The position numbers and the translations under genes were made by a program. The notes under the pieces are model-generated. The model was not told where the DNA came from. It made no database searches and worked only from the letters and a program-made list of their open reading frames with translations. DNA of 64,000 nucleotides from Candidatus Latescibacterota bacterium (GTDB lineage Bacteria; Latescibacterota; UBA2968; UBA8231). Within the stretch, counting starts at the first letter, position 1, and each line of letters opens with the position of its first letter. This document shows, one piece after another, positions 1 through 64,000 of the stretch. The DNA is taken from NCBI GenBank assembly GCA_965248265.1, contig CBDFJF010000001.1, positions 1,568,001 through 1,632,000 of the forward strand, given 5' to 3'.

Positions 1-405
1 ATTCTGCAAATTCCCTAACTGCAGTTCACTAATGCGATCCTGTGTATTCTCTCTGTCTTCTTGTCGCCCCAACTGACGGGCGTGCTGGGCAATGCCCACT
101 CCCTGAGCCCCTACCCTGGCTATGTTTTCCAGAAATCCAGCCTTAGGCATAACAGGGGCTTGGCCCTGCGCACCTGTGCCAGGACTCAAAGCATTCATCA
201 GGTTGGCTATCGATTGAGATCGACGAGCCTCTTCTATCGCCTGCCGTTGGCGCTCTTCTACTTCTCCTCCAGCCAACCCCCGTAGTCCTGCACCTGTCGC
301 TGGTAGCAGTAATCGGGATAGAGCCGGACCCCCTGGTATAGCACTGGACGCCAATGTGATTCCAGCAGGGACGGCAAATGATGCGAGCTTATCGAAGAAT
401 CCCAT
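1..405 (-). CDS. Putative internal virion/DNA-ejection protein (3' end outside window)
   Basis: Manually read ORF MGFFDKLASFAVPAGITLASSAIPGG..., open to base 1. ATG overlaps the TAA of the upstream gene (TAATG). Gly/Ala-rich hydrophobic N-terminus is typical of ejection proteins. Confidence 0.6.
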   Translation of the reverse strand, partial: MGFFDKLASFAVPAGITLASSAIPGGPALSRLLLPATGAGLRGLAGGEVEERQRQAIEEARRSQSIANLMNALSPGTGAQGQAPVMPKAGFLENIARVGAQGVGIAQHARQLGRQEDRENTQDRISELQLGNLQN

Positions 406-3400
406 TATAGTAACCCCAGTGCTCTAAGTTCTTCGGAGGTTTCTGCCCCCTGTTGTTGAGCAAGAGCCAATGCTTCTCCTCTGGCCATGCCTGGATTCTG
501 CGCCATGATTTTGTCTGCCCTGGCGTTAAGAATTGTCGTTTGCTTGTCAAGGCCGGTCTGTATGGTTTCCCCGACGGCTTCTGGATCATCTATTCCCAAG
601 TCAAGAATTGGCCCTTGGTTTAATTCCGCCCCGCCCCCTCCGCTGTTAGTTGGGCCCGGAGCACCAGTGCCCTGATTAGCTAATGGTATTCCAAGTAAAG
701 CACTGATACGATTGGCAATGTCGGTATTGTCAAAGTTGAACCCTGCCTCATTTGCCGCAATCGCCTGAGTAATCACATCGCGATCTTCAAACTGCCTGCG
801 AGCTCTATCCTCCGCAGCAGCAGCCAGATCGCGATTGAACTGACTATTTCCTAACTGATCCTGCATCAGCAAGCTCTGCAGCGTGTCCTGTTGGGCGCCG
901 CCGGTGAACTGACCGCTGATGACTCCGAGGGCTTGCTGGATTGCGAGGTTCTGAGCCGACGTAAACTGATTGCGCTGATCTTGCTGGGCTCTTTCCTGGA
1001 TGTCAGCAGACCTATCGAATTGCTTACCCTGCTGAGCCAACCTCTGCTGGTCCAGTCCGAATCCTCGATCAAACTGCGACCCCTGCTGTAGTAACTGAGC
1101 CAAGAATTGTTCGTCCTGCTGACTGAGCCTCCGCTCGTCCAGCCCAAAGCCGCGATCAAATTGGCTACCCTGCTGCAGTAGCTGAGCCAGAAATTGTTCG
1201 TCCTGCTGTGACAGGCGCTGTTCATCGAGACCAAACCCTCGATCAAACTGCGACCCCTGCTGTAGTAACTGAGCCAGAAATTGCTGATCTTGCTGGCTGA
1301 GTCTCTGTTGCTCGAGCCCCGATGACGTTTCAAATTGCTCGCCTTGCTGGACAAGCTGCTGTCCGAATTGGCCTGCCTGTTGTTCCCTTGAGACTTGTTG
1401 CTCTTCGAGAGATTGCCCAAATTGCGATCCTTGCTGTGTCAGCTGATCGATGAATTGCCGATCCTGCTGGCTCATCCGCGCGGTATCCAGCCCCAAACTC
1501 TGGGCGAATTGCTCCCCCTGCTGCGAGAGTTGCTGCTGCTGTAAGCCAAACTGCTGGCCGAATTGACCGGCCTGTTGCGCCAGCCTCGCTTCGTCCAACC
1601 CCAACCCTCTGGAAAACTGACTCTCCTGCTGGCCCAGCTGGGCGCGCGCCAATGCCTCAGTTGCCTCCCTACCCAACTGCTGCTCCAGCAGCGACCTGCC
1701 AAATTGCGATTCCTGCTGCCCAAGCTGCTGACCGAATTGTGATCCTTGTTGAAGCCTTCCTAACAGCTGCTCTTCCAGGCTTCTGCCAAATTGTGACTCC
1801 TGCTGTCCCATCCTTGACTCTTCCAGGCCCAGGCTTCTTGCGAATTGAGACTCTTGCTGGCCAAGACGCTGCGACTCAAGTCCCAGCTGCTGCCTGGCCA
1901 AACGGCTCTCCAATGTCTCCTGTGGGCCAAAGCGCCCCTCGACCACTCCCAAGGCCTGCTGGATTGCGAAGTCTCTATCGGCATCTCTGCCAGTTGTGCT
2001 GACGTCAAATTGCCTTCCCTGCTCACCCAGTGCCTGACGGAACTGAGATCCCTGGTCCAGCCTTCCAAGACGCTGCTCGTTCAGCGATCGTCCGAATTGC
2101 GTGTTCTGTTGCTCGAGAGCCTGTCCCTGCAGTCCTTCGCCGGTTAAGGCCCGTCTGATGTCTTCCTGGAACAACTCCCTACCAGTGGGCGTAGTCGCTG
2201 TCAGTCCTCTTGCCAGAGAACGATCTGCTACGTCCTGCTGCAGTCCGGCTCGTTGCAGGCCGAAGTTGGCGCCGAACTGAGCCGAATTGAGCGATCTGTT
2301 GGCTTGATCGCCAGACAATCCTAATGCCGCGGGTAAGACTCGCCCGAACGCGTCCTGTATCCCCTGCGCTCTGACTCCCGCGCGACCGCGCTCAATGCCG
2401 CTGTCGAATTGGCCAAGCACATCAGCTACCCTACCGCTCGATACTCCATCACCTCCCAGGACACCGAAGCGCTGCAAGTCCTCTATCTGCTGATCTCTGG
2501 CCTGTCCAGCGTTGAAGTCGAAGTCAGCCAGAGCCGCTTGGGTAATGGGGTCTTGCCCAGAAGCTGCTCCTGCCAACTGCCCGCTCAGTAACTGCTGTAT
2601 CTGCTGCTCAAACGGGCTCTGTTGCGGCTGCTGGAAACTCAGCGAATTTGCCGTCCTTTGCCCTGCTCTCTCTGCTCTGTCAACCAACGCTGCCGTCTGA
2701 AACTGGTGTGGCTGTGATGACGGCTGGGCAAATGGGTTATTGGCACCCACTCCGCTCTGTACTGCTGCAGGAGTCGCAGGGAGAGGGGGAGGGGCACTTG
2801 TCGCCCCTGGAGGGGGAATAGCTGGTATTGCAGGCGCAGGAGGCGGAGGAGCAGGCGGTGGAGGAGCCGTAGGAGGGGCTGCCGGTTTGGCCGCCGGCGT
2901 CTTTGATATAACCTCTCCTGAAGGGCCAGTTTTTATTACAAAATCTTTTGTCCCAATAGTCACATTGGGCCGATACTGGGATGGCGTGGGCTGGTAAGTA
3001 TCCCCATTTGATGGCGGAGGAACTACAGGCTTCTTTGTAGGCGTAGAAACTACTTCTGGAGCAATAGCCGGTGGCTTATCCGGACGCACTATTTCAGGAT
3101 TGGCAGGGCCGCTGGGAGGAGGTCTGTTTGGTGCAGTCGCATCAACCCGACCAAAGAAATCATCTAACCCCTCGGGCTTCCCTGCATCAATCTGCTTGAA
3201 AAAGTCATCAAACATACTCCCGCTGGAAGTAGGTTTGTCGGCTGGGCGCACCAATTCAGGGTTTGCTGGACCACTTGGGCGGGGAGAAGTTGGCCTAACT
3301 ATTTCGGGGTTTGCTGGGCCGCTTCGGGGGCGGTCAGGAGAGGGCGTAAGCCCTACCAGAAACATTACTTGTGCCTCTGAAATCCCCATCTGTTGGGCTA

Positions 3401-3425
3401 ATCTTGCTATCGCTTCAGGGTTCAT
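405..3425 (-). CDS. Large Pro-rich/Gln-rich virion protein, putative DNA pilot/ejection protein (1006 aa)
   Basis: Pro-rich N-terminus with repeated SGPANPE(I/L)VRP; long Gln-rich helical region with 11/18/29-aa repeats; located after the adaptor in the late operon. Confidence 0.6.
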   Translation of the reverse strand: MNPEAIARLAQQMGISEAQVMFLVGLTPSPDRPRSGPANPEIVRPTSPRPSGPANPELVRPADKPTSSGSMFDDFFKQIDAGKPEGLDDFFGRVDATAPNRPPPSGPANPEIVRPDKPPAIAPEVVSTPTKKPVVPPPSNGDTYQPTPSQYRPNVTIGTKDFVIKTGPSGEVISKTPAAKPAAPPTAPPPPAPPPPAPAIPAIPPPGATSAPPPLPATPAAVQSGVGANNPFAQPSSQPHQFQTAALVDRAERAGQRTANSLSFQQPQQSPFEQQIQQLLSGQLAGAASGQDPITQAALADFDFNAGQARDQQIEDLQRFGVLGGDGVSSGRVADVLGQFDSGIERGRAGVRAQGIQDAFGRVLPAALGLSGDQANRSLNSAQFGANFGLQRAGLQQDVADRSLARGLTATTPTGRELFQEDIRRALTGEGLQGQALEQQNTQFGRSLNEQRLGRLDQGSQFRQALGEQGRQFDVSTTGRDADRDFAIQQALGVVEGRFGPQETLESRLARQQLGLESQRLGQQESQFARSLGLEESRMGQQESQFGRSLEEQLLGRLQQGSQFGQQLGQQESQFGRSLLEQQLGREATEALARAQLGQQESQFSRGLGLDEARLAQQAGQFGQQFGLQQQQLSQQGEQFAQSLGLDTARMSQQDRQFIDQLTQQGSQFGQSLEEQQVSREQQAGQFGQQLVQQGEQFETSSGLEQQRLSQQDQQFLAQLLQQGSQFDRGFGLDEQRLSQQDEQFLAQLLQQGSQFDRGFGLDERRLSQQDEQFLAQLLQQGSQFDRGFGLDQQRLAQQGKQFDRSADIQERAQQDQRNQFTSAQNLAIQQALGVISGQFTGGAQQDTLQSLLMQDQLGNSQFNRDLAAAAEDRARRQFEDRDVITQAIAANEAGFNFDNTDIANRISALLGIPLANQGTGAPGPTNSGGGGAELNQGPILDLGIDDPEAVGETIQTGLDKQTTILNARADKIMAQNPGMARGEALALAQQQGAETSEELRALGLL
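1050..1310 (-). repeat. Three 87-bp (29-aa) coding tandem repeats, EQRLSQQDEQFLAQLLQQGSQFDRGFGLD
   Basis: Seen in the translation; the DNA copies differ mainly at synonymous sites. Confidence 0.85.
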
Positions 3426-3426
3426 G

Positions 3427-4353
3427 CTATGCCGCCGTTACAGTGTCTGATCCTACGATGATTGTCACGCCGTCGTCGCCGTCGCCCGCGCCATACCGCT
3501 TCGCCGGATATCGGCGGTTGCCGTTCATTTTCTTGGCCTGCTCTGAATGTCCCGCCAGTGCCCGATTCATGTTTCTCTCCTGCTCACTGGCAGGTTCGTA
3601 CTGCCTGTTGTCGTCCAGGTACAGCTTGCGAGCTCCGTAGATAAGAGCTGATTCCAGAGACCTCGGAATGCCCAGCACTTGCATGGTGCTACTGTCGTCG
3701 CTGGACGTCCAAGCCGCGATGTCCATCCGGTACTTGACCCGGATCACGTCGCCAGACGGAGCCGCGGCGGGCCAGACATCAAGGGTTGGGTACCCGGTAC
3801 TGGCCTGCAGCCCACCGATCTGGATAGCCTCCGCGTTAGCACTCCAGTCTCGATCCGGGTCCGAGTCGTCGTACGCCTCCGATTCGATGATCGGTACGGG
3901 CCAGTTCTGAGTCTCGTTGTGGAACGAAGTCCAGTTCGTGACCGGCCCGGATATAGGCGTGTACACCCGCGTAACCGCCGACGAGCTGAACGTGGCCGTC
4001 GCCCCCGAGGTGCCGCCCGTGATGGTCTCCGTCGCCGTGAAGTCGCCTGATTCGGAGTAGACGTAGAGGTACCCGTTGGTCGAGTCGTACGAGTCCACGG
4101 TCGCCGTCTTGCCAGATGTGCCCCCGGTGATTGTTTCCCCGCTCGTAAAGGTGCCAGACGCCCCAGTGATCGTGAACGTCAGCGTCGTGCGGAACGTCGT
4201 CTCCCGATCGAGAAACCATCCCGGCACCAACGACAACAGCTCGGCGGACATCGTGGACAGATACGTCCGCGCCTCGTCCTTGTACTCTGTGACGGACGTA
4301 CTCAGGCGCACCCCTTTGAGGACACGGGTAATAGCTGTTGCGAGCGTCGCCAT
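3427..4353 (-). CDS. Putative head-tail adaptor (tail tubular A-like) with an inserted Thr/Gly/Ser-rich domain
   Basis: N-terminus MATLATAITRV and C-terminal IP..LESALIYGA..LY pattern resemble podovirus adaptors. The insert has two copies of G(T/D)FTxxETITGGTSGxTAT. Confidence 0.55.
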   Translation of the reverse strand: MATLATAITRVLKGVRLSTSVTEYKDEARTYLSTMSAELLSLVPGWFLDRETTFRTTLTFTITGASGTFTSGETITGGTSGKTATVDSYDSTNGYLYVYSESGDFTATETITGGTSGATATFSSSAVTRVYTPISGPVTNWTSFHNETQNWPVPIIESEAYDDSDPDRDWSANAEAIQIGGLQASTGYPTLDVWPAAAPSGDVIRVKYRMDIAAWTSSDDSSTMQVLGIPRSLESALIYGARKLYLDDNRQYEPASEQERNMNRALAGHSEQAKKMNGNRRYPAKRYGAGDGDDGVTIIVGSDTVTAA

Positions 4354-5186
4354 CAGGCTTCAGCCAGCACCCCTTCAGGAATCTCGGACTCACCAGCAAC
4401 AACCGGAGCTCCGTCGCCACCGTAATGGACCTCCTGCCCGCCGCCGTCGATCTCACCGTATTTGCCAGCGGCGATCTTGGACTGAACTTCACTGCCCAGC
4501 CTGCCGCCGTCGCGCCGGGCCTCGATCCACATCTCGTACTCCGGCGACTTGATCGGCTTGCCGTCGGCTCCCTTGGCGGCGCCCTGGTCGACAACCACGT
4601 CGACGACTTCCTCGGTATATATCTGATTCCCCTCCTCGTTGACGATGATCTTTCCATTCTCGTCGCGCATGGGGATTGGCTTTCTACGCTGCTCGACGTG
4701 CGGCTCGGCGTAGATCGTGCGCCGGGGGTTGCCGTTACCGTCCATCTCAATGCCGCCATTACCGTCTGAGAGCAGATACATCTTGATCGCAGCCGGAGGC
4801 AGTGGCACGAAATCGTTCGGGTGGCGCACCTCAGTACCGCCATGCACCTTCAGCTCCTCGGCGTCGTAGTCGCGCCATGCGTAGGGTCGCAAGGGTTTGG
4901 CCGGAGTCGTATTGAGCAACGCCCGTCCTTCCTGCGTCTGCGCAGCCGCCCGTAGCAGTGCCGTGGCGATGTTCGGGTTGCCAGTCAGCACCTTGATGAT
5001 CTCGGCCTCCTGCGTAGCGTCCACAGCCTCTACCGGATCAGAAGTGCCATCTTCCGGCACCGGTTCGCTTTCGCCCAACACCTGTGCTCCTTCTGGGATT
5101 GCGTTGGCCTCCTCAACAGCAGCCTGTGCTGCCGGATCGGGCTCTCCCTGCGGTCCTGACTGTCCCATGTTCTGCCGCTTTGCCAA
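4353..5186 (-). CDS. Hypothetical acidic phage protein
   Basis: Long ORF; probable TTG start after a GGAGGT SD; stop abuts the next ATG. Confidence 0.6.
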   Translation of the reverse strand: MAKRQNMGQSGPQGEPDPAAQAAVEEANAIPEGAQVLGESEPVPEDGTSDPVEAVDATQEAEIIKVLTGNPNIATALLRAAAQTQEGRALLNTTPAKPLRPYAWRDYDAEELKVHGGTEVRHPNDFVPLPPAAIKMYLLSDGNGGIEMDGNGNPRRTIYAEPHVEQRRKPIPMRDENGKIIVNEEGNQIYTEEVVDVVVDQGAAKGADGKPIKSPEYEMWIEARRDGGRLGSEVQSKIAAGKYGEIDGGGQEVHYGGDGAPVVAGESEIPEGVLAEA

Positions 5187-5188
5187 AA

Positions 5189-6103
5189 TCACACCTCCGT
5201 CATTTCGTATTCTGCTGTTGGGTCTGGATCGTGCACTGGTCTGTCCAGCGCCACCAAGCTCAGATACTGCCTGGCCTTGTTTCGAATGTCTGCATGCTTC
5301 ATGGCCCATTCGCGAGCCTCAGAAAAGCGAGCGGGGGAGCTCAGTTCCTTCTCCAGCTCCTCCTGCGTGTAGTTGATGTCCTCCGTGCGCCCGGAGAAGT
5401 TGCGCTTGGCGAAGTGGTCTGCCATTGTCTCGTTGCTCACCCACCCGTCGCCTCTCGGTGCATCTACGCCCCTGGCATCGAAGACGAACGCCTGCTTCCC
5501 GCAAGCCAGCGCCTCGAGGATGCCGCGGCCATACCCCACCATGACACGAGAACGGCGCATCAGAGACGCCACGTCTTCCTTGGGCGAGCTCTTGTAGTGA
5601 ACAGTCATACAACTCAACCCCAGGCGCTCACACGCCTTCGAAACCATCGCCGAGCCTCGGATGCCCTTACACAGGTTGAGCACATCGAACTCCGCCTCCT
5701 GCGGATAGAACCGCTCCAGATTGATGCCGTTGGTTATCACCGTGCTCTCGAAACCGCGCTCTGAAAGCACGCCCTGTACTTCCTGTGACACTGCCACCAC
5801 ATGATCAGCGCCTATCTGATACTGCTCTGCCTGATGCGTTGGTCCGTGCTGGGTGTAAATCACAGGACACGTCAGGAACGGCCTGAGAATGCGCATACAG
5901 GTGTTGTGGTTGACGATGGCCAGATCAATGTCTGTAGGCATCTGACGCACATGCACCTTGCAGGGCAGCTTGAACACGCCCTCAACGAACGTGAACACCT
6001 CCACCTCGTGGTCCTTCTCCATCAATGCAATCGCCATCTCGCGCACCCAGGTCTGGGTCCCGCCGTATTGGGCAAAGTCGTGGTTAGTCAGCAGGATCTT
6101 CAT
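5189..6103 (-). CDS. Glycosyltransferase, GT-B fold (GT4-like)
   Basis: MKILLTN...GGTQTW, VVAVS, VITNGINLERF and GRGILEALACGK motifs. Confidence 0.85.
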   Translation of the reverse strand: MKILLTNHDFAQYGGTQTWVREMAIALMEKDHEVEVFTFVEGVFKLPCKVHVRQMPTDIDLAIVNHNTCMRILRPFLTCPVIYTQHGPTHQAEQYQIGADHVVAVSQEVQGVLSERGFESTVITNGINLERFYPQEAEFDVLNLCKGIRGSAMVSKACERLGLSCMTVHYKSSPKEDVASLMRRSRVMVGYGRGILEALACGKQAFVFDARGVDAPRGDGWVSNETMADHFAKRNFSGRTEDINYTQEELEKELSSPARFSEAREWAMKHADIRNKARQYLSLVALDRPVHDPDPTAEYEMTEV

Positions 6104-6876
6104 GCCGCGTTGCGCTCCTTGAACTGCGCCAATTTGTCCACCATCTCGCCAAGAGACGGCTCGTATCTGGTGGGCTCAGCCAATTTCGCCGCCACCTGGT
6201 CGTTATTCTTGCCGCGACTCAACGCCAGCTCTATCTCTCTGATCCTCGGAAGGTCAGCCGGGTCGTGCATACCGTGGGCGATGCCGAAGCCGAAGTGAAC
6301 GTGCCGCTTGATGCCAATGTCCTCGCAGTACTGGTTGAAGAAAGAATCTGTCGGCACCGGTCCCTGCTGCTGAAACGGGTATTTCCCCACCTCGTACAGC
6401 CGATCAAAGACACTCGTCTTCACCAGCGTCATCGCCCAGGTGATCATGTCCGTTGACTGCACCTCATCCCCGTCGTCCTGTTCATGGGGTACCAATCGCA
6501 GGTTGTTTGCCAACAATTCCTCTCTGGTGCCGATCATATTGACCCAATCCCCGATCTGCTTCATGGCCAGGGACGAATACGGCCACACCTTTCGGAATGT
6601 CTGGAAACCGATCACGTCCTTATCGGCCTCCAGCAGCACATCGAGGCCGTTGATGGGGAACCCCCAGTGATCGTCTTCGACGAACAGCACATGGGACGCT
6701 CCCATTGACTGGGCCATCCCTACCGTCTCTTCCTGCACCTCGTAGAGCGGCCGGTATATCTGGAAGTGCTGTCTGAGCCCAAACTTTGCCTTGTTGTGGG
6801 CGTACCACTCCATCCAGTGCGGCAGAAACTTCTTGGCCGGATCGACCTTCACCCATGGCACACAGCAGCAGATCAT
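6100..6876 (-). CDS. Glycosyltransferase, GT-A fold (GT2-like)
   Basis: SHVLFVEDDH (DxD-like), LLEADKDVIG, TLVKTSVFDRL and TDSFF motifs; ATGA overlaps on both sides. Confidence 0.75.
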   Translation of the reverse strand: MICCCVPWVKVDPAKKFLPHWMEWYAHNKAKFGLRQHFQIYRPLYEVQEETVGMAQSMGASHVLFVEDDHWGFPINGLDVLLEADKDVIGFQTFRKVWPYSSLAMKQIGDWVNMIGTREELLANNLRLVPHEQDDGDEVQSTDMITWAMTLVKTSVFDRLYEVGKYPFQQQGPVPTDSFFNQYCEDIGIKRHVHFGFGIAHGMHDPADLPRIREIELALSRGKNNDQVAAKLAEPTRYEPSLGEMVDKLAQFKERNAA

Positions 6877-7604
6877 GCTTCCACCATGTGGATATCGTCC
6901 CAGTTCAACAGCGGCCGTCCTTCGTCTGATTTGTAATCCCGATGCACTGCTTGGCCCCTGCGGGCCAGCCATTTTTCGGCGTACTTGGGACCGAACACGT
7001 TCCCGTAGTACTCGCATTTTCGCTCCCACAGCTCGACCGAAAAGCCCTTACCGAAATGCTTGATGATGCCACTCTTGTGATTCTGGTTCTGCGGCCGGTG
7101 GTGCATGATGCGCTGGTCGTTGTAGGTAAACCCGCGCAGGAATTGGTCAACCCGATAGAAAAACGGGATGTTGCGCACCTCCGGTCCCACCCATCGACGC
7201 TGTGTATAGTCCTTGTCCTCGTCTTCGGGTGTGATGTACACATCGTACCATCTGCACTCGATGACATTGACTTCGGGGAGCTGCAGCATCCCCGAGTCAA
7301 AGTCATACAGGTGTTCATCTGCATCGAAGTAAGCCAGCCAATCCCCTTCCTCGAGGAATCGCATAGCCGATCCGAATACAGCGTGTCTGTTGAACCATTC
7401 TGCTCTTTCCCTATCGGGATCGAACAGATCGCTGGTGACTACTTCGACAACCCCCGGATGCGCACGGCATATTTCAGCCGTGTCATCCGTTGAGTTATCG
7501 TCGTAGATGTGAATCCCGTCAGGACAAACCCGCGCCCACCGATCCAGAGTGTCATGGATGATGTGCGCCTCGTTGCGCACCTTCGAGACTCCGCGTACCT
7601 GCAT
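6873..7604 (-). CDS. Glycosyltransferase family 2
   Basis: VRNEAHII, IYDDNSTDDTAEI, FDADE and IKHFG motifs. Confidence 0.9.
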   Translation of the reverse strand: MQVRGVSKVRNEAHIIHDTLDRWARVCPDGIHIYDDNSTDDTAEICRAHPGVVEVVTSDLFDPDRERAEWFNRHAVFGSAMRFLEEGDWLAYFDADEHLYDFDSGMLQLPEVNVIECRWYDVYITPEDEDKDYTQRRWVGPEVRNIPFFYRVDQFLRGFTYNDQRIMHHRPQNQNHKSGIIKHFGKGFSVELWERKCEYYGNVFGPKYAEKWLARRGQAVHRDYKSDEGRPLLNWDDIHMVEA

Positions 7605-7607
7605 GGT

Positions 7608-8453
7608 TCAGTTGATCTGGATGTCGATGAGCACGTACTCCGTGTCCACCGCTACCGTGAGGAACTTGCCGACGAGAGGTTCTGCGAAGTTCAACAGAGA
7701 GAAATCATCCTCCGAGTTGATGGCCGCAATCTGCAGCGGCTCCGCAGCGCCATTCACGCCGTCAGACAACACGGCGATCGTACCTCCCGCGATCGTACCC
7801 GCGCTCTCATCAGCCAGAACAACTCCGTGTCCCTTACGCTGAATCCAGGCGTACTCACCGGCCGCTACATCGACCAGCGTCACGCCCTTGATCACGTCGT
7901 CGGTGCCGTTGTTGGCGATCACCAGGTTGTTGTAGGGGTGCCCGATGATGGAGCAACTCCCTTCAGAAACCAGTGCGACCGCCAAGCCTGGATCGTGGAT
8001 GACGATACCCATCACATTGGCCGTTGTCTTCGATCCAGCCTCGTGCGACTGGATCTTGTACTTGTGGCCTTCGCCGCCAGCGTCGGTGATTATCAGATAA
8101 CCACCGGCCCACTCGTTGATCAGGTCGTCCGAAGTGATGTCGGTCGTCTTGACATAGATGAGCGTATCACCAACCGCGTACGTGTCCTTCGCCGCCCCCG
8201 CAGAGTCCACGAAAGCCGCGTCAAAGGAGGTCTGAATCGCTTCAGACGCGTCCATCGCAGCGATTTTCCCCGGGCCGCATGCGCCCGAGAAATAGCTGTA
8301 CACGTACTCTGAGCCGTCGCTGGGGTCGAAACGAACAGAGCCGATAGCGCCCTGTTCGTTTGTGCTTACATCATACAGGCCCTGCGTGACGCCGTCGGAC
8401 ACTCCTCCGTAGCCAGTAAGACCGTTTGCTCCAAAATTCGTTGGGACTGCCAT
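7608..8453 (-). CDS. Putative capsid decoration/cement protein
   Basis: Directly after the major capsid gene; beta-rich, with GSEYVY and VAAGEYAWIQRKG patterns. Confidence 0.55.
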   Translation of the reverse strand: MAVPTNFGANGLTGYGGVSDGVTQGLYDVSTNEQGAIGSVRFDPSDGSEYVYSYFSGACGPGKIAAMDASEAIQTSFDAAFVDSAGAAKDTYAVGDTLIYVKTTDITSDDLINEWAGGYLIITDAGGEGHKYKIQSHEAGSKTTANVMGIVIHDPGLAVALVSEGSCSIIGHPYNNLVIANNGTDDVIKGVTLVDVAAGEYAWIQRKGHGVVLADESAGTIAGGTIAVLSDGVNGAAEPLQIAAINSEDDFSLLNFAEPLVGKFLTVAVDTEYVLIDIQIN

Positions 8454-8522
8454 TGTTCTTCTCCCTTTCTACCCCTATGGGTAGGGTTCAGGGGTGCATT
8501 GGTTTGCTCCCCGAAAGGTGGT

Positions 8523-9527
8523 TTATGCTCCGGTGAGTGCCGTAGCTACGCCGTTCTCACGCCGCCGGAATGTGGTTGTGGTTACACCCGCCACGACATA
8601 CGCGAGCTGGGCGAGTTGCCCGTTGGACTGCAGAGTCACAAACGGCGTCTTCCGGTAGTTGACCCGGCGCATGATGTTCATGACAACGCCGGCGTCTTCC
8701 TTCGACGACCCTGGTACCATGTAGCTGTGCAGTGCCGTGCAGTCGTTGTCCGCCAGCAGTTTGTAGCCGTAGAAGGGCGGATGGTAATCCCCCCCAATAC
8801 CGCGGGCATTCTCGACTGCCGTACGTGCGTAGCCCTGCGAGGACAGCGCGATGCGATACGCCTTGGCGATGCTCCAGGTGGTGAAAATGCGCCCCTTAGG
8901 TGAGGCTCCCTGGATCATGATCAGATCGAGTAGGTCGTTCCACACGTCGATCCCATCGAAGACGTTGGTTGCGGTCTGTGTCAAAAACGTCTTTGCGTCC
9001 GTGACGCGCTGGTTGTCCCAGACCGTGGTGTTGCCGGAATTGACGCCGCCGATAGTGGCGCCGGACGCATCCGCGATCAGGTCAGGAAAGCCCAGAATGT
9101 TCTTACCGGCTTGCGCTGTGTAAAAATCCTCGTTCTGGGCTTTGAGAAGACTCTGCATGGAGTTGTTCCCCAGCATCATCATCTCGTCGTACACCTTTTC
9201 AGGACCGGAGTTTTCCCACCCCTCGGTGTCTGAAAGGATGACCGGGCAGTAGTAATAGCGCTTGTTGTAAAAAACGCCCTCTGCCGGGTTGATCGGCGCC
9301 TTGTTCAGCGTGTCATACTCTGAAAACGACCCCGCTGTGTTGCCGCTGGTCTCGATGTGGCCCTGGATGCCACGCCCTCCGCTGTCAACCATCTTGAGAG
9401 CGGATTTCTTGAACTCATTTACCGTGGTGTACTTCTCGAAGAAGTTGTTCACCACGTCCGGCCTGACGGATCGACGCGTTGCCGTCCAGTGTGTATCCGC
9501 CACTTCGGAAAGTGTTTGTGCAGCCAT
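8523..9527 (-). CDS. Major capsid protein
   Basis: 334 aa, follows the scaffold; GGRGI, FSEYDTL, IGGVN..WDNQ and C-terminal RRENGVAT patterns of HK97-fold capsids. Confidence 0.8.
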   Translation of the reverse strand: MAAQTLSEVADTHWTATRRSVRPDVVNNFFEKYTTVNEFKKSALKMVDSGGRGIQGHIETSGNTAGSFSEYDTLNKAPINPAEGVFYNKRYYYCPVILSDTEGWENSGPEKVYDEMMMLGNNSMQSLLKAQNEDFYTAQAGKNILGFPDLIADASGATIGGVNSGNTTVWDNQRVTDAKTFLTQTATNVFDGIDVWNDLLDLIMIQGASPKGRIFTTWSIAKAYRIALSSQGYARTAVENARGIGGDYHPPFYGYKLLADNDCTALHSYMVPGSSKEDAGVVMNIMRRVNYRKTPFVTLQSNGQLAQLAYVVAGVTTTTFRRRENGVATALTGA

Positions 9528-9575
9528 GTCTTGGACCTTCTATTGAAAGCCCGCGACCGTTCATCTACACGCTTG

Positions 9576-10556
9576 CTACCCCGGCATTGTCGAGCCGATT
9601 ACCGCTATCGCCTGCTCAGGTGACAGCGGCCCGGTATCGGCCGGAACTGTCGGACCCGCAGGAGCAGCGCCTGACGCCGCACTGACTTTCGCTTGCCTTG
9701 CGGCCTGGCGATTGCCGTTTTGCGCGGCTCTAACCTCCTCCAATGATCGACCTGAGAATTGCGCCACCAACTCGGGCACCGTCCACGGCTTCTCCGTCTG
9801 CGGATTAACCGCGCCGTCCCGAATCAATGGGTAAATACTCTGGCCGTATAGTTGAGTAGTTTCAACGCCGAACAGCTTGTGCGCCTCCTCTGTCTGCTTC
9901 TGCACTTCAGCGAAAAGGGCTTTTTGATCCCTCTCCTTGTTCTGCTGAAGCGACTCAGATGCGCTGCGAATCTGAGGCTCGTACTGGTCCAAGCGTTCCT
10001 TCGTCTGGGCCAACTCGCGTTGCAACTGATCGTTGGTTTCAGCGATCTGGGCCAGCACCTCAAGGCCAGCACGTTCAGCCGGCAGCATCTGCGGATCAGC
10101 GGCAATCACAGCACGCGCCTGTTGGGCAACCGTGCTTTGCTGCTGCTCTGGAACACCGGGCTTCTGAAGCTGTTGCATCGTCTCCAGAAACTGTTGACGC
10201 TCCTGTGCCATCTGCTGCTCACGAACCTCAAGCTGGCGCATACGTTCGGTATGCTCTGCGGCGTCCTGCTGCCGCTTGCGCGTGTAGTCTTCGTGTCGCA
10301 GGTAGCCGCGCTCTTGCTCCTCTTTGTCGGGCGCGGCTTCGGAATCAACGGAATCAGGCGAAGCGTCCTTCGCTTCGTCGTCTTTCGCCTCGTCCGATTG
10401 TCCTGTGGCGGGCTCAGGGGCTCCAGGCGCCTTGTCCATCTCTACCAGCTGCGGGCCGTCAGACGCAGAGGTCTGTTCCGGCTTGTCGCCTCCGGTATCT
10501 GCTGGGGGCTCCGATGCTTGTCCCAATGCTTCGCCCATCGGGTCGTACTCGGCCAT
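9576..10556 (-). CDS. Capsid scaffolding protein
   Basis: Acidic disordered N-terminus, GYLRHEDYTRKRQ motif, coiled coil, directly upstream of the capsid gene. Confidence 0.8.
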   Translation of the reverse strand: MAEYDPMGEALGQASEPPADTGGDKPEQTSASDGPQLVEMDKAPGAPEPATGQSDEAKDDEAKDASPDSVDSEAAPDKEEQERGYLRHEDYTRKRQQDAAEHTERMRQLEVREQQMAQERQQFLETMQQLQKPGVPEQQQSTVAQQARAVIAADPQMLPAERAGLEVLAQIAETNDQLQRELAQTKERLDQYEPQIRSASESLQQNKERDQKALFAEVQKQTEEAHKLFGVETTQLYGQSIYPLIRDGAVNPQTEKPWTVPELVAQFSGRSLEEVRAAQNGNRQAARQAKVSAASGAAPAGPTVPADTGPLSPEQAIAVIGSTMPG

Positions 10557-10582
10557 GCGTTACTGCCTCTCTGTTAAGGGCC

Positions 10583-11077
10583 TCACTCTTCGAACGAGAC
10601 CCAACTCTCCAACATCTGCTCTCGCGCCTGACCAGTGTTTTTCCGATCAATACGCGGATTGCTATGCAACTTCTCGGTCAATTCCTTGACCATTTCGTCT
10701 TCGTCCATCCCCTCCATCACGCCCACATCCGGGCTTCGAGCACTCATATCCTCGCCGCGCTCTTGTGGACCGTCGTTCATGATGTCGTCCAGCCTCTCAG
10801 GGCCGCCGACCTCAACCAGCCCTTTCTCCTTCAACAACTGCTGCTTGTGATCGTAGGACTTGACCACGCACCCGAACTGTGGGTCCACGCCGCGACCGTA
10901 GAGCGTCGAAACGGTGTTGTGAATGCCGTTGGTATGGGCCATTTCCCACGATGCGCGCCCCTTACAGCCTTCCTGACGACAGCCGATCGTCTTCGGGATC
11001 TTCGCTGACAGGATCGGCTCCGCGTCATAGAGGTGACCGCAGGAGTTGCAGCGAAATGTCCAGAGACGGAGGCCCAT
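10583..11077 (-). CDS. FmdB-like zinc-ribbon protein
   Basis: WTFRCNSCGH...CRQEGC motif; common between portal and scaffold. Confidence 0.65.
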   Translation of the reverse strand: MGLRLWTFRCNSCGHLYDAEPILSAKIPKTIGCRQEGCKGRASWEMAHTNGIHNTVSTLYGRGVDPQFGCVVKSYDHKQQLLKEKGLVEVGGPERLDDIMNDGPQERGEDMSARSPDVGVMEGMDEDEMVKELTEKLHSNPRIDRKNTGQAREQMLESWVSFEE

Positions 11078-11322
11078 TACTCGCCTCTCTCTCGCTGAAA
11101 AAGCGTTGTGCAGGGCAAAACGTGGAAATCCCGCGGCGGTTGCTCGGAGTCGGAAAATCCCCGGATAATGAGGATGTCCTGAGTGCCATGCGGAGGGGCA
11201 ACCTCCACAGCCGTGACAACGAAGTCTTCCGGCACGCTACTCTTGTCAAAGGTTTCCCATGACTCCTTGATCCAACCCTGAATTGCCACTCGCGGGATCG
11301 CGAAATGAATAGGACCAACCAT
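11077..11322 (-). CDS. Hypothetical phage protein
   Basis: ORF translationally coupled to its neighbours. Confidence 0.5.
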   Translation of the reverse strand: MVGPIHFAIPRVAIQGWIKESWETFDKSSVPEDFVVTAVEVAPPHGTQDILIIRGFSDSEQPPRDFHVLPCTTLFQRERGE

Positions 11323-11324
11323 CG

Positions 11325-11549
11325 CTATGCCGTTTTAGCCAGCCTCGACAGAGCACGACGCTGAGCAGCAGAGAGCAGATATGCGGTGGTGTCCTGGAAG
11401 TTGGTTTCCTGAAAACCGTCTACGACCTCCTGGATTTGATCGCGTATCGTTTGGAGGTCAGCCTGCCCACTGGAAACCGCCTGCTCCAATTCCTGCACTC
11501 TTGAAGCCTGCTCGTCATGCTCTTCTACAGCTGCTTTGTTCTTTGCCAT
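11325..11549 (-). CDS. Hypothetical coiled-coil phage protein
   Basis: ORF with SD (GAGG) in the operon. Confidence 0.55.
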   Translation of the reverse strand: MAKNKAAVEEHDEQASRVQELEQAVSSGQADLQTIRDQIQEVVDGFQETNFQDTTAYLLSAAQRRALSRLAKTA

Positions 11550-11555
11550 CTGAAG

Positions 11556-11768
11556 TCAATCCTCTGTGAAGTCCCATTGCTGGGCGGTCTCAGTGAACCA
11601 CGTTTCAGCCTCTTCCAGGCTGTTCACGCGGGTGCTCTCTTCCTTATGCGGCATTTTGCCCTTGCGCCACGATAGCCAGACACGCCAACAGGGCTCCGGA
11701 CGGCTGTCGAGGTCCGACACCAGCTTGATGTACCAGCCTGAGTTGATCAGGGCGTCGAGGGCTGTCAT
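11556..11768 (-). CDS. Hypothetical phage protein
   Basis: ATGA overlap with the portal stop. Confidence 0.55.
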   Translation of the reverse strand: MTALDALINSGWYIKLVSDLDSRPEPCWRVWLSWRKGKMPHKEESTRVNSLEEAETWFTETAQQWDFTED

Positions 11769-13972
11769 GTCTGCTGCTCCTGCCTGAACTCCGCTTCCGC
11801 GGCCTGTGCGGTTTCCTGCGCGTTGCTACGCACCTGGCCGATTATCCCTTGCGGAACGTCGCCGCCCCCAACAGAGGCCGGTCGACCCTGTGTCTGCGCC
11901 TGGCGCTCGGCCAAGGCCTGTTCATGTGCTTGTTGGTGCTGAAATGCCAGAGTGTCGATCTGCTGTAAGGCGAGAGCCGCATGCGGATCAGCGGGGCGCC
12001 CATCAAACGACATCTGCTGAGAGCGAATGGCAAGCTCCTGATACTGCTCGTGATTGCGATACTCCGGCAGTATCTGCAAATGGGCCTGATGGTCCTGTTC
12101 TGGCAGGACGCCAGGGTCCTGGAACTGAGTAACGATCAGCACGTTCTCCAGCTGCTGCGCCCTCTGCTCTGCCGGGTTGACGTCGTCGATCATCAGCTTT
12201 TCTACATCCGCCACATCAAACCCCTCGGCCATCTGCTTAGCGAGCTCGCGACGGTCAAAAACGTCTGTCAGCTGAATCGCCCTATCAAAAAAGGCCAGGA
12301 ATTTATCCTGCTGCAGCTGCTTGAACAGGGGCTGCATTGACCCAGCCTGCACGGAAATGCGGTACTTCCACAGGAAATCAGAGGTCCGCAGAGTACGCGT
12401 GAACCGTCGCTGGCCGTCAGGTGCAACATTTTGCTGGAAGGCTTCGGGCGTGTAGCGGTAGTCACCCATGATCGTGAACGCAGAACGGGCCATGCTGGTG
12501 TAGACCTCACTTACCGCTGCCTCGCCCCATTGCTCGTTGACCTCCGCCGCCGCGCCGATCAGCGCCGCCTGCGTAGCCGTCATGCCGCCGGTGTCTTGTA
12601 TCTGCCTGGTCCGAGCGAAGCGGTCGATGTGGAAGCGCAGCAGCTCTTCATGCTGCTGCTGCCCCTGACTCGGACCTCCCCAGTCGGCCTCCTTCCAATT
12701 GTCCTTGTTGGGCACGAACACGATCTCCCCGTCCTCTGCCCGACGCACGGCGTCTCCGACGCCCGCTTCCTGCGCCCCCTCTTTCTCGGACTCATTGGCA
12801 ATGATGAAACGAGAACCGCGCTTCAACTGCGACGACGACCTCGACAGCGATTCGATCACGCCGTCCTGCAGATCCTTGAGATACGACAGGTGCGCGTTCG
12901 GGTAGTAGGACATCGGATGCACGTCCAGCTTGGTGATGACGAAGGGAAAGCCATGCTGGACCAGCCAGCCACGAGCAGGAGTGCCGATCTCACCGTCGGC
13001 ATGCTTCGTCTCCAGGTCCACGATCGGGTCACCTGTCTCGTCGAACATTGGCTGCTCGCCCCATTCGCCGGTCTCAGGGTCCGCCCCCAGCTGCGTGCGT
13101 TGCGTATAAGCCCGACGCATGAACGGGTGCGGGACCTCCTTGATCGGCTCGTCGACGCCAGGCGAGAACATGATGAGCCGCCGCGGATCTTTCTTGCTCT
13201 CTGACCCTGGCACGTGCGTACGACAGTGAATTCGATCCACCAGCACGAACTCGCCGTTCTCGATCGCTTCCTGCAGCGCTTTCTGCTCGGCGGGCATGGT
13301 ACGGGCGTCGTCCATCGTCTCCCCGAAGCCCAGCTTGTCGTCACCGCCCTTGCCGGTAGCCTTGATCTTGTCGCGATGCTGGATGCTCTTGTCGTCTTTG
13401 AGGTACTTCAGCGGCACCCACATCTTCTCGCGCACGTAGCGACCGTGACCGAACTGATGCGGGGGCAGCGTTGGGTCCAAATGCACGAAGAAAGGAGGTC
13501 GGCGGTTGAAACTCACCAGATCCTCAGCGTCAGGATCGTTGGCCGACCACGGCGCGATGATGTCATCGCCGGGGGGATTGATGTCGATACCGATCTTGCC
13601 CAACCGGCAAAACAGCGCGTCAACGATGCTCTGCTGCACGTGCGCCTTGGTATCCGTGATCTCGAACAGGCTCTTTGATGCCCGCTCCAGCAAGCTTTCG
13701 ACGTCGATGCCCTCCACGTCCTGTACCTCGTCGTCGGTCACCTCGAAGAACAGCCGCGGATAGTTGAAAGCGACTGTGGCGACCACCTCCCTGACGACGG
13801 GTTGAAACTCAGAGACCTTCATCAGCTCGGTCTGCTTCAAGTCGCGCACCCGACGGCGGAACTCGAGGTCAAACATCTCGACCAGATCCTTGGCCTGCCG
13901 CTGGCGCTCCTCGTACAGCGTGTCCAAGCTGGCCATTTCGGCCCGCCAGAATTTGATTTCGGCCGCTTTCAA
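11765..13972 (-). CDS. Portal protein
   Basis: ~735 aa, downstream of terL; TATQA motif, DHQAHL motif and Gln-rich C-terminal barrel as in P22-like portals; probable TTG start after GGGAG. Confidence 0.85.
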   Translation of the reverse strand: MKAAEIKFWRAEMASLDTLYEERQRQAKDLVEMFDLEFRRRVRDLKQTELMKVSEFQPVVREVVATVAFNYPRLFFEVTDDEVQDVEGIDVESLLERASKSLFEITDTKAHVQQSIVDALFCRLGKIGIDINPPGDDIIAPWSANDPDAEDLVSFNRRPPFFVHLDPTLPPHQFGHGRYVREKMWVPLKYLKDDKSIQHRDKIKATGKGGDDKLGFGETMDDARTMPAEQKALQEAIENGEFVLVDRIHCRTHVPGSESKKDPRRLIMFSPGVDEPIKEVPHPFMRRAYTQRTQLGADPETGEWGEQPMFDETGDPIVDLETKHADGEIGTPARGWLVQHGFPFVITKLDVHPMSYYPNAHLSYLKDLQDGVIESLSRSSSQLKRGSRFIIANESEKEGAQEAGVGDAVRRAEDGEIVFVPNKDNWKEADWGGPSQGQQQHEELLRFHIDRFARTRQIQDTGGMTATQAALIGAAAEVNEQWGEAAVSEVYTSMARSAFTIMGDYRYTPEAFQQNVAPDGQRRFTRTLRTSDFLWKYRISVQAGSMQPLFKQLQQDKFLAFFDRAIQLTDVFDRRELAKQMAEGFDVADVEKLMIDDVNPAEQRAQQLENVLIVTQFQDPGVLPEQDHQAHLQILPEYRNHEQYQELAIRSQQMSFDGRPADPHAALALQQIDTLAFQHQQAHEQALAERQAQTQGRPASVGGGDVPQGIIGQVRSNAQETAQAAEAEFRQEQQT

Positions 13973-14247
13973 TTCACACTCCCGTTGTCGGGCAAAGACA
14001 GACCGCCCGGTATGGACGTCGCCGGCATGATGCGCTGCATCTGGATCTTGATGCCCGCGTGATCGGCAAGGCGCTTGAGCGCCGCCATGACTTGGGGTGC
14101 GTGGCCAGGCGGCATCTGAGCCCCACCCAACACGACAAGACTGACGACGGTCATAACCAGCGTCATATCCGCCACCCACATATCTCCAGGATCAGCCTCT
14201 TCGTCGGGGGCATCCGGTTCTTGCGGGAATTCGAGCTCGTCCGTCAC
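13969..14247 (-). CDS. Hypothetical protein with one hydrophobic segment
   Basis: Coupled to terL and portal by overlapping start/stop codons. Confidence 0.55.
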   Translation of the reverse strand: MTDELEFPQEPDAPDEEADPGDMWVADMTLVMTVVSLVVLGGAQMPPGHAPQVMAALKRLADHAGIKIQMQRIMPATSIPGGLSLPDNGSVN

Positions 14248-15629
14248 GCTATCGCTCTCCCTTGTTCGTCCATCTGCATGAGTGCATCGAGGACTGCCTT
14301 GCCCGTGTTCGGCGCCGTCACCGTCTTCTTCTTTGCCGGACGAGGCTTGTAGACGTGGTTTATGCCGTATCGCAACCCGTCGTAGGGGTGATCGTTCCCG
14401 CCCTTCAACACGTCCTCAGGATCGTGTGGGTCTCGCATCACAGTGCCCAAGCTCTCAAGCACATGTTCCGTCTTACCGCGGAAAAACTTGAGGCGGCCGG
14501 CGTAGAGCAGATCCTTGACGTTGCGAGCTCCGTTGACCCGCTCCATGTTGGCGCGAGTAAGGTGGATGCCCTGCTTGACGAAGCTGTCTACTGGAGCTGC
14601 CGCCTGGGTAGCCTCTCCTGGCTTGCGCTTCGTCCACATATCGTGAGGAGCCAGATGGAGCCGGCAACGGTCTTTGCGCAGACGGAAGTAGTTGTCGAGC
14701 ATCGCCAGGACACCGCGCGCATGATCGGCACCACCTGCATCTTCTCTGTAGTACTCGTCCACGACATAGACATTCCAGTCGGAGTCAACAGCGAGTAGCC
14801 CGCACCACGTCGCCATACTCTCGCCGTAATCCATGCAAGTGAAATGAGCCCAGCCCTCGGGAATCTCGAACGAGTCTTCCTCGACTTCAGAGCGCCGGAA
14901 CATGGAGAAGTAGGCCCCGACGATGGCATCCCAGTCACCCTCCAACCAGCCCTTGATCAGCTCAGGATCACCGACTCCCCTGAGCCTGTCGATGTAGCCG
15001 GGGTCCGCCTGGAGCCCTATGCGGTTATCCTTGACCTTGGAGGGGATGAACATGCGAGTGGTCTTGGTAGCGTCGTCTCTGATCAGGTGGTATCCGTATT
15101 TGTGGGTATTGATCTGGAAATACTCTTTGATCTCGGCGTGACAGCGACCACCAGGGTTACCAGTAGCGCGAATGCGCTTGTTGCGCGCAGGGCCTCTGAG
15201 GCGTGACTTCATGCGGTGGTAAGGCTTCATGGTCTCATGCAGAGGGAGTTCGTCCCAGCCAATCCAGGAATAGGAAAACCCCATGTACTTGGTGAAGTCA
15301 TTGATCGAGTCGAGGCTTCTGAGCCTGAGCACAGCCCCGTCAGGCCAACGCCAAGTCTTAGTGCCGACCTGATACTCAGCACCCATCTGAGGGAAGATTT
15401 GCAGCGCACACTCGATGATCTCTTCGAGCTCGGGGAACGACTGGCGGAACAGGATGCCAACCCAGTCTGAACCTTGATCGACGTCTGAAGCGAAGTCACC
15501 GAGAAGGAACTGCGTCTTGCCCCCGAAGACGGCGCCGCCGTAGAAGAGTTCGTCACAGAAGCTGGCCGTGGCACAGGCATCTGACTGAGGACCGGGCTGC
15601 GGACTCCAGCAGTAGCGGTCACTTTCCAT
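14244..15629 (-). CDS. terL: Terminase large subunit
   Basis: PQPGPQ, YGGAVFGGKT (Walker A), WIGWDE (Walker B), ATGNPGG, nuclease MDYG and DHPYDGLRY. Confidence 0.95.
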   Translation of the reverse strand: MESDRYCWSPQPGPQSDACATASFCDELFYGGAVFGGKTQFLLGDFASDVDQGSDWVGILFRQSFPELEEIIECALQIFPQMGAEYQVGTKTWRWPDGAVLRLRSLDSINDFTKYMGFSYSWIGWDELPLHETMKPYHRMKSRLRGPARNKRIRATGNPGGRCHAEIKEYFQINTHKYGYHLIRDDATKTTRMFIPSKVKDNRIGLQADPGYIDRLRGVGDPELIKGWLEGDWDAIVGAYFSMFRRSEVEEDSFEIPEGWAHFTCMDYGESMATWCGLLAVDSDWNVYVVDEYYREDAGGADHARGVLAMLDNYFRLRKDRCRLHLAPHDMWTKRKPGEATQAAAPVDSFVKQGIHLTRANMERVNGARNVKDLLYAGRLKFFRGKTEHVLESLGTVMRDPHDPEDVLKGGNDHPYDGLRYGINHVYKPRPAKKKTVTAPNTGKAVLDALMQMDEQGRAIA

Positions 15630-16221
15630 TGCTCCCGACTGCCGCCATCTCGCCGTAGACGTGACCCATCCGCTGCTCTATCCAGTCCTCGTAGGACTCA
15701 GGCCGCGGCGGGCTATCAACCTGCCGATGCTCAATGCTTCCCGATATCTCCACCTTCTGCCGATCCACGAACATGTTCAGATGCTTCGCGAGACTATCCA
15801 GTGCTGATATCTTGCTGTGGAGCTTGAAACGTGTCTTCTTCACCAATGGCGCATTCTCGCCGGCGCCGTCCACATACTCCTCTTGCACTATCTCTGAGAT
15901 TGCTCGAGTGGCCCCTTCCGACATTGCACTCCAGTCGAAATACACCATCCCGTTGTCTTCGAGGCGCAGGTAGTTGCTGATGTCGGCGAAAGCGATGGCG
16001 GCATACTCCTCAAGCACGCGATCGACGGTGATCTGGGTGCGTTCGGAGACCACGGCCCTGGCTTCGGCGATCGCAGCCGCTATTACTGGTTTGTGGAGGT
16101 TCTCCGTCCCGATTTTATGTGCCGTCCTCGGACTGTATCCGGCCCGCTTCGCCGCCTGGGTCGCGTTCAAATCGACGAGGTACTCCTCGACGAAACGCTG
16201 CTGTTTGGGGGTGAGCTTCAT
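15619..16221 (-). CDS. terS: Terminase small subunit
   Basis: LTPKQQRFVEEYLVDLNATQAAKRAGYS and KLHSKISALDSLAKHL motifs. Confidence 0.95.
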   Translation of the reverse strand: MKLTPKQQRFVEEYLVDLNATQAAKRAGYSPRTAHKIGTENLHKPVIAAAIAEARAVVSERTQITVDRVLEEYAAIAFADISNYLRLEDNGMVYFDWSAMSEGATRAISEIVQEEYVDGAGENAPLVKKTRFKLHSKISALDSLAKHLNMFVDRQKVEISGSIEHRQVDSPPRPESYEDWIEQRMGHVYGEMAAVGSNGK

Positions 16222-16225
16222 GGTT

Positions 16226-16300
16226 TGGTAGCAGGGACGGGATTCGAACCCGCGACCTTCTGGTTATGAGCCAGACGAGATACCGTTTCTCTACCCTGCA
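16226..16300 (-). tRNA. tRNA-Met (CAT), initiator-like, CCA encoded
   Basis: Reverse complement TGCAGGGTAGAGAAACGGTATCTCGTCTGGCTCATAACCAGAAGGTCGCGGGTTCGAATCCCGTCCCTGCTACCA folds as a cloverleaf; unpaired 1:72 (U:U), A11:U24, TTCGAAT T-loop. Confidence 0.95.
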
Positions 16301-16606
16301 TCATAAATCGACCTCGAGATGTACGTGTGTTGGCTCCCGCACCACATCGAAATCAGGATTGAGCTCCTGCAGATCGATCACGATGTAGTCGATTTCCTCG
16401 TTGGTCAGATGCCAGATGCGACAGTCGATAGCCAGATTCACGTAGTGCTTGGAGTGATCGGAGTGCTTGCCGTCGCAACCGGCCGTGATGACAAACTCAA
16501 AATCAGGATGCGACGCATGCCAGTTGAAGATGGCCTCGATATTGGGCAGATATCGAACGATCTCCTGCCGGAGAAAGCGTATGTCGACGCCGTCTTTGAG
16601 CTTCAT
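16301..16606 (-). CDS. Peptidase M15-like (Hedgehog/DD-peptidase fold), putative endolysin
   Basis: SKHYVNLAIDCR (H-x6-D) and HVHLE zinc-binding motifs. Confidence 0.8.
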   Translation of the reverse strand: MKLKDGVDIRFLRQEIVRYLPNIEAIFNWHASHPDFEFVITAGCDGKHSDHSKHYVNLAIDCRIWHLTNEEIDYIVIDLQELNPDFDVVREPTHVHLEVDL

Positions 16607-16961
16607 AGGCTGTTGACCCGTAACTACCTGTGCCCGTTCTTCTTACACACAGGGCGCGTGATGTTGGAAGACCTCTCGCGCTACCCTGAGTGGTGGCGAT
16701 GCCGCTGGGGTTTGAGACCCCACCAGGCTTGTCACGCCGCCCCTGTCGCAAGTGACATAGCGGCGGATGGCGTTGCAGTAGAGGCACCTCGCAAAGGCAA
16801 CGACTGGACAAGCTTCCTCCGAAGCCCCAGACGACCTGCGCGAATCTCCACTACAACGTCCCCGCTCCGACCTGTCTCGAGCAGGAAGGAGCAGACCACA
16901 CACGTAAACGACATAGCTCGTTTTCGTGGCCGGTCACGAAGCGAGCATTGAGAGAAATCCA

Positions 16962-17045
16962 ATGTTCCGCTTCAAAATCCGGGTTTCTATCAAGCTGTCG
17001 AAAGCCTGGCGAGCTCTATTCGCCGTCGCTTTCGGCCTTGAATGA
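16962..17045 (+). CDS. 27-aa cationic amphipathic peptide (MFRFKIRVSIKLSKAWRALFAVAFGLE), candidate type I toxin
   Basis: Manually read ORF with a GAGAG SD, a hairpin upstream and an intrinsic terminator 15 nt downstream. Confidence 0.5.
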   Translation: MFRFKIRVSIKLSKAWRALFAVAFGLE

Positions 17046-17060
17046 TTCCCGGCACTGTGT

Positions 17061-17095
17061 GGCGGTGAGGGCTTCGGCCTTCATCGCCTTTTTTT
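17061..17095 (+). terminator. Rho-independent terminator
   Basis: GGCGGTGAGGGC-TTCG-GCCTTCATCGCC-T7; C(UUCG)G tetraloop; G-U pairs form only on the + strand. Confidence 0.85.
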
Positions 17096-17332
17096 GATGC
17101 GGCGGGAGCCGGGACCCCAAGGCCACCAGATTTCTCTGAAACGGCTCCCGCCACACTTTCATCCCGGCTCGACGCCTCTATACGCCTGGCCAGAACGAGA
17201 AAACGGGCGTCCCCTGTTTGGTGATAGAGGACACCCGTTATTTGATAGTGCTGCTGTCTGGGCGGTTCTGCAAACCGCCTTTCGAGGGAAATCTACAAAA
17301 TCAGAACGCTCCCAGTCAAGAGGTGCTGCACG

Positions 17333-18103
17333 TTACTTCGCCGCCCACTCGAGTATGGACGCCGCCATACCCCCCAGAATCACACCGGCCGCCATGGTTC
17401 CGAAGTGCGGCGGCAGCAACGTCTGCAGCTGAGACAGTCGCGTGAAGGCGATTGACGGCTGCCATTGGACGACCCCGCCGTTGTAGCTCCAGTTGAGCCG
17501 GGTCCACATCGCCGAATACATGATCAGCGCCGTCAGGATGGCCGCGATGGGCCAGATTGCCGGCCCCATGTCCGGACGCCCGGGCAGCAGGAGCAGGGCC
17601 GAGCCGGATTGGGTGGCCAGATTGGTGAGGAGGAACCATTGGCGCATGAGGACGCCGTAGACGACGAACCAGACCGCCGACGACGAAGTGAAGGCGAAGG
17701 ACCAGTCGACGACGGAGCGGTCGAGGAGAAGCCAAGTGGCGGTAACGAACCAGGAGGTGGCCACCGCGGCAATACAGGAAGCGGCAGCGGCGAGCTTGGC
17801 GGCCGTGTTCTTGCGCTTGGTGCGATCATCGACGATCTCGGCGATGACGAGATCGTCCACCTTGCAGCGCAGGGCCTGGGCGATGTAGAACAGCGAGCCG
17901 AAGTCCGCCTGTTCCAGCGACGACCCCTCGTAGTGCAGGACCCGCGACAGGTTTTGCCGAGTCATATCGCAGCGCTCAGCCAGCTGGGCGTCAGATGGAA
18001 TTCCCAACTCCTCACGCCGCTGACGGACGTACTCCTTGTTCACACGCACGAGCCGTGCGCCTTTTTTCAGGGGCGATGCGCTTTTCTTCTTGTGCTTGGC
18101 CAT
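17333..18103 (-). CDS. Cro/C1 (XRE) HTH domain fused to a multi-pass membrane domain
   Basis: SDAQLAERCDMTRQNLSRV...IAQALRCKVDDL followed by about four hydrophobic helices. Confidence 0.75.
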   Translation of the reverse strand: MAKHKKKSASPLKKGARLVRVNKEYVRQRREELGIPSDAQLAERCDMTRQNLSRVLHYEGSSLEQADFGSLFYIAQALRCKVDDLVIAEIVDDRTKRKNTAAKLAAAASCIAAVATSWFVTATWLLLDRSVVDWSFAFTSSSAVWFVVYGVLMRQWFLLTNLATQSGSALLLLPGRPDMGPAIWPIAAILTALIMYSAMWTRLNWSYNGGVVQWQPSIAFTRLSQLQTLLPPHFGTMAAGVILGGMAASILEWAAK

Positions 18104-18202
18104 CTCACCGCGTATCGTATTGAATGTCCTCGTTAATGAGGACAAAGAAACAATGGGAGACGGGGGGTGTCAAGTACGAACAGCGGGGGGATTACCAACG
18201 AT

Positions 18203-18218
18203 TGTGACAGAGATCACA
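18203..18218. promoter_or_regulatory. CRP-family-like site TGTGA-N6-TCACA
   Basis: Exact TGTGAcagagaTCACA in the intergenic region between divergent genes. Confidence 0.45.
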
Positions 18219-18348
18219 TTGCCAGAGAAAGACGGCCAACAGCTACAGAGAACGGATAAGCCGCTCCGGCCAAAACCTGATTTCCTGTTGCCAGGGAGTC
18301 GATCGCGATGTTTATTGAGCCAACAGCCTGCCCCGGCTGAGCGAAACA

Positions 18349-18501
18349 ATGGAGAGAGTGATGTGGTGGGCTACTTTGGCGCTGGGATTAGTGCTCTGGT
18401 GGACTGGCGGATTGGGACAATGGTGGATCACTGCCGCATTCGTGGGGCTTTTAATAGTGCTTGCGGCAAAGCAGAACCAAAGGCGGAAAGAAGAGGAATA
18501 G
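18349..18501 (+). CDS. 50-aa membrane protein (MERVMWWATLALGLVLWW...)
   Basis: Manually read ORF; two hydrophobic segments and a basic tail. Confidence 0.55.
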   Translation: MERVMWWATLALGLVLWWTGGLGQWWITAAFVGLLIVLAAKQNQRRKEEE

Positions 18502-18508
18502 GTCCCGA

Positions 18509-18877
18509 ATGAACCGCTACCTGAAACCACTGGCGATCGCCGCGGCGGCGGCTGGCCTAACCCTGCTTGCTGTGTCTGTGTGGGGAGACGATCAGCGGGA
18601 AATGAACGAAGGCAACCCTTGGAAAATGAGTGGGGGATGGCTTGTTTTTCCTGGAATCGTAGAATCTGAAATATCTTATAGATCCGAAACGAGCTTCGTG
18701 ACTGCCACAGGGCTATCATGGCCAGACGGCAGGCAGATGCTCGTCACCTATTACTCAGTCGACCCGCCGCCGGGACAGTTACACCCGGCAATGTTTTGGC
18801 GCTGTCATCAATACTTCGATTCTTCAATGCAGGCCACCGGAAACGAATGCTGGTACCTGGAGCGCCTTAAACGATGA
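18509..18877 (+). CDS. Exported/membrane-anchored hypothetical protein
   Basis: N-terminal signal-like MNRYLKPLAIAAAAAGLTLLAVSVWG; preceded by a GAGG SD. Confidence 0.65.
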   Translation: MNRYLKPLAIAAAAAGLTLLAVSVWGDDQREMNEGNPWKMSGGWLVFPGIVESEISYRSETSFVTATGLSWPDGRQMLVTYYSVDPPPGQLHPAMFWRCHQYFDSSMQATGNECWYLERLKR

Positions 18878-18883
18878 TTTGCC

Positions 18884-19054
18884 TCAATCCCCATCACCAT
18901 TCAAGTCCGGCTCGAACTCGGTTAGCTCGATGAGCTTCATTCGGACATACGCAGACAGATTGAGCCCCAGCTTCTTGGCTTCACGCTCAAGATGCTGCTT
19001 CAGCCCTTCGTCTATCCGCAACTGGACAAAGACGTTCTTTTCAGCCACTAACAT
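18884..19054 (-). CDS. Ribbon-helix-helix (Arc/CopG-like) regulator, probable prophage repressor, 56 aa
   Basis: Manually read MLVAEKNVFVQLRIDEGLKQHLEREAKKLGLNLSAYVRMKL; divergent from the early operon. Confidence 0.8.
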   Translation of the reverse strand: MLVAEKNVFVQLRIDEGLKQHLEREAKKLGLNLSAYVRMKLIELTEFEPDLNGDGD

Positions 19055-19061
19055 ACCCCAG

Positions 19062-19091
19062 AACGTAATACTTCACTGGCCATATTGTCAA
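19062..19091 (-). promoter_or_regulatory. Leftward sigma70-type promoter of the RHH gene (likely leaderless mRNA)
   Basis: TTGACA-N18-TACGTT, with 7 nt to the ATG. Confidence 0.6.
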
Positions 19092-19119
19092 GTCCGCCCG
19101 TGTGCTTGTGAAGTTTTAC

Positions 19120-19149
19120 TTGACTTGCGTAGAGAAATGTCATACATTT
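19120..19149 (+). promoter_or_regulatory. Rightward early promoter with overlapping palindromic operator
   Basis: TTGACT-N17-TACATT; palindrome AAATGT-cat-ACATTT covers the -10. Confidence 0.7.
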
Positions 19150-19259
19150 AGGTCAGGCATAAAAAGCGGCTGGCCGGGGAATCTTTTAGCGGAGAATCCC
19201 AGCCAGCCAGTCACAATCACCTCACAGAGGGCCTTGGGGTCCTTAGGAAGGCGTTTGTA

Positions 19260-19580
19260 ATGCTGGAATCTACCACACAAACCCACCCGCAGCAAGCTGT
19301 ATCTCCATACCCGCAGTCGCACCTACCCGCACCATCAGAACCCCGGCCCGCACCATCCCGCCGAGACATCCTCAACGCCCAAGCGGCGGGACAGCTTCCG
19401 CCAACCAATCTCACCAAACATCTCGTCCTGGCTGAACTGCCAGACGACGACCCAGAGGAGCAAGATGAGGCGGTAGTGTGCAACGAGTGCGGCGATCTGT
19501 TCCTGGGCGATCTGCGAGAGAGTGAGTGCGAGTCGTGCCAGAAGGAGTACCACCTGGAGAGGGACAGACGACTGATATGA
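19260..19580 (+). CDS. Hypothetical protein with CxxC...CxxC zinc ribbon
   Basis: CNECG...CESC. Confidence 0.55.
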   Translation: MLESTTQTHPQQAVSPYPQSHLPAPSEPRPAPSRRDILNAQAAGQLPPTNLTKHLVLAELPDDDPEEQDEAVVCNECGDLFLGDLRESECESCQKEYHLERDRRLI

Positions 19581-19608
19581 ACCGAAGACTCCCCAGAAGC
19601 GAGGACAA

Positions 19609-19767
19609 GTGAATGAAGAATTTGATGTCCCATATCCGCCTCAGAAGTCAAAGCACTCACTGCGCAAGCAGCGTGCTCTTCGGCGCCGGCACATGCGCCT
19701 CTACTGGCGGGTGAGAAAGAAGAGCCGAGAGTCCAAGCAGAAGCGAGAAGACGACGACCCCTACTGA
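19609..19767 (+). CDS. 52-aa arginine/lysine-rich peptide
   Basis: Manually read GTG-start ORF with GAGG SD: ...SLRKQRALRRRHMRLYWRVRKKSRESKQKR... Confidence 0.5.
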   Translation: MNEEFDVPYPPQKSKHSLRKQRALRRRHMRLYWRVRKKSRESKQKREDDDPY

Positions 19768-19780
19768 CAGGAGAAATGAA

Positions 19781-20047
19781 ATGCCAGACACAGAGATACT
19801 CGAACTCGTTAGAAACCGCACCCATGCGACGGGAGTCCCGCTCGCCATTCTGGAGGCACTCGACGCCCCGATAAAGAGGCGGACCGTCTACGACTATCGC
19901 GTCCATCTCGGACCGGACATCACTGAACTCGCCATAGAGAAACCCTTCGAGGTGAAAGCCCAAGCGGAAGAGTTTGCGGACCTGGTAGAAGAGTGCGGAT
20001 GGCGAACTCACATCGAGAGAGAAGAGTTGGAACGATGCACGGGCTGA
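19781..20047 (+). CDS. Hypothetical phage protein
   Basis: AGGAG SD; ORF in the early operon. Confidence 0.6.
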   Translation: MPDTEILELVRNRTHATGVPLAILEALDAPIKRRTVYDYRVHLGPDITELAIEKPFEVKAQAEEFADLVEECGWRTHIEREELERCTG

Positions 20048-20147
20048 GCCGAACTGGAAGAGTTGCCCTGGTTGTCGCAAGCAGCCTCAAAATGCTGGCG
20101 TTCGGGTACATCCTCGTCAGCGCATTCATCCCCTTCATCATGGAGAT

Positions 20148-21137
20148 ATGGCCATGAATTTCCAGAAAGCACAGAAGTACGGATCTCATGGGCGCATGGC
20201 GCTCGTGGGGCCGGCGGGAGCTGGAAAGACATACACCGGACTCCGCGTACTCTCGGCTATGTGCGAGAAGATCGCTGTTGTCGACACCGAGCACGGATCT
20301 GCGTCGAAGTACGCGGACATCTTCGATTTCGATGTGCTGGAGCTGGAAAGCTTCGACCCTGCGCTCTACATCGAGGCCATTCAGTCGGCGCAGAGAGCAG
20401 GCTACGACGGACTCCTGATTGACTCTCTGTCACATGCATGGATCGGGAAGGACGGCGCCCTGGAGATGAAGGATAAGGCGTCACAGCGATCCGGCGAGAA
20501 CAGCTTCACGGCTTGGCGTCACGTCACGCCGATTCACACCCGGCTCATCGACGAGATGCTCGGTTGCAAAATGCACCTGATCGTGTCAATGCGATCGAAG
20601 ACCGAGTACGTCATCGAGGAAAACGCCAAAGGGCAGAAGGTGCCGCGCAAGATCGGACTCCAGCCAATTCAACGCGAAGGCATGGAGTTCGAGTTCGACG
20701 TGGTCGGTGACATGGACCAGATGAACGTCCTCAGCATCACAAAGTCCCGTTGCCCCGCGATGTCCGGCCAGATGTATACCAGGCCAGGAGAGGACGTGGC
20801 AGAGGTATTCAGCGCGTGGCTGGACGGAGAAGAGGCGCCGGAGAAGCCGAAGGTGAAGCCGACTGGGGATATGGGGATAGCCGGCAAGAAGCGGTTCCTG
20901 GCCAAAGTCGAGGAATGGATGGATGCGCTCGGCGACCGGTTCAACGAGATCCTCGAAAAGGATTTCGAGCTGGTAGCCGGCGACATGGCCAAGATCACCG
21001 ACAAGGAGCTGGTTGCGGAGATCCATGAAGCCATGGAAGCCGCGATCGAGGCGAAGATCGCAGTAGAAAACAACGGCGAGTCAGGCGATGACGACTTCCA
21101 CAAGCAGCTCGACAAAGAAGAAGCCCGGGCGGCATAG
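20148..21137 (+). CDS. AAA ATPase, Sak4/AAA_24-like recombination protein
   Basis: GPAGAGKT, VVDTEHGS, LIDSLSHAW and IQREGMEFEFD motifs. Confidence 0.85.
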   Translation: MAMNFQKAQKYGSHGRMALVGPAGAGKTYTGLRVLSAMCEKIAVVDTEHGSASKYADIFDFDVLELESFDPALYIEAIQSAQRAGYDGLLIDSLSHAWIGKDGALEMKDKASQRSGENSFTAWRHVTPIHTRLIDEMLGCKMHLIVSMRSKTEYVIEENAKGQKVPRKIGLQPIQREGMEFEFDVVGDMDQMNVLSITKSRCPAMSGQMYTRPGEDVAEVFSAWLDGEEAPEKPKVKPTGDMGIAGKKRFLAKVEEWMDALGDRFNEILEKDFELVAGDMAKITDKELVAEIHEAMEAAIEAKIAVENNGESGDDDFHKQLDKEEARAA

Positions 21138-22067
21138 ATGCCCGGACGTTGGATTCGCTTGGATGTGGATTGGGAAGACTCGGCCTGGCTGGATGCTCTG
21201 CCCGGAGTGGTCTCCGGATGCTGGCCACGGCTGCTTTGCCATGTGAAGCGCACTGGGGTTCGTGGTCGTTGCCGACGTCCGGATCACACCGTGATTGCGC
21301 GACGCTGGAATGTCACGCGTGACATCGTGACAGAGTTGGAGCAAGCAGCACTGGCCGACGATGCACTGCGAATTGAGAGCGGAGAATGGGTGGTCGCGAA
21401 CTGGGAAACATATCAGTTGTACGACGAAACAGGCGCTGAAAGACAGCGGAGAAGGCGCGCCAAACAGAAGAAAAACAGTAACCTACAGGAGTCACGCCGT
21501 GACGGCGTGACAGACCGTGACAGCCGTGATGTCCTGTCGCGTGACATAGACAGAGACAAAGACATAGACAGTACCCCTGTGTCTGGTAGTACTGAGGTAC
21601 CCGGTACAGAGGCGGAATCCGAAACAATCGATGGCGGCGACACACAAGTCATACACTCCCGCGATCCCACCGACGACTTCAAGCCCTCACCGAACTACAA
21701 GCCCAACGAACTGCGCGAGCTGTGGGAGGCCGAAAGGCTCCCCTTCCCTCACTCCGTCCACTGGGCGATACACGAACAAGCCTTGCACCGACTGCACTCA
21801 GAACCTCCGCACTGGTCTCGCAAGGATGTTGAGAGGGCGATCATGCGCCTCGCCGACGACAAGCGCTCGGCCCAGGACTTGGAGTGGGTTTGGCAGAAGG
21901 GGCCGCAGTATCTGGAGCAGCGGGCGAAGGGGTTGCAGGTAATCGAGCACGTCCTGAACTGGAAGTCGCATTCGCAAAAGAGCGAGCCCGGCCGCGAAAC
22001 GACGGAGGAGCGGATAGCGCGTCGTAAAAAAGAGCGCCGAGAGAAGCGCGGGAGAGACGCTGCGTGA
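21138..22067 (+). CDS. Phage replication initiator (replisome organiser-like)
   Basis: WIRLD N-terminus, NWETYQ..AERQRRRR motif, low-complexity linker with DNA iterons. Confidence 0.7.
   Translation: MPGRWIRLDVDWEDSAWLDALPGVVSGCWPRLLCHVKRTGVRGRCRRPDHTVIARRWNVTRDIVTELEQAALADDALRIESGEWVVANWETYQLYDETGAERQRRRRAKQKKNSNLQESRRDGVTDRDSRDVLSRDIDRDKDIDSTPVSGSTEVPGTEAESETIDGGDTQVIHSRDPTDDFKPSPNYKPNELRELWEAERLPFPHSVHWAIHEQALHRLHSEPPHWSRKDVERAIMRLADDKRSAQDLEWVWQKGPQYLEQRAKGLQVIEHVLNWKSHSQKSEPGRETTEERIARRKKERREKRGRDAA
21310..21549. repeat. CGTGAC iteron cluster, probable phage replication origin
   Basis: 16-bp palindrome ATGTCACGCGTGACAT (21310-21325), 21-bp palindrome GTCACGCCGT-G-ACGGCGTGAC (21491-21511), further CGTGAC copies, A-rich flanks. 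Confidence 0.65.
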
Positions 22068-22783
22068 CAATCCTGCGCGACGACGAGCAAGCCCAGGATC
22101 GCATCGAGCAGGCGCTGCTGCTGCACTATGGCCGGATGCTTGAAGACGGCTACGTCGACGATCTGCTCAAGCGTCTTGGCGGAATCGATCCAGGCGTAGT
22201 TGAGCAGGCACTCGACGAACACATCGGTGACACGTCGCCTGGCCACGGCAACCAGCCGATAGGGCATCATCCTCCTTCCGCCGCAAGACTACTGGCGCTG
22301 GTTGAGCGTCTGCAGCCAAAGCAATCCACCGACAAGGACTACCACCACGCTCAGCCGTCGGGGGAGAAGCGTCTTGTGGAGATCCCCGAGAACATGCGGC
22401 AGTACTTCCCCATCCGCGATGCGAAGAGGTTGCCAACCGGCCAATACAAGACGCACATCGAAGTCTACTCGTCGTACTGCCGGGACTGCTCCGACACCGG
22501 CATCGCTCGCTTCTTCCACTCCCGAGACCGCCGCCGCGTGTGGACCACCGAGGAGTTCTGGGAGTTGCCTGAGGCGATGAAGGATCAGCTGAACTCTGCC
22601 TCTGCTGTGTGTGATTGCAGTCGTGGCAGAAATGCTCCTGAAAGGGGGCGTTCGGTAGAGGTGTGGCACGAAGGCCGCCAGAGGCGCGTATCCACGTTCC
22701 CGCGCATGGAGCACATCCGTGAGATGGCCAAGCAGCGCATTGACGAAGACCTCGAGGTGGTGGGCAATGCAGACGCTTTCTGA
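22064..22783 (+). CDS. Putative replication accessory protein (helicase-loader-like position, Cys motifs)
   Basis: Coupled to the initiator; PPSAARL, CRDCSDTG and CDC motifs. Confidence 0.5.
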   Translation: MTILRDDEQAQDRIEQALLLHYGRMLEDGYVDDLLKRLGGIDPGVVEQALDEHIGDTSPGHGNQPIGHHPPSAARLLALVERLQPKQSTDKDYHHAQPSGEKRLVEIPENMRQYFPIRDAKRLPTGQYKTHIEVYSSYCRDCSDTGIARFFHSRDRRRVWTTEEFWELPEAMKDQLNSASAVCDCSRGRNAPERGRSVEVWHEGRQRRVSTFPRMEHIREMAKQRIDEDLEVVGNADAF

Positions 22784-22964
22784 GGGCCAACCTGTGTACT
22801 CACGCTCGCGGCCGTGGTTAAGAAACCTCGTCCTGGTTTACGGGCCGTACAGCGGCAACAGGTGGGCAGTGCAGGTAAACGGCGGCCTGTCGTGGGAGTT
22901 CGAGGGCAAAGACTTGATGCTGAAGCCAGTGAGGAAAATCAATTCCACCCAGAGGGGAACATGA
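22767..22964 (+). CDS. Small hypothetical protein
   Basis: GAGGTG SD; ATGA overlap with the next gene. Confidence 0.5.
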   Translation: MQTLSEGQPVYSRSRPWLRNLVLVYGPYSGNRWAVQVNGGLSWEFEGKDLMLKPVRKINSTQRGT

Positions 22965-23563
22965 CGATAGCGAGGTCGAGCATAGGCAGGAACGCATCAG
23001 CGCGTGTAATCCGGAAACCTGGTAAGGGGAGACAAGCAGAAGGACGTGCGGGCGAAGGGGCACCTGCCAAAAGGGGGAGGACACTTAGAACTCCTTTCGC
23101 TCGGCCTCGCATCGTGTCGGCGAGAAAGAAGCGCCGCTTTGAGGAGATGTCTCCGGAAGAGGCCAAGCAGTCGCGAGAAGGGTACATCGCCCTGTGTCTG
23201 GACATCATGCATAACGCCTTCAGCCTCGTTGAGCTGAAGTGGGAGACTCCGGAAAACCAGGAATACCAGGAGACCGTCACGTTCCTGCTCAATGACCAGT
23301 CGCCGGTTCATCAGATCCTGTTTGTCGAGCGGGAGTGTATCGAGCTCGCATTGGGGCGGATCTACAACGGCGAAGAAGTTGCCAACGGCCATGCCGGCCG
23401 CAAACGAAAGAAGGTTTCGGCAGAGCACCTCGATCGGATACTGCGAATGACGCACGGCGATCTGCAGGAAGCGGCCCAGATCCTTGGAGTGAGACCTTCT
23501 TCGATCAGGCGAATGGCTACCAGGCGCGGATTGAACCTCGATGCCTACAGAGGAGCCGCCTGA
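22961..23563 (+). CDS. Protein with C-terminal Fis-type HTH
   Basis: LRMTHGDLQEAAQILGVRPSSIRR. Confidence 0.6.
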   Translation: MTIARSSIGRNASARVIRKPGKGRQAEGRAGEGAPAKRGRTLRTPFARPRIVSARKKRRFEEMSPEEAKQSREGYIALCLDIMHNAFSLVELKWETPENQEYQETVTFLLNDQSPVHQILFVERECIELALGRIYNGEEVANGHAGRKRKKVSAEHLDRILRMTHGDLQEAAQILGVRPSSIRRMATRRGLNLDAYRGAA

Positions 23564-23564
23564 G

Positions 23565-23792
23565 ATGGACCAGGGCACTCTCATTCTCAAGGCCCTACAG
23601 CAAGGCCGGAAGCTGACACCGATGGATGCGCTGCAGGAGTTCGGGTGTTATCGCCTGGCGGCGCGCATCAACGAGCTACGGCGCGACCACGACATCAGCT
23701 CAACCATGCACACGAACCACAACGGCAAGCGGTACGCCATCTACGAGCTTGAGTTGGCCACCGATGAGAAGGGGCAAAGGGCGCTTCTATGA
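23565..23792 (+). CDS. Winged HTH phage protein
   Basis: LTPMDALQEFGCYRLAARINELR motif. Confidence 0.75.
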   Translation: MDQGTLILKALQQGRKLTPMDALQEFGCYRLAARINELRRDHDISSTMHTNHNGKRYAIYELELATDEKGQRALL

Positions 23793-24172
23793 CAACAGGC
23801 ACTTACGAGATTCCAGGCATCGGCAATCCAAAGAGGCCAAAGCATGAGGGCGCCTACGCCAGACGCTGCGCTACCAAGCAGTGCAAAGGGCTTCCGTTCA
23901 AGGCGGGGTACTGTGTCAACTGCGGGCCGACTGCGGCGATTATGAAGCTGCTCAAGGCGCTTGAGGCCGGTGCTGTGCTTCGAGCGCGGAAGGAGAAGAT
24001 CCGGACCTACGTAGTGCTGGAACCCCCTGATGGCGAGCCCCCGCAGTGCGTGAAGGAGGTCACACTGAAGGCCGCGGTGAAACGCAAGCTGCTGGTGAGC
24101 ATGGAGGGTTCGCCCGGACGCTATGGGTTCAGGTTGTCCAACAAGGCCACACAAATACTGGAGGCGAGGTGA
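23789..24172 (+). CDS. Hypothetical protein (Cys-rich N-terminus)
   Basis: Coupled ORF. Confidence 0.55.
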   Translation: MTTGTYEIPGIGNPKRPKHEGAYARRCATKQCKGLPFKAGYCVNCGPTAAIMKLLKALEAGAVLRARKEKIRTYVVLEPPDGEPPQCVKEVTLKAAVKRKLLVSMEGSPGRYGFRLSNKATQILEAR

Positions 24173-24173
24173 C

Positions 24174-24380
24174 ATGAAGAACTGGAGACGCGTCACGGCA
24201 AACAGCCTGCCGAAGTCTGGACGAGTAGTGCTCGCCTATCGCGCAGGACAGTACTTCCTGGCTTCAGTGCAGCGCAACGCCAAGGAGCAACTGAAGTGGT
24301 ACCCAGGCGGGTACGATCTCAAGAAGTTCGATTTCTGGATGCCACTACCACCAGAGCCAACGAAAGGAGCAAAGGAATGA
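24174..24380 (+). CDS. DUF551-like phage protein
   Basis: W...LP...VL...WMPLPPEP pattern. Confidence 0.7.
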   Translation: MKNWRRVTANSLPKSGRVVLAYRAGQYFLASVQRNAKEQLKWYPGGYDLKKFDFWMPLPPEPTKGAKE

Positions 24381-24922
24381 CTGCGCTACTGCAACTACCG
24401 ATCACCGAGGAACAGGAAGACGAGCTGTACTCCGAAGCTTTCGGAGACGCACTTTTTCACGGCGAAGGCGACGAGCTGCCGGAGCTGCCAACGTTCGAAG
24501 ATGAGGAGCAGGCGCAGCGATACCTGCGAGCCTACGCGCACTACCGGGAACAGTTCGACCAGGTGTCCGCACTCTTCGACGCCGAGATCGAGCGGATTGC
24601 AGCCCGACAGCAGAAGGAGCTGTCGAAGATCGAATGCCGGGTGGACTTCCTCTCGGCCTCGCTCAAGCGCTTCTACGAGGCGTCAGGAGCCAAGAGGGTT
24701 GTGCTGCCCCACGGCACTCTCTCCCAGCGCAAGCAGCCAGAGCGAGTCGTCATCGAGGACGAGACGACGTTCCTGGAGACGGCGCCGGCTGAGCTGATAA
24801 AGACGATGGCCGCCCCCGACAAAACGGCAATCAAGGAGCACATCAAAACCACCGGAGAGATTCCAACCGGTGTCGACCTGGTGCGCAACGATCCCAAGTT
24901 CACAATCACGCTGGCCGAATGA
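24377..24922 (+). CDS. Mu Gam-like / Gp157-like host-nuclease inhibitor
   Basis: Coiled coil, LPHGTLSQRK and PDKTAIK..GEIPTGV motifs. Confidence 0.75.
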   Translation: MTALLQLPITEEQEDELYSEAFGDALFHGEGDELPELPTFEDEEQAQRYLRAYAHYREQFDQVSALFDAEIERIAARQQKELSKIECRVDFLSASLKRFYEASGAKRVVLPHGTLSQRKQPERVVIEDETTFLETAPAELIKTMAAPDKTAIKEHIKTTGEIPTGVDLVRNDPKFTITLAE

Positions 24923-25203
24923 GAAGAGCAACCCGCAGAGAGAAGATCCGGATGTCGAAGATCGTTGACGACGGCTGCATCGTGTGTCGACGTGAGTTCG
25001 AGATCTACACCCCGGCGGGTGTGCACCATTGCACCCGTAGGCAGAAGCGGTCCCATGCGCGCACCATCGCGCTCTGCGACCGGCACCATCAGCACGGCGG
25101 AGAAGGCGTGGCGATTCACCCGTACTGGAAGCTGTTCGAAGAGAAGTTTGGGACAGAGGAGGAGTTGCTCGAGGCGACGAACCAGATGGTGGACTCACTA
25201 TAA
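24919..25203 (+). CDS. Ref-family HNH nuclease
   Basis: GCIVC, HH, TIALCDRHH, AIH and FEEKFGTEEELL motifs. Confidence 0.8.
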   Translation: MRRATRREKIRMSKIVDDGCIVCRREFEIYTPAGVHHCTRRQKRSHARTIALCDRHHQHGGEGVAIHPYWKLFEEKFGTEEELLEATNQMVDSL

Positions 25204-25248
25204 GAACCATTAAAACGCATTTACGCTGACGTAAACGAAGGAGGAGAA

Positions 25249-26175
25249 ATGGTACGAGAGTGCAAGACCCAAGAAGAACTCAGCGCGGCAATCGCGGAAA
25301 AGAAAAAGCACCCCGATATCGAAATCTGGCTTGTGGGCAATGCCCGATTTGAACTGGGCGGCTCCTCCCAGGTGAGAGCCTACGGCTCCTCCCAGGTGAC
25401 AGCCTACGGCTCCTCCCAGGTGACAGCCTACGACTCCTCCCAGGTGACAGCCTACGGCTCCTCCCAGGTGACAGCCTACGGCTCCTCCCAGGTGACAGCC
25501 TGCGGCTCCTCCCAGGTGACAGCCTGCGGCTCCTCCCAGGTGACAGCCTACGGCTCCTCCCAGGTGACAGCCTACGGCTCCTCCCAGGTGACAGCCTACG
25601 ACTCCTCCCAGGTGACAGCCTACGGCTCCTCCCAGGTGACAGCCTACGGCTCCTCCCAGGTGACAGCCTACGACTCCTCCCAGGTGACAGCCACTGATTG
25701 GGTCGGCGTCACCGTGCACCCCGGAGCCAAGGTCGAAGGCGGGAAGCAGATCGAGATACCGCGGCTGGATACACCGGCTCTATGGTGTGAGTTTTACGGG
25801 ATTCCTGTCGATGACGGGGTTGCAGTGATGTACAAAGCCGTCAACGACGATTTCGACAGCCCCTACGGGATGTCATACAAGCCTGGAACCGTCCCTGTGG
25901 CTCCGGATTGGGACGAAGGCAAAGCGGAATGTGGTGGCGGTATTCATGTGTCGCCGCGGCCCTTCATGGCGCTCGCATTCCACGGTGAGGCTACAAAGTT
26001 CGTCGGCTGCCCTGTGAAGCTGGAAGAGGTGGCGGTTCATCCCGATGGGCATTACCCGGAAAAGGTGAAAGCCAAGGGATGCTGCGCACCGGTGTTTGAA
26101 GTAGACATCGACGGGGAGCCGTTGCTGGGCATTCCCGATAACGGCAAAGCGTTGACTCACTACAACGCCGGTTAA
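25249..26175 (+). CDS. Phage protein with 14 octapeptide repeats (beta-solenoid-like) and C-terminal ECGGGIH domain
   Basis: (G/D)SSQVTA(Y/C) x14; strong GGAGG SD. Confidence 0.8.
   Translation: MVRECKTQEELSAAIAEKKKHPDIEIWLVGNARFELGGSSQVRAYGSSQVTAYGSSQVTAYDSSQVTAYGSSQVTAYGSSQVTACGSSQVTACGSSQVTAYGSSQVTAYGSSQVTAYDSSQVTAYGSSQVTAYGSSQVTAYDSSQVTATDWVGVTVHPGAKVEGGKQIEIPRLDTPALWCEFYGIPVDDGVAVMYKAVNDDFDSPYGMSYKPGTVPVAPDWDEGKAECGGGIHVSPRPFMALAFHGEATKFVGCPVKLEEVAVHPDGHYPEKVKAKGCCAPVFEVDIDGEPLLGIPDNGKALTHYNAG
25360..25695 (+). repeat. 14 x 24-bp coding tandem repeat GRCTCCTCCCAGGTGACAGCCTRC
   Basis: Counted directly in the DNA. Confidence 0.95.
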
Positions 26176-26181
26176 AATGAA

Positions 26182-26472
26182 TCAGCCGTGTGTTCCGCCA
26201 AGAAGCCCGTACAACCAGACTAAGACTCCTAATGCGAGCATGGCTGCCGGCCAGAGCAGGTTCGATCTCTCGCTTGCGAGCTCTCGGAATGTGGCATTCG
26301 TAAAGAAGAGGAAGCCGCTTATCGCGATCACAAATCCAGGGATGACGAAAAGAGACATGGCCCAGATGCTAAGGAGCAGCTCTCCAATCCCAACTGGCTC
26401 GTATCTCAAGAAATGACCTACACCGAGTACGAGAAGGACCGAGGCGATGCATGCAATCGCTGCAAGTTTCAT
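26182..26472 (-). CDS. Small 3-TM membrane protein, inverted relative to the early operon
   Basis: Hydrophobic 96-aa ORF between sites S2 and S3. Confidence 0.65.
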   Translation of the reverse strand: MKLAAIACIASVLLVLGVGHFLRYEPVGIGELLLSIWAMSLFVIPGFVIAISGFLFFTNATFRELASERSNLLWPAAMLALGVLVWLYGLLGGTHG

Positions 26473-26555
26473 GGATTACCTTAGCGCAGAGCTTAGATCG
26501 ATTGTGGATTGGACACCATAGACCAACGATAATGCCATTTAAAGGGAGTCAACGG

Positions 26556-26813
26556 ATGTACCTCGAAAGCACGGAAATCAGCGGAGAATTGTCGGTTGAG
26601 GAGTACCGCAACCAGATGGTGACAGCGCTTGAGCGTGATGTGCGGAGCATTGCCTACGCCATCACGGAAATACGCGACCTGTTCAAGTGCCCCGAATGCG
26701 ACGGCGCCGGAGGAGCGCGTATCACAGAAGAGCCGTCTGAGGACAACGACTTCGAGGGCTGGAGGTTCAAGGGTTGCGCCCGCTGTGACCGCAAGGGGAT
26801 TGTCCGCCCATGA
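26556..26813 (+). CDS. Hypothetical protein with CxxCxGxG zinc motifs
   Basis: CPECDGAG...CARCDRKG; SD supplied by site S3. Confidence 0.6.
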   Translation: MYLESTEISGELSVEEYRNQMVTALERDVRSIAYAITEIRDLFKCPECDGAGGARITEEPSEDNDFEGWRFKGCARCDRKGIVRP

Positions 26814-27277
26814 ACCGACAGAATGTGACCTGTGGCCCGCTTTACCGGCGTGTCCGCGAACTCTTCACCGGTGACGCCCCCGAACTCAATCGCGCCTTCG
26901 CGCAGGGATTCACGGCCGGCGAGGCTGAGAAAGTCTATCTCGGCGCCTGCAAGGCTGCCATGTTCCGCCCGACATCGTCGATTGGCCGCGAGCTGCTACG
27001 CTCCTGGGTATCAGACATTTGCGGCGTGTACGGGCTTTGCTGGACCACACTGGAGTATGTGGACCCGAGTCGTGATGGCGAGGCGGTATACGAGTTGTGG
27101 ATCTGTCGGGACAACGATGCCGTCGATGCCGTCGAGTCAACAACCGCCATCGAAGTCAACAGTCTCTCCTGGCATCACTGGCGGGGGCTGCTGACAGGTG
27201 TGGCTGATGGCGAAATCGACCTCCACTTCCACGAGCGCCAGAGCGCTGGAGACATCGACGGAACATTGGCGGACTAA
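26810..27277 (+). CDS. Hypothetical phage protein
   Basis: ATGA-coupled; stop lies inside site S4. Confidence 0.6.
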   Translation: MNRQNVTCGPLYRRVRELFTGDAPELNRAFAQGFTAGEAEKVYLGACKAAMFRPTSSIGRELLRSWVSDICGVYGLCWTTLEYVDPSRDGEAVYELWICRDNDAVDAVESTTAIEVNSLSWHHWRGLLTGVADGEIDLHFHERQSAGDIDGTLAD

Positions 27278-27306
27278 CGATAAGAAACCTACTGAGGAGT
27301 CAACGG

Positions 27307-27693
27307 ATGGGCGACGAATGGGAGAGAGCGAAGCCAACCGGGTGCCCTTTTCTGCGGTATCTCGACGCATACCCGATAGGCAACTGGGTTTCAAGGGGTG
27401 AGCCTCCATGCAGACAGAAGATTTGCGGGAAGGATAGTTGCTACCAGTACGGGCGCTCCTACAGAGACCGAGAGCGACTTCTGGTTCTCCCAGTTGGGAC
27501 GCTGATGTTCAAGCTCTCTCCAGAGCTGGGTGACGGACAAAGCAGCTCGATTGTGAAGAACATCGATCACGCCATCGAGGCGGTACGTGCGTGGATGGAG
27601 GACAGGAAGCACGGCGATGACATCGGCGAAGAATGCCAAATCGAGTGCGTGGAGATGACGGAAGCCGAGATTGCGGCTCTGCCTGAGCTATGA
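27307..27693 (+). CDS. Hypothetical phage protein
   Basis: SD supplied by site S4. Confidence 0.55.
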
Positions 27694-27971
27694 GAATCCG
27701 CCCGCTCTTTGCCTGGTACGACATCTGGATCGGAGCGTTCTGGGACAGGTCCAACCAGCGGCTCTACCTGTTCCCGTTGCCCATGATTGGGCTGAGGATT
27801 GATTTCAGAGGGGAGTCAACGATCATGGAGGACAACTGGGAAACGACGTGCCCAAACCGCGATGACGGTCAGCACTGCAACTGCTGGTATGATGGCGAGC
27901 CGTGCTGTGCCTGTGGCGATGACTGCGAAGAAGACAGGCAAGACGAAAATTGCTTTGCGGACGCACGATAA
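27690..27971 (+). CDS. Hypothetical protein, apparent fusion of two mini-genes
   Basis: Hydrophobic [13 protein letters not shown] part plus Cys-rich part, joined over a GGGAGTCAACG half-site; stop lies inside site S5. Confidence 0.55.
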
Positions 27972-28005
27972 TTCCGATTACTGGGAGTCAATCGAACGAG
28001 AGGAC

Positions 28006-28212
28006 ATGAAATCTTGCTACCTCCATTTCAGGGGGACGGCACAGCCCCCACTTGAGATCAGCGCGACGGACGCTGCCACGATCATCAGATGCAACTATGC
28101 CTCGGTGGAAGCCGTTGAGCTGATGGAGGAGCGGCTTCGCGAAGGCAAGCGAGTGTATGTCGAGAGCGGGCACATCCGCCTGCATAGCTTCACACTCATT
28201 CACAGCAATTGA
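28006..28212 (+). CDS. Hypothetical protein, paralog of 31168..31356
   Basis: LHFRG...ATDAATIIRCNYAS...MEERLREGKRVYV. Confidence 0.65.
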   Translation: MKSCYLHFRGTAQPPLEISATDAATIIRCNYASVEAVELMEERLREGKRVYVESGHIRLHSFTLIHSN

Positions 28213-28221
28213 GGAGATCCT

Positions 28222-28419
28222 ATGAGCGGGAATAGCAAGGAGCGGCGCAGGCTCAATCGCCTGACGAACGGGCTTCTTCCGAGACTCAATGAGTTGGAGG
28301 AGGAGGTGGAGTATCTACGGGAGGACACAGCGTATCTCGAAAGGGGTATTCACCAGTTCTCAGCTGGGGGTTGGTCTGTATTTTGGCGATGGCTCTGGAG
28401 TGGCTTCTCCTGGAAGTGA
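28222..28419 (+). CDS. Hypothetical coiled-coil protein
   Basis: GAGGAG SD. Confidence 0.55.
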   Translation: MSGNSKERRRLNRLTNGLLPRLNELEEEVEYLREDTAYLERGIHQFSAGGWSVFWRWLWSGFSWK

Positions 28420-29201
28420 GCTGCGCGAGTTGTGGCGATCGAGGTTTCGTGTATGTCCAGGCTGATGAGCGAGTGGGACAAGGCCACGGCCAATTGGAGA
28501 TCTGCCGGTGTGTTCGTCCTTTGTGCCGTTGCGGAGACCAGTCTCCCTACCTCTACTGGGATGAGGAGTCCGTGCGCCGCGACTGCCCCTGTAGAGCGCC
28601 TCGGCACCGGATACAGGTAGTGAACCACCTGGTCAAGATCTCGGGAGTGCCCGACCGCTATCGCTGGAAGTTCCGCACGGACTTCCTCGACGCCGAGCAG
28701 CCAGGACTGGCCGGCAAGATCCGGGCCTCGATCGCGAAGCTTGTGGACTCCCAGGAGCCGCCGAAGCAGGGCCTGTTCCTGCATGGCACACCAGGCACCG
28801 GCAAGACGCTGTTGGCCAGCATCGTGCTCAATGAGCTGATGTACTGGAGGATGAAGCGGGGTCGGTTCGTGAACCTGGCTCGATCGCTGTTTCCTCGACT
28901 TCGGCAGACAATGTCAGAGGGGTCTCAGGAGAGCGGGAAGCTCTTCCAGATCCAGGAGCGGTTGGCCACAGTCCCCTACCTGGTGATCGACGATCTGGGG
29001 GTGCAGCGCGGGACCGAGTGGGAGGAGGAGATCCTGTACGACCTGGTCGATGCGCGGTATGCGGAGCAGCAATTCACGGTAGTTACGACGAACACGCCTC
29101 TCGATGAGATCGAAGGGATCTCGCGAGGGCGGATCTACTCACGGCTCAAGGAGATGTGCCGATGGTTGAAATTGGAAGGGACGGACTGGAGATGCGAATA
29201 G
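28416..29201 (+). CDS. DnaC/IstB-like ATPase (helicase loader)
   Basis: GTPGTGKT, LVIDDLG, VTTN and RIYSRLKEM motifs; Cys-rich N-terminus. Confidence 0.85.
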   Translation: MSCASCGDRGFVYVQADERVGQGHGQLEICRCVRPLCRCGDQSPYLYWDEESVRRDCPCRAPRHRIQVVNHLVKISGVPDRYRWKFRTDFLDAEQPGLAGKIRASIAKLVDSQEPPKQGLFLHGTPGTGKTLLASIVLNELMYWRMKRGRFVNLARSLFPRLRQTMSEGSQESGKLFQIQERLATVPYLVIDDLGVQRGTEWEEEILYDLVDARYAEQQFTVVTTNTPLDEIEGISRGRIYSRLKEMCRWLKLEGTDWRCE

Positions 29202-29434
29202 CAGAACCGTCCGATCGGGGCCGTGTGGTAGCGGTCGTAATCCCCCGCTACCTCGAAGCATGGGCACTTTTGAATCCGTTGTCGAGCATGAAGACATGGA
29301 CGATAACATGCGGTAGGTGTTCCCACTCTTGGCGAGAAAAAGTCCCGCTTGTCAGGGTCTGTTCGGCTGTGTGCCCGTGCTGCAGGACGCAGAACCGATG
29401 GGAACTTATCCTTGAGGAAGACTCGGAGGCTTGA
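29192..29434 (+). CDS. Small zinc-ribbon protein
   Basis: CGRC...CPCC. Confidence 0.5.
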   Translation: MRIAEPSDRGRVVAVVIPRYLEAWALLNPLSSMKTWTITCGRCSHSWREKVPLVRVCSAVCPCCRTQNRWELILEEDSEA

Positions 29435-30267
29435 TCTCTTGCTGAGTGAGTCCTTCGAAGTACTCTGCACTGTTATCAGACTCGTCTACTATCATCACGT
29501 TCACCTCGGCCCTATCTGGCGAGACGATCAGGTAAGCCTGTCCGTGAGTTACTGGATCTGCCGCCCCGGTCTGTTTGGTACAGACACACTCCTGAGCGCG
29601 CCTCTTATTGCTGAGTGGGGCCAGGATGCGGTAGCAAACTGCTGGCGTCGGCCATGTGGGGAAAAGATTCCAAGCTGCAAATTCATCCGCGTGCAGATTC
29701 GCAGACAGACTCGCCCAAGTCCCAAAAGGTTCGGGGTGATTAGTGTCGCTGTCCAAGAAACCATCCACATATTTCATGAAAAAACGGTGTCTGCGCGCGG
29801 CTTCAGCATCAACTTTCTCGCTAAGCTCCTTCTGGGATCTCCGCTTTGCGCGAAGGTCTACCATCGTTCCCGCGACATTTTCATGGACGTCTTCTGCGCG
29901 CCTGGCTTTGTCCAACCACCCCTGTGCTTGGTCAAGAAGATCTGCACTGATGAGTGTCTTCGCCAGGTTAGACATTGCCAGCGTATTTCCAGCGTTGGCC
30001 GCCTTTTCGTAGTGCCCTATGGCGAGAGATTCCAGTCCGATCTTGTCGCAGCAGACACCCAAATTATTGATCGCCAGGTCGTAGTCGGGCCGAAAACTCA
30101 AACATTTCGTGTAGTGAAGCCGGCTGACCTCCGATTGGCCCGCGCGATAATAGGCAAAGGCTGAGGCAAAGCGAATGTCTACATCGTTCGGTGTAATCTC
30201 TAGGATCTTCTCAAGAATAAGCGCCAGAGCGCCGGAGATCTGGACGGTAACCTTGAAACCGTTGAGT
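29406..30267 (-). pseudogene. 5'-truncated TPR/Sel1-repeat protein gene, inverted
   Basis: TPR-like frame (LEKILEITPNDVDIRFASAFAY..., AINNLGVC, AMSNLA) continues upstream of 30101 with no start codon until a stop at ~30268. Confidence 0.6.
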
Positions 30268-30307
30268 CACTGTAATGCCTCAAAACGATAGTCAAAAGGT
30301 GCCAACC

Positions 30308-30550
30308 ATGGATAAAAAAAAGATGCCGTATCAGGCCCTCGTCTTTCCTGAGTTTGGGGACGGAGAATTTGCAATCCAAACAGGGCGGCGACTCGGGATG
30401 GTCAAATCGGATTACACCGACGACTGGTATATCTCATGGTCGCCTCGCAATTCAAATAACAACGCCGAGGGGGTGTGGTCAGAGTGGGTTGAGTTGGCGA
30501 ATGCAATCATTGCTGAGGATGAACGCCGCAAGGCGGATACTACCAAATAA
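30308..30550 (+). CDS. Hypothetical protein between sites S6 and S7
   Basis: Stop TAA is the end of the S7 left arm. Confidence 0.6.
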   Translation: MDKKKMPYQALVFPEFGDGEFAIQTGRRLGMVKSDYTDDWYISWSPRNSNNNAEGVWSEWVELANAIIAEDERRKADTTK

Positions 30551-30572
30551 TGCCTCTTATCGGGAGTAAGAA

Positions 30573-30725
30573 ATGTATTTCAGTTTAGAGTTTATTCAGT
30601 GCGACGGCTGCGGAGAAAGAGTAGAGGAAATGGGGGAATTGAAGTTCGGAGAAGTGCCGGATGATTGGCTCAAGGTAAGCGAACGAGAACATCACTGCCC
30701 CGAGTGTAAAACAGAGACTGACTAA
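30573..30725 (+). CDS. 50-aa zinc-ribbon protein between sites S7 and S8
   Basis: Manually read MYFSLEFIQCDGCG...HHCPECKTETD; SD from S7, stop in S8. Confidence 0.6.
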   Translation: MYFSLEFIQCDGCGERVEEMGELKFGEVPDDWLKVSEREHHCPECKTETD

Positions 30726-30754
30726 CGATAATCCTCGTACTACGGAGTAGATGA

Positions 30755-31171
30755 ATGAGTGAACTGCCCTACGCTGAGGACGTGAACTACTGGAAGACAG
30801 GATCGTCGTCCCCGGACTCATGGATCGCGAAGGCGATAAAGCAGATCGAGGACGTGGGCGGCGAGATCACGGCAGAGGGCTTTGGTCGCGCGGCTGGACA
30901 CTCGGCCTACATGCTGGGCTTTGTGTTCGACCAGGAGGCGTTCAAGATCACCTGGCCTGTACTGGAGTCGCACAAGGGCGAGGAAATGGCCGCGCGCCGG
31001 CAGGCGGCGACGTTTCTCTATCACGACGTGAAGGCACGGTGCATGGTGGTGAAGATCAAAACGCCGAGGGTGGCGTTTTTCGAGTACCTGCAGCTGCCAG
31101 ACGGCCGGTCCGCTGGGCAGCTGGCAAACCCCGAGCTGTTGGCCAATGTGCCGAAGATGCTGACAACATGA
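30755..31171 (+). CDS. Conserved-looking hypothetical phage protein
   Basis: SD supplied by S8; RRQAA..LYHDVKAR and AFFEYL.LPDGR patterns. Confidence 0.65.
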   Translation: MSELPYAEDVNYWKTGSSSPDSWIAKAIKQIEDVGGEITAEGFGRAAGHSAYMLGFVFDQEAFKITWPVLESHKGEEMAARRQAATFLYHDVKARCMVVKIKTPRVAFFEYLQLPDGRSAGQLANPELLANVPKMLTT

Positions 31172-31356
31172 ACTACATCCTCCACTTCAAGGGGCCACCG
31201 CAGCCGGCAGAGCAGGTCAACGCCACTGACGCGGCCAAGATCATCCGCAGCAACTTCGCCTCCAGGGAGGAGATCAAGGTGATGGAGGAGCGACTACAGG
31301 CAGGAAAACGAGTCTACGTCCGCAACGGGTATTTGCGGCGTGGGGATCTGAACTGA
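31168..31356 (+). CDS. Hypothetical protein, paralog of 28006..28212
   Basis: LHFKG...ATDAAKIIRSNFAS...MEERLQAGKRVYV. Confidence 0.65.
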   Translation: MNYILHFKGPPQPAEQVNATDAAKIIRSNFASREEIKVMEERLQAGKRVYVRNGYLRRGDLN

Positions 31357-31368
31357 AAGGAGGAGCAC

Positions 31369-31539
31369 ATGCCCAAGTATCACACCACAAAGCAAGTTGC
31401 CGACATGCTCGAGGTGACCGATCGGTACGTTCGGAAGATGGTGATCGAGAAGAAGCTGACTGCGTTCAGGCTCGGCCACCGGGTGCGCATACCTACCGAA
31501 GCAGTTGAGAAATTCATGCGAGAGCGCAAGATCGCATGA
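31369..31539 (+). CDS. xis: Excisionase (HTH_17/MerR-like)
   Basis: Manually read MPKYHTTKQVADMLEVTDRYVRKMV...AFRLGHRVRIP; AGGAGG SD; overlaps the integrase start. Confidence 0.85.
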   Translation: MPKYHTTKQVADMLEVTDRYVRKMVIEKKLTAFRLGHRVRIPTEAVEKFMRERKIA

Positions 31540-32696
31540 AAGGGAGCATAACCCGGCGCCAACTCAAGGGCGGCCTGCAGTACTACATCGTCTACGACGC
31601 TGGCCGGAAGTGGTCGTCGAAAAAGCAGAAAACCGTTCGTAATCAGCAATGGGAGCGTGTCGAGCCAAACACTCGGACGGCTGCACAGAAGCTGCTCAAC
31701 ATCCGCCTGGCGGAAGTCCAACGGGGCGAATGGCAGGGTAAGCAGAGCATCGGTTTCACCGAGCTCACCCAGTCATGGATGGAGAAGGACGCACGGCCGC
31801 GACTCAAGCCACAATCGCTGGACCGCTACCAACAATTCCTCCGGCTGCACATCCTGCCCGTCCTCGGCCAGTACCAGGCGCACGAGATTGACCTTGAGAT
31901 TCTACAGGGGTTTACTGCGGTGTTGCTACAGGAGCTCTCGGTGTCTCACGTCAAATCAATCGTGGCTGTCACGAGAGCCATCCTGCGCAAGGGGTACGAA
32001 TGGGGATACGTCAAAGCCAACCCGGCTGACATGCGCATTTCCTACCCGCGTCACACGCCGAAGAAGATCGATCCGCTGACTCCCGAGGAAATCCACGCTC
32101 TGCTGGCCCAAGCGTCCCAGAAGTGGTGTGCAGTCCTCGTAGTGGCGATCTGGACCGGTTTGCGCGTGGGCGAGATCCAGGCCATGAAGTGGAACAATCT
32201 TGATTGGAAGGCTTCGGAGTACTATGTGGAGGAGAACCTGACTCGACGGCGGGGGTTCGGAGATCCCAAGACGCCGTCAGCAGCCTCCTCGGTGCTTCTG
32301 TCGCCCTTCGTCATCGATACCCTGCGACAGCACAAACAGCGTCAGGCAGCGCTCAAACTGGCTCAGGGAAGTGATTACAAGGACGCAGGATTTATCTTCA
32401 CAACCGATCAGGGCGGGCCCTATGGCTACAATCAGATCACCAAATGGGGCCTGGAACGCACGCTCGAAGACGCCGGTCTGCGCCGCATCACATTCCACCA
32501 GCTACGCCACACCTGTGCCTCGCTGCTGATCTCCAAAGGAGCCAACATCAAGTCAGTGCAGAGGCAGCTGCGGCACGCCACCATCAAGCAGACGCTCGAT
32601 ACCTACGCCCATCTGTACCCGGACGATCACGCCGAAGCGGTACGGGCAATGGACAGCTATGTATGGGGGAAGGCCGCTCAGCTAACAAATATCTAA
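31536..32696 (+). CDS. int: Tyrosine recombinase, prophage integrase
   Basis: TGLRVGEI, PKT, FHQLRHT and RH...TLDTYAH catalytic motifs; N-terminal arm-binding-type domain. Confidence 0.95.
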   Translation: MKGSITRRQLKGGLQYYIVYDAGRKWSSKKQKTVRNQQWERVEPNTRTAAQKLLNIRLAEVQRGEWQGKQSIGFTELTQSWMEKDARPRLKPQSLDRYQQFLRLHILPVLGQYQAHEIDLEILQGFTAVLLQELSVSHVKSIVAVTRAILRKGYEWGYVKANPADMRISYPRHTPKKIDPLTPEEIHALLAQASQKWCAVLVVAIWTGLRVGEIQAMKWNNLDWKASEYYVEENLTRRRGFGDPKTPSAASSVLLSPFVIDTLRQHKQRQAALKLAQGSDYKDAGFIFTTDQGGPYGYNQITKWGLERTLEDAGLRRITFHQLRHTCASLLISKGANIKSVQRQLRHATIKQTLDTYAHLYPDDHAEAVRAMDSYVWGKAAQLTNI

Positions 32697-32831
32697 CAAG
32701 TTCCGCAAAACGACTACCTGTTCATACCAACAGAGGAACAGGCGACATGAAAACCTCAGAGAGAAATGTCACAGGTTCCGCAATCATACGCTCTATTCAT
32801 ACCCCGACAGTAGGTCCGTTTCTGTCTCATC

Positions 32832-32860
32832 TTGACTGTCTCCTAGGCTCCATGTACACT
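32832..32860 (+). promoter_or_regulatory. Host sigma70-type promoter
   Basis: TTGACT-N17-TACACT, 40 nt upstream of the ATG at 32901. Confidence 0.6.
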
Positions 32861-32900
32861 CGCGCACTAGAAATCTATACCACTCAAGGAGAGGACTCCA

Positions 32901-33599
32901 ATGCGCGTACTAGTGACCGGCTCGGCCGGCAACATCGGACAACACCTGATAACCCACCTCAAGGACAAGCACGAGTTCCGCGGCCTGGACGTGAATCCCA
33001 CAGCCCAGCTCGACGACTACGTGGTCGCCAACGTCAACGACTGGGAGGCCGTCAACCATGCCTCCACAGACATGGATGCGACCATCCACTTGAGCAACTG
33101 TGGTGGGCAGTGGGAGCAGGCACTGCAGTCGATGATCGGTACCCGCCACGTGTTTGAGGCGGCCTTGGAGCACGGGGGCAAGCGCATCGTCTTCGCCAGC
33201 CGTGGCGGCGTCCATCCATCAGCCGTCATTCCGCGCAGCGTCACCCGCACGGCCGACCTGCTGACCCACCCTGACAGTTACTACACCATCACCAAGGTCT
33301 TCGGGGAAGCCATGGGCGACATGTTCTCGTCCAAGCACGGATTCGGCGTCGTCTCGGTCCGTATCGGCAACTTCAACAAGGACCGGCCGGAGCCGGAACA
33401 CCCCCATCAGTTGGGTCACGACGACTGCGTTCGGCTCTTCGATGCGGCGTTGACGGCCAAAGACATCGGCCACGAGCGCGTGTTCGGCGTCTCGGACAGC
33501 AACTGGCCCTTGTATGACATCGAACACGGCCGCAAGGCCATCGGCTACGATCCGCAGCAACGCTCTGAGGTCGCTCAGGACGTCATCGACGCCGGCTAG
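32901..33599 (+). CDS. NAD-dependent epimerase/dehydratase (uronate dehydrogenase-like)
   Basis: VTGSAGNIG, YTITKVFGE and VRIG motifs. Confidence 0.85.
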   Translation: MRVLVTGSAGNIGQHLITHLKDKHEFRGLDVNPTAQLDDYVVANVNDWEAVNHASTDMDATIHLSNCGGQWEQALQSMIGTRHVFEAALEHGGKRIVFASRGGVHPSAVIPRSVTRTADLLTHPDSYYTITKVFGEAMGDMFSSKHGFGVVSVRIGNFNKDRPEPEHPHQLGHDDCVRLFDAALTAKDIGHERVFGVSDSNWPLYDIEHGRKAIGYDPQQRSEVAQDVIDAG

Positions 33600-33654
33600 A
33601 CCTGAAGCACCCCCGCATCATGGAGGCGGCGCGCATCGATTACAAGCGCGTCGC

Positions 33655-34407
33655 CTACTTCCCCTGGTCCTTCCTCCACTGGTCGTATTCCGGACGCGCC
33701 TCTTCCGACAGAGGATAGTACCTGGACAGGTGTCCACCTGCCAGTAGTCTCTCGCGCGAGAACTCCTCCCACTCTGCATGAGTCGTGGCCGTTTCTATCA
33801 ACTCTGGAGCCATTTGAACCGGCACCACCACGACACCATCGTCGTCGGCAACGATGATATCGCCTGGCATCACGAGTGTGTCATTGCATGCGATCGGCAC
33901 GTTCACGGCGTGCGGATAGATGTCAGTCTGGGTATGAAAGTTGGGCGTCACGCCGCGCAGCCACAGACCCAGGTCGAGATCGGCCATGACAATCGGGTAG
34001 TCGCGGATGCAGCCGTCAATGACAACACCTACTCCTCCACGTCCCTGGAAGAACGTCAGCATCATGTTGCCGAAAATGCCGCTCTTCATCGATCCTCTGG
34101 CGTCGACGACGACGACATCACCCGGTTGGGTGTGGTACAGCACGTGGCGGTGCAGCTGCCTTTCCGGATCGGCGTACTCGTCCTCCTCGTAAACATCCTC
34201 GCGCTGCGGCAGACAGTGCAGTGTCAACGCGGGCCCCGCAACACACTTCCCCGGTGAATGGGCGACTGGACCCAGGATGTACGGGTCCTGGATGCCGAGG
34301 CGCTTGAGCTCACCTGCCGCTGTGGCACTGCCGATCTCCCTCAACTGCTCGACAAGCTCCTTCGGTGGACGCCCGATATCCGGTGTATCTGTTTGACCAT
34401 CATTCAT
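33655..34407 (-). CDS. RraA/HMG aldolase family protein
   Basis: AGPALT, DGCIRD and PGDIIVADDDGVVVVP motifs. Confidence 0.85.
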   Translation of the reverse strand: MNDGQTDTPDIGRPPKELVEQLREIGSATAAGELKRLGIQDPYILGPVAHSPGKCVAGPALTLHCLPQREDVYEEDEYADPERQLHRHVLYHTQPGDVVVVDARGSMKSGIFGNMMLTFFQGRGGVGVVIDGCIRDYPIVMADLDLGLWLRGVTPNFHTQTDIYPHAVNVPIACNDTLVMPGDIIVADDDGVVVVPVQMAPELIETATTHAEWEEFSRERLLAGGHLSRYYPLSEEARPEYDQWRKDQGK

Positions 34408-35543
34408 TTCATATCTCCCAATGTTTTTATCAGTGTGTCTACGTCAGTGCTTCCATTATAGAGGTGACCGGACACTCGCACTCTACCGGACTCACCCCAG
34501 ACGAGAATTCCCTGGTCGGCCAGACGCTTCTCAACACCTGCTGCGTCTTCCGCCTGGAAACAGGTATTGCCCGAGCGCGCCTCACGTCGCCGTGGCGAAA
34601 TCACCGTCTTGCCAATGCTGCTCAGACCTTCATCGATATACTCGGCAAGGTCGCGGGCGTGCGCCTCGATGCGCTCGATGCCGTTCTCCAGCAGAACCTC
34701 GAGCGCTCCATCCAGCAGAGCGATGACGAGCATGGCCGGATTGCCGGGTTCCATCATGTACGGCATCGACCGGGCATCGACCTCCTGAGCACGCTCTGGT
34801 TTTTCAGTCGGAAAGATATCCAGGTTGCGCCATCCGAAGCTCGAGGGCTGGATGCTGGCCTCAGCCCGTTCGCTCAAATAGCATGCAGCCGCGCCATGAG
34901 TGGAGAGCATCCATTTGTAGCTGCTGCTGACACACAGATCGGTCAATGCAGCCGGCACGGTGAGCACACCTGAGGCATGGGTGGCATCGACAGCCAGCAG
35001 TACCGGCTCCGGCTTTGCCTTGAGGCCGGCGGCCAGCCGAGCGATGTCGAGACACTGGCCTGTGTAGAATGAAACCTGACTCACCGCCAGCACCCTGGTG
35101 CGCTCATCCACGGCCGCCAGCAGATCCTCTTCGCGGACCTCCCAGTCCCGGTGCTCGACCAGGCGAGTCTCTACGCCGGCCTGCTTCAGGTTGCGCCAGG
35201 CATAAGCCACGGAGGGAAACTCCAGGTTGGTGGTGACGACGTTGTCACCCTCACGCCAGTCAAGACCGCGCGCCAGCCAGGCCATCCCTTCGGCGGCCGA
35301 AGGCGTGAAGGCGATGCGCTCGCCCGGCACTCCCCACAGCTTGCTGACCTTGTCACGGCAACGCTCTGTGCGCCCCAGGATCTCCTGCCTTCCCGCCTTG
35401 CCCTCGCCCTTCCAGCGAGCGAAATCGGCGTAGACCTCATCGTTGGCCTTCAACCAGGGGGCTTCGCCGCCGCAGGCGAGGTGGGTCATGCCCTCCAGTC
35501 CGGTGAAAACGTCTGGCGACAGCAAGGGTACAATCGCTGTCAT
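34404..35543 (-). CDS. PLP-dependent class V aminotransferase family protein
   Basis: EFPS, VDATH, SSYKWM and RVSGHLYN motifs. Confidence 0.85.
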   Translation of the reverse strand: MTAIVPLLSPDVFTGLEGMTHLACGGEAPWLKANDEVYADFARWKGEGKAGRQEILGRTERCRDKVSKLWGVPGERIAFTPSAAEGMAWLARGLDWREGDNVVTTNLEFPSVAYAWRNLKQAGVETRLVEHRDWEVREEDLLAAVDERTRVLAVSQVSFYTGQCLDIARLAAGLKAKPEPVLLAVDATHASGVLTVPAALTDLCVSSSYKWMLSTHGAAACYLSERAEASIQPSSFGWRNLDIFPTEKPERAQEVDARSMPYMMEPGNPAMLVIALLDGALEVLLENGIERIEAHARDLAEYIDEGLSSIGKTVISPRRREARSGNTCFQAEDAAGVEKRLADQGILVWGESGRVRVSGHLYNGSTDVDTLIKTLGDMK

Positions 35544-35552
35544 GTGAGCGAA

Positions 35553-36992
35553 TCAGTCAATACGGAAGGAATAGAGTTTCGCGTTCTTGATATGGAACTG
35601 CAGCCGCTGAGGCCGCCTGAGGGCTGGCTCGTAGTCGGCTCTCTCATCGCCGTCGCCGCATTCCCTGGTCAGCCTCCGCCCACCCTTCCAGGTCACTTCG
35701 CAGCACAAGCCGTCGTCAGTTACTGGAATCGCATCGTTCAGGGAGCATCCTTCCACAGGCTCGCCGTCAGCATCGAGCACCTCGACGGCGATACTGCCGT
35801 GGGCGGCGTCGGCGTTCAGCGTCAGGTTGCTGCCGGTAAAACGCAAAGGCTCCGTCGTCAGCACGCCTTCCCTCCCGGATGGTTCCATGGAAACGATTCT
35901 GCCGCGGGGCAATTTGGCCAGACCCGCGCTGAACGCTTTGAGCTCACCATCCATCACATTGCCGATCCAGGCTTTCTGAGATCCGCGCTTGCCTTCTCCG
36001 TCGCCGGGGGGAGTGTGCGGGAAGTTGGCCGCCAGATAGTAGAGGTAGAGCTCGTCATCCACTGGGATCATCGTGCAGACGCAGGAGTAGTAACTGTCGA
36101 ACGTTCCTGGAGCCCCATTCGTGAGGATGTATTGTCTGTCGGCGGCTCGTTCCCAGATCACGCCATCGCGACTGACCGTGAGTTGGGTGTTCAGGGTCTG
36201 AATCGCGTACTCGGGGTCGTTGTCGTAAACCCACAGAAAACCGAGGTAGATGCTCTCGTATTTGATCACGGGCATGCGGTAGAACTCTTCGTAGCGGCCG
36301 TCCTGCTCATCCGGCACCATGACCACTACGGCGGGACCCCAGTGGATGAAGTCGTCACTCGTCGACCACGCCACGGACCTCTTGGGGGGATCCATGTTTT
36401 CGACATGGGGACGCATGTAAACGACGTACTGGCCGTGATCGGGATCCCAGCCGAAGACGGTCTGTCCATCCGTGGTTCCGTGACTCAGCGGCATGACCGG
36501 ATTACCGGGCACGTCCTCCCAATTGATTCCGTCGAGAGAGAACGCGGCGAAGTGTCCTTTGCCCATCCAGCGCACGTCGGGGTCGCGCAGCGAGTGCCAG
36601 TAAAGCCCTTTGTACCGTTTGGAGGGATCCTCCTCCTCGAGATCCTTCGTCACCGTGAGGTTGCGACCCCGACGCACCAGATTGTTGTCCGAGGAACCGT
36701 CGACCTCCATTACTCCCAGGTTGGGCTTGTCCCAGCTGATTCCATCCTTCGACGTGGCATATGCGACTCCCTGCGCGGTGTCGTACCACATCTTGAAGAT
36801 GTTATCCTGTGCATCGAAGTGGACAGAGTTTCCCAGGATGCGGGCCAACCAGCCCTCCCCGGGTCCATCTCCTTGCAACACAGGACGTTCATTTTTCTCC
36901 GGCGTCTGGACGACCCGCTTGAGACCCGTCATCGTGTCGATGAGGTGATCGTCTACGAAGAACTGGTCGTCACAGCGTATGAAACGACTCAT
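35553..36992 (-). CDS. Five-bladed beta-propeller glycoside hydrolase-like protein (GH32/130-like)
   Basis: Repeated SxDGxxW Asp-boxes and W.KPNLG. Confidence 0.7.
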   Translation of the reverse strand: MSRFIRCDDQFFVDDHLIDTMTGLKRVVQTPEKNERPVLQGDGPGEGWLARILGNSVHFDAQDNIFKMWYDTAQGVAYATSKDGISWDKPNLGVMEVDGSSDNNLVRRGRNLTVTKDLEEEDPSKRYKGLYWHSLRDPDVRWMGKGHFAAFSLDGINWEDVPGNPVMPLSHGTTDGQTVFGWDPDHGQYVVYMRPHVENMDPPKRSVAWSTSDDFIHWGPAVVVMVPDEQDGRYEEFYRMPVIKYESIYLGFLWVYDNDPEYAIQTLNTQLTVSRDGVIWERAADRQYILTNGAPGTFDSYYSCVCTMIPVDDELYLYYLAANFPHTPPGDGEGKRGSQKAWIGNVMDGELKAFSAGLAKLPRGRIVSMEPSGREGVLTTEPLRFTGSNLTLNADAAHGSIAVEVLDADGEPVEGCSLNDAIPVTDDGLCCEVTWKGGRRLTRECGDGDERADYEPALRRPQRLQFHIKNAKLYSFRID

Positions 36993-37651
36993 GAGGTGCT
37001 CCGGTCTCGGGGCTCATCTGCGACGGCAACCCCGATCATGCTGTCGCGCGTTATCAGATTGGCCAGTTCCTCTTCACTGAATCCATCTGTGCCAACCGGT
37101 CGCATCGGCATCACCAGATATCGCAGCTCGGCGTTGGAGTCATGCACCCGCACCTCCACATCATCAGCGATGATGGTGCCGAACTCGCGCAATACGGCGC
37201 GAGGCTCGCGGACCAGACGCGATCGGTAGGAGGCGGTCTTGTACCACGTTGGAGGTCGTCCGAGCAGGGTCCTGGGGTAGCATGAACACAAGGTACATGT
37301 GACCACGTTGTGAACAGTCGGGGTGTTCTCCAACACCGTCAGCACGGTGTACCCCGGATCGCAGCCGAGCTTCGTCACCGCGGCGTTGCCGTCTGTGAGC
37401 AATTCTGATTTGAATCCGGGATCCGACCATGCCCTGGCGATGACCCGCGCACCATGGGTCGAAGGCTCCACCGATTCTATCCTGGCGATCTGCTCCCGTA
37501 GTTCCGTAGCGGTGTAGACGCCTTTCTCGATCAGCAGCTCGTTCAGCGCGAGACCCATCAATTCATAGTCGGACGACGGCTCGGGATGATCGGGTTGAGG
37601 GGGATGCCTGTGCCCGGGACTATGATCATGCTCGTGATCGTGATCAGCCAC
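36989..37651 (-). CDS. Cobalt-type nitrile hydratase alpha / thiocyanate hydrolase gamma-like subunit
   Basis: CTLCSCYP metal motif, PPTWYK...YRSRLVREPR and RYLVMPMRP. Confidence 0.92.
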   Translation of the reverse strand: MADHDHEHDHSPGHRHPPQPDHPEPSSDYELMGLALNELLIEKGVYTATELREQIARIESVEPSTHGARVIARAWSDPGFKSELLTDGNAAVTKLGCDPGYTVLTVLENTPTVHNVVTCTLCSCYPRTLLGRPPTWYKTASYRSRLVREPRAVLREFGTIIADDVEVRVHDSNAELRYLVMPMRPVGTDGFSEEELANLITRDSMIGVAVADEPRDRSTS

Positions 37652-37961
37652 CGTGCGTCTCCCGGCTCGGTTCGAGCCAGTTCTCGAAAATCTCCAGGTC
37701 CAGCGTATCATGAGCAGGGCCCTCGTAGTCTGGCCACAGATCGCGCTGCTTCAGACGCACCCGGTACACGGAGTGAAAGGATGCCCCCGATTTCCCGTAC
37801 GCCACCTCTTCCGGTTGCGCGAACTCCTGGGGGCACACACGCTCTACAACGCCGACTCGGCCTTTGGCGTAGGAGGGAACGCGGTGATGCCGGGGCTCCT
37901 TGCGAGACGAAACACGCACGCGATCACCAGGCTTGAAGTGCGCCTTATCGCGTTCCATCAC
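37644..37961 (-). CDS. Nitrile hydratase beta C-terminal SH3-like subunit (ScnA-like)
   Basis: FKPGDRVRV, HHRVPSYAKG, YRVR, DLW and IFENWLE motifs. Confidence 0.85.
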   Translation of the reverse strand: MMERDKAHFKPGDRVRVSSRKEPRHHRVPSYAKGRVGVVERVCPQEFAQPEEVAYGKSGASFHSVYRVRLKQRDLWPDYEGPAHDTLDLEIFENWLEPSRETHGG

Positions 37962-38284
37962 GCCTTCCCTCTCGAACGGATCTCTGCGATGCGCGTATCG
38001 AGCTCTACTCGCGTCACGAGCCCTTTGTCGATCGCATGAGCCGCGGCCGAGCTTGCCCAGCGCTCGTAGTAGCTGAGTTTCTCGTACACGTCTGGCCCCA
38101 GCGCTTCGATCCCTCTACGCAGCTGGGCGAAATCCTCGATGATCCCCTTGTTGAAAATCAACATCACCATCGCGTCCACCTGGCGCTCCCAGTAGGCGGC
38201 ATCGTGTTCGCGTCGATCGATGGCTTCGCCGGGGAGACCGCCCAGATCATGGGGACCGATACGCTCTGGTCTATCGTCTGTCAT
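37958..38284 (-). CDS. Nitrile hydratase beta N-terminal subunit (ScnB-like)
   Basis: HDLGG, WERQVDA, LRRGIE and YYERW motifs. Confidence 0.85.
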   Translation of the reverse strand: MTDDRPERIGPHDLGGLPGEAIDRREHDAAYWERQVDAMVMLIFNKGIIEDFAQLRRGIEALGPDVYEKLSYYERWASSAAAHAIDKGLVTRVELDTRIAEIRSRGKA

Positions 38285-38352
38285 GGTAAAGAATAGAATA
38301 CATACGGCGAGTCGTTGTGTCTTCTCCGGTGCATCGGCGTGTTGCGGACAAT

Positions 38353-39522
38353 CTATCCTACACGCTCAGCCAGTTCGCCCACGGAGGAGCAACCGAGCTG
38401 CATCATGTTGTTCTTGAGATCAGCAATCAGAATCTCAGCGGTGTGGTCGCCACCCCGCTTGCCGAGGGCGGCTACGCCGTACATGAAGGCACGGCCGAGC
38501 AGAACGAAGTCAGCGCCCAGAGCGAGAGCACGCGCGATGTCGAGTCCACTCTGGACACCACTGTCGAATAGTATTTTAGCGCGATCCCCGACCGCGCCGG
38601 CAATGGCTGGCAGCACTGAGATCGCCGCCGGAGCGCCGTCGAACTGTCGCCCCCCATGGTTGGAGACCATAATGCCGTCATACCCCAGCGTCACGGCGCG
38701 CTCGGCCTGGTCGACACCGAGCACACCCTTGAGCACGAGCGCCCCCTTCCACTCGTCGCGCACCTCCTGCAGGTATTCCCAGTCGAGAGTGCCACCCAGC
38801 TCCTGCCCGATGAAGGAGAGCATGTCCCGCATGTCACGCCCATCCAGGTACTTCTCCAGACCCAGAAAGCGCGGCTTCCCCGCGAACAGCGTCGCCAGCG
38901 ACCAGGCCGGACGCACGGCGCAGCGATAGAGCATCAGTGCGGTCATTTTCGGCGGCACGATGACGCCGGCACGCAGCTGGCGTTCGCGCCGGCTGGCAGT
39001 AGGCAGATCGGCGGTTACCAACAAGGTCGTGAAACCAGAATCCTGAGCACGCACAAGCAAATCGCGCCGAATGTCGGGCCGGCGTGGCGGATAGAGCTGA
39101 AACCAGCCCATGCCATCGGCCAGGGGCCCGATCCTCTCCGGCGCGTCGGTGGCAGCGGTGCTAAGCGCATATGGGAAGCGATACTTGGCGGCGGCTCGCG
39201 CGAGAATCTGCTCAGCGCGCGGCCACATCAGTGCGGTCAGGCCAACGGGTGAGACTCCAAAAGGAGTGGCGTAGGGGATTCCGAACAGAGTCGTCGAGAT
39301 GTCGGGCTCGAACACGCCCTTCATGAACTGCGGCATCAACGTGACAGCCGAAAGCTCCTCTCGATTGCGCCTCACACACTCATCGGCTCCGGTGCCGCTG
39401 TCGAGGTACTCCCAGGCAAAGTGGGGGATACGACGGCGCGCCCTCCGCCGCAGGTCAGTGACGGAGGGGTACCGGTTCATGAGCTGGCTGTTGTGGCCTC
39501 CCATGTTACCGCGTCTGCTCAA
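38353..39522 (-). CDS. FMN-dependent alpha-hydroxy acid oxidase/dehydrogenase
   Basis: WFQLY, VLKG, SNHGGRQFD and DSG motifs. Confidence 0.92.
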   Translation of the reverse strand: MSRRGNMGGHNSQLMNRYPSVTDLRRRARRRIPHFAWEYLDSGTGADECVRRNREELSAVTLMPQFMKGVFEPDISTTLFGIPYATPFGVSPVGLTALMWPRAEQILARAAAKYRFPYALSTAATDAPERIGPLADGMGWFQLYPPRRPDIRRDLLVRAQDSGFTTLLVTADLPTASRRERQLRAGVIVPPKMTALMLYRCAVRPAWSLATLFAGKPRFLGLEKYLDGRDMRDMLSFIGQELGGTLDWEYLQEVRDEWKGALVLKGVLGVDQAERAVTLGYDGIMVSNHGGRQFDGAPAAISVLPAIAGAVGDRAKILFDSGVQSGLDIARALALGADFVLLGRAFMYGVAALGKRGGDHTAEILIADLKNNMMQLGCSSVGELAERVG

Positions 39523-40385
39523 CCAAAGAAACGTCGCTGGAGCAGCTTTTGGCTTTCATAGATGGAGCCGGAGAGGCCTGTTTCGATGGTATCGGGCGTC
39601 GGCACCGGAGGCACCTCCACCCAGCGAGGTTCAGCAGGTGCCTGGCCTCGAAGGATGTTTTCGTCCTTGTCCTTCTCCGGACCACCTTCCGCAGGTTCGA
39701 TCACCCAGGCGTCGGCCGCGCACATCTGCAGCAGATACAACCGGCGCGGTTTGTCGGGTGACGTGTTGGTCGCCGACGCATGGAGGCTGCGGCCGTGGTG
39801 AATGGAGATATCGCCGGCCGCCAGTTCGACGGGCACGACGTTGCCGGGGTCAAAGTCGGGATCCGTGATGCCGCCGACGAAAACGTTGCCCTGGAAATGG
39901 TTGTAGATCGGTCCCTTGTGCGAGCCGGGAACGACGAGCAGGCATCCGTTTTCCGAGGTCATGTCGTCGAGGGGAACGCCGACGGCCAGCATGTCGTCAT
40001 TGGTGCGCGCCGCGAAGGCGTAATCCTGGTGCCATTCTACCGGGCTGCCGAAGCCGGCCGCCTTCATGTTGAGTTTGCCACCGAATTGACGGACGTCGGG
40101 TCCCACCAGTTGAGCCACCATGTCGATGATGGTCTCGTTGCGCATGACCCTGTCGTAGGCCGGATGCAGCTTCTCTGGATGTTTGAGACGCCGTAACCGT
40201 GGTGCTTCGGCCGTGTGCCCCGGCTCGAGATCAAATTCGTCTGTATGATCCGTTGCGTGGCGTGACTTGTCGACGAATTCCTCCGTGACACGGCGTAGTT
40301 CCTCAATTTCGTCTGGGGGCAATAATCCGGCAACGGTAACGTAGCCGTCTGTGCGGTACTGCTTTACTTGCTCATCAGTCAGCAT
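39519..40385 (-). CDS. Phytanoyl-CoA dioxygenase (PhyH) family
   Basis: WHQD, NGCL.VVPGSH and LHAS motifs. Confidence 0.9.
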   Translation of the reverse strand: MLTDEQVKQYRTDGYVTVAGLLPPDEIEELRRVTEEFVDKSRHATDHTDEFDLEPGHTAEAPRLRRLKHPEKLHPAYDRVMRNETIIDMVAQLVGPDVRQFGGKLNMKAAGFGSPVEWHQDYAFAARTNDDMLAVGVPLDDMTSENGCLLVVPGSHKGPIYNHFQGNVFVGGITDPDFDPGNVVPVELAAGDISIHHGRSLHASATNTSPDKPRRLYLLQMCAADAWVIEPAEGGPEKDKDENILRGQAPAEPRWVEVPPVPTPDTIETGLSGSIYESQKLLQRRFFG

Positions 40386-40431
40386 GGAAAGCTCCTCCGG
40401 ATCGGCGTTCCAGATAAACTAACGCCAGATT

Positions 40432-41448
40432 TCAGAATGTCCGAATCTGCTGATTCGAGCTCGATTTCCCCGGATTTCGCGCCAGAACCTCCAGCAGGTA
40501 GTCCGGGGATCCTGGCTCGCTCGCGGGACGCTCGCGATGCCAGTCTCGATGGGTGGGTACATGCGAATCAGACAAAGGCCACGGATCGAACGGCTCATAC
40601 CCCAGCGCCGCGCGCAGCTTGCTGGAGTCCAGTGTCACATTGCCGGCGCGCGGAGGAATCGGCCCGGCCTCACCTCGTGGCCGCCCCATCAAGCAATCCG
40701 CTTCGTAGCCCCCCAGGCGATTGATGACCTGGCCGATCTCGTACAGACTCAACTGGCGTGGCGCGCCGGCGTGATAGAGCCCGGACAGATCGCTGCGAAG
40801 GACCGTCTCGAACAGTCCGTTGAGACAGTCCGTGTAGGTTGGCGTCCTCACTTCATCATAGTAGAGCGTCGCCGGCCGGGACTTGGCAAATCGCGATCCT
40901 ATCCAGTCGATGGCGCCGGCGTGGCCGTTGAAACTGATCCCCATCGGCAGCGAAATCCGCAGGACACAGGCGTCAGCGCGCTCGCTGAGAAACATCTGCT
41001 CGGCATCGACCATGGTTTCACCGTACACAGTGACCGGATCCGTCGGATCATCCTCGACGTGATTTCCGGAACCCGTTCCTGAATACACCAGGTCGATGGA
41101 AAGCGTGATGATCCGGGTTGCCTCCGAAGCCGCCGCCAGCAGTCCGTTGACGCTGTCGACGTTGATACGTCGGGCGTTCTCCGGATCGTACTCGCACGAC
41201 TTTAATCTGCATGTTCCTTCGCAGTTGATGACCGAGGCGAATTCGTGCTCGTCGAAAAGCCGCTTCATGCCGTCGGCGTCATAGGCATTGAGCGCTCGAA
41301 TGCCCTCGCCCTGCAGCAGCCAGTTGTCTACACGGCGGGTGCCGATCACCTGACCCGGATGGTTGAAGCGGAAGTAATCGAGGGCGTTGTAACCGGGGAC
41401 GCCAGCTACCCCGGTGATGAGCATGGGAAACAGATCTCGGTTCGACAT
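40432..41448 (-). CDS. RmlD-like sugar nucleotide reductase
   Basis: ITG..GVPG, DLVYSG, PVTVYG and EVRTPT motifs. Confidence 0.8.
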   Translation of the reverse strand: MSNRDLFPMLITGVAGVPGYNALDYFRFNHPGQVIGTRRVDNWLLQGEGIRALNAYDADGMKRLFDEHEFASVINCEGTCRLKSCEYDPENARRINVDSVNGLLAAASEATRIITLSIDLVYSGTGSGNHVEDDPTDPVTVYGETMVDAEQMFLSERADACVLRISLPMGISFNGHAGAIDWIGSRFAKSRPATLYYDEVRTPTYTDCLNGLFETVLRSDLSGLYHAGAPRQLSLYEIGQVINRLGGYEADCLMGRPRGEAGPIPPRAGNVTLDSSKLRAALGYEPFDPWPLSDSHVPTHRDWHRERPASEPGSPDYLLEVLARNPGKSSSNQQIRTF

Positions 41449-41460
41449 GCTTTTGGGGAT

Positions 41461-41893
41461 CTAAAACGTACTCATGTCGAGGTCGAAGCGCGTGTGCTCG
41501 TAGGTGGCAAAATCGGTCACAACATCCAATTCGACTGCGGCGCCTGAAATTCCGGCTTGTAGATCCCGGCGAGAATGCCACCCATGCCCTGCAACACAGC
41601 CCCAAGGCCCAGAGACTTGAAGAAACGGCCAGGGATCGCGCTCGAAATACTCCGCATCCCAGTCGATGAAGATCGCCCCGGTGTCGAGGACGAGCGTCGG
41701 CTTTTCGCTGGCCGGAGATCCGATGCTGATCGGCGACCCCCCGTTGGCACCCAAGACGGTCTTTTCCGGATCGAGATGGAAACGATGGGAAGAAACAGCC
41801 AGCGCGATGCAATCCTGTTCAAGAGCAATACGCGTGTACTTGCCGGCCCCGCCGCAAATCTTCGGCCGGCACGCGCAGACAGCTTTCAGCCAT
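41461..41893 (-). pseudogene. Frameshifted remnant of an Ldh_2 (malate/lactate/ureidoglycolate dehydrogenase) family gene
   Basis: GAGKYTRIALEQDCIAL...GSPISIG..LVLD in one frame and FKSLGLGAV..GGILAG in another. Confidence 0.5.
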
Positions 41894-41922
41894 GAATTAC
41901 CGTGGCCTCCCGTCGGCGACGG

Positions 41923-42288
41923 TCATCTCCCGACGGAACGATGGGGTTGGCCACCGCCGTAGGGACGATGGCGATCCGGACTCCGTCCGCGAGCAGGCTC
42001 AGGAGTGTTTTGTGGCTTCTCTTCGCTACTTTCCTGAACTTCCTCCGCTTCGAAATAATCCCCATAGGCCTCTGCCAGAGCAGGCGTATCATTGACGTGT
42101 GCCTGCCATTCTTTTGCCACGGCGTCTGAGTCCACACACTTGTGACATGGAATGATCATGTTCAACTGATTAACCCCTTGATATCCCCGGTCAAGACAGG
42201 TCTTGCAGTTCTTCTTCGTTCGATGGTTCGAGACTATCTCTATGGCCTTGGCGAGGTGCTCGTCGGATAACTTCGGTACGTCTTCCAA
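41923..42288 (-). CDS. Small CxxC/CxxC zinc-binding protein
   Basis: CKTCLDRGYQG...PCHKC; GGAAGG SD. Confidence 0.7.
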   Translation of the reverse strand: MEDVPKLSDEHLAKAIEIVSNHRTKKNCKTCLDRGYQGVNQLNMIIPCHKCVDSDAVAKEWQAHVNDTPALAEAYGDYFEAEEVQESSEEKPQNTPEPARGRSPDRHRPYGGGQPHRSVGR

Positions 42289-42465
42289 TGTGACCTTCCT
42301 CCCTGGATCGTTAGAAAACTGGCCTTAACGTAAGATGATGGAGGAACGCTTTTCCGACAACAGTGGCACCTCAATCTCTGACTATCGATGGCAGTCCCTG
42401 TGAGACTTATCTTTTAGTCCTGGCGAACCAGATTGAAACGGCCAGATCGAACAGGAGCGTTTGCG

Positions 42466-43242
42466 ATGTGGAATGACGAACAGCTTGCAACTTACCGCGA
42501 ACAGGGCTTTCTCATGCAAAGAGGGCTCCTTTCAAAGGAGCAGGTCGACGAACTGCGCGCGGGCGCCGTCGACCTGATGACGGGAGACTCGAACCCGCCC
42601 GAAGTTGAGGTCGTGCGGGAGAAAAGCGGCCCGGTGCGGTCCGTGTTCTGTATGCACCGAAACATCGAGCCGTGGCGTGGCCTGTGTCGCTCGGAAGCCA
42701 TCGGCGCACCCATCAAGCAGATCATGGGAACGGATGCCTACATCTTTCACAGCAAACTGAACACCAAGGAGTCGTTCGAAGGCACCGTCTGGCTGTGGCA
42801 CCAGGACTACGGCTACTGGCAGTACGACGGCGTCGACGATCGCCTGGTCTCAGCCCTGATCATGCTGGATGCCAATACCATACACAACGGCTGCATCATG
42901 CTGGTCTCCGGATCACACAAATGGGGGATCCTCGAACACTACGATGACGTTGAGACGACCAGTTACAAGCAATGGTGCATCCGGCCCGAGGCGTTGCGCA
43001 GTCACCTGACGGATGAGAACTCCATCACTCCCATCGTCGGCGAGCCCGGAGACGTCTGCTTCTTCGACTGCAAAATTATCCACGGTTCCAACCACAACTT
43101 CTCCCCGCTGCCGCGTCGCTCGCTCATCTACGCCTACAGTGCAATCGACAACCTCCCGACGGGTGTCGACAATCCGCGCCCCGACTGGGTTGTTTCACGC
43201 GAGCCAGAGGCGGTAACTGCCGAGATCGCGGTACCGGTATAG
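42466..43242 (+). CDS. PhyH family dioxygenase (ectoine hydroxylase-like)
   Basis: HSKLNTK, WHQDYGYW and HGS motifs. Confidence 0.9.
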   Translation: MWNDEQLATYREQGFLMQRGLLSKEQVDELRAGAVDLMTGDSNPPEVEVVREKSGPVRSVFCMHRNIEPWRGLCRSEAIGAPIKQIMGTDAYIFHSKLNTKESFEGTVWLWHQDYGYWQYDGVDDRLVSALIMLDANTIHNGCIMLVSGSHKWGILEHYDDVETTSYKQWCIRPEALRSHLTDENSITPIVGEPGDVCFFDCKIIHGSNHNFSPLPRRSLIYAYSAIDNLPTGVDNPRPDWVVSREPEAVTAEIAVPV

Positions 43243-43247
43243 ATGAA

Positions 43248-44774
43248 ATGCGAATTCTGATAACTGGAGCAACCAGCGAGCTGGGTCGCGCGCTTTCGAC
43301 CCAACTCAAGGCCCGAGGTCACCAACTTCGACTGGTCGACGGCGAAGCCGTAACGGCCGGAGCCAACTCGGAGGCCTGCGTCGCCGACCTGACCGACGGC
43401 GACAGCATGTGGCAGGCCGTCCGCGACATCGATGCCGTCGTCCATACCGGAGAAGCGCCATCGAATACCCCCTCCGACCCCGAGGCTCGCGGGGTTTTTC
43501 TCCTCGACTACTACACCCGGGGCACCCACGTGCTGTTGAAGGCGGCAGTCGAAGCAGGGGTAAGGCGTTTCGTTTACGGCAGCACGCTGGACCTGTTTCG
43601 GCCATACCCGGACGATGTCTACATCAGCGAGATGTGGCGCCCCTTGCCGACGCCGGATGTCGAACCCATGAGTCGCTACCTGGGCGAGCTCACCTGCCGC
43701 GAGTTCGCCCGCGACCATCTGATAGCCGTCACCGCCCTCCGCCTGGGGACCATCGCCCTGGAAGAGGACGTTGTCGGGCAGACGCCGGACCTGGCCTGGC
43801 TGGATCGCCGGGATGCGGTCGAGACATTCTGTAGTGCTCTGGAACGTGACGGGGAGAATCACGCCAACTGGCAGCGCCGGTGGAGACTGTTCCACGTGTG
43901 CGCGAAGCCGCCCAACCCCAGGTATCTCAACGCCGCTCAGATCATCCAGCCGCAGCATAATTTTGACGCGGCATGGAAAGCGGCAGGAGACACTCAACCC
44001 CTGTGGCCGCCGTTCAGCCAGAAACTCTCAGCGACGGCGACGACTTCGGCCTCTGACCGGAAGAAGGTGCTGTTCCTCGGGGCCTCGGGATTGATCGGAC
44101 CCTTCCTCACACCAGGACTGGAACCCCACTATGGCTTGACCCCGGCAGATGTGAAACCCCACCCGGACGGTAAACCGGTCGAACACGTTGACGTCACCGA
44201 GTACGCGCAGGTGCTGGAAGCCGCGCGCGGACACGACGCCATCATGAACTACACCGTCGTCCGCAACGACGGCGACCTGAGTTTCCACGTCAACATACGC
44301 GGCGCATGGAACGTCATGCGCGCCGCGGCGGAGCTGGGCATTCGCAAGGTTCTGCACAGCGGGCCGGAGTACGTCCGTACGCATTATGACCACGAATTCG
44401 ACATCGACAACCCGCCCTCAGCGGCAGGAACCGGGTGGTACCCCCTGACGAAGATGCTCAGCCGGGAGATCTGCCGGATCTATGCCCGCACCCACGGAAT
44501 CGTCACGCCCTGTTTCGTATTCAATGGACTGGGGCCGGCGCCAACTGAAGCAATGACGGAGAGGGATTTCCCGCCGTTCACCATCGTCTGGGAGGACCTG
44601 CAGAACGCCTGTCGCCTGGGCCTGGAAATTGAGTCGCTGGGAGAGAGCAACTACGAGGAGTTCAGCCTGCACTCCCATCTGGGCCAGGGCAAGTTCTCCA
44701 TCGACCGGGCCCACAGAGTCCTCGGGTACGAGCCGGCGCACGACTGGTCACGCTTCTTCAAACGGCCTCGTTGA
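43248..44774 (+). CDS. Tandem two-domain NAD-dependent epimerase/dehydratase
   Basis: Two Rossmann starts (ITGATSELG; LGASGLIG). Confidence 0.8.
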   Translation: MRILITGATSELGRALSTQLKARGHQLRLVDGEAVTAGANSEACVADLTDGDSMWQAVRDIDAVVHTGEAPSNTPSDPEARGVFLLDYYTRGTHVLLKAAVEAGVRRFVYGSTLDLFRPYPDDVYISEMWRPLPTPDVEPMSRYLGELTCREFARDHLIAVTALRLGTIALEEDVVGQTPDLAWLDRRDAVETFCSALERDGENHANWQRRWRLFHVCAKPPNPRYLNAAQIIQPQHNFDAAWKAAGDTQPLWPPFSQKLSATATTSASDRKKVLFLGASGLIGPFLTPGLEPHYGLTPADVKPHPDGKPVEHVDVTEYAQVLEAARGHDAIMNYTVVRNDGDLSFHVNIRGAWNVMRAAAELGIRKVLHSGPEYVRTHYDHEFDIDNPPSAAGTGWYPLTKMLSREICRIYARTHGIVTPCFVFNGLGPAPTEAMTERDFPPFTIVWEDLQNACRLGLEIESLGESNYEEFSLHSHLGQGKFSIDRAHRVLGYEPAHDWSRFFKRPR

Positions 44775-45630
44775 CATCCTCGCCCTCCGCGGTTGAGTAC
44801 GGCAACTGGGTTTCTGGGTGCTCCTTGAAATACTGCACCTGACGGACCCCGAAATTCTCTTGAAGCTGGATGCTTAGACCACCATCGACTGTCAGCGAGT
44901 GCCCGGTGATGAATGAGGCTTCGTCCGAGCACAGGAAGACGGCGGCGTTGCCGATGTCGACAGGACGGCCGACCTTGCGCAGCGGGTACTGATCGGCGAA
45001 GAGGGCCAGACCTGACGGGTTGTCGTCCCACATGGTCTTCTGCAGACGATCGGTCACCATGTGTCCAGGCAGAATGGCGTTGACACGGATGCCATCGGGA
45101 CCGTACTCCGTTGCCATCTGTCGTGTCAGACCGATGGCCGCAGCCTTGCCCGTCTCATAGACCAGCACTCCGGGCGCCATCAGCAACCCATGGACCGAGG
45201 ACATGTTGACGATGCTGCCACCGCCAGCCTTGCGCATCTGTGGTACCGCGTACTTGGCACCATGGTACATCGATTTGACCAGGACGGCCATCCCGTGGTC
45301 CCAATCATCCTCTGAGACTTCGACCGCATCACCCGAGCCTGCTGTGAGAACATCAAAAGCGTTGTTCACCAGGATGTCCAGTTGCCCCCACTTTGCAACA
45401 GTGGTCTCGACCATGTGCGCCAGATCGGCGTGTACACTGACATCGACCGCGAGTGCTTCAGCCTCGTTTCCCGCTTCCGTGATCTCCCGCACCTTGGTCT
45501 GGGCGGCGTCTACGGCGATATCGGCGATCAGGACCCTGGCACCCTCTTCCGCGAGACGCTGCGAGATGGCCCCTCCAAGGCCATTTGCACCACCCGTGAC
45601 AATCGCTACCTGCCCCGCCAGTCTTTGCAT
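44758..45630 (-). CDS. Short-chain dehydrogenase/reductase
   Basis: TGGANGLG, NNA and YETGK motifs. Confidence 0.9.
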   Translation of the reverse strand: MQRLAGQVAIVTGGANGLGGAISQRLAEEGARVLIADIAVDAAQTKVREITEAGNEAEALAVDVSVHADLAHMVETTVAKWGQLDILVNNAFDVLTAGSGDAVEVSEDDWDHGMAVLVKSMYHGAKYAVPQMRKAGGGSIVNMSSVHGLLMAPGVLVYETGKAAAIGLTRQMATEYGPDGIRVNAILPGHMVTDRLQKTMWDDNPSGLALFADQYPLRKVGRPVDIGNAAVFLCSDEASFITGHSLTVDGGLSIQLQENFGVRQVQYFKEHPETQLPYSTAEGEDVNEAV

Positions 45631-45663
45631 TGCTCACGCTCCGTGTAGTGATTCTGTGTTGGC

Positions 45664-45722
45664 GCTACGTTCAGTAGCATCGGCTACCTTTTAGGTATCA
45701 TCGGCTACCTTCAGTAGCAACG
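45664..45722. repeat. Three tandem ~19-21-bp palindromic units (GCTAC-N5-GTAGC)
   Basis: GCTACGTTCAGTAGCATCG / GCTACCTTTTAGGTATCATCG / GCTACCTTCAGTAGCAACG. Confidence 0.6.
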
Positions 45723-46079
45723 AAGCGAAAAACGTGATGCGTGAGGCGTAAAGGGTCAACTACAACAAAAGGTAGAGGTGATGATGGACACATTCGACGG
45801 GCTCAGGGCGGTGCATTTCGACCGCATCGCAGGTGTTGGCTGGGGCGATCAACACGATTAACAGGCCAATAATTTTGCAGCAGCTCGAGCTGTTCATCCT
45901 GCTCTCGGTGGACCTCCGAAGAGCGCAAATCTACGAAAATCGGCAAGATTTCCATGCTCACATTGGATAATGCCCTGTCGATCGATACTCTCTATACTCT
46001 CAGTGCCGCCAAAGTCGCCCGTTTGTGGGCGTGCTCCAGTCGACCCTCGCGGCAGCCTCCACGAATGGGATGAAGGCTC

Positions 46080-48125
46080 ATGATAGAGTACGCCATCCAC
46101 GACGGTGTTCGTTTCATCAAGAATGTGACCGTGCCCATGGCAGACGGCGTGCAGCTGGCATTGGACATGCACGTGCCCTGCGCGGACGACTCCACTGACT
46201 GGCGCGACACGCCGCAGCCGCTGCTGTTGGAGTACATCCCCTACCGCAAGGATGATATCCAACCCTACTCGGGCTACCACGACTACTTCGCCCGCCACGG
46301 AATCATCGGCGCCCGCCTCGACTGCCGCGGCACTGGCAGCAGCGGTGGCGTCAACACGGACGAGTACACCCCGCGCGAGCAGGCCGATGGGGTAGAGGCC
46401 ATTGAGTGGCTTGCCGAGCAGACCTGGTGCTCGGGCAAGGTCGGCATGATCGGCAGCTCCTATGGGGGATTTACTTCCGTACAGGTGGCGGCTCACCAGC
46501 CACCGCACCTGGCCACCATCATCCCCATCTACTTTACCGACGACCGCTACGCCGACGATTGCCATTACCGAGGTGGGGCGCTTCGTTGCTATTACGACAT
46601 CGGCTCCTATGGTGCCTCGATGATCGGCATGAACGCCATGCCACCCTACCCCGAGTACAGCGGTGCGGACTGGGCCCGGGTATGGGAGGAGCACCTCGAC
46701 AACAACACCCCCTACCTGTTGGAATGGCTGGCCCGGCCGCGCGATGGCGACTACTGGCGGCCCGGAAGCATTCGCGGACGCTACGACCAGATCGAATGCC
46801 CCGTGTTCATGATCGGCGGTTGGCGCGACGGTTACCCCAATCCTCCACTGCGGACCTTCGCCAACCTGGACGTTCCCAAACGATTGCTGATGGGTCCCTG
46901 GAACCACACGCGTCCAGACCGCGCCATCCCCGGACCGCGGATCGACTACCTGGCGGAGGTCGTGCGCTGGTGCAATCACTGGTTGAAGGGAGAGGACAAT
47001 GCGGTGATGGATGAACCGCCGGTGCAGGTCTACATGCAGACCTTCGATGTCCCCCGAGCGGACCGCACTCACACCAGCGGCTACTGGCGTGCCGAACAGG
47101 AACTGCCACCTCCGCCGTCTGACACCGGAAGCACCTATTTCCTCGGCGATGAGAGTCTCACTGCCGATTCACCAGTCACCGGAGATGGCTTCGACGAATA
47201 TGAATACAGTCCTACCGTGGGTACTGCCGGAGGCCTGTGGAGTGGCGGTGTTCCATACGGACTGCCCACGGATCAGCGCCCAGATGAGATCGACTCGCTT
47301 ACCTACACGAGCGATCTCCTCCCGCAGCCATTGGAGATTCTCGGTTGGCCACGAGTCAAGATCTTCATCAGCTCCACGGCGCCGGTAATGGCCTTTGTCG
47401 CGCGCCTGAGCGATGTGGCTCCGGATGGCACCAGTGCCCTGGTCTGCACCGGCGTGTTGAACGCTACCCGCCGAGATTCACTGTCGAAACCTGAGCCCCT
47501 GGTCCCCGGAGAAATCTGCGAGCTCGGGTTCGACCTCGACGCCACCGCCTGGCGCTTTTTCCCCGGCCACCGCATCCGCCTGGCCGTGTGCAGCGCCGAT
47601 TTTCCCAACCTCTGGCCCACACCATACAAAGGCACCAACTGCCTCTACCGGGATGCCGAGCATCCATCACAGCTCACCTTGCCCCTGATCCCGGTCCGGG
47701 ATGGCAACTCCAGCAACACGCTGCCAGAAAACGAGATCGATTTCAATCCAGTTGACGACGTCTCCGTGTTCGGATTGTCCCCCGACGAGCCGGTATGGCA
47801 GATCGTCCGCGACATGCTCGGCAATCGCGTCGGACTGCAGATGCTCAGACGCCAGACCGACCGCATCAGTGAAGCGATGGAGGTCACCAACCAGAGCAAG
47901 CTCGATGTCTGGGCAAGCAATGACCGGCCGGCTGATGTCGTGGCTACCGGGCACCATCATCGCCGCATCGTGCGCGATGACGGCGTCTATGTGATTGACT
48001 CCGGCTGCATTCTGCGCTCCACGGAGAGTGCCTTTCATCTGACCATCGATCTGCACATAACCGTCAACGACCTGCCGCATCACCAGCAACGTTGGGTCAG
48101 GTCCTTCGAGCGGCAACTGTTGTAA
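46080..48125 (+). CDS. CocE/NonD family hydrolase (peptidase S15)
   Basis: PYRKD, RGTGSSGG, GSSYGG and GPWNH motifs. Confidence 0.92.
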   Translation: MIEYAIHDGVRFIKNVTVPMADGVQLALDMHVPCADDSTDWRDTPQPLLLEYIPYRKDDIQPYSGYHDYFARHGIIGARLDCRGTGSSGGVNTDEYTPREQADGVEAIEWLAEQTWCSGKVGMIGSSYGGFTSVQVAAHQPPHLATIIPIYFTDDRYADDCHYRGGALRCYYDIGSYGASMIGMNAMPPYPEYSGADWARVWEEHLDNNTPYLLEWLARPRDGDYWRPGSIRGRYDQIECPVFMIGGWRDGYPNPPLRTFANLDVPKRLLMGPWNHTRPDRAIPGPRIDYLAEVVRWCNHWLKGEDNAVMDEPPVQVYMQTFDVPRADRTHTSGYWRAEQELPPPPSDTGSTYFLGDESLTADSPVTGDGFDEYEYSPTVGTAGGLWSGGVPYGLPTDQRPDEIDSLTYTSDLLPQPLEILGWPRVKIFISSTAPVMAFVARLSDVAPDGTSALVCTGVLNATRRDSLSKPEPLVPGEICELGFDLDATAWRFFPGHRIRLAVCSADFPNLWPTPYKGTNCLYRDAEHPSQLTLPLIPVRDGNSSNTLPENEIDFNPVDDVSVFGLSPDEPVWQIVRDMLGNRVGLQMLRRQTDRISEAMEVTNQSKLDVWASNDRPADVVATGHHHRRIVRDDGVYVIDSGCILRSTESAFHLTIDLHITVNDLPHHQQRWVRSFERQLL

Positions 48126-48141
48126 CTCCACAGAGTCCTCG

Positions 48142-48429
48142 ATGAAACAACAGACCCAGGTCGTCATCATCGGAGCCGGCATCGCCGGTTCCAGCGTCGC
48201 CTACCACCTCACCAGACTCGGGTGGACGGATATCGTCGTCGTCGATCAGGGACCGCTGCCGAAGACGGGGGGCTCGACCTTACACGCGCCGGAGAGCCGC
48301 TCTGGGATCCCACCATGGAGCGACTCAAGCGATGACTTCTGTCCCGCGCGCAAGATTCAAAGGAGTCCGATGATGGCACAAAAAGGTATCCTGGAGCGGT
48401 TGTCAGAGGGCACCATCGGGAAAGGCTAA
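48142..48429 (+). pseudogene. Truncated FAD-dependent oxidoreductase (dimethylglycine dehydrogenase/GcvT-like N-terminus)
   Basis: IIGAGIAG..AYHL...GGSTLHAP, then unrelated sequence after ~50 aa. Confidence 0.75.
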
Positions 48430-48445
48430 TAATCGGGCACCTTCG

Positions 48446-48889
48446 TCACGGCAATCGGGCGACTTCGAGTCCCTGTGCTCGGGCAGCGCGAGCCTGCTGA
48501 CCGTCAGCCGTGACGAACAGGTCCACGGAACACGCGACGGCAGTCCCAACGTGGATGGCCTCCATGCCCCTCAGAGGGCTCGCTTCCAGACAACCTACCA
48601 CGATGGGCACGACCGGTTCGGAGACATCGATCACTAGCGCCTCATCCAGATCTGCCGTTATGTCGCGCTTGAGCTCTGTGTATTGTGCTGGAGTCAGAGC
48701 GCCATCTCGGCGAATGCGATTGAAGGCAGAGAGCAATTCGGCAAAGCAAATGATGCTCACGACAATTTCTGAGGCAGCCGCGCAGTGTTTGGCGACAGTC
48801 TCGCTGCCGCGCTCTTTGACGTATCTCTTGGCAAGCGCTGACGTATCGAAAAATATTCTCACCCGTTTGCTATCCTTCACGCTCTTCAA
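48446..48889 (-). CDS. VapC-like PIN-domain toxin
   Basis: FFDTSALAKRYVKE and FVTAD motifs. Confidence 0.85.
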   Translation of the reverse strand: MKSVKDSKRVRIFFDTSALAKRYVKERGSETVAKHCAAASEIVVSIICFAELLSAFNRIRRDGALTPAQYTELKRDITADLDEALVIDVSEPVVPIVVGCLEASPLRGMEAIHVGTAVACSVDLFVTADGQQARAARAQGLEVARLP

Positions 48890-49088
48890 GAACGATTCGA
48901 CTCGCGGATATACCTTTCAGATCGAGCGGCTTCGATTTCTTCCACCTGTTGGGTGCTGTCGGAACGTAAGGCGACAACACGGCCACCGGCTTGCCATGTC
49001 GATAAACTTCAATTACCTCGCCGGCTTCGACAGCATCAAAGTATTTCCTGGCGTTGTTGCGCAGATCCGAAAACGTGGTTGTCAACAT
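48870..49088 (-). CDS. Phd/YefM-family antitoxin
   Basis: FSDLRNN...VEAGE...RHGKPVAVL; upstream of and overlapping the toxin. Confidence 0.88.
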   Translation of the reverse strand: MLTTTFSDLRNNARKYFDAVEAGEVIEVYRHGKPVAVLSPYVPTAPNRWKKSKPLDLKGISASRIVLEEREG

Positions 49089-49166
49089 TTGACCTCTCCC
49101 AGCTGTGTGTCATTATATTGTACAAAATCATGACACTCAGGTCAATATCCGGGCGACAAGCCGATT

Positions 49167-50150
49167 ATGTCTGATCTCAATCTCTTCGAGCAGCTGCGCT
49201 ACCACAGCGAAGCCTACATTCGCTGGAAAATCACCCGCCACGTAATCGGCAAACCAGAAGACTCCAAGGAAGTCCGCATCCTCCGCGATGAAGTGAAGGA
49301 CAGCGTCCTGGTCAAAACCATGCTCGCGGAACAGGATGATGATGGCCGCATCCCCCTCCACCCGTACGACAAATGGCGCGGCGCCCATTGGGTGCTGGCC
49401 GTCCTCGCCGATCTCGGCTATCCCCGTGATGACGACGATCTGATTCCTCTGCGGGAGCAGGTCTACGACTGGCTGTTCTCACCGGAGCATGAGAAGTCAC
49501 TCGCCAAACGCGTCGTCGACGGCCGTCATTGTTGCCACGCATCCCAGGAAGGCAACGCCCTCTACTACCTGCTGGAGCTCGGTTTGGCCGACGACCGCAC
49601 CGATGCACTGGCCGAACGGTTGCTTGAATGGCAGTGGTCGGACGGCGGTTGGAACTGCGACATGAAATCGAAAGGTGGCACCTCATCCTTCATGGAGACC
49701 CTCACTCCCCTACGCGGACTGGCCCACCACGCGCGCACGACGGGCAACGACGACTCCGCCGTCGCTGCCTCCCGTGCAGCTGAGGTTTTCCTGGAGCGCC
49801 GCATGTACAAACGCCGCCGTGACGACGAAGTAATGGCGCCGGACTTCACCGTATTGCGCTATCCCTGTTACTGGTACTACGACATCCTCTTTGGCCTCAA
49901 GGTATTGACCGAGGCCGGGTTCATCGTCGACGAACGCTGCGGCGACGCGCTAACGTTGCTGCAGGGCAAACAACTGGGCGGCGGCGGCTTCCCGGCAGAA
50001 CGGAAGCACTATAGTGTCGGCCGGGAGCGCAGCGGCGCCTCACTCGTCGACTTTGGCGGCACCAACAAGAAGAAGATGAACCCCTTCGTCACCGCCGACG
50101 CCTTCCACGTGCTCAAGGCTACGGACCGCCTTGAAGTTTTTATCTGGTGA
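49167..50150 (+). CDS. Alpha/alpha-toroid (prenyltransferase-repeat-like) hypothetical protein
   Basis: QWSDGGWNC and YP.YWYYDIL motifs. Confidence 0.7.
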   Translation: MSDLNLFEQLRYHSEAYIRWKITRHVIGKPEDSKEVRILRDEVKDSVLVKTMLAEQDDDGRIPLHPYDKWRGAHWVLAVLADLGYPRDDDDLIPLREQVYDWLFSPEHEKSLAKRVVDGRHCCHASQEGNALYYLLELGLADDRTDALAERLLEWQWSDGGWNCDMKSKGGTSSFMETLTPLRGLAHHARTTGNDDSAVAASRAAEVFLERRMYKRRRDDEVMAPDFTVLRYPCYWYYDILFGLKVLTEAGFIVDERCGDALTLLQGKQLGGGGFPAERKHYSVGRERSGASLVDFGGTNKKKMNPFVTADAFHVLKATDRLEVFIW

Positions 50151-50201
50151 AGGCGCACCGATGTTGCCGGCCTGCATGACCAGTCGTCATCGTCATTCAC
50201 G

Positions 50202-51194
50202 TCAATCCGCGTTGTGCCCCACCGTGTACCCCCCGTCGACCATGATGCTGGATCCGGTGATGAAGCTGCTCTCGTCAGAGGCCAGAAACAAGCTGGCATA
50301 GGCACAGTCCAGGGTGGACCCCAGCCTTTTGACGAAGTGGCTCTTGCACTGCATGGTCGTCAACTCGGCCTTGGATATGCCCAGTTTTGTGGCGTGCTTC
50401 GTGGTCGCGGGCGTGTCGATGGTCCCGGGGCAGACGGCATTGACCCGGATTCGCTCCGGACCCAGATCCAGGCTCATGCACCGCATCATCTGTATGATCG
50501 CCCCCTTGCTGGTGTTGTACGGGACGAAACTCGGCTGGGCGATATGGCTCGAGACCGATGCCATCAAGACCACGCTGCCGCCGACGCGATTCGGATTCCC
50601 CTTCGCGATTCCGCTGCGGTTGATCTTCGGCTGAGTGCTGCGCAGATACGGCAGCGCGAACTTCACACAATTCGCGTAGCCCTTGACGTTGGTACCGAGA
50701 ATCACATCCCAGTCGTTGGACGTCACCTCATCGACCGTGCCGAAAACGAACGCGGCCGCGTTCGGCAGCACGATGTCGATTTTGCCTTCTATCTCACCAA
50801 CTGACTCGATCCACCGCCTCAATGAGTCCTCGTTGCCCACATCCGCCACGTCGAAGAACACGCGCTCTCCTTCTTCTCCTTCCCCGACCCTGCTCTCCTT
50901 CAACTCCTTCCTCAAACTTTCCTGTAAGCGCTCACCTAGCTCTGCCCGCCGACCGCAGAAGTAGACGATCGCACCCTCCTTGGCGAGGACCTCTACGCAA
51001 GTCTTGCCGATGGCCTGGGTGCCCCCGGTGACGATGGCGATCCGGTTCCTTACCCGACCCGCGCCCACGTAGCTGGTGGTGTCCACGCAGCCCTCCGGAC
51101 TCGCGGTGTCATCGAAACTAGTGTACAGCTGCCGCGTCTCCGGATCGACGTTGGCTCCTGAAGGGTGTACCTCAATCTCCATTGTCCTTCTCAC
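50202..51194 (-). CDS. Short-chain dehydrogenase/reductase
   Basis: TGGTQAIG, YNTSK and VNAVCPG motifs. Confidence 0.88.
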   Translation of the reverse strand: MRRTMEIEVHPSGANVDPETRQLYTSFDDTASPEGCVDTTSYVGAGRVRNRIAIVTGGTQAIGKTCVEVLAKEGAIVYFCGRRAELGERLQESLRKELKESRVGEGEEGERVFFDVADVGNEDSLRRWIESVGEIEGKIDIVLPNAAAFVFGTVDEVTSNDWDVILGTNVKGYANCVKFALPYLRSTQPKINRSGIAKGNPNRVGGSVVLMASVSSHIAQPSFVPYNTSKGAIIQMMRCMSLDLGPERIRVNAVCPGTIDTPATTKHATKLGISKAELTTMQCKSHFVKRLGSTLDCAYASLFLASDESSFITGSSIMVDGGYTVGHNAD

Positions 51195-51261
51195 TTCTTC
51201 GGGTAGCGGTTACTTGAGATCCTTGCCCGGTGTCTCAATGTGCGCCGGCGTCAGTTCATTC

Positions 51262-52494
51262 TCAGTCCACGTACCATCCTTCATTACCGGCTCGCTCGCA
51301 GGCCTTCGCCCACTCATCAGAGCCATCGTCGAACCAGCGCTCATAGGTGTAGTTGCGCAGGGTGCCCTCCTCCTGGCCCATGATCTTGACCAGGCTGGGC
51401 TGACCCAGCGAGTAGATGGTGCGTCCTCCACCCAGCCTGACAACACCGATGTAAGGCTCTACCTCGTTCGGTTCGCTTTCCCGGTACTTGTACATCAGCT
51501 CCTCATCGACGTCGAAGCCCAGGCCTGGCTCCTCGGACACTCGTGAGAAGCCCTCGGTCACCGCGAAGCGCTTGTGCGTGATGTCATCCTCGGCGTCGAG
51601 TTGGTCGTCCAGGTGAATGGAGTGGCCGGTAGCGGACGGCATGGTGCAGGCAATGTGCATGGCCATCGACTTGGCCAGCGTCCCACCGCAAAACTGGAAG
51701 ATGACCTGGAGATTGAGCTTGCCCATCGTGGTCGCAGTGGCAATCAGATCTCCGACGGGCGGGTACATCATGTAGATGTCCGCCATGCCCATGGAGGCCT
51801 CGTGGCCACCACCGAGCTTCGCCACCCCTCCGTGGACGATCGCCAGCTGGGTACGTCGGCGCAACTCGCGCCAGCTCTCGATATCCGCCGTGTCGAAGGG
51901 GTCTTCGATCCACTGAACTATCGGATGATCGCGCTCGAGCTGGGCGACTATGGGGAGCACCGAACCGAGCCTCCGGCCGCGACGTCCGGTGAAGTCGTAG
52001 TGGACCCTGAACCCCGGCGGCGCCACCTCCTCGATGGCCTTAGTCCACTCGAAGATGTCCTCCAGCGGGTTGCTGTGAATCTTGAAGATGGTGTAGCCGT
52101 CGTCGACAGCACGGACGATGTCGGCGGCCAGTTCCTCCCGGGTAGGCCCGCCCCAGCACCACGCCGCTGTGGAGACGCTGTCGCGCACCTTCTGCCCTAT
52201 CAGCTTGTACGCCGGCACCTCCAGGTACTTACCCATGATGTCGTACAGGGCCATCACCATGGCCGGGTGCAGATCGGAACCGAGGTAATCGAATGGATCC
52301 GTGTCGATGACCGGGTCGAATGACTCCCTGGGTGGCGGTGGCGCGCCGTCGAAGTCGCCATAGCCGGTGATGCCGAGGTCGGTGGTGACTTTGGCGGCAA
52401 TCCTGAACTCATGCCCGTTGCGGGCAGGGTTGTCGCGATAACGCTTCGCCAATGGCGGATGGATGGGAAACAGATCGATATCGGTGATTTTCAC
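51262..52494 (-). CDS. Mandelate racemase/muconate lactonizing enzyme family
   Basis: ALYDIMGK...PAYKLIG, FKIH, IEDP and PGLG motifs. Confidence 0.85.
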   Translation of the reverse strand: MKITDIDLFPIHPPLAKRYRDNPARNGHEFRIAAKVTTDLGITGYGDFDGAPPPPRESFDPVIDTDPFDYLGSDLHPAMVMALYDIMGKYLEVPAYKLIGQKVRDSVSTAAWCWGGPTREELAADIVRAVDDGYTIFKIHSNPLEDIFEWTKAIEEVAPPGFRVHYDFTGRRGRRLGSVLPIVAQLERDHPIVQWIEDPFDTADIESWRELRRRTQLAIVHGGVAKLGGGHEASMGMADIYMMYPPVGDLIATATTMGKLNLQVIFQFCGGTLAKSMAMHIACTMPSATGHSIHLDDQLDAEDDITHKRFAVTEGFSRVSEEPGLGFDVDEELMYKYRESEPNEVEPYIGVVRLGGGRTIYSLGQPSLVKIMGQEEGTLRNYTYERWFDDGSDEWAKACERAGNEGWYVD

Positions 52495-53759
52495 GAGGTC
52501 TTCTCCCCTTCCACGGGCTGGTAGAACCAGTCGATGGATACCACCCGAACCTTGTTGGCACGATCGAAGGGTGCCATGCCAAAACGCTCGTTGAGCTCGT
52601 CGATGTCGGCGCCATACGTCAAGCGGATGACATCGAGATCGCCCCATGTGGCCATGCCGTAGGTTATGATGGCCTTGTCATTGAGGAAGGTCAACGTCGG
52701 TTCGTTCTTGCGCAGCGGCGAGGGCGCGCCGACGTAGCGTTTGCGGTCAATGGGTTGGCGGTAGCCGCCGTCCAGGCCGACCTCGATGGCATCGGCCTCC
52801 ACGTAGCAGACGTCGTCCATCGATTCCAGGTTTTTGTGATGCTGCCAGGTCTGGCCATCATCCTTGCTGATGGCGCAGGTGAGCCGGTGGCGGTAGAGGC
52901 CGACCATGTACTCCCAACGTGAAACCTGGTTCCAGATGATGAGCAGGTCTCCGGTGGTGGGAATCCGCTTGATCACGCACGGCGAGGGTACCAGTACCAG
53001 ACCGGTGGGCTCGGGCTCCGTCCAGGACTCACCCCGGTCTTCGGAGTAGGCCTTGAAGTGTTGCCCGAGATACGTCCGTCCCATCATCAGAATCCGCCCA
53101 TCTTTCAGCGCAACTATTGCCGGCTCCTCGAAGGAGTAGCTGCCAAGGGCGCCGCTGTCGATGGGGACGAAGGTCTCGTTGCGGCTGCGCTGCCAGGTCT
53201 GACCCTCATCGTCCGAGTAGTAGGAGTAACTGTAGCGCAGGGTGCAGGCGATGTTGGCGCCGAAGTAGCTTTCGCTGAACCGCTGTAGTCGTTTGGGCTT
53301 GGGTGAAAGGGGGGTGGGACCGATGGTCGAGTACACCGGGACCACGATGCGTCCATCCTCCAAAACGATGCTGACGTCATGGCTGGTGTTGACGACGATG
53401 TCGGGGGCATTCATATCCACACCAGCCGACCAGGTATCGCCTTCGTCCGCGCTGACATGGAACGTCTGCTGACCGGTGTGACTGGTCTGCACCATGCCGA
53501 TTCGCCCGCTCTGTAGTCTGACTAGATGAATGCCAAAGACCCCCATGACTGGCGCGCCGTTGTCGTACGTCAAGGCAACCGGCGCGCTCCAGGTCTCGCC
53601 CTCGTCCTCTGAAAAATTGGCCTGAAGCGACTCCGGGTCTCGTTTACCCTGACCCCACACCCACATAAGCCGATCGCCAGCCAGGGGGATGACACTGCTG
53701 TAAGACGGACTCAGAAATACATGATCCAGCTTGATGATGGAATGGACGTGTTCGGTCAC
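52491..53759 (-). CDS. BNR/Asp-box sialidase-like protein
   Basis: Five SxDxGxTW-type Asp-boxes. Confidence 0.85.
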   Translation of the reverse strand: MTEHVHSIIKLDHVFLSPSYSSVIPLAGDRLMWVWGQGKRDPESLQANFSEDEGETWSAPVALTYDNGAPVMGVFGIHLVRLQSGRIGMVQTSHTGQQTFHVSADEGDTWSAGVDMNAPDIVVNTSHDVSIVLEDGRIVVPVYSTIGPTPLSPKPKRLQRFSESYFGANIACTLRYSYSYYSDDEGQTWQRSRNETFVPIDSGALGSYSFEEPAIVALKDGRILMMGRTYLGQHFKAYSEDRGESWTEPEPTGLVLVPSPCVIKRIPTTGDLLIIWNQVSRWEYMVGLYRHRLTCAISKDDGQTWQHHKNLESMDDVCYVEADAIEVGLDGGYRQPIDRKRYVGAPSPLRKNEPTLTFLNDKAIITYGMATWGDLDVIRLTYGADIDELNERFGMAPFDRANKVRVVSIDWFYQPVEGEKTS

Positions 53760-53893
53760 CGGCGACTCCTTCGATGTTTCCAAGTGTGCACTTGTCTCGC
53801 CACCCGGGCAAGCGTACGAACCAGCCTGACGGGTGGAGTTTCCCCACGGATTTGGTATGTTGCTTGGCTTCACGGCTCCGGGAGGGAGTAACC

Positions 53894-54823
53894 ATGAGAA
53901 TCACACGCATCGAACGCATCGGGGTGCGCATGCAGTATGACGAGCGTGTCGCCGAAGCCCTGCGTCAGGGCGGCCTGGCCAACCGCGCGACAGACGAGGA
54001 GTTCGAGGCGGAGAAGGAGCGTTTCCACAAGGAGTTGCGGGAGCTTCCACTGCCCACGGCTGCGACAACCGTGTACCTCGTCCACAGCGATGAAGGACTG
54101 ATCGGCCTGGGTGAGGGCACCTCGATGTCCGACGACGAACTGAAGGTGTACGTCGGTCACAGTCCCTTCGAGTACATCATGGACGACAGCGTCGGTCCGT
54201 TGCAGATCGGTTTCTATGACCTGATGGGTCGGGCCCTGGGGCTGCCGATTGCCCGCCTTCTGGGCCCGAGTCGCGACACCGCCCCGCTGGCCTGGTGGTC
54301 GCACTGCTTTGCGCCGGATGTATTGCAGGGCGAGGCGAAGCTGGCGCGGTCGCGCGGTTACCTGGTACACAAGATCAAGCGGCGGGCGCATACCGATGTC
54401 GTAGAGCAGGTGGCCGCCATGGCCGAAGTGACACCGGACGACTACACGGAGCTCGGTCTGCACCTGGCCCACCACATCGGTCAGCCCGATCCGGTGGATG
54501 CATTGCACTCGGAGGTATACGACTACTTCATCCTCGGCACCCAGGTCGCCGCCATGGTGCGCGACGCCCATATCGCCGACGCCCGCAACCGGCAATTCTG
54601 GATGCAGGCCACCAGCACCGACATCACCGCCCTGTTCATGCTGCAGTTGGCTGCCGCCACGCCCAACGCCACGCGCGCTCATGTGACAACCAGTCACCTG
54701 CATGAGCAGTCCCTGCTGCAGGAGCCGCTGATCGTCTCCGATGGCCACGTCGCCATTCCCGACCGCCCCGGATTGGGCGCGACCCTGAACATGGACGTTG
54801 TCGAGAACTTCCGGATCGAATGA
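53894..54823 (+). CDS. Enolase-superfamily protein, apparently with an in-frame internal deletion
   Basis: YDLMG..LG.P, HKIK and PDRPGLG present; the usual D..N / EEP barrel segment is not seen. Confidence 0.7.
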   Translation: MRITRIERIGVRMQYDERVAEALRQGGLANRATDEEFEAEKERFHKELRELPLPTAATTVYLVHSDEGLIGLGEGTSMSDDELKVYVGHSPFEYIMDDSVGPLQIGFYDLMGRALGLPIARLLGPSRDTAPLAWWSHCFAPDVLQGEAKLARSRGYLVHKIKRRAHTDVVEQVAAMAEVTPDDYTELGLHLAHHIGQPDPVDALHSEVYDYFILGTQVAAMVRDAHIADARNRQFWMQATSTDITALFMLQLAAATPNATRAHVTTSHLHEQSLLQEPLIVSDGHVAIPDRPGLGATLNMDVVENFRIE

Positions 54824-54832
54824 CCTATCGTT

Positions 54833-55318
54833 TCACCCCTCTGCACGCCAACCACCAGAAGAAGAACCCGCATGCCGAACCGCACAGCAGGCCGATGGCA
54901 GCCCACACGCCGAATTCGTCCATACCATGCTGGACAACGCCCCTGCGATGGTCGCCAGCGGCAGGACGAACTTGAATTCGAGCCGTTGGATGAAATCGAG
55001 GACAAGAATGCCCGGCACGACGAATACCGCGGTCCCCAGGTAAGCAGCAGGACCACCGTAGAGGAAGAAAACCAGCAGAGCCAGCAGAGCGGAAAACGCA
55101 TCGGGTACGTATGGGTCGGTCTCTCCGGCGATCATCCACAAACCGCCGATCCACACAGAGTAGAGAACCCAGGCGACCACCGGCGCCAGCAGGGGCGCGA
55201 TGATGAGGGCGGGAAAAACTCTCACGTTCGGCTCGCACATGTTCGTCTTGTCCTCAGATTGCCATTCCCGATCCATACCGATGAGGTTAACAATAGACAC
55301 CGATTTGGGTGTGGTCAC
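54833..55318 (-). CDS. Hypothetical membrane protein
   Basis: About four hydrophobic segments. Confidence 0.55.
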   Translation of the reverse strand: MTTPKSVSIVNLIGMDREWQSEDKTNMCEPNVRVFPALIIAPLLAPVVAWVLYSVWIGGLWMIAGETDPYVPDAFSALLALLVFFLYGGPAAYLGTAVFVVPGILVLDFIQRLEFKFVLPLATIAGALSSMVWTNSACGLPSACCAVRHAGSSSGGWRAEG

Positions 55319-56910
55319 GCATGACTGGGAGGGTCGCGGGCAGCGGCGCCACGTCGTACACTTTCGCCCGATCGTTTCAGGATCGAGCCGTCACCCGCCA
55401 ACCGGACGAGCCTCTCGTGCGCTTACCGCGAACACTCTACTACAACGACGCCAGACACCAGTACCTCTTCGTCACCGAGCCACCGATGTCTCTCGAAGAC
55501 GCCCAGCGCCCGGTCGACGAGGTTGCCGGAACTGCCGTCGACACCTTTACCTACGCGGTCGCAAGACGGGACGGTCTGTTCTACCCCTCGAAGGTCGGCA
55601 TGAGATTCGGAGGCGACATCCTGCCACTCGGCGACGCAACCTGGTGGCGCGCATGGCACAACATGCAGAGTCTCATCGACCAGGGTCTCGACCCGTTACG
55701 GGTGCTCATCGACCGTGCTCGCGACAACAACCTGAGCTTCATCGTCTGTCTGCGTGTTGGCGCGTTCGGTGAAATGGACGCCAGCCTGAATGTTCGCAGC
55801 CATGGTAGCGGCTTCGTGCTGGCACCGGTGAGGGACCACGCTCTTGCTGTCGCGCGGGAGCTTGCGCAGGACTATCCGGTCGATGGAATTGAGCTGGACT
55901 TCACAGACCCCTCGGGCCCGGCCGCATCGACCCTTCTCGGTTACTTCGTCGCCGAGGACTTGCCGGCCTTCAGACCAGTGATGACCGAATGGGTTCGCAG
56001 TGTGGCCAAGGTGGTGCGTGACCGAAACGGCGGCCCTGGCGTGGTGGGCGCGCGCATTTACCCGACCGAGCAGGTCAATCTTGGGGCAGGACTTGACATC
56101 CAGACCTGGCTGCAGGAGGGATTGGTCGACTACGTGGCGCCTACTGTCCGCGGCACGCAGTTGCTGCATCAGAGCATGGATATTGACTGGCTGATCGAGG
56201 CGGCCCACGAGCGGGATGTTTCCGTGTACCCGCTCCTGCATCCGATGTACCGTGACAACACCCACGCGACGCCGGAGATGATGCGGGCTGCCTTTGGCAA
56301 TTACCGATCGCGCGGAGTCGATGGGCACTACACATGGGCGTTGAAGTGGCCTCCGGATGAAGCGCGGCAACAGATCCTCACCGAGCAGGGTGATGCCGAC
56401 TCGGTCAGAAAAGGCGCCAAACACTACTTCACCCCCGGCCGGGTGGAGAAGGAGGGTGGCGTCGCTTCATACCAATCGGCACTGCCACTAAGCATCGCTC
56501 CGAACGACACCGGGGTGCGCTACGGAGTGCCGATGTTCATCTCCGACGATCTCGAGCAACAACAGCGGGCATCCCGACTGCGTCTGTTTGTTCGCGGACT
56601 CGTCGACGCCGACGAGTTTACCGTCTACCTGAATGATCAATCGGTGATGGCAGAGTCAAGTCGCCGGTACTTCCATGATGCGCTGCACCCGGAAACCGGT
56701 CGTTGGGTTGAGTTCGCACTGGAGAGGATACGCCCGCAGACGGGAGACAACCTGTTGGAAATCGAGCTGCATCGGCGTGGAGCCAATGATGTGAGCAATC
56801 CCAACGCCGCGCACGGCACCGGGCTGGTGCAGCCCTTCATCGTCGAAGAAGTGGAGCTGATAATCGAGTCAGACCTCATCCACTCGGCGGAATACCCCTC
56901 GCAGGCGTGA
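55309..56910 (+). CDS. Putative TIM-barrel glycoside hydrolase-like protein (start uncertain)
   Basis: YYNDARH, FYPSKVG, VDGIELDF and WLQEGLVD motifs. Confidence 0.65.
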   Translation: MWSRMTGRVAGSGATSYTFARSFQDRAVTRQPDEPLVRLPRTLYYNDARHQYLFVTEPPMSLEDAQRPVDEVAGTAVDTFTYAVARRDGLFYPSKVGMRFGGDILPLGDATWWRAWHNMQSLIDQGLDPLRVLIDRARDNNLSFIVCLRVGAFGEMDASLNVRSHGSGFVLAPVRDHALAVARELAQDYPVDGIELDFTDPSGPAASTLLGYFVAEDLPAFRPVMTEWVRSVAKVVRDRNGGPGVVGARIYPTEQVNLGAGLDIQTWLQEGLVDYVAPTVRGTQLLHQSMDIDWLIEAAHERDVSVYPLLHPMYRDNTHATPEMMRAAFGNYRSRGVDGHYTWALKWPPDEARQQILTEQGDADSVRKGAKHYFTPGRVEKEGGVASYQSALPLSIAPNDTGVRYGVPMFISDDLEQQQRASRLRLFVRGLVDADEFTVYLNDQSVMAESSRRYFHDALHPETGRWVEFALERIRPQTGDNLLEIELHRRGANDVSNPNAAHGTGLVQPFIVEEVELIIESDLIHSAEYPSQA

Positions 56911-57730
56911 AACCAAGCTCCTCGCGAATACGGGTGATGTCGTAAACCGTGTCGCGCTCGTGACCGGGCCGCCCGTAGTGGGAAAAGTCCATCGTCTCTG
57001 CATCCGCGCCGTACCAGGCACGCATCAACTCCGGCACCGTCCCGGCCACGCAGGCCTGTGCACCGGTTGCATTCATGGTGCGAACGCCGGGCTTGTGAGC
57101 CGCCTCGACCGCCAGGGTCAGGCAGTGGACGGTGTCGCTGAGAAACATCCGGGAGATAGCACCAAAAGCCCATGCGGACACAGGGCCTACCTCGCGCGGG
57201 ACGAGCTCGCGGTCGTCCGGGGCGATGCTGGCCAGGCGCAGATTGATGAAGTCGAGGTCTTCGTTCTGGCGTGAGAGATAGCCGGTGACCTCCTCCATCA
57301 AGTACTTGGAGAAACCGTAGCCGCCATCCCCGACGCAGGGGTGCTCGTCCAGTATCGGCAGTTGCAGCGGCCTGAAACGGGCGGATTGCATTCCGACGGC
57401 GGCAATGGAGCTGGCGAGGACGAACTTCTTCGTCCCGCGATCGATACAATGGCGCAGCATGCGATGCGTTCCAGCGACGTTGACCCCGATGCAATCCGCC
57501 TCGCTGCCGCGACCGACGACGGCCGCCAGGTGAACGACCACGTCTATGTCTCTATGAGGGTCCAGACTGTGCAGCTCCTCCGGATCCGTGAAATCACCTT
57601 CGACAGCCGTGATGCCTTCCACTGGGGTCGGTTTCCGCGACAGGCCGATCACCTTGTGCTGGTCCGCCAACGCCGCGGCCAGCGCGCCTCCGATGAAACC
57701 GCTGGTGCCGGTGATGAGAATCGTGCTCAT
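56876..57730 (-). CDS. NAD-dependent epimerase/dehydratase
   Basis: ITGTSGFIG and YGFSK motifs. Confidence 0.88.
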   Translation of the reverse strand: MSTILITGTSGFIGGALAAALADQHKVIGLSRKPTPVEGITAVEGDFTDPEELHSLDPHRDIDVVVHLAAVVGRGSEADCIGVNVAGTHRMLRHCIDRGTKKFVLASSIAAVGMQSARFRPLQLPILDEHPCVGDGGYGFSKYLMEEVTGYLSRQNEDLDFINLRLASIAPDDRELVPREVGPVSAWAFGAISRMFLSDTVHCLTLAVEAAHKPGVRTMNATGAQACVAGTVPELMRAWYGADAETMDFSHYGRPGHERDTVYDITRIREELGFTPARGIPPSG

Positions 57731-57756
57731 GATGGGTCAACTCTCCGCGGGCAGTT

Positions 57757-58974
57757 TTAAGCTGATAAGCGCTTCAAGTTTTCCTCGTAAACCTCGAAGC
57801 GCTCACCCTCCGTCTCCTGCGGATCCACCAGCTTCATGAACAGGGCGCTCCCCGGCTTGTCCGAGGCGAACTCCTGGTGGCTCTTGATATGGGACGGATC
57901 TTCTCCGTGCCAGACAACGTCGCCATCCTGCATGTAGATGAAGTCGTTGGCGTAGCGGTCGATCATCTCATCCTGCTTGTCGCGGTAGATGAGCCCCTGC
58001 TCGCAGGCGGTGCGCCGTATGCTGCGGACGATTTCGGGCGTGTTCGTCTCGTATGAATTGAACTCCGCCAGGGGGGCAGGATTGGTCTCACTGACGAAAT
58101 CGATCTCGTCGAGGTCTACTGTACCGAAGCCGCGGTTGGCGGCGATCAGCAGGTGATTTCTGTCCCGACGGAACGGCGGCGTCGGCCAGTCGGACCTGGG
58201 ATCGTGACCCATCAGGTGAGCGCCGCACGCATCCGTCGCCGTGGTCTGGTCGCCGGCGATGAGGGTGTCGGCGACGCGCCCCTCACCATCCCATTCCCGG
58301 CCATACTGCCCTACCATGGCGTCGACGACATTCAGACACGGCTGAGTAATCAGAGCCAGATCCGGAAGTACATGTGACAACCTGATGGCGTGGTGAAAGT
58401 AGGTGCGGATGCGGCCATGAGGCCTCGGGATCGGCGTGATGCCGAACAGGTTCTTCATACACATGGTCACGCCCATGAAACCGTGGTTCTTCATCTTCGC
58501 CACGGAAACGACGGCATCGGCTTCGGCAAAACAGGAATTGAGGGTGTAGCGATCGAACATGGTACCGCCACCGGGCACGTCGTAGTTCGAGAACGGCGGC
58601 AGGTTGCACTCCACGTATTCGACATCGAACTCCCGCAGGTAGCGCAGGTAATTGAGCTCTGCTTCGGGCTCTCCCTGAGTTACGTAGCCCCGCGTGTCCG
58701 CCGCGATCAGATGGGCGGATGTTCGTTCACGCAGCAACCGCAGCACCGCCATGCAGACGCTGTCGTCGACGAGTTCCCGGCGACGGCCACGAAAATGTTC
58801 GACGTTCGGATGCATCATGTTGAACTTGAGGACGATCTTCTTGGCCTTCTCCAGCTTCTCCCATGACCGAGTCAGCGGGTCGGTAACGTGGCGCAGGGTC
58901 TCGTAGACATGCTCATTGGTGGCCGTTCGGTGATCGCACCGGGCGGCACGCACGCTGTACTGTTTGTCCGGCAT
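57757..58974 (-). CDS. DUF362 domain protein
   Basis: LKFN, KMKNH...TMCMKNLFG and DA motifs. Confidence 0.8.
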   Translation of the reverse strand: MPDKQYSVRAARCDHRTATNEHVYETLRHVTDPLTRSWEKLEKAKKIVLKFNMMHPNVEHFRGRRRELVDDSVCMAVLRLLRERTSAHLIAADTRGYVTQGEPEAELNYLRYLREFDVEYVECNLPPFSNYDVPGGGTMFDRYTLNSCFAEADAVVSVAKMKNHGFMGVTMCMKNLFGITPIPRPHGRIRTYFHHAIRLSHVLPDLALITQPCLNVVDAMVGQYGREWDGEGRVADTLIAGDQTTATDACGAHLMGHDPRSDWPTPPFRRDRNHLLIAANRGFGTVDLDEIDFVSETNPAPLAEFNSYETNTPEIVRSIRRTACEQGLIYRDKQDEMIDRYANDFIYMQDGDVVWHGEDPSHIKSHQEFASDKPGSALFMKLVDPQETEGERFEVYEENLKRLSA

Positions 58975-59154
58975 CTTGCCCTTTCCTGTTAGCATTGTCG
59001 AGAGGGGATTGTACGTCGCGTGTGGAGTCGTAACAACCGTCACGGGACACCAGACTTATCGTATATTCCGTGGCCTTCGCTTTTGCCCTCGGCAACCAGG
59101 TTGCCCTGTTACAGGCGGTGGAATGCGCGGACTGTCGCGCCAACGACTCTCTGT

Positions 59155-60984
<1,830 letters not shown>

Positions 60985-61039
60985 GGGCGGACGTACGGCG
61001 TTGGCATGTTTATCTCAGTCATCTCAATAGTAAGGGTTG

Positions 61040-62155
61040 TCATCGACTGCCGTACCTCTCGATTTGATCTTCGTCTAGTTCTACACCCAAGCCCGGACCT
61101 TCTGGAACCGAGGCGACCACGGGGCCGAGTTCAAGCGGCTCGGTGATCATGTCCGCTTCGTGATACAGCGGACCGATGAAGTCACCTGGATAGATTTCGC
61201 TGTCTATGGCCTGGGCGGCAACACCCAGGTGAAGCATGGCTGCCGTGGCGACACCCAGCTCCAGGTTACTGCCCATGCTGCAGACGATGCCGGCTGCCTG
61301 CGCGATATTGGAAATCGCCATAGCCGGCAGAATGCCAGAATTCTTACCCGGATAGATGCTGAGAATATCCACTGCGCCGACCGCGATCAGGTTCTTGGCA
61401 TCGGCGGCGGTGAAAACACTTTCGTCCGCCATCAACGGGATCGACGTGCTCTGCCTCAAGGCGGCCAGACTGCGCGCATCTTCGGTGCCGATCGGCTGCT
61501 CGGCGAAGAGAATGTCCAGTTCTTCGAGAGCTGCGAGCGCCTTTTGTGCCGTCGAAATATCCCATCCGCAGTTGCCGTCGATTCCGATCGTCACATCGCT
61601 TCCCGCGAGTTCACGCACCGCTCGCACTCGAGCGATGTCTTCAGTCAAGTCGAGCCCGACCTTGACCTTGAGATGCCGCACTCCCCAATCGAGGAACTGC
61701 CGGGCGAGGTCTGTGGCCTTCGACATGTCGAAGGCTCCGACGACCATCTTCATCGGCAACGAATCCCGCACTTTGCCACCGAGCAGACTGAACACAGGCG
61801 CATCTGCCGCCTTGCCGGCGATATCCCACAATGCCATTTCCACCGCCGCCTTGGCAAATGGATTCAGCTTGATTACCCGGTCGATCCGAATGGCGCAGCC
61901 GCCAACGTCGCGCGGGTCCATGCCGGTAAGTGCCGGCGACAGCAGCTCGTCGATCACCGCCACACACCCGGGACTGGTCTCGCCGCTCCAGCGGGGCGAC
62001 AGGGTCGCTTCCCCGATGCCTACGATCCCGTCGTCGGTGTGAACCTTGACCATCACGTAAGCGGAGTCGACGTGCTCGCCGTGCGCCGTCTTGGTGGTCA
62101 GACCCTTCTTAAGCGGTACCAGAACAGGGATCGGCTCAATGCGGGTAATCTTCAT
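61040..62155 (-). CDS. Muconate cycloisomerase-like enolase
   Basis: KVKVG, DGN, EQP, ADES and PGLG motifs. Confidence 0.9.
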   Translation of the reverse strand: MKITRIEPIPVLVPLKKGLTTKTAHGEHVDSAYVMVKVHTDDGIVGIGEATLSPRWSGETSPGCVAVIDELLSPALTGMDPRDVGGCAIRIDRVIKLNPFAKAAVEMALWDIAGKAADAPVFSLLGGKVRDSLPMKMVVGAFDMSKATDLARQFLDWGVRHLKVKVGLDLTEDIARVRAVRELAGSDVTIGIDGNCGWDISTAQKALAALEELDILFAEQPIGTEDARSLAALRQSTSIPLMADESVFTAADAKNLIAVGAVDILSIYPGKNSGILPAMAISNIAQAAGIVCSMGSNLELGVATAAMLHLGVAAQAIDSEIYPGDFIGPLYHEADMITEPLELGPVVASVPEGPGLGVELDEDQIERYGSR

Positions 62156-62166
62156 GCGCGTGGAGG

Positions 62167-62384
62167 CTAGACCTCCAGGACCTGCTTCCAGTTTTCGTAA
62201 ATGATGTTTTCGATCACCTGATCCGGCACCTTGGGGAAGTTCGTCCCCTCCACCACGTCGTTGACCTTCCACTGACCGGCGACAACCGCATCTTCGTTTT
62301 TTTAGCGGCCAGGGCAAACTCGACGAACTCGTCGGAGAGATGATCCGGATACCACAGCAGGTTGGTGTGCGTGTCGAAGAGCAT
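62167..62384 (-). pseudogene. Amidohydrolase remnant (N- and C-termini joined, middle deleted)
   Basis: MLFDTHTNLLWYPDH... joined out of frame to ...GTNFPKVPDQVIENIIYENWKQVL. Confidence 0.6.
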
Positions 62385-62552
62385 GGCGTGACCAGACTCC
62401 GACATCAGTTTCTGCGGTTTCAACTGAAGTGCTTTCGATCGGGTTCCTGGCCTTGCGCCCCACTGGACACGGCCCCTGTGACACCATAAAGTACGCCCAC
62501 CTGCCACATGGGCAATTAATCCGCACCCACCACACAACAATCCGGCAGAAAC

Positions 62553-63316
62553 ATGCGCTACCTGGTAAAGCTATTCTCACTCGAAGGCAAGCTGGCAGTC
62601 GTAACCGGCGGTAGCCGCGGCCTGGGAAGGGGTATGGCCGAGGCCCTGCTGAACGCTGGGCTGAGGTGATCCTGGTCAGCACGGATGAAGACCGGCTGCA
62701 GGCCACGACCAACGAATTCGCCTCCGCCGGGCTCAAAGCCATCGCTCATCGCTGCGACCTGTCATCCGCCGAAGAAATCGAGCGACTGTGCGACACGATC
62801 GAAGGTGCTCACGACTGCCTGGATATCCTCGTCACGCCGGCGTCACCAACGGCTGGGATCAAGTGCTACAGTATCCGGATGAAGCGTGGGAACGAACCCT
62901 GAAGATCAACCTGGAGGCACCGTTCAGATTGTGCCGCAGGTTGGCTCGACTGATGACGAAGGATGGGGGCTCGATCATCAATATCACCAGCCTGGCAGCC
63001 GAACGCGGAGCTCCCGACAATCCCGCCTACGGCGCCGCAAAAGAAGTCGATGACCCGATCCCTGGCCGTCAGCCTTGGCAAGTATGGAATCCGCGTGAAC
63101 AACATCGGTCCCGGGTACATTCAGACCGACATGACCGGCCTGAGCTGGAACGACCCGGCATTGCGCGAACGCCGTCGCCAGTCGACGATCCTCAAGCGCT
63201 GGGGCCAGCCGGACGACCTGGCAGGCGTGGTCGTGCTCCTGGCTTCTGAGGCATCCAGCTACATCACCGGTCAGGACCTCTACGTCGACGGCGGTTGGCT
63301 GAGCAATTTCGACTGA
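62553..63316 (+). pseudogene. Frameshifted SDR (gluconate 5-dehydrogenase-like)
   Basis: FSLEGKLAVVTGGSRGLG, INITS..YGAAK and NNIGPGY..VDGGW segments lie in different frames. Confidence 0.75.
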
Positions 63317-63333
63317 ATACCAGTGGATCACCG

Positions 63334-64000
63334 ATGGGCAAACTGTACAAGATCCTCCTCCTGTTTTTCAGTGGAGTCCTTTCCCTGCTCGCAGTGGAGA
63401 TGTTTCTGCGCGGAGTCATACCGTTCCGATACGTGCATCGCCATCCGGAATTCGTGGTGGAGTCCGTTCATCCCGAGGACGACAGGATGTACATGGCCGA
63501 GCCGATGTTTGGCGCTGGCCTGCGCTACGTAGATACCACCTGGAAGTACGGCTTGAAACGAGACCTGCGAGCTCGGTTCCTGTCTTCGGAATATGATACC
63601 GAGTTCAACACCAATTCAAAGGGGCTTCGCGGACCTGAACTCGAGAAGCCGGGCGAGCACGGACGCATTCTCGGTGTCGGTGACAGCTTCACCATGGGCT
63701 ATGGAGTCGAGCAAGAAGAGACCTACCTCACGATACTCGCCAGAGAGCTGGGAACTCCGCGGACACCGCTTGAGACAGTGAATGCCGGTGTCGTCGGCTA
63801 TACTCCCGGAAACAGTTATCAGTACCTGGTCAACGAAGGGTTGGCCTTGGATCCAGACTACCTGGTGTTCCAGCTATGGGTGGGAGACGACCTGTGCGCT
63901 GGTTCCAGCGTCGGCCGGCCGCGTCCATACGGAACGCTATCTGAGCGGAAACGGTGGCGCTACCTTGCACGGAAATCACATCTGATCATGTTCATCCGTG
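63334..64000 (+). CDS. SGNH/GDSL hydrolase-like membrane-anchored protein (runs off window)
   Basis: Manually read open frame with TNSKGLRG, VGDSFTMGYGV and NAGV.GY motifs. Confidence 0.8.
   Translation, partial: MGKLYKILLLFFSGVLSLLAVEMFLRGVIPFRYVHRHPEFVVESVHPEDDRMYMAEPMFGAGLRYVDTTWKYGLKRDLRARFLSSEYDTEFNTNSKGLRGPELEKPGEHGRILGVGDSFTMGYGVEQEETYLTILARELGTPRTPLETVNAGVVGYTPGNSYQYLVNEGLALDPDYLVFQLWVGDDLCAGSSVGRPRPYGTLSERKRWRYLARKSHLIMFIR

Follow-up and report, generated by a model that had tools for sequence, protein, structure and literature searches.

Acinetobacter pdif modules are small accessory-gene modules flanked by 28-bp copies of the host dif site, and their mechanism has largely been inferred from sequence contexts in the published work (PMC6449649; PMC13141974; PMC12907356). 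We analysed a window of 64,000 nucleotides from the genome of an uncultured Gemmatimonadota/"Latescibacterota" MAG (G000), in which a prophage carries a comparable array. As in Acinetobacter, multiple 11-6-11 copies of the host dif flank small gene modules, one and the same module can recur in different surroundings and the host Xer is the presumed agent. In contrast, all sites here point in one direction, whereas the modules described in PMC6449649 are flanked by inverted repeats. The arrays lie in prophages and chromosomal islands and not on plasmids, and the host belongs to another phylum. Its predicted dif has symmetric arms and a single recombinase next to it, unlike the XerC plus XerD system of Acinetobacter, the hexamers at the centre of the sites fall into shared, ordered classes, and the sites appear to serve at the same time as stop codon and ribosome-binding site. 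Host Xer is also exploited by IMEX elements (CTX-phi, TLC-phi and others), which are mobile and carry dif-like sites (PMC5357621). The mobile element here likewise bears dif-like sites, with host Xer as the proposed agent. However, the IMEX described there have one or two sites, lack an integrase and integrate at dif, whereas this prophage has its own integrase and eight sites in its early region, and is located ~1.4 Mb from the origin, far from dif.

Integron attC arrays also hold small, mostly promoterless genes between same-orientation, imperfectly palindromic sites of a tyrosine recombinase, but attC structures are longer than the 28 bp of the present sites. The first-pass annotation called the array integron-like; this is apt for the direct orientation and the small promoterless genes but not for a dedicated integrase or attI, since no integron integrase, attI or Pc lies beside any array of this genome. 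No such array adjoins the single integron-integrase-like gene (C1:1754213-1755118). Repeated boundary elements are also known in phages, namely T4 promoter-stem-loop cassettes, lambdoid linker sequences and mycobacteriophage stoperators, which are phage-specific promoters, terminators or repressor sites. The sites here resemble them as short, conserved, same-orientation gene-boundary motifs of early or accessory regions that are found at mosaic joints, but differ in that they copy the host dif core and occur also outside phages.

The letters and coordinates of the eight 28-nt sites proposed earlier were verified, and all are on the + strand in one orientation: S1 (25193..25220, spacer GAACCA), S2 (26155..26182, CGCCGG), S3 (26522..26549, TGCCAT), S4 (27273..27300, GAAACC), S5 (27961..27988, TTCCGA), S6 (30265..30292, TGCCTC), S7 (30540..30567, TGCCTC as in S6) and S8 (30721..30748, TCCTCG). 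All except S7 score far above chance. A 34-nt PWM trained on the eight sites and scored leave-one-out gave 18.2 (S6) to 29.0 bits for seven of them (18.5 for S1) and 2.5 bits for S7; the top non-site position on the + strand of the window reached 6.4 bits. In an independent dif half-site model, derived from 47 other genomes with G000 left out, the sites take ranks 1-7 and 9 among 63,973 window positions. Of the 7.3 million positions in the genome, the 245 with the highest scores include all eight, and at this rate ~0.2 positions are expected per 5.6 kb. Scans with both models found no further copy in the window, in agreement with the earlier statement that no full copy exists elsewhere in it. 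S3 has the top full-site score (21.4 bits), and S6 is weak (-5.2 bits in the dif model). The left arms of S3, S4, S8 and S1 are strong (14-21.7 bits, 14.2 for S1; maximum 21.7), and in S4 and S8 they match the host dif arm letter for letter. S2, S5 and S6 have weaker arm scores than these four, and S7 is a half site with a poor left arm, in which only the right arm is strong (14.2 bits). The right arms of S1-S6 and S8 match dif poorly (-14 to +3 bits; -14.3 in S1). The two arms of a site are complementary at 4-7 of 11 positions, and at least six complementary positions were seen in ~4% of 20,000 random window 28-mers.

What is new here is the predicted dif of the host itself, at the GC-skew terminus and beside a conserved Xer-like recombinase. 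It is a perfect 11-6-11 palindrome, ACTAACGATAA-N6-TTATCGTTAGT, at G000:C2:3484647-3484674, the sole position of the genome with both arms at maximum score. Cumulative GC skew peaks 1.7 kb away from it and is lowest at dnaA, and the gene of a 345-aa tyrosine recombinase lies 257 bp downstream of the palindrome. This recombinase is present in one copy in 18 of 24 family genomes. The best palindrome (at most 5 mismatches of 22) is found 65-874 bp upstream of xer at 47 of 54 related loci, and its two arms covary. The gene order leuS-xer-dif-mutL is conserved, and the xer-dif module is located 47-50% of the chromosome from dnaA in four genomes (G000, G002, G008 and G018). With this dif predicted and S1-S8 matching its model, the dif-type nature of the eight sites, which had been proposed before, is well supported. 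The identical arms of the host dif point to a single-recombinase system, and they account for the absence of an XerD-type arm from the sites, which had been remarked on earlier.

Adjacency of gene and site is a possible hallmark of single-recombinase Xer systems (PMC5357621). As described for XerS/difSL of streptococci and XerH/difH of Helicobacter and Campylobacter, the recombinase gene adjoins the site, the protein has ~350 aa and the location is the terminus. Unlike in these systems as described, the arms of the host site are perfectly symmetric around a 6-bp centre, the host protein is below the XerS cut-off (69.5 vs 267 bits) and the genome retains a gene for one XerD-like protein. The adjacent recombinase is also below the XerC, XerD and XerA cut-offs. 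Because of the additional XerD-like protein, it is uncertain which recombinase serves dif.

All eight sites are at gene boundaries, as was claimed, but the converse fails: at least eight gene junctions within 25.2-31.6 kb have no site, and thus one cassette corresponds to one to four genes. The prophage extends over the left part of the window, since a small terminase subunit gene and tRNA-Met are found at 15619..16300 on the minus strand. Gam-like and RecA-dependent-nuclease-like genes (24296..25203, +) lie directly upstream of the array, and the left arm of S1 gives the Ref-like nuclease gene its TAA stop; the right arm of S1 is weak. The S1-S2 cassette encodes a 308-aa repeat protein (phrog_15773; 25249..26175, +) whose stop is contained in the right arm of S2. 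A 96-aa membrane-like gene on the minus strand (26182..26472), which ends just past S2, is all that the S2-S3 cassette contains. The stops of a 155-aa gene and of a relic 3' gene end are in the left arms of S4 and S6, respectively, the right arm of S3 provides the following gene with its Shine-Dalgarno sequence, and the S5-S6 interval includes a DnaC/IstB-like helicase-loader gene (28416..29201, +), which shares ~50% identity with a host gene present in one copy. Overall, an in-frame stop of the upstream gene is inside the left arm at six of the eight sites, and GGAG is found in or just past the right arm, 6-9 nt before a start codon, at S3, S4, S7 and S8. With this stop-codon and Shine-Dalgarno content, selection on expression could maintain much of the motif.

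Similar arrays are present in at least four other places of the same genome, in prophage and non-phage surroundings: in a second prophage (C1:27.4-30.0 kb), at C1:675.8-677.9 kb and C1:786.8-787.6 kb, both with non-phage neighbours, and at C2:3430.6-3431.5 kb. A lone site is located at C1:366.4 kb. Searches of 75 other family genomes, IMG/VR pattern hits and 11 related viral contigs gave no comparable array, so that the evidence for mobility is confined to a single genome and a single sample. In the C2:3430 kb array, stop codons and ribosome-binding sites follow the same grammar as in the window. This grammar would fit sites that are a conserved intergenic linker for expression or regulation, supplying a stop codon together with a ribosome-binding site, and possibly an operator as well, with no site-specific strand exchange. 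A dimeric protein bound to such an operator could be the Xer-like protein, acting as a binder only, and mosaic joints would arise by ordinary homologous or microhomology-mediated recombination in the sole common stretch. We regard this as possible but doubtful, because it leaves unexplained the identity to the host dif arm and the 11-6-11 geometry of the terminus palindrome. Site direction does not follow gene direction, either: most genes of the C1:675 kb array are on the opposite strand, but its sites retain their orientation, and the GGAGT right arm is present even before opposite-strand genes. Furthermore, none of the eight sites has a sigma-70-type promoter match, and no RNA hairpin is common to the eight.

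The central hexamers form classes that are common to the arrays and occur in conserved order. Ten of 210 site pairs have an identical hexamer, compared with 0.5 expected, and ten were reached in none of 20,000 shuffles. The arms of such pairs differ by up to 7 letters; same hexamers despite differing arms are not required of an expression signal. The order TTCCGA, ..C(C/T)TC, CCCTCG recurs in four arrays, the S5 hexamer TTCCGA being found in three other arrays of the genome. The window array ends with TCCTCG at S8, one letter off the CCCTCG class that closes the other arrays. Because this order is conserved, exchange at fixed linkers fits better than one-end insertion, which is a further difference from integron attC arrays.

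Both host Xer and the phage integrase had been named as candidate recombinases. The excisionase (HTH_17) and tyrosine integrase genes (31369..32696, +; integrase 31536-32696) are 0.8 kb downstream of S8, and the catalytic domain of the integrase is complete (PF00589, 75.7 bits), so that the two proteins might use the sites as secondary attachment sites. However, arrays with these site classes are found at four further locations where the integrase has no relative, its sole blastp match is a different multi-copy recombinase with 22% identity, and the 200 bp past its gene, the expected home of its own attachment site, contain no motif copy. We consider its involvement very unlikely. Host Xer is the better candidate because equivalent arrays elsewhere occur without a tyrosine recombinase gene nearby; no PF00589 gene was found within 30 kb of these other places, except at C1:786.8-787.6 kb.

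The S2-S3 unit, 404 bp long, is a cassette found in three arrays. In each of them its left and right spacers are CGCCGG and TGCCAT, respectively, and homology breaks at the site cores on both ends. Its left arm differs in each array, and its right arm in the C1:675 kb array differs from that in the two prophage arrays. The left homology end is at the border of the left arm and spacer of S2, and the right end is S3. Contigs of the source sample added a fourth left context, with its break at the identical nucleotide. At S4 they revealed a new right context, in which a variant contig diverges at the border of spacer and right arm. Joints located at sites are also expected if the motif is the only sequence common to otherwise unrelated elements. 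A 4,062-bp block (26164..30225, +) is 100% identical to G000:C1:28234-32295 in the second prophage. Its left end is at the S2 core, but its right end is a microhomology joint off any site, 40 nt upstream of S6 and inside a truncated minus-strand TPR gene. Thus, the expectation that homology breaks fall at hexamers is borne out by the ends of the 404-bp cassette but not by the right end of the block, and only 7 of 14 homology ends are at sites. Excised circles or empty sites, which the earlier note had suggested looking for, were not seen in the source-sample contigs, nor was any other recombination product. The sole joint in these contigs (26183 to 26526) has just 20 letters on one side and joins non-equivalent positions of S2 and S3. 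The plain microhomology joint and the lack of a product in the sample contigs favour an expression linker. In contrast, the left arm of S2, beside the joint, has just 2 letters in common with its partners, which is too few for homologous exchange. The cassette reading of the first-pass annotation is therefore supported in part, by the 404-bp unit in three arrays, the sample contexts and the shared hexamers, and is weakened by the homology ends away from sites. From these comparisons of sequence, Xer-driven cassette exchange at the sites is a likely hypothesis.

The motif is not restricted to arrays, and ~40 strong matches outside them are element ends. Their left arm is that of the sites, combined with a 6-nt spacer and TTAT. 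Several of them lie 160-290 bp downstream of Y2-transposase genes, and copies of these cease to resemble each other precisely where the motif ends on its right side. The sites could thus be surrogate ends for the many IS91-family rolling-circle transposons of the genome, with an HUH transposase that nicks one site, terminates at the next and moves the DNA between. This is consistent with the imperfect subterminal palindromes and the mobilisation of adjacent DNA described for IS91-family origin ends (PMC13181058). However, the terminal 8-10 letters, the cut region of such enzymes, differ between IS ends and phage-type sites, and the latter carry a dif-like second inverted arm that is superfluous for an origin end. 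Transposase genes are absent from the arrays and their flanks, and one-ended transposition takes the IS along, whereas the arrays have no IS copy. This makes surrogate ends improbable.

Our preferred explanation, to which as a whole we give a probability of about 0.5, is that S1-S8 are copies of the core of the host chromosome-dimer resolution site which host Xer uses to exchange segments addressed by their hexamers, and which also punctuate translation. In the bacterial family of the host, the symmetric site is probably served by one adjacently encoded Xer-like tyrosine recombinase. This recombinase would bind the left arms of the phage sites strongly and the right arms more weakly, and strand exchange would take place at the edges of the central hexamer, chiefly between sites whose hexamers are identical. 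An array would be shielded from self-deletion by the differences among its own hexamers, and a segment between two addressed sites could be swapped among co-resident prophages and genomic islands. Since the left arm usually supplies the upstream stop codon and the right arm often the ribosome-binding site for the gene that follows, a segment that has been transferred would be expressed wherever it is inserted. The sites may thus be swap points for gene cassettes between mobile elements.

Eight dif-like sites of 28 nt, S1 to S8, start at positions 25193, 26155, 26522, 27273, 27961, 30265, 30540 and 30721 of the window, and their coordinates, plus-strand orientation and letters, as well as their location at gene boundaries (8/8), are as the first-pass annotation had them. 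Each site consists of a left arm, a central hexamer and a right arm, and this 11-6-11 geometry is invariant in all eight. This is the make-up of a dif-type site, i.e., 28 bp, two inverted 11-bp arms, a centre of 6-8 bp and ATAA/TTAT inner edges. When a 34-nt weight matrix derived from S1-S8 was scored leave-one-out, seven sites reached 18.2-29.0 bits and S7 2.5 bits; the top unrelated plus-strand position in the 64-kb window had 6.4 bits. At least eight further gene junctions at 25.2-31.6 kb carry no site, so that one to four genes lie in each inter-site interval. An extra left half-site (26131-26141, 10.4 bits) was found 24 nt 5' of S2, within the gene for a 308-aa protein. Letter for letter it is the left arm found before the S2 hexamer in a second prophage of this genome, and may be a recombination scar or a chance match.

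The element that bears the array is a real prophage. Its genes include those for a small terminase subunit (15619-16221, minus strand), a cI-like repressor, an AAA_24 ATPase, Gam-like and Ref-like proteins, a DnaC-like loader, an excisionase and an integrase, and the array has recombination genes on one side and xis-int on the other. A tRNA-Met gene (16226-16300) is internal to the prophage, with the terminase genes on one side and the early region on the other, and is not at a prophage end. A search for attachment sites showed that the integrase-distal flank shares no repeat of more than 12 nt with other parts of the window, and it revealed no copy of the tRNA 3' end either. Nearly all proteins of the cassettes, as we call the DNA between sites, have no family in Pfam and PHROGs. 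The 308-aa protein belongs to phrog_15773, and its gene contains a 24-bp tandem repeat (at least 14 copies, 25286-25764) that encodes 8-residue repeats. The DnaC/IstB-like loader (28416-29201) has a cysteine-rich N-terminal part and is ~50% identical to the product of a host gene that occurs once in 38/41 related genomes and lies 62 kb from dif in the host genome, G000. A scan of the genome collection with the loader found none, and in a later genome search its relatives were this host gene. The DnaC-like gene was also the sole match when the DNA of the whole array was searched against 75 other family genomes, and a 155-aa cassette protein had no relative in a metagenome scan. Two genes for 62-68-aa proteins, at 28006-28212 (after S5) and 31168-31356 (after S8), are paralogous, with 70% DNA identity over 142 bp.

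Comparison with host dif was made with an independent model, an 11-nt half-site built from 94 arms of the dif sites of 47 relatives, with no input from G000. With this model, S1-S8 hold ranks 1-7 and 9 among 63,973 window positions, and all are in the top 245 of 7.3 million genome positions. S4 and S8 each carry the dif arm itself as their left arm, at the model maximum of 21.7 bits. The right arms score poorly (-14 to +3 bits), except for that of S7 (14.2 bits), and S6 and S7 are marginal as dif matches. These scores support well the dif-type nature of the sites, with a strong arm and a weak arm. The spacing is also specific; G000 contains 22 copies of GATAA-N6-TTATC, versus 0-4 at each other spacing from 0 to 15. 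S1-S8 are probably functional dif mimics recognised by the host recombinase.

Which site do they mimic? The predicted host dif, ACTAACGATAA CAAGAA TTATCGTTAGT, is a perfect 11-6-11 palindrome on the second contig (C2:3484647-3484674) and the only genome position with both arms at maximum score. It lies 257 bp upstream of a gene for a 345-aa tyrosine recombinase and adjoins mutL; the predicted xer-dif module (C2:3483356-3484674, outside the window) is thus placed between leuS and mutL. The cumulative GC skew of C2 has its maximum at 3,486,365, 1.7 kb from dif, and that of the first contig has its minimum at 2,962,341, with dnaA at C1:2,962,995. Taken as one circle, G000 has replication arms of 3.70 and 3.62 Mb. 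The module and dnaA are separated by 47-50% of the chromosome in all four computable genomes (50.4%, 46.7% and 47.6% in three single-contig relatives).

In 18/24 family genomes the recombinase is present as one copy, with 60-73% identity, and it was not found in 16 sister-family genomes at E <= 1e-20. Fifty-four loci around its relatives came from MAGs of Candidatus Latescibacterota or Gemmatimonadaceae/Gemmatimonadetes. At 47 of them the best palindrome match (<=5/22 mismatches) lies 65-874 bp upstream of the recombinase gene, which is the adjacency of a XerS/XerH-type module; such adjacency may be a hallmark of single-recombinase Xer systems, according to a review (PMC5357621). The dif arms covary between relatives, ACCAACGATAA with TTATCGTTGGT and ACTCCCGATAA with TTATCGGGAGT, and the order leuS-xer-dif-mutL is found in five genera. 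The recombinase itself does not belong to a XerS/XerH/XerA-type family, as its scores are below the NCBIfam cut-offs (XerS 69.5 bits, cut-off 267; XerA 100.7, 220; XerC 119.5, 335; XerD 114.6, 330), and the closest solved structure is XerD (46 bits). A single-recombinase system should have no second Xer, and G000 also encodes one XerD-like protein (C2:769736-770650, 267.6 bits, cut-off 329.6). By its layout, the host xer-dif appears to be a single-recombinase-type module, an assignment that the XerD-like gene makes tentative. Literature searches on Gemmatimonadota Xer, dif and single recombinases found no description of such a module, with no mention of Gemmatimonadota in the papers listed, and it appears undescribed so far for this family of uncultured Gemmatimonadota/'Latescibacterota' MAGs. 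Two relatives have an additional full dif-like site away from xer. One is perfect and 44 kb from dnaA (locus L011, G008:C1:4492316); the other is near-perfect and adjoins a cas2 gene and an apparent CRISPR array (locus L014, G021:C4:2146859).

A scan of all of G000 (7.32 Mb, two contigs, with the window at C1:1568001-1632000) with the weight matrix, proposed in the first-pass annotation as a check, found 76 separate loci that score over 14 bits. They comprise additional arrays of this type, ~40 sites at the ends of repeated elements and one perfect palindrome, the predicted dif. Same-orientation arrays occur at four more places: C1:27438-30031, in the second prophage, which has a large terminase gene; C1:675820-677932, with five sites between ECF-sigma/TPR and Kelch genes; C1:786782-787566, with three sites next to a GTPase gene; and C2:3430638-3431515, with four sites in minus orientation. 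There is also a single site at C1:366436. The strict phage-type pattern, with 15 occurrences in G000, is found 0-4 times per genome in 75 other family genomes, where the matches resemble the local dif. An exact-pattern scan of IMG/VR gave 23 contigs, mostly AT-rich, each with a single match and none with a second site, and we dismissed them as chance. No arrays were present in eleven IMG/VR contigs with a gene for a relative of the phage AAA_24 protein.

The phage integrase had been put forward as a candidate for the recombinase. G000 has 15 PF00589 genes, one of which is 8 kb away from the C1:675 kb array, and none of the others lies inside or within 30 kb of these four arrays or the single site. 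Since most of the arrays have no PF00589 gene nearby, the integrase of the window is unlikely to be the common agent. The gene at that distance of 8 kb is one of four near-alike copies of a tyrosine recombinase of 280-312 aa (C1:685703-686638, C1:703266-704105, C2:3033502-3034371 and C2:3930250-3931098), which presumably belongs to another mobile element.

The repeated-element ends raise another possibility, that an IS91-family transposase acts in trans on the arrays. In these ends the left arm of dif is followed by a 6-nt spacer and TTAT, and then by a different terminal sequence, and the origin end of this family is described as having subterminal palindromes (PMC13181058). The arrays have no transposase gene, and their cut-site region differs from the IS91-family ends. 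We regard this possibility as very improbable. The ends are found at ~40 loci, mostly on C2 (e.g., C2:2800225-2800252, 2775533-2775560 and 2768306-2768333), 160-290 bp downstream of Y2_Tnp/Zn_Tnp_IS91 transposase genes (36 tblastn hits). Their dif left arm often agrees in 11/11 letters, and likeness among the copies stops precisely at the right edge of the motif.

Some DNA is shared between arrays. Window 26164-30225 is 100% identical to C1:28234-32295 in the second prophage over 4,062 bp, and the identity begins precisely at the border between left arm and hexamer of S2. This suggests that DNA passed very recently between two co-resident prophages that are otherwise unrelated. The S2-S3 interval, a 404-bp cassette with a gene for a 96-aa membrane-like protein, also occurs in the C1:675 kb array with 98.5-99.3% identity and unrelated flanking DNA. 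At its left end, the left arms differ in all three arrays and hexamer and right arm are identical; at its right end, it is the right arm of the C1:675 kb copy that differs from that of the two prophage copies, with no difference in left arm or hexamer. This cassette and the 4-kb block are the only pieces shared between arrays. With a fourth context in the sample, the cassette is a module found in different surroundings, as are the Acinetobacter modules. In the C1:675 kb array, the CCCTCG site is itself mosaic; its upstream flank is that of the C1:366 kb site and its downstream flank that of the C1:787 kb site.

The contigs assembled from four runs of one sample break at 26164, 26540 and 30225, and loose ends missing from G000 add a fourth context on the left at 26164 and, on the right, a new one after 27289, which is the hexamer border of S4. 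Other loose ends are off-site, at 27490, 28132, 29022 and 30251. No clean site-to-site recombination product was seen in these assembled contigs, in which rare excision products are not visible; one joint, from 26183 to 26526, has a shorter side of 20 letters only, is not cleanly site-to-site and was left uncounted. Altogether, 7/14 homology ends are at sites, and sites make up 4% of the array. On its right side the 4-kb block ends off-site too, at a joint with 6-7 nt of microhomology between a truncated minus-strand TPR gene (231 aa, within 29406-30275; the copy in the other prophage, C1:31476-33158, encodes 560 aa) and a 3' relic of a homologue of the 155-aa gene; the stop codon of the relic is in the left arm of S6. 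All of this mobility evidence comes from one genome and one sample, and the odds that the sites mediate cassette exchange are about even.

The central hexamers fall into classes. Among 21 sites, flank-homologous copies left out, 10/210 pairs have identical hexamers. TTCCGA is present four times, CCCTCG three times and TGCCTC twice. Shuffling of columns gave a mean of 0.5 identical pairs, and 0/20,000 shuffles reached 10. Arms of the same-hexamer pairs differ by 1-7 letters. Inside each array all hexamers are distinct, except that S6 and S7 share TGCCTC. The order TTCCGA, ..C(C/T)TC, CCCTCG is found in four arrays, with TCCTCG as the last in the window, and blastp at E <= 1e-5 found no relationship among the genes between these ordered sites.

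Sites at gene boundaries could also serve expression. The first-pass annotation had named a promoter as one alternative, and a sigma-70-type scan (-35/-10, 16-18 nt spacing, E. coli-type consensus only) matched 0/8 sites; its one match in the region is off-site, versus 2.4 expected. RNA hairpins, for termination or processing, fare no better, as the eight folds have z-scores of -2.4 to +0.6, differ in structure and share no common hairpin. The stop-codon and ribosome-binding content of the sites is real and agrees with linkers kept for expression. The TAA stop of the upstream frame sits within the left arm at six sites (S1, S4, S5, S6, S7 and S8), the stop codon falls in the right arm at S2, and GGAG of the right arm is 6-9 nt 5' of the next start codon at S3, S4, S7 and S8. 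However, identity to dif, conservation of hexamers and gene-independent orientation are left unexplained by the linker reading. Genes of the C1:675 kb array are mostly on the opposite strand, and the sites retain their orientation and GGAGT arm. This suggests that the right arm is more than a ribosome-binding site.

We tentatively propose exchange of cassettes by address. In this model, the host single-Xer recombinase would bind the strong arm of a dif mimic and then, cooperatively, the weak arm, with strand exchange at the hexamer borders. The match of hexamers would decide which sites pair, so that hexamers would act as addresses and the arrays would be spared self-deletion, and a segment between two different hexamers could be replaced via double exchange with an element bearing the same pair. 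Stop codons and ribosome-binding sites would be supplied by the sites. We put the probability of this complete model at roughly 0.3.

So far, it is mainly in Acinetobacter plasmids that modules with dif-like sites have been described, and how they work continues to be debated. These modules are the closest known system (PMC6449649; PMC13141974; PMC12907356). There, the flanking sites are described as inverted (PMC6449649), XerC and XerD arms are distinct and the modules are plasmid-borne. Here, in contrast, all sites in all arrays are direct repeats, the location is prophage and chromosome in a different phylum, host dif is symmetric with identical arms and adjoins its recombinase, and there are ordered hexamer classes and built-in translation signals. 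The comparison with integrons does not hold in the strict sense, since intI, attI and their promoter are absent beside the arrays and the phage integrase is the sole PF00589 gene there. An integron-integrase-like or XerA-like gene at C1:1754213-1755118 (239.6 bits with the model of the integron integrase subfamily, cut-off 265) has no dif-like array beside it. IMEX are integrated at dif and have no integrase of their own, whereas this prophage has its own xis and int and lies far from dif, on the other contig. The papers listed in our searches for dif-like or Xer cassettes in prophages concern IMEX, filamentous or small non-tailed phages and Acinetobacter, and none of those listed describes a multi-site array in a tailed prophage.

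If true, exchange by address would allow a segment with two hexamers to be swapped among prophages and islands bearing the same pair. Bacteria would then have their own equivalent of recombinase-mediated cassette exchange with heterospecific sites, and a gene market akin to that of integrons that needs no dedicated integrase; each site would also give its neighbours a stop codon and a ribosome-binding site. The model would offer a testable rule, namely that exchange occurs only between same-hexamer sites. 'Linker' sequences have long been proposed to account for the modular mosaicism of phages, and dif-like sites would be a concrete molecular candidate for them. Apart from the phage, a predicted xer-dif module is newly defined for the bacterial family of the host. 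The same logic as in Acinetobacter, in tailed prophages and chromosomal islands of a distant, uncultured phylum, would suggest a general strategy in which the universal dimer-resolution machinery is put to use for the shuffling of genes.

Follow-up and report, generated by a model that had tools for sequence, protein, structure and literature searches.

Predicted Xer-type recombination sites bounding gene cassettes in a tailed prophage of Candidatus Latescibacterota

Related dif modules, cassettes and phage repeats

Accounts of the Acinetobacter dif modules (PMC13141974, PMC6449649, PMC7399989) describe small gene modules bounded by copies of a chromosomal Xer site, each built of an arm, a 6-bp spacer and an arm. 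The pdif sites consist of 11 bp, a 6-bp spacer and 11 bp, with inner ...ATAA / TTAT... sequences (PMC13141974). Eight sites carried by a tailed prophage in the genome of a Candidatus Latescibacterota bacterium, within a stretch of 64,000 nucleotides (the window), are of the same general design. They are similar to those modules in the inner ATAA/TTAT, in the presence of the same module in differing contexts, in crossovers that appear to fall within sites and in the link between exchange and identical or near-identical spacers. How do they differ? The carriers here are a tailed prophage and other islands of the chromosome, and those in Acinetobacter are Rep_3 plasmids. All sites here are direct repeats, whereas pdif sites alternate between C/D and D/C orientation (PMC13141974). 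Also unlike those modules, the reference site here is near-palindromic and has a single recombinase gene linked to it, a stop codon and a Shine-Dalgarno (SD) sequence are embedded in the arms, and movement is predicted from the sequence.

Other Xer systems offer partial parallels. In the accounts of XerS/difSL and XerH/difH (PMC2731167, PMC5357621), an Xer-like recombinase shows genetic linkage with a dif-like motif near the replication terminus as located by GC skew, as is the case here; the likeness covers the chromosomal reference site described below and not the phage array. The XerS model (cut-off 267) gives the recombinase beside that site only 69.5 bits, and the enzyme's best family matches, XerC, XerD and XerA, each fall below the curated cut-off. 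IMEX, such as CTX-phi and TLC-phi, are similar in having phage-borne dif-like sites with one good and one relaxed arm, predicted in the present case to be used by host Xer recombinases, but the published descriptions (PMC9226527, PMC3089051) are of one attachment site and of a whole element that inserts at the dif of the chromosome. The tailed prophage here contains eight sites and has its own integrase, and none of the sites has the chromosomal centre CAAGAA/TTCTTG.

Integron cassettes are also comparable, in that open reading frames (ORFs) of one direction and without a recognizable promoter of their own are separated by tyrosine-recombinase sites (predicted in the present case), with a proposed crossover at the cassette boundary and expression from an upstream transcript. 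attC sites are longer and structured; the sites here are 30 bp and show no hairpin covariation. No IntI, attI or Pc adjoins the window array. An IntI-like gene (239.6 bits; cut-off 265) lies elsewhere in the genome beside differently built, attC-like repeats, and the integron analogy drawn in the initial annotation does not extend to the sites themselves. Mycobacteriophage start-associated sequences and stoperators, the latter found in cluster A phages, are likewise short, conserved repeats of one orientation in tiny gene gaps, overlapping stops or ribosome-binding sites. They are 13-17 bp long and associated with repressor binding or translation; they are not known to be related to any chromosomal recombination site, and no link between them and dif or Xer is known.

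Site anatomy and a chromosomal counterpart

The sites S1 (25192..25221), S2 (26154..26183), S3 (26521..26550), S4 (27272..27301), S5 (27960..27989), S6 (30264..30293), S7 (30539..30568) and S8 (30720..30749) are all on the + strand between small prophage genes, and all have a single orientation relative to transcription. They share a gapless register of 12+6+12 bp (arm, centre, arm). The same alignment holds across 26 distinct sites of this genome with an invariant 6-bp spacing, and conservation reaches 90% or more at ten arm positions (A2, C7, A9, T10, A11, A12, T19, G26, A27 and T29). The motif therefore exceeds TAA plus GGAG, and the chance coincidence of a stop and an SD, which the initial annotation had considered, does not describe it. 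The left arm is the better kept half (consensus GACTnACGATAA) and the right arm is relaxed (TTAnnGGGAGTC), with mean matches to nine conserved half-site positions of 8.0/9 and 6.3/9, respectively. Individual sites vary: S1 has the left arm GACTCACTATAA and a degenerate right arm, both arms of S6 are weak, and S7 combines a weak left arm with the canonical right arm TTATCGGGAGTA, which matches 9/9 half-site positions. The centres of S1 to S5 are GAACCA, CGCCGG, TGCCAT, GAAACC and TTCCGA; S6 and S7 share TGCCTC, and S8 has TCCTCG.

A matrix made from the eight sites scores its members at 23.9-37.3 bits, over 15 bits above the rest of the window (best non-site position, 8.3). Leave-one-out scores for S1 to S8 are 19.2, 22.1, 27.9, 21.2, 21.5, 13.1, 3.8 and 20.9, so that S7 and S6 are weak members. 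An independent matrix, derived from six mutL-adjacent sites of other genomes only, places S8 (15.4 bits), S3 (14.9), S5 (12.2), S4 (9.5), S7 (6.5), S2 and S6 (-3.9) at ranks 1-7 in the window and S1 (-8.1, the weakest) at rank 15; S1, S2 and S6 score below 0, and only S8, S3 and S5 score higher than every one of 100 shuffles (highest value, 11.3). A 24-bp pattern has 15 matches in this genome (reversed control, 0) and at most one per genome in 167 other genomes of the phylum, where this search revealed no site array. No array was found in IMG/VR, and a metagenome scan gave four matches, each single. All site arrays come from one genome and one sample.

Is there a chromosomal relative of these sites? 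The top match of the independent matrix in the whole genome (41.5 bits) is a near-perfect palindrome at C2:3484646-3484675, flanked by mutL on one side and by a gene for a 345-aa tyrosine recombinase on the other. Cumulative G-C on that 4.14-Mb contig has its global maximum at 3,486,365, only 1.7 kb from the palindrome, which is best described as a dif-type site. The recombinase is present in 60 of 76 family genomes. Among 30 loci fetched, mutL adjoins in 28 and the best site reaches at least 17.5 bits in 25, where it is 97-315 nt upstream of the gene in 24 and 875 nt upstream in one. CGATAA-N6-TTATCG occurs in 40/76 family genomes (about 70 sites tallied), and the reversed control pattern in only 4/76. 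The linkage of site and recombinase is by all appearances old. A one-recombinase system is not established, as the genome holds two further Xer-like genes; the candidate enzymes for the sites are these three and the phage integrase.

The eight sites look like copies of this chromosomal dimer-resolution (dif) site. The explanation we favour, with a probability of roughly 0.55, is that they are Xer-type recombination sites bounding gene cassettes of the prophage. Another prophage, with proteins only 28-49% identical to those of this one, has four sites, one at 40 bits, and the site evidently outlasts the proteins.

Putative cassette genes and embedded translation signals

The ORFs read as cassettes extend over 24919..31171 (+). 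They begin with a Ref-like nuclease (24919-25203), an ORF with 8-aa repeats (25249-26175; phrog_15773) and a minus-strand ORF of 96 aa (26182-26472). Two ORFs lie from S3 to S4 (26556-26813 and 26810-27277), two from S4 to S5 (27307-27693 and 27690-27971), and 28006-28212 and 28222-28419 from S5 to S6; these are followed by a DnaC-like ORF (28371-29201), a truncated TPR ORF on the minus strand (29406-30101) and the ORFs 30275-30550, 30573-30725 and 30755-31171. An excisionase-like HTH gene (31369-31539, +) and a tyrosine integrase gene (31536-32696, +) mark the right end of the prophage; both are context here, and the integrase is a candidate for acting on the sites.

Six ORFs take their stop codons from sites, as the initial annotation had it. 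Five use a left-arm TAA, at site positions 10-12 in S1 (nuclease ORF), S5 (ORF 27690-27971) and S7 (ORF ending at 30550) and at positions 4-6 in S4 (ORF 26810-27277) and S8 (ORF 30573-30725); the sixth, ORF 25249-26175, ends within the right arm of S2 (TAA, positions 20-22). The reading of the SD sequences in the initial annotation is borne out too: GGAG at positions 25-28 of S3, S4, S7 and S8 precedes the ATGs at 26556, 27307, 30573 and 30755 by 7, 7, 6 and 7 nt. The further proposal, that any ORF between two sites gains both signals in the manner of a cassette, finds partial support. Dif-like sites, block ends within sites and shared centre classes favour cassettes, but only about half of the sites provide a stop or an SD. 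S1, S5 and S6 supply no SD to the next gene, and separate SD-like stretches lie further downstream (after S5, that of the ATG at 28006). No + strand ORF end precedes S3 or S6, and S6 lies upstream of the ORF ending at 30550, which has possible starts at 30275, 30299 and 30309. The gene after S2 is on the minus strand, and its stop abuts the S2 right arm.

A right-arm-only remnant is present at 27788..27819 (+), inside ORF 27690-27971, with an exact GGAGTCAA at 27812-27819 that is followed, after 5 nt, by an in-frame ATG (27825). The remnant has neither a recognizable left arm nor a stop, and two small ORFs thus appear to have been fused.

Over the genome, 16/26 sites contain the stop of an upstream ORF (at least 30 aa), a start codon lies at site positions 33-36 in 11/26 (ATG in 9 of the 11), and right-arm GGAG is present in 16/26. 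The variant that yields GGAG, with CC at half-site positions 5-6, is found in 16/26 right arms versus 6/26 left arms (Fisher p = 0.011). These counts speak for an alternative that we regard as unlikely, namely that the motif is a conserved intercistronic linker, kept for stop, spacing and SD and independent of a site-specific recombinase. Genes would then be reshuffled by ordinary or phage-mediated homologous recombination at short identical stretches, as in the classical linker model of phage mosaicism. What the linker does not explain is that S2, S3, S6 and others are without one or both translation roles, that the non-SD, non-stop positions A2, C7, A9, T19, A27 and T29 are retained, and that the motif is the same as that of the palindrome found where GC skew peaks, next to a recombinase gene.

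Block ends, shared centres and putative exchange

A 4062-bp block (26164..30225, +) recurs with 100% identity in a second phage-like element, at G000:C1:28234-32295. On the left the block begins within S2, 4 nt short of the centre; on the right it stops 39 nt upstream of S6, hence not at a site. The 404-bp module from S2 to S3 (26155..26558, +) carries the single 96-aa minus-strand ORF, has both ends within sites, with S3 as its right limit, and is known from three contexts: its copies in the window, at C1:28227-28628 and at C1:675820-676223 are 98.5-99.3% identical. S2 is the left limit of the blocks common to the window and the two other loci. At S2, C1:28224 and C1:675819, the centre, right arm and downstream DNA are in common, but the left arms and upstream genes are all three different; S3 and C1:676186 have the upstream DNA, left arm and centre in common and diverge downstream. 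The four multi-hundred-bp blocks of 86% identity or more have eight ends, six of them no further than 22 nt from the centre of a site; of the five inferred exchange events, one ends at 30225, which is 39 nt away from a site. In the same sample, short-read contigs are interrupted at 26164, 26511/26540 and 30225, and the depths in run X1 are 16.3, 43.3, 28.4 and 13.7; depth is about 2x over the 26164-30225 block and about 3x over contig 26164-26540. No excised or deleted form appears among these contigs, which drop rare variants.

Identical 6-bp centres are present in 17 of 325 site pairs versus 0.85 expected (maximum of 6 in 2000 column shuffles). Flanks on both sides are unrelated in 6/6 TTCCGA pairs, in 5/6 CCCTCG pairs and in the S6-S7 pair; TTCCGA, the S5 centre, recurs at three sites elsewhere with unrelated flanks. 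S6 and S7 bracket one ORF with the same centre and different arms, as would be expected after insertion of a cassette. Right arms are more alike between sites of the same centre (9.9/12 versus 7.6/12), so common descent of centre plus right arm may account for part of the sharing. Homologous exchange across a conserved 30-bp linker would leave the same block ends, and genes for Gam and for a Sak4-like AAA_24 protein are present in the prophage, but identical centres between sites with differing arms are not explained by a linker.

Might the sites be operators or roadblocks instead, where a dimeric protein on the dyads regulates or stops early-operon transcription, much as in the stoperator comparison? 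The binder would be an Xer-like protein that performs no strand exchange or a phage regulator. The dyad symmetry is carried by conserved positions and not by base pairing, all sites have one orientation relative to transcription and the prophage encodes several HTH proteins, all of which fit. The motif, however, also occurs in elements with almost no proteins in common with this prophage and on chromosomes of other genera, which makes a phage-specific regulator unlikely, and regulation predicts neither shared 6-bp centres nor block ends inside sites. We regard this possibility as doubtful, somewhat more so than the linker.

An RNA-level element is improbable. The arms would pair in mRNA and hide the SD until a ribosome terminating at the TAA opens the hairpin, or would mark an RNase cleavage site; the placing of stop and SD in opposite arms would suit this, and strong hairpins are possible in some copies (at C1:786781, 11/12 arm positions are complementary). 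Over 25 distinct sites, however, 60.0% of cells are paired versus 62.0% in shuffles (487/500 shuffles equal or exceed the observed value), covariation scores 0.046 versus 0.056 in shuffles, arm complementarity within window sites is only 5-8/12, and Rfam gave no family match at the chromosomal loci. Finally, although GGAGTCAA with one mismatch (59 matches versus 53.4 expected) and GACTNACNATAA with two (24 versus 23.7) are not enriched in the window, a chance origin from AT-rich intergenic stretches of a GC-rich genome containing TAA and GGAG is refuted by the separation given by the full 30-bp matrix, the recovery of sites by the independent matrix and the counts of the 24-bp pattern across the phylum.

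How might recombination at these sites proceed? As phage-borne copies of the host dif-type site, they would be core-type sites for an Xer-family tyrosine recombinase. A host recombinase would bind and pair two sites of identical 6-bp centre, carried either by two co-resident elements or by a circle and an element, and would exchange strands at the borders of the centre. The 345-aa Xer-like protein whose gene adjoins the chromosomal site is the likeliest enzyme, with one of the two other Xer-like proteins as the alternative. A crossover would fall between the TAA arm of the upstream gene and the GGAG arm of the downstream gene, and every ORF would therefore travel with its own SD and its own stop, readable from a read-through early transcript wherever it is inserted. 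Because the sites look like copies of the host dif site, they probably let single genes swap between phages while providing each gene with its stop codon and ribosome-binding site.

Junction sites in a prophage early operon

The genome under study (7.32 Mb in two contigs, C1 and C2) carries an integrated tailed phage that spans the window up to ~32.7 kb. Its small terminase, large terminase and major head protein are encoded on the minus strand, as is a CI-like repressor (17333-18145). The early operon runs rightward and encodes an AAA_24/Sak4-like protein, a Gam-like protein (24296-24922), a Ref-like nuclease (24919-25203), a DnaC-like loader (28371-29201), an excisionase-like HTH protein (31369-31539) and a tyrosine integrase (31536-32696). 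The distal, accessory portion of this operon holds eight 30-bp sites, S1 to S8, with starts at 25192, 26154, 26521, 27272, 27960, 30264, 30539 and 30720. All share the plus strand, and their gap-free alignment divides into two 12-bp arms, left and right, on either side of a 6-bp centre (positions 1-30). A matrix built from the eight scores them at 23.9-37.3 bits, and the next-best position in the window reaches 8.3; when each site is left out in turn, S7 (3.8) and S6 (13.1) are the weak members.

How do these sites relate to the adjoining genes? The initial annotation had placed stop codons and Shine-Dalgarno sequences inside the arms, and each lies exactly where it was claimed. The ORFs that end at 25203, 27971 and 30550 take their TAA from site positions 10-12, those that end at 27277 and 30725 take it from positions 4-6, and the ORF ending at 26175 uses the TAA in the right arm of S2 (positions 20-22). 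GGAG occupies positions 25-28 of S3, S4, S7 and S8, 6-7 nt ahead of the ATGs at 26556, 27307, 30573 and 30755. Because the frame of entry is the same, the last one to four codons of five of the six window ORFs are set by the arm. A remnant with a right arm only, GGAGTCAA (27812-27819), is followed by an in-frame ATG at 27825 inside ORF 27690-27971, which looks like two small ORFs fused where the left arm and its stop vanished. ORF 25249-26175 (phrog_15773) contains about 14 tandem 24-nt units (25330-25690) that encode the 8-aa repeat GSSQVTAY, and short-read contigs break up in this stretch.

Over the whole genome, 106 positions score 14 bits or more with the eight-site matrix. One subset has the window-type build and is arrayed between small ORFs, at C1:27.4-30.0 kb (a second early region of phage type, which encodes CII-like, AAA_22 and DUF3102 proteins), C1:675.8-677.9 kb, C1:786.8-787.6 kb and C2:3430.6-3431.5 kb (inside another prophage); a few single sites of this build are found outside arrays. 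Sites are direct repeats throughout the window array and within each other array. The proteins of the C2 prophage are just 28-49% identical to those of the window prophage, yet one C2 site scores 40 bits; the site is better preserved than the proteins that surround it.

In a set of 26 distinct sites, conservation is 90% or higher at ten positions (A2, C7, A9, T10, A11, A12, T19, G26, A27 and T29), and the dyad positions 1-4/27-30, 7/24 and 10-12/19-21 are likewise kept. It had been argued that conservation of TAA and GGAG alone would reduce the motif to a coincidence of stop and Shine-Dalgarno; the arms at ten positions and the spacing are conserved as well. TAA always stands at the end of the left arm. 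The stop of an upstream ORF of at least 30 aa lies within 16 of the 26 sites, and a start codon is found at positions 33-36 in 11 of the 26. The arm flavour that gives GGAG is enriched on the gene-proximal side (16/26 right arms vs 6/26 left arms, p = 0.011).

All arrays are known from this one genome. A 24-bp pattern of the site has 15 matches here, and 167 further genomes of the phylum have no more than one apiece. Pattern scans of IMG/VR returned no array: there were single chance-like matches among the matches listed, then none, then one. Two matrix hits of at least 14 bits occurred in 4 of 119 IMG/VR loci, and more than two in none. The DnaC-like protein had no relative in the protein-based IMG/VR scan, and the Gam relatives found in IMG/VR are distant only, AT-rich and free of sites. 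A metagenome scan gave four single matches and no array. A metagenome contig from another sample (L160; 1618 bp, 63% GC) carries a 39-bit site at 355-384, 9 nt past the stop of an ssb gene.

A second class comprises about 40 dif-like sites with one canonical and one degenerate arm (…TTATAACCACTA or …TTATCCTCACTA), e.g. at C2:1134275-1156262 (seven near-identical sites), C2:2696852-2800253 and C2:944468-944593. About 70-100 conserved bases lie ahead of these sites and diverse genes, many with signal peptides, behind them; some sit after the 3' end of IS91-type (Y2 transposase) genes, and one pair forms a 126-bp back-to-back unit. In its arrangement the class suggests either a system of modules spread over the chromosome or a mobile, promoter-like element; it resembled promoters or transposon ends and was set apart from the S1-S8 type.

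A chromosomal reference site

Is there a chromosomal counterpart of these sites? Perfectly palindromic versions of the motif exist, and came to light in other genomes of the family. The pattern CGATAA-N6-TTATCG occurs in 40 of 76 genomes of the family (~70 sites tallied), and its reversed control in only four of the 76. The full 30-bp palindrome has a fixed neighbourhood in family genomes: the 3' end of mutL, the site, and then a tyrosine recombinase of ~330 aa. In the genome under study, a near-perfect 12-6-12 palindrome between mutL and the recombinase gene lies at C2:3484646-3484675 (with neighbours, C2:3483356-3486617, locus L192; related loci L195-L224). On C2 (4,141,828 bp), cumulative G-C reaches its global maximum at 3,486,365, 1.7 kb from the site, a placement of the terminus by skew that was tested in this genome alone.

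A homologue of the recombinase is present in 60 of the 76 family genomes at 54-74% identity, and is more conserved than MutL (31-55%). mutL is adjacent in 28 of 30 fetched recombinase loci; 25 of the 30 have a best site of at least 17.5 bits, which in 24 cases lies 97-315 nt upstream of the recombinase gene and in one case 875 nt. Arm positions 5-6 of the reference site vary among species, mostly in step across the arms (AA/TT, CC/GG, AC/GT). Neither Rfam nor tRNA scans matched anything at the loci of the chromosomal site. The 345-aa recombinase beside the C2 palindrome scores 119.5 bits with XerC, 114.6 with XerD and 100.7 with archaeal XerA, none of them reaching the curated cut-off; among solved recombinases its closest relatives are XerD, a transposon integrase and an XerC-like (archaeal) protein. 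Two further Xer-like genes in the genome have higher XerC/XerD scores (193.8 and 267.6 bits), still below cut-off.

Dimer-resolution sites of the dif type are marked by their placement at the skew switch, by an arm/6-bp centre/arm build and by linkage to an Xer-like gene. The palindrome is read as dif-type because it combines these three marks, and is a candidate for the chromosomal dif site of this Latescibacterota family. A literature search found no published dif site or linked recombinase for the family. XerS is reported to be linked to its site in like manner (PMC2731167).

Do the phage sites resemble the chromosomal one? A matrix was made from the palindromic half-site of six mutL-adjacent sites of other genomes, with the phage sites excluded and the centre ignored. 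Its first seven hits in the window are S8, S3, S5, S4, S7, S2 and S6, and S1 ranks 15th; only S8, S3 and S5 score above the best of 100 shuffles. Of nine conserved half-site positions, left arms match 8.0 on average and right arms 6.3. Plasmid and phage Xer sites have one good and one relaxed arm. The arm that bears GGAG is a legitimate arm, since the flavours …CGTTAGT and …CGGGAGT are both present among the chromosomal sites of the family. Published Acinetobacter pdif sites have the arm/6-bp/arm build and the inner ATAA/TTAT of the phage sites (PMC13141974).

In another genus of the family (genome G128; L153:1501-1838, L175), a stretch of ~280 bp between the genes of two secreted proteins has a dif-like site on either side. 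The centres of these two sites, TATCCC and GGGATA, are inversions of each other, and the second site has GGAG 7 nt ahead of an ATG. The piece between them is a possible invertible segment. Sequences of a like kind are found in three other genomes (G132, G147 and G149).

Centres and shared blocks

Identical 6-bp centres are found in 17 of 325 pairs among the 26 sites, where column shuffles predict 0.85, with at most 6 in 2000 of them. Centres that recur are TTCCGA and CCCTCG (four sites each), CGCCGG (three), TGCCAT and TGCCTC (two each), and both flanks are unrelated in 12 of the 17 pairs. Left-arm likeness is 9.65 of 12 in same-centre pairs vs 9.05 in other pairs, and right-arm likeness 9.94 vs 7.60. 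Because their right arms are more alike, part of the centre sharing may represent descent of centre and right arm together. Within each array the centres all differ, except in S6 and S7. These two flank one ORF and both have TGCCTC, with different arms, which is the pattern expected once a one-site circle has inserted into a resident site. The crossovers mapped in Acinetobacter lie at pdif sites whose spacers are the same or almost the same, and excision there requires direct orientation and high spacer identity (PMC13141974).

Four blocks of several hundred bp and at least 86% identity are common to array regions. Six of their eight ends, which are non-independent, fall within 22 nt of a site centre; the underlying events number about five, with four at sites. 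Window 26164-30225 is 100% identical to C1:28234-32295, and window 26155-26558 is 98.5% identical to C1:675820-676223; the S2-S3 module is found in three contexts at 98.5-99.3% identity. S2 and the sites at C1:28224 and C1:675819 have a common centre, right arm and downstream DNA; their left arms are of three kinds, and the genes upstream are unrelated. S3 and the site at C1:676186 have upstream DNA, left arm and centre in common, and diverge in the right arm. Short-read contigs break at 26164, 26511/26540 and 30225, and depths in short-read run X1 (16.3, 43.3, 28.4 and 13.7) are consistent with one, three, two and one copies. As the depths fit these copy numbers, the repeat structure is no assembly artefact; depths and contigs come from the same sample as the genome, i.e. 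they are not independent of it.

Homologous exchange over 30 conserved bases would yield an identical picture of block ends. Ends in sites that have centre-sharing partners are expected from it too, and one block end (30225) lies outside a site, 39 nt before S6, within a truncated TPR gene. No joint of an excised or deleted form was present among the contigs of the sample, and contigs cannot reveal rare forms.

At 29406-30225, the minus-strand TPR ORF (231 aa) is a shortened copy of a gene that spans 560 aa in the second element (L137:17476-19158), and the identity between the two elements ends within it. The small ORFs 28006-28212, behind S5, and 31168-31356, directly before the excisionase gene and with no site, are paralogues (a tblastn search against the other copy of the 4-kb block gives 58% identity over 53 aa). 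Contigs of three runs match 28132-29022 at 97% or more and then continue into unlike sequence on both sides. On this alignment the 0.9-kb piece also belongs to another variant or relative within the same sample, and its two breakpoints are away from sites.

Preferred and other readings, and biological significance

The reading preferred here, with a probability of about 0.55, is that S1-S8 are Xer-type (dif-like) sites that bound prophage cassettes and are shaped to carry the stop and Shine-Dalgarno of their neighbours. Candidate recombinases are the 345-aa Xer-like protein, the two further Xer-like proteins and the phage integrase.

The initial annotation had likened the array to integron cassettes. 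attC sites are longer imperfect palindromes that recombine as folded single strands; S1-S8 are only 30 bp, pair no better than shuffles and are not attC. In an integron array IntI, attI and Pc adjoin, whereas none of these is found beside the window array. The 'plug-and-play' design proposed with the integron analogy is supported as a mechanism, with Xer-type sites in place of attC, and is valid for only about half of the sites. TIGR02249 has no match at cut-off in the genome (best 239.6 of 265 bits). The sole IntI-like gene (C1:1754213-1755118) is ~155 kb from the window array and is followed, within C1:1754213-1757500 (L279:3213-6500), by small toxin-antitoxin-like ORFs of the NadS/MqsA-type HTH kind. 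These are spaced by ~100-nt imperfect palindromes, attC-like and unlike the 30-bp sites. This locus is probably a chromosomal integron, distinct from the 30-bp sites.

Comparison with the dif modules of Acinetobacter is closer. There, modules bounded by pdif sites recur in different contexts, as does the S2-S3 module. The Acinetobacter modules are plasmid-borne, whereas here they lie in a tailed prophage that encodes terminase, major head protein and integrase; their sites have distinct XerC and XerD arms, whereas the reference site here is nearly palindromic. Their sites alternate as C/D and D/C (PMC13141974), whereas all here are direct repeats.

Promoter readings fare poorly. None of the five sigma-70 hits (-35/-10, 16-18 nt spacing) in 17000-33000 lies within a site (5.1 expected); no conserved -35 is seen by eye upstream of the phage sites that would make CGATAA an ECF-type or sigma-28-type -10; and S1 recalls the T7-type core of phage RNA-polymerase promoters, with no single-subunit RNA polymerase among 42 window ORFs scanned. 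A conserved RNA or DNA hairpin, including one for translational coupling, is rejected: 60.0% of cells are paired, less than the 62.0% of shuffles, and the arms do not covary, with a score lower than the mean after shuffling.

How might the Xer-type sites work? Tyrosine recombinases exchange strands at the borders of the centre. A Xer-type recombinase would bind the arms and exchange at these borders, and the centre-to-centre unit would therefore read Shine-Dalgarno arm, ORF, stop arm. dif modules were known before; prophage sites that double as stop and Shine-Dalgarno would, on balance, be a variant of them. At a shade under even odds, a wider proposal can be put forward: a Xer-driven, integron-like cassette system of tailed prophages and chromosomal islands in an uncultured Latescibacterota bacterium, in which each 30-bp site is both a recombination target and a full intercistronic junction, with the stop in the conserved arm, the crossover at the centre and the Shine-Dalgarno in the relaxed arm. 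Co-resident phages might thereby exchange accessory genes one at a time, each expressed at whatever place it reaches, and differing centres might stabilise the array and set the exchange partners.

Mosaic breakpoints in phages are usually ascribed to rare events, illegitimate or dependent on short homology, upon which selection then acts. If true, the proposal would add a dedicated site-specific route for swaps of single accessory genes among tailed phages, run by the host's machinery for resolving chromosome dimers. Gene modules bounded by Xer sites have so far been described for Acinetobacter plasmids, and literature searches turned up none in tailed phages. By overlapping with translation signals, the sites would give a compact answer to the problem of expressing promoterless genes after transfer. 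As a by-product, a Latescibacterota family gains a candidate dif site and its linked recombinase.

Follow-up and report, generated by a model that had tools for sequence, protein, structure and literature searches.

The 64 kb window, by which we mean the whole stretch of DNA that was analysed, contains a small open reading frame (30308..30550, encoding 80 amino acids and called g80 below) that is flanked on either side by a copy of the nine bases TAATGCCTC. These are the only two exact copies in the window, at 30273-30281 and 30548-30556, and each of them lies in a longer repeated element found at gene junctions. The first of these two elements is named S6 and the second S7. The locus raises the question of whether a single gene was inserted here as a discrete unit of ~275 bp and, if so, by which kind of recombination. 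A sequence-only reading had answered that S6 and S7 are the traces of a one-gene circle integrated by tyrosine recombination, and that the unit may still be excisable. Our analysis supports this answer in part: the locus looks like the old scar of a gene insertion, and is not demonstrable as a working, excisable cassette. The reading that we prefer, with a probability of roughly 45%, is that S6 and S7 are two of eight mirror-symmetric copies of a junction element, and that g80 was inserted by an exchange over short homology.

Eight copies of a junction element in a prophage early operon

The window covers a prophage joined to chromosome, the latter being recognised by metabolic genes from 32.9 kb onwards (epimerase, RraA-like, aminotransferase, nitrile hydratase and others). 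A rightward early operon starts at ~19.26 kb and ends with the genes for an excisionase and a tyrosine integrase. Its products include an AAA_24/Sak4-like protein, a replication initiator, helix-turn-helix proteins, a Mu Gam-like protein, a Ref-like nuclease and a DnaC-like loader; the AAA_24/Sak4-like protein, the Gam-like protein and the Ref-like nuclease are recombination functions. Three helix-turn-helix proteins are counted for the operon, at 22814..23563, 23541..23792 and 17333..18145. S6, g80 and S7 lie in the final 2.5 kb of this operon. Features are collected in Table 1.

The junction element is present in eight copies, all of them (8/8) on the plus strand and all within the early operon, between 25.2 and 30.8 kb. 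A repeat search produced a family of six, which S7 and a site at 25192 completed to eight. In the 30-nt numbering used for positions within the element, the sites start at 25192 (A), 26154 (B), 26521 (C), 27272 (D), 27960 (E), 30264 (F, which is S6), 30539 (G, which is S7) and 30720 (H).

Table 1. Junction elements and neighbouring genes in the window.
Feature	Coordinates	Strand	Remarks
Small terminase subunit gene	15619..16221	-	Adjoins more unannotated leftward ORFs reaching past the left edge
Cro/C1-type repressor candidate	17333..18145	-	
Site A	25192..25223	+	Left arm strong, right arm weak; where the Ref-like nuclease gene stops
Site B	26154..26185	+	Within the final codons of a gene for a 308-aa repeat protein; left border of a low-G+C segment
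Membrane-protein gene	26182..26472	-	Between sites B and C
Site C	26521..26552	+	Right border of the low-G+C segment begun at B; TAATGCC as in S6 and S7
Site D	27272..27303	+	Where the 155-aa gene stops; holds the Shine-Dalgarno of the 128-aa gene
Site E	27960..27991	+	At the stop of a 93-aa ORF, upstream of the 68-aa gene
TPR-like gene	29406..30101	-	Breaks the plus-strand operon; in a low-G+C island with S6, g80, S7 and g50
Gene remnant, 23 codons	30204..30275	+	Start codon missing; homologue of the 155-aa gene (26810..27277) at the latter's 3' end; its own end lies in the left arm of S6
S6 (site F)	30260..30297	+	TAA 30273-30275 ends the gene remnant; centre TGCCTC 30276-30281; left arm strong, right arm weak
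g80, 80 aa	30308..30550	+	Content of the 275-bp unit; conserved small-protein family with motif SPRN..NAEG.W.EWV
S7 (site G)	30535..30572	+	TAA 30548-30550 is the stop of the 80-codon gene; centre TGCCTC 30551-30556; left arm background, right arm strong
g50, 50 aa, zinc-ribbon-like	30573..30725	+	Downstream of S7; ends in the left arm of site H
Site H	30720..30751	+	Left arm identical to that of D; right arm weak; G+C passes from 47% to 61% here
Tyrosine integrase gene	31536..32696	+	At the prophage end; preceded by the excisionase gene (31369..31539); only recombinase found in the window

Membership of the family was assessed with a 35-nt matrix trained on the sites at 26521, 27272 and 27960 (C, D and E) only. 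The other five sites were all recovered in the top 9 of 127,932 positions on either strand, with H ranking 4th, B 5th, A 6th and S6 8th. Leave-one-out matrices placed S6 at the 8th rank (z 4.9) and S7 at the 24th (z 3.8). On the refuting condition that the sequence-only reading had set for itself, S6 does stand above background in a weight matrix, by its rank of 8 and z of 4.9 as well as by the score of its left arm, 10.8. No member-like score was obtained elsewhere in the window, nor in other loci amounting to 128,595 bases. The best 12 half-site matches in the window were all halves of the eight sites, which as members score by construction. With the same restriction, no strong lone half-site was found in the window, and the idea that the element is made of separate gene-end and gene-start motifs was rejected.

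The neighbourhood of these sites is mosaic, and its joints coincide with them. The G+C content is 52% between B and C, against 59-61% around this segment, and it is 47-53% from ~29.3 kb to H, then 61% directly past H. The operon thus holds two versions of one module, because the remnant upstream of S6 resembles the 155-aa gene (86% over 28 nt; 65% over 17 aa, E 7e-4) and because 28006..28212 and 31168..31356 are paralogues (58% identical, E 3e-24). The first version consists of the 155-aa gene, D, two genes, E and the 68-aa gene, and the second of the remnant, S6, g80, S7, g50, H, a 138-aa gene and a 62-aa gene.

The element is a dyad that overlaps stop and start signals

Each site is made of two inverted arms of 12-16 nt (16-18 nt for the half-sites obtained by cross-site comparison) around a 6-nt centre, ~40 bp in total. 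The pooled half-site consensus is GTTGACTCaC-n-ATAA, and that of the right arm GGGAGTCAAC. Inner ATAA/TTA is kept across the arms, the outer GACTC is equally conserved, and the arms reach ~16 nt. The forward matrix also matched the reverse strand at S6 (rank 7), at S7 (rank 9), at B and at C, so that a dyad axis passes between positions 15 and 16 and halves the hexamer. Arms within sites were complementary at 51/96 positions, compared to a window mean of 3.08/12. That the element has two arms around a central hexamer, as was said of it from the start, is borne out by the position of the dyad within the 6 nt and by this complementarity.

Left arms compared with the reversed right arm of another site gave 9.0/18 matches, against 4.39 +/- 1.78 for random 18-mers. 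Pairing in the alignment amounted to 53.9% in register versus 29-38% when slid, and to 57.0 +/- 2.2 when letters were shuffled within columns, while the covariation score was 0.087 versus 0.122 in shuffles. As the pairing was no better than that of column shuffles, we concluded that the symmetry resides in the consensus and not in covariation. Because symmetry is present in the consensus and compensating changes are not, the element is most likely read by a dimeric DNA-binding protein, a prediction made from sequence comparison.

The arms carry translation signals. A TAA is found at positions 10-12 in 7/8 sites (B has CAA), and in 6/8 it is in frame at the end of the upstream gene. It is the working stop at A, E, F and G, whereas D and H have it as a second stop following GAC TAA; no plus-strand gene ends with it at C, and at B the stop of the gene falls in the right inner arm. 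Five sites (C, D, E, G and H) contain in their right arm a GGAG that is the Shine-Dalgarno of the downstream gene; at S7 it is part of the GGGAG at 30562-30566, which serves g50, with its start at 30573. At C, D, G and H the ATG comes 22-23 nt after the TAA; at E and F the spacing is 32-34 nt.

Such a layout, with the stop codon in the 5′ arm, the Shine-Dalgarno in the 3′ arm and every copy in sense orientation, is what would be expected if the element acted as RNA, the two arms forming a hairpin that couples the translation of successive genes, the downstream one being translated only if a ribosome terminates at the upstream one. The junction between S6 and g80 would agree with this as well: upstream of it the sequence is untranslated, the internal GGAG has been lost, and g80 uses another ribosome-binding site, AAGGTG. 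The hairpin was nevertheless rejected on the folding and covariation results, and we consider it improbable. Predicted folding energies of the eight sites ranged from -3 to -11 kcal/mol (z -1.96 to +1.13) and none was better than its own shuffles; covariation stayed below the shuffled value, pairing did not exceed that of column shuffles, and an Rfam search matched the element to no RNA family. A promoter reading was also rejected. Between 18000 and 33000, 4 promoter-like matches were found versus 4.4 expected, and none of the four fell on a site. Only one site has a -10-like hexamer after the left-arm TTGACT, with a 15-nt spacing.

S6 and S7 share their centre

A bare nine-base repeat at the spacing of S6 and S7 is common and unremarkable alone. 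The window holds 162 exact 9-mer pairs 50-400 nt apart, one tandem array being excluded, compared to 94 +/- 9 in resampled sequence; a search for TAATGCCTC with one mismatch found 5 matches in the window, against 8.95 +/- 2.96 expected. What makes the S6/S7 pair noteworthy is that both copies sit in members of the junction family, the TAA of the first closing the gene remnant and that of the second closing g80. The centres of the other six sites (GAACCA, CGCCGG, TGCCAT, GAAACC, TTCCGA and TCCTCG) all differ, and S6 and S7 are the sole pair among the eight with an identical centre. The observation on which the initial proposal was founded, namely that g80 is flanked by two sites with the same TGCCTC spacer (exact copies from 30273 and 30548) and that the other six have different ones, was thus confirmed. 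Simulations from the column composition of the family produced an identical hexamer in any pair in 8.6% of cases, and in a neighbouring pair in 2.2%. This identity is suggestive: it is moderately unlikely by chance, and not decisive.

Alternatively, it may be that no discrete event took place, S6 and S7 being ordinary, partly decayed members of the family whose identical centre arose by coincidence or by descent within a TAATGCC sub-family; g80 would then simply be placed between two junctions, like the genes around it. A chance of 2-9% for the matching hexamer is compatible with coincidence, and so is the abundance of exact 9-mer repeats at such spacing. As for descent, site C (26521) has TAATGCC in common with S6 and S7, which may be close kin.

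The arms facing g80 are the poor ones

A matrix derived from the six remaining sites was used to score the arms of S6 and S7. The S6 left arm reached 10.8, a value equalled or exceeded at 8.6e-5 of window positions, and its right arm 1.8, within the top 0.65% of positions. At S7 the situation was the reverse: the left arm scored -10.8, which is background (16% of positions score as high), and the right arm 11.5 (9.4e-5 of positions). The S6 right arm still has AGTCAA in register. By eye, the S7 left arm is like the left arm of C minus two bases. When the left arm of S6 was combined with the right arm of S7, the sum was 22.2, the other six sites giving 20.8-31.0 in leave-one-out scoring; the reciprocal combination of S7 left and S6 right, which is the implied donor site, gave -9.1, i.e. 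background.

The poor arms are therefore the two that face g80, and the outward-facing arms jointly make one canonical site. This split-site pattern fits what is expected for a 275-bp unit inserted into a single element, and is the strongest point for the single-site insertion idea. It argues against the absence of any discrete event, as do the spread of the g80 family over unrelated sequences, the sign of a gene that has travelled, and the mosaic borders that fall on sites elsewhere in the operon. On the other hand, the residual likeness kept by the right arm of S6, with its AGTCAA in register, and by the left arm of S7 means that both may once have been complete sites and have deteriorated where they are. 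Sites A and H likewise have one weak arm each, with no partner site, and composition does not set the unit apart, its G+C content being 50% compared to 52% in the upstream flank and 47% in the gene that follows. We regard the decay of two ordinary sites as possible, if rather doubtful. The claim that the locus is the footprint of a single-cassette integration is thus supported in part: the split arms score as one site (22.2) and S6 and S7 are the only pair with matched centres, but the donor site is at -9.1 and the G+C of the unit is not distinct.

g80 is a genuine gene with many relatives

A full HMMER search with g80 retrieved 157 relatives at E <= 1e-3 and 31 at E <= 1e-10. Many of them are standalone proteins of 65-90 aa, and some are a domain of longer proteins. 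Nine columns were invariant in an alignment of 23 sequences. The structural model is confident (pLDDT 81.6) and has three strands and a long C-terminal helix. g80 gave 0 matches in Pfam, PHROG and NCBIfam, and a fold search returned nothing significant, the best E being 0.9 in PDB and 0.19 in BFVD. Since the family spans many unrelated sequences, standalone or as a domain, g80 is a real gene that has travelled widely by horizontal transfer. Within the operon, the 128-aa gene showed a weak pairwise match to g80 (27% over 70 aa, E 0.003).

Related loci were searched for as well. A blastn search of 26001-34000 against 50,697 phage records found 14 records, each matching ~1% of the query (pieces of the integrase or of DnaC), and tblastn with the 80-aa and 138-aa proteins found nothing in the phage collection. 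Genome contigs were scanned with an alignment of the 138-aa neighbour; the 11 loci found were 39-57% identical and contained no other window genes, no upstream junction motif and no matrix match >= 15 in 128,595 bases. Homologues of the 138-aa protein are mostly found in Chloroflexota MAGs; one of them, 70% identical, is on a contig of 11.9 kb. For a chromosomal hydrolase, the closest named relatives reach no more than 68% identity and belong to several phyla, and one chromosomal protein has a 96%-identical counterpart on a public contig of 1.28 Mb.

The integrase of the prophage is of the general phage type

If S6 and S7 were core sites of a tyrosine recombinase, a 275-bp circle would have been integrated across a 6-nt overlap and would have duplicated this overlap, and the unit would still be excisable. 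Several observations agree with this scheme: two inverted arms, a 6-nt centre with the dyad axis in its middle, a centre that is the same in S6 and S7 only, the split-site pattern, and an integrase gene 1 kb downstream on the same strand. The 11-6-11 dif sites around gene modules of Acinetobacter plasmids, as described in PMC6449649, provide a formal parallel.

The integrase itself, however, does not point in this direction. It belongs with the general phage integrases (phrog_1, E 6.8e-68) and, together with an excisionase, is encoded at the end of the prophage. Its score was 57.9 bits against the curated XerC model and 54.3 bits against the XerD model, far under the respective cut-offs of 335 and 329.6. 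Against the integron-integrase models the scores were 38.1 bits for TIGR02249 (cut-off 265) and 24.5 bits for NF011946 (cut-off 435), with only ~60 C-terminal residues matching. Directly past its stop there are two copies of CA[A/G]GTTCCGCAA, 75 nt apart. These are candidate arm-type sites of a lambda-like integrase and are unlike the junction element. Among 65 distinct ORFs scanned, no other recombinase was found.

The sites raise further objections. A circle would have brought with it the left arm of S7 and the right arm of S6, and this donor site is a poor one (-9.1). With the S7 left arm at background, S6 and S7 would also have to synapse without two of their four arms. The other six sites have no centre in common with one another, and every site coincides with a stop codon and a ribosome-binding site, an overlap that recombination alone does not call for. 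Tyrosine recombination was thus not upheld as the mechanism, and we rate it as improbable: the sole integrase is a generic phage enzyme below the Xer and integron cut-offs, and the donor site is at background. Nor is it supported that the ~275-bp unit may still be excised at present, two of the four recombinase arms being absent.

A wider form of the same idea would make all eight elements the recombination sites of a cassette system in the prophage early operon, the phage counterpart of integron or dif-module arrays, with the integrase or host Xer as recombinase. The enzyme would act across the 6-nt centre to bring in or take out small genes one by one. S6 and S7 would then delimit the latest insertion, as the only pair still matched for excision, and the sites would in addition connect each cassette to the operon through their stop and start signals. 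We hold this to be unlikely.

Much less probable still is that a transposase moved a small non-autonomous element to this place and duplicated the nine bases as its target site. The direct repeat flanking the insert is exactly 9 bp, a duplication length known for several IS families. However, terminal inverted repeats are absent from the ends of the unit, the scan of the ORFs turned up no transposase, and the window contains no second copy of the unit.

Proposed origin of the S6-g80-S7 arrangement

We infer both that an insertion took place and that it proceeded by short homology in preference to a dedicated recombinase. On this preferred reading, the 275-bp unit would have entered one junction element by recombination between elements over a short identity. 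Of the resident element, the left arm would now be at S6 and the right arm at S7, and a copy of the crossover segment TAATGCCTC would flank the unit on each side. Junction elements that are similar over 30-40 bp would make adequate crossover points, and the operon's own annealing and end-protection proteins may have been available for the exchange. An exchange between two elements would produce a one-gene circle with a hybrid element; re-entry of this circle at another element would then give hybrid elements on both sides, with the crossover stretch in common. By analogy, this scheme most likely corresponds to the kind of event described for the PeSL mini-circles of T4-type phages, considered below.

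Phage early regions are rich in small genes, and how such genes come and go is poorly understood. Here, a junction element marks the borders of foreign-looking segments, and a single gene that has travelled appears to have split one copy of it. Should the element be a target for recombination, whether by short homology or by an enzyme, a temperate phage could shuffle its accessory genes singly and keep them translated. If it is only regulatory, it would be an independent example of start-associated repeats like those of mycobacteriophages, from an unrelated uncultured host.

Comparison with known systems

The arrangement resembles an integron in that single promoterless genes are each followed by a recombination site, and in that a circle, once integrated, is bordered by hybrid sites. 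It differs by its integrase, which fails the integron-integrase models and whose gene is co-directional with the array, after the excisionase at the prophage end, and by its sites, which measure 30-40 bp and have no fold or covariation signal. attC sites are longer than this, and are long imperfect palindromes recognised as folded single strands.

The dif and pdif sites consist of two 11-bp arms around a 6-bp centre, the inner parts of the arms being palindromic and the most conserved (PMC6449649). In the dif modules of Acinetobacter plasmids, multiple two-arm sites with a 6-bp centre bracket small gene modules, much as the junction elements do. A pdif site, however, is of 28 bp and is read by host XerC/XerD, whereas the junction elements also serve as translation signals and no Xer recombinase was found in the window. 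Moreover, pdif sites flank modules in alternating, opposite orientation, and the eight junction sites all have the same orientation, on the plus strand.

PeSL cassettes of T4-type phages are repeated stop-to-start cassettes that flank single small ORFs and recombine into mini-circles, as was shown experimentally (PMC2839356; Arbiol et al. 2010). The likeness to the junction element is close with regard to layout: a repeated intergenic unit runs from the upstream stop to the downstream Shine-Dalgarno and start, is found among small accessory genes, and brackets single ORFs. Recombination between copies accounts for the insertions, deletions and mini-circles of PeSLs. These are defined by a strong sigma-70 promoter and a stable stem-loop terminator. 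The junction element has neither; it is palindromic in its consensus, its centre is fixed at 6 nt, and it belongs to the prophage of a temperate phage.

Judged by its form, the element has its nearest counterpart in the SAS/ESAS repeats of Cluster K mycobacteriophages. According to PMC3203893 (Pope et al. 2011) and PMC12699233, SAS are repeats that bear the ribosome-binding site, lie just before the start, have one orientation and are restricted to the non-structural region. ESAS is an imperfect pair of 17-bp inverted repeats with a short spacer, the left repeat being better conserved, and the function of SAS/ESAS is still described there as unexplained. The right-arm consensus GGGAGTCAAC did not match the 13-bp SAS consensus with at most 2 mismatches allowed. 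The inverted repeat of the junction element overlaps the ribosome-binding site and the upstream stop, whereas that of SAS/ESAS lies upstream; its spacer is fixed at 6 nt, and the intergenic gaps are of 22-45 nt compared to >50 bp. The likeness is one of form only and consists of the single orientation, the location in a non-structural region, the link to the ribosome-binding site and the inverted repeats of ~17 bp.

Possible alternative start codons near the junction elements

In S6, S7 and site C, three copies of the mirror-symmetric element found at the gene junctions of the early operon, there is an overlapping stop-start, TAATG. Its ATG shares the reading frame of the gene that follows in S6 and at site C, but not in S7. 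At the two in-frame sites, the stop-start overlap could therefore supply an alternative, longer start. Judging from the reading frames, g80, the 80-aa gene lying between S6 and S7, could then be read as 91 aa, and the gene starting at 26556 could be extended as well. A lone motif resembling the right arm (the downstream half of the element), GGGGAGTCAACG, was found inside the annotated 93-aa ORF, with an in-frame ATG at 27825, 5 nt after it. This ORF may correspond to a shorter gene with something else ahead.

Positions of the features described in this section
Feature	Positions	Strand
tRNA-Met gene	16226-16300	minus
308-aa early gene	25249-26175	
Tandem array	25359-25692	
96-aa hydrophobic protein gene	26182-26472	minus
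Region of the possible longer start, site C	26532-26558	
155-aa gene	26810-27277	
93-aa ORF	27690-27971	
Motif GGGGAGTCAACG	27810-27827	
First paralogue	28006-28212	
23-codon remnant	30204-30275	
Region of the possible longer start, S6	30275-30310	
Second paralogue	31168-31356	
CA[A/G]GTTCCGCAA, first copy	32697-32708	
CA[A/G]GTTCCGCAA, second copy	32772-32783	
Short dyad	32806-32826	
CocE/NonD-type hydrolase gene	46080-48125	

Candidate attachment site of the prophage

Two copies of CA[A/G]GTTCCGCAA, 75 nt apart, are present just past the integrase stop codon, and beside them lies a short dyad, GACAGTA - 7 nt - TTCTGTC. When one mismatch was allowed, a search with the repeat gave 3 matches, against 1.4 expected. 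The prophage attachment site may lie here (32697-32826), with the repeats and the dyad as its candidate arm-type and core sites; the other end of the prophage is beyond the window.

Elsewhere in the prophage, a tRNA-Met gene directly adjoins the gene of the small terminase subunit. On the chromosomal side, a homologue with 96% identity to the CocE/NonD-type hydrolase lies on a public contig of 1.28 Mb, and a closely related genome therefore exists.

Repeats, paralogues and a possible insertion in the early region

The 308-aa early gene, which matches phrog_15773 and, weakly, DUF7666, contains a tandem array of a 24-nt unit (13.9 copies, 97% matches) encoding the eight-residue repeat GSSQVTAY. 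Two small genes of one operon are paralogues, with 58% of residues identical over 53 aa and 70% of nucleotides over 151 nt; each closes one of the two versions of a module that is duplicated or mosaic. A 23-codon remnant, which has no start codon, shows homology to the C-terminal end of the 155-aa gene; it was apparently left over when the region of an opposite-strand TPR-like gene took the place of the rest. Between sites B and C, two other copies of the junction element, lies a gene for a 96-aa hydrophobic protein, which, inspected by eye, is apparently membrane-spanning. The G+C content of the segment holding it is 52%, with flanks at 59-61%, and this segment looks like a moron-type insertion.
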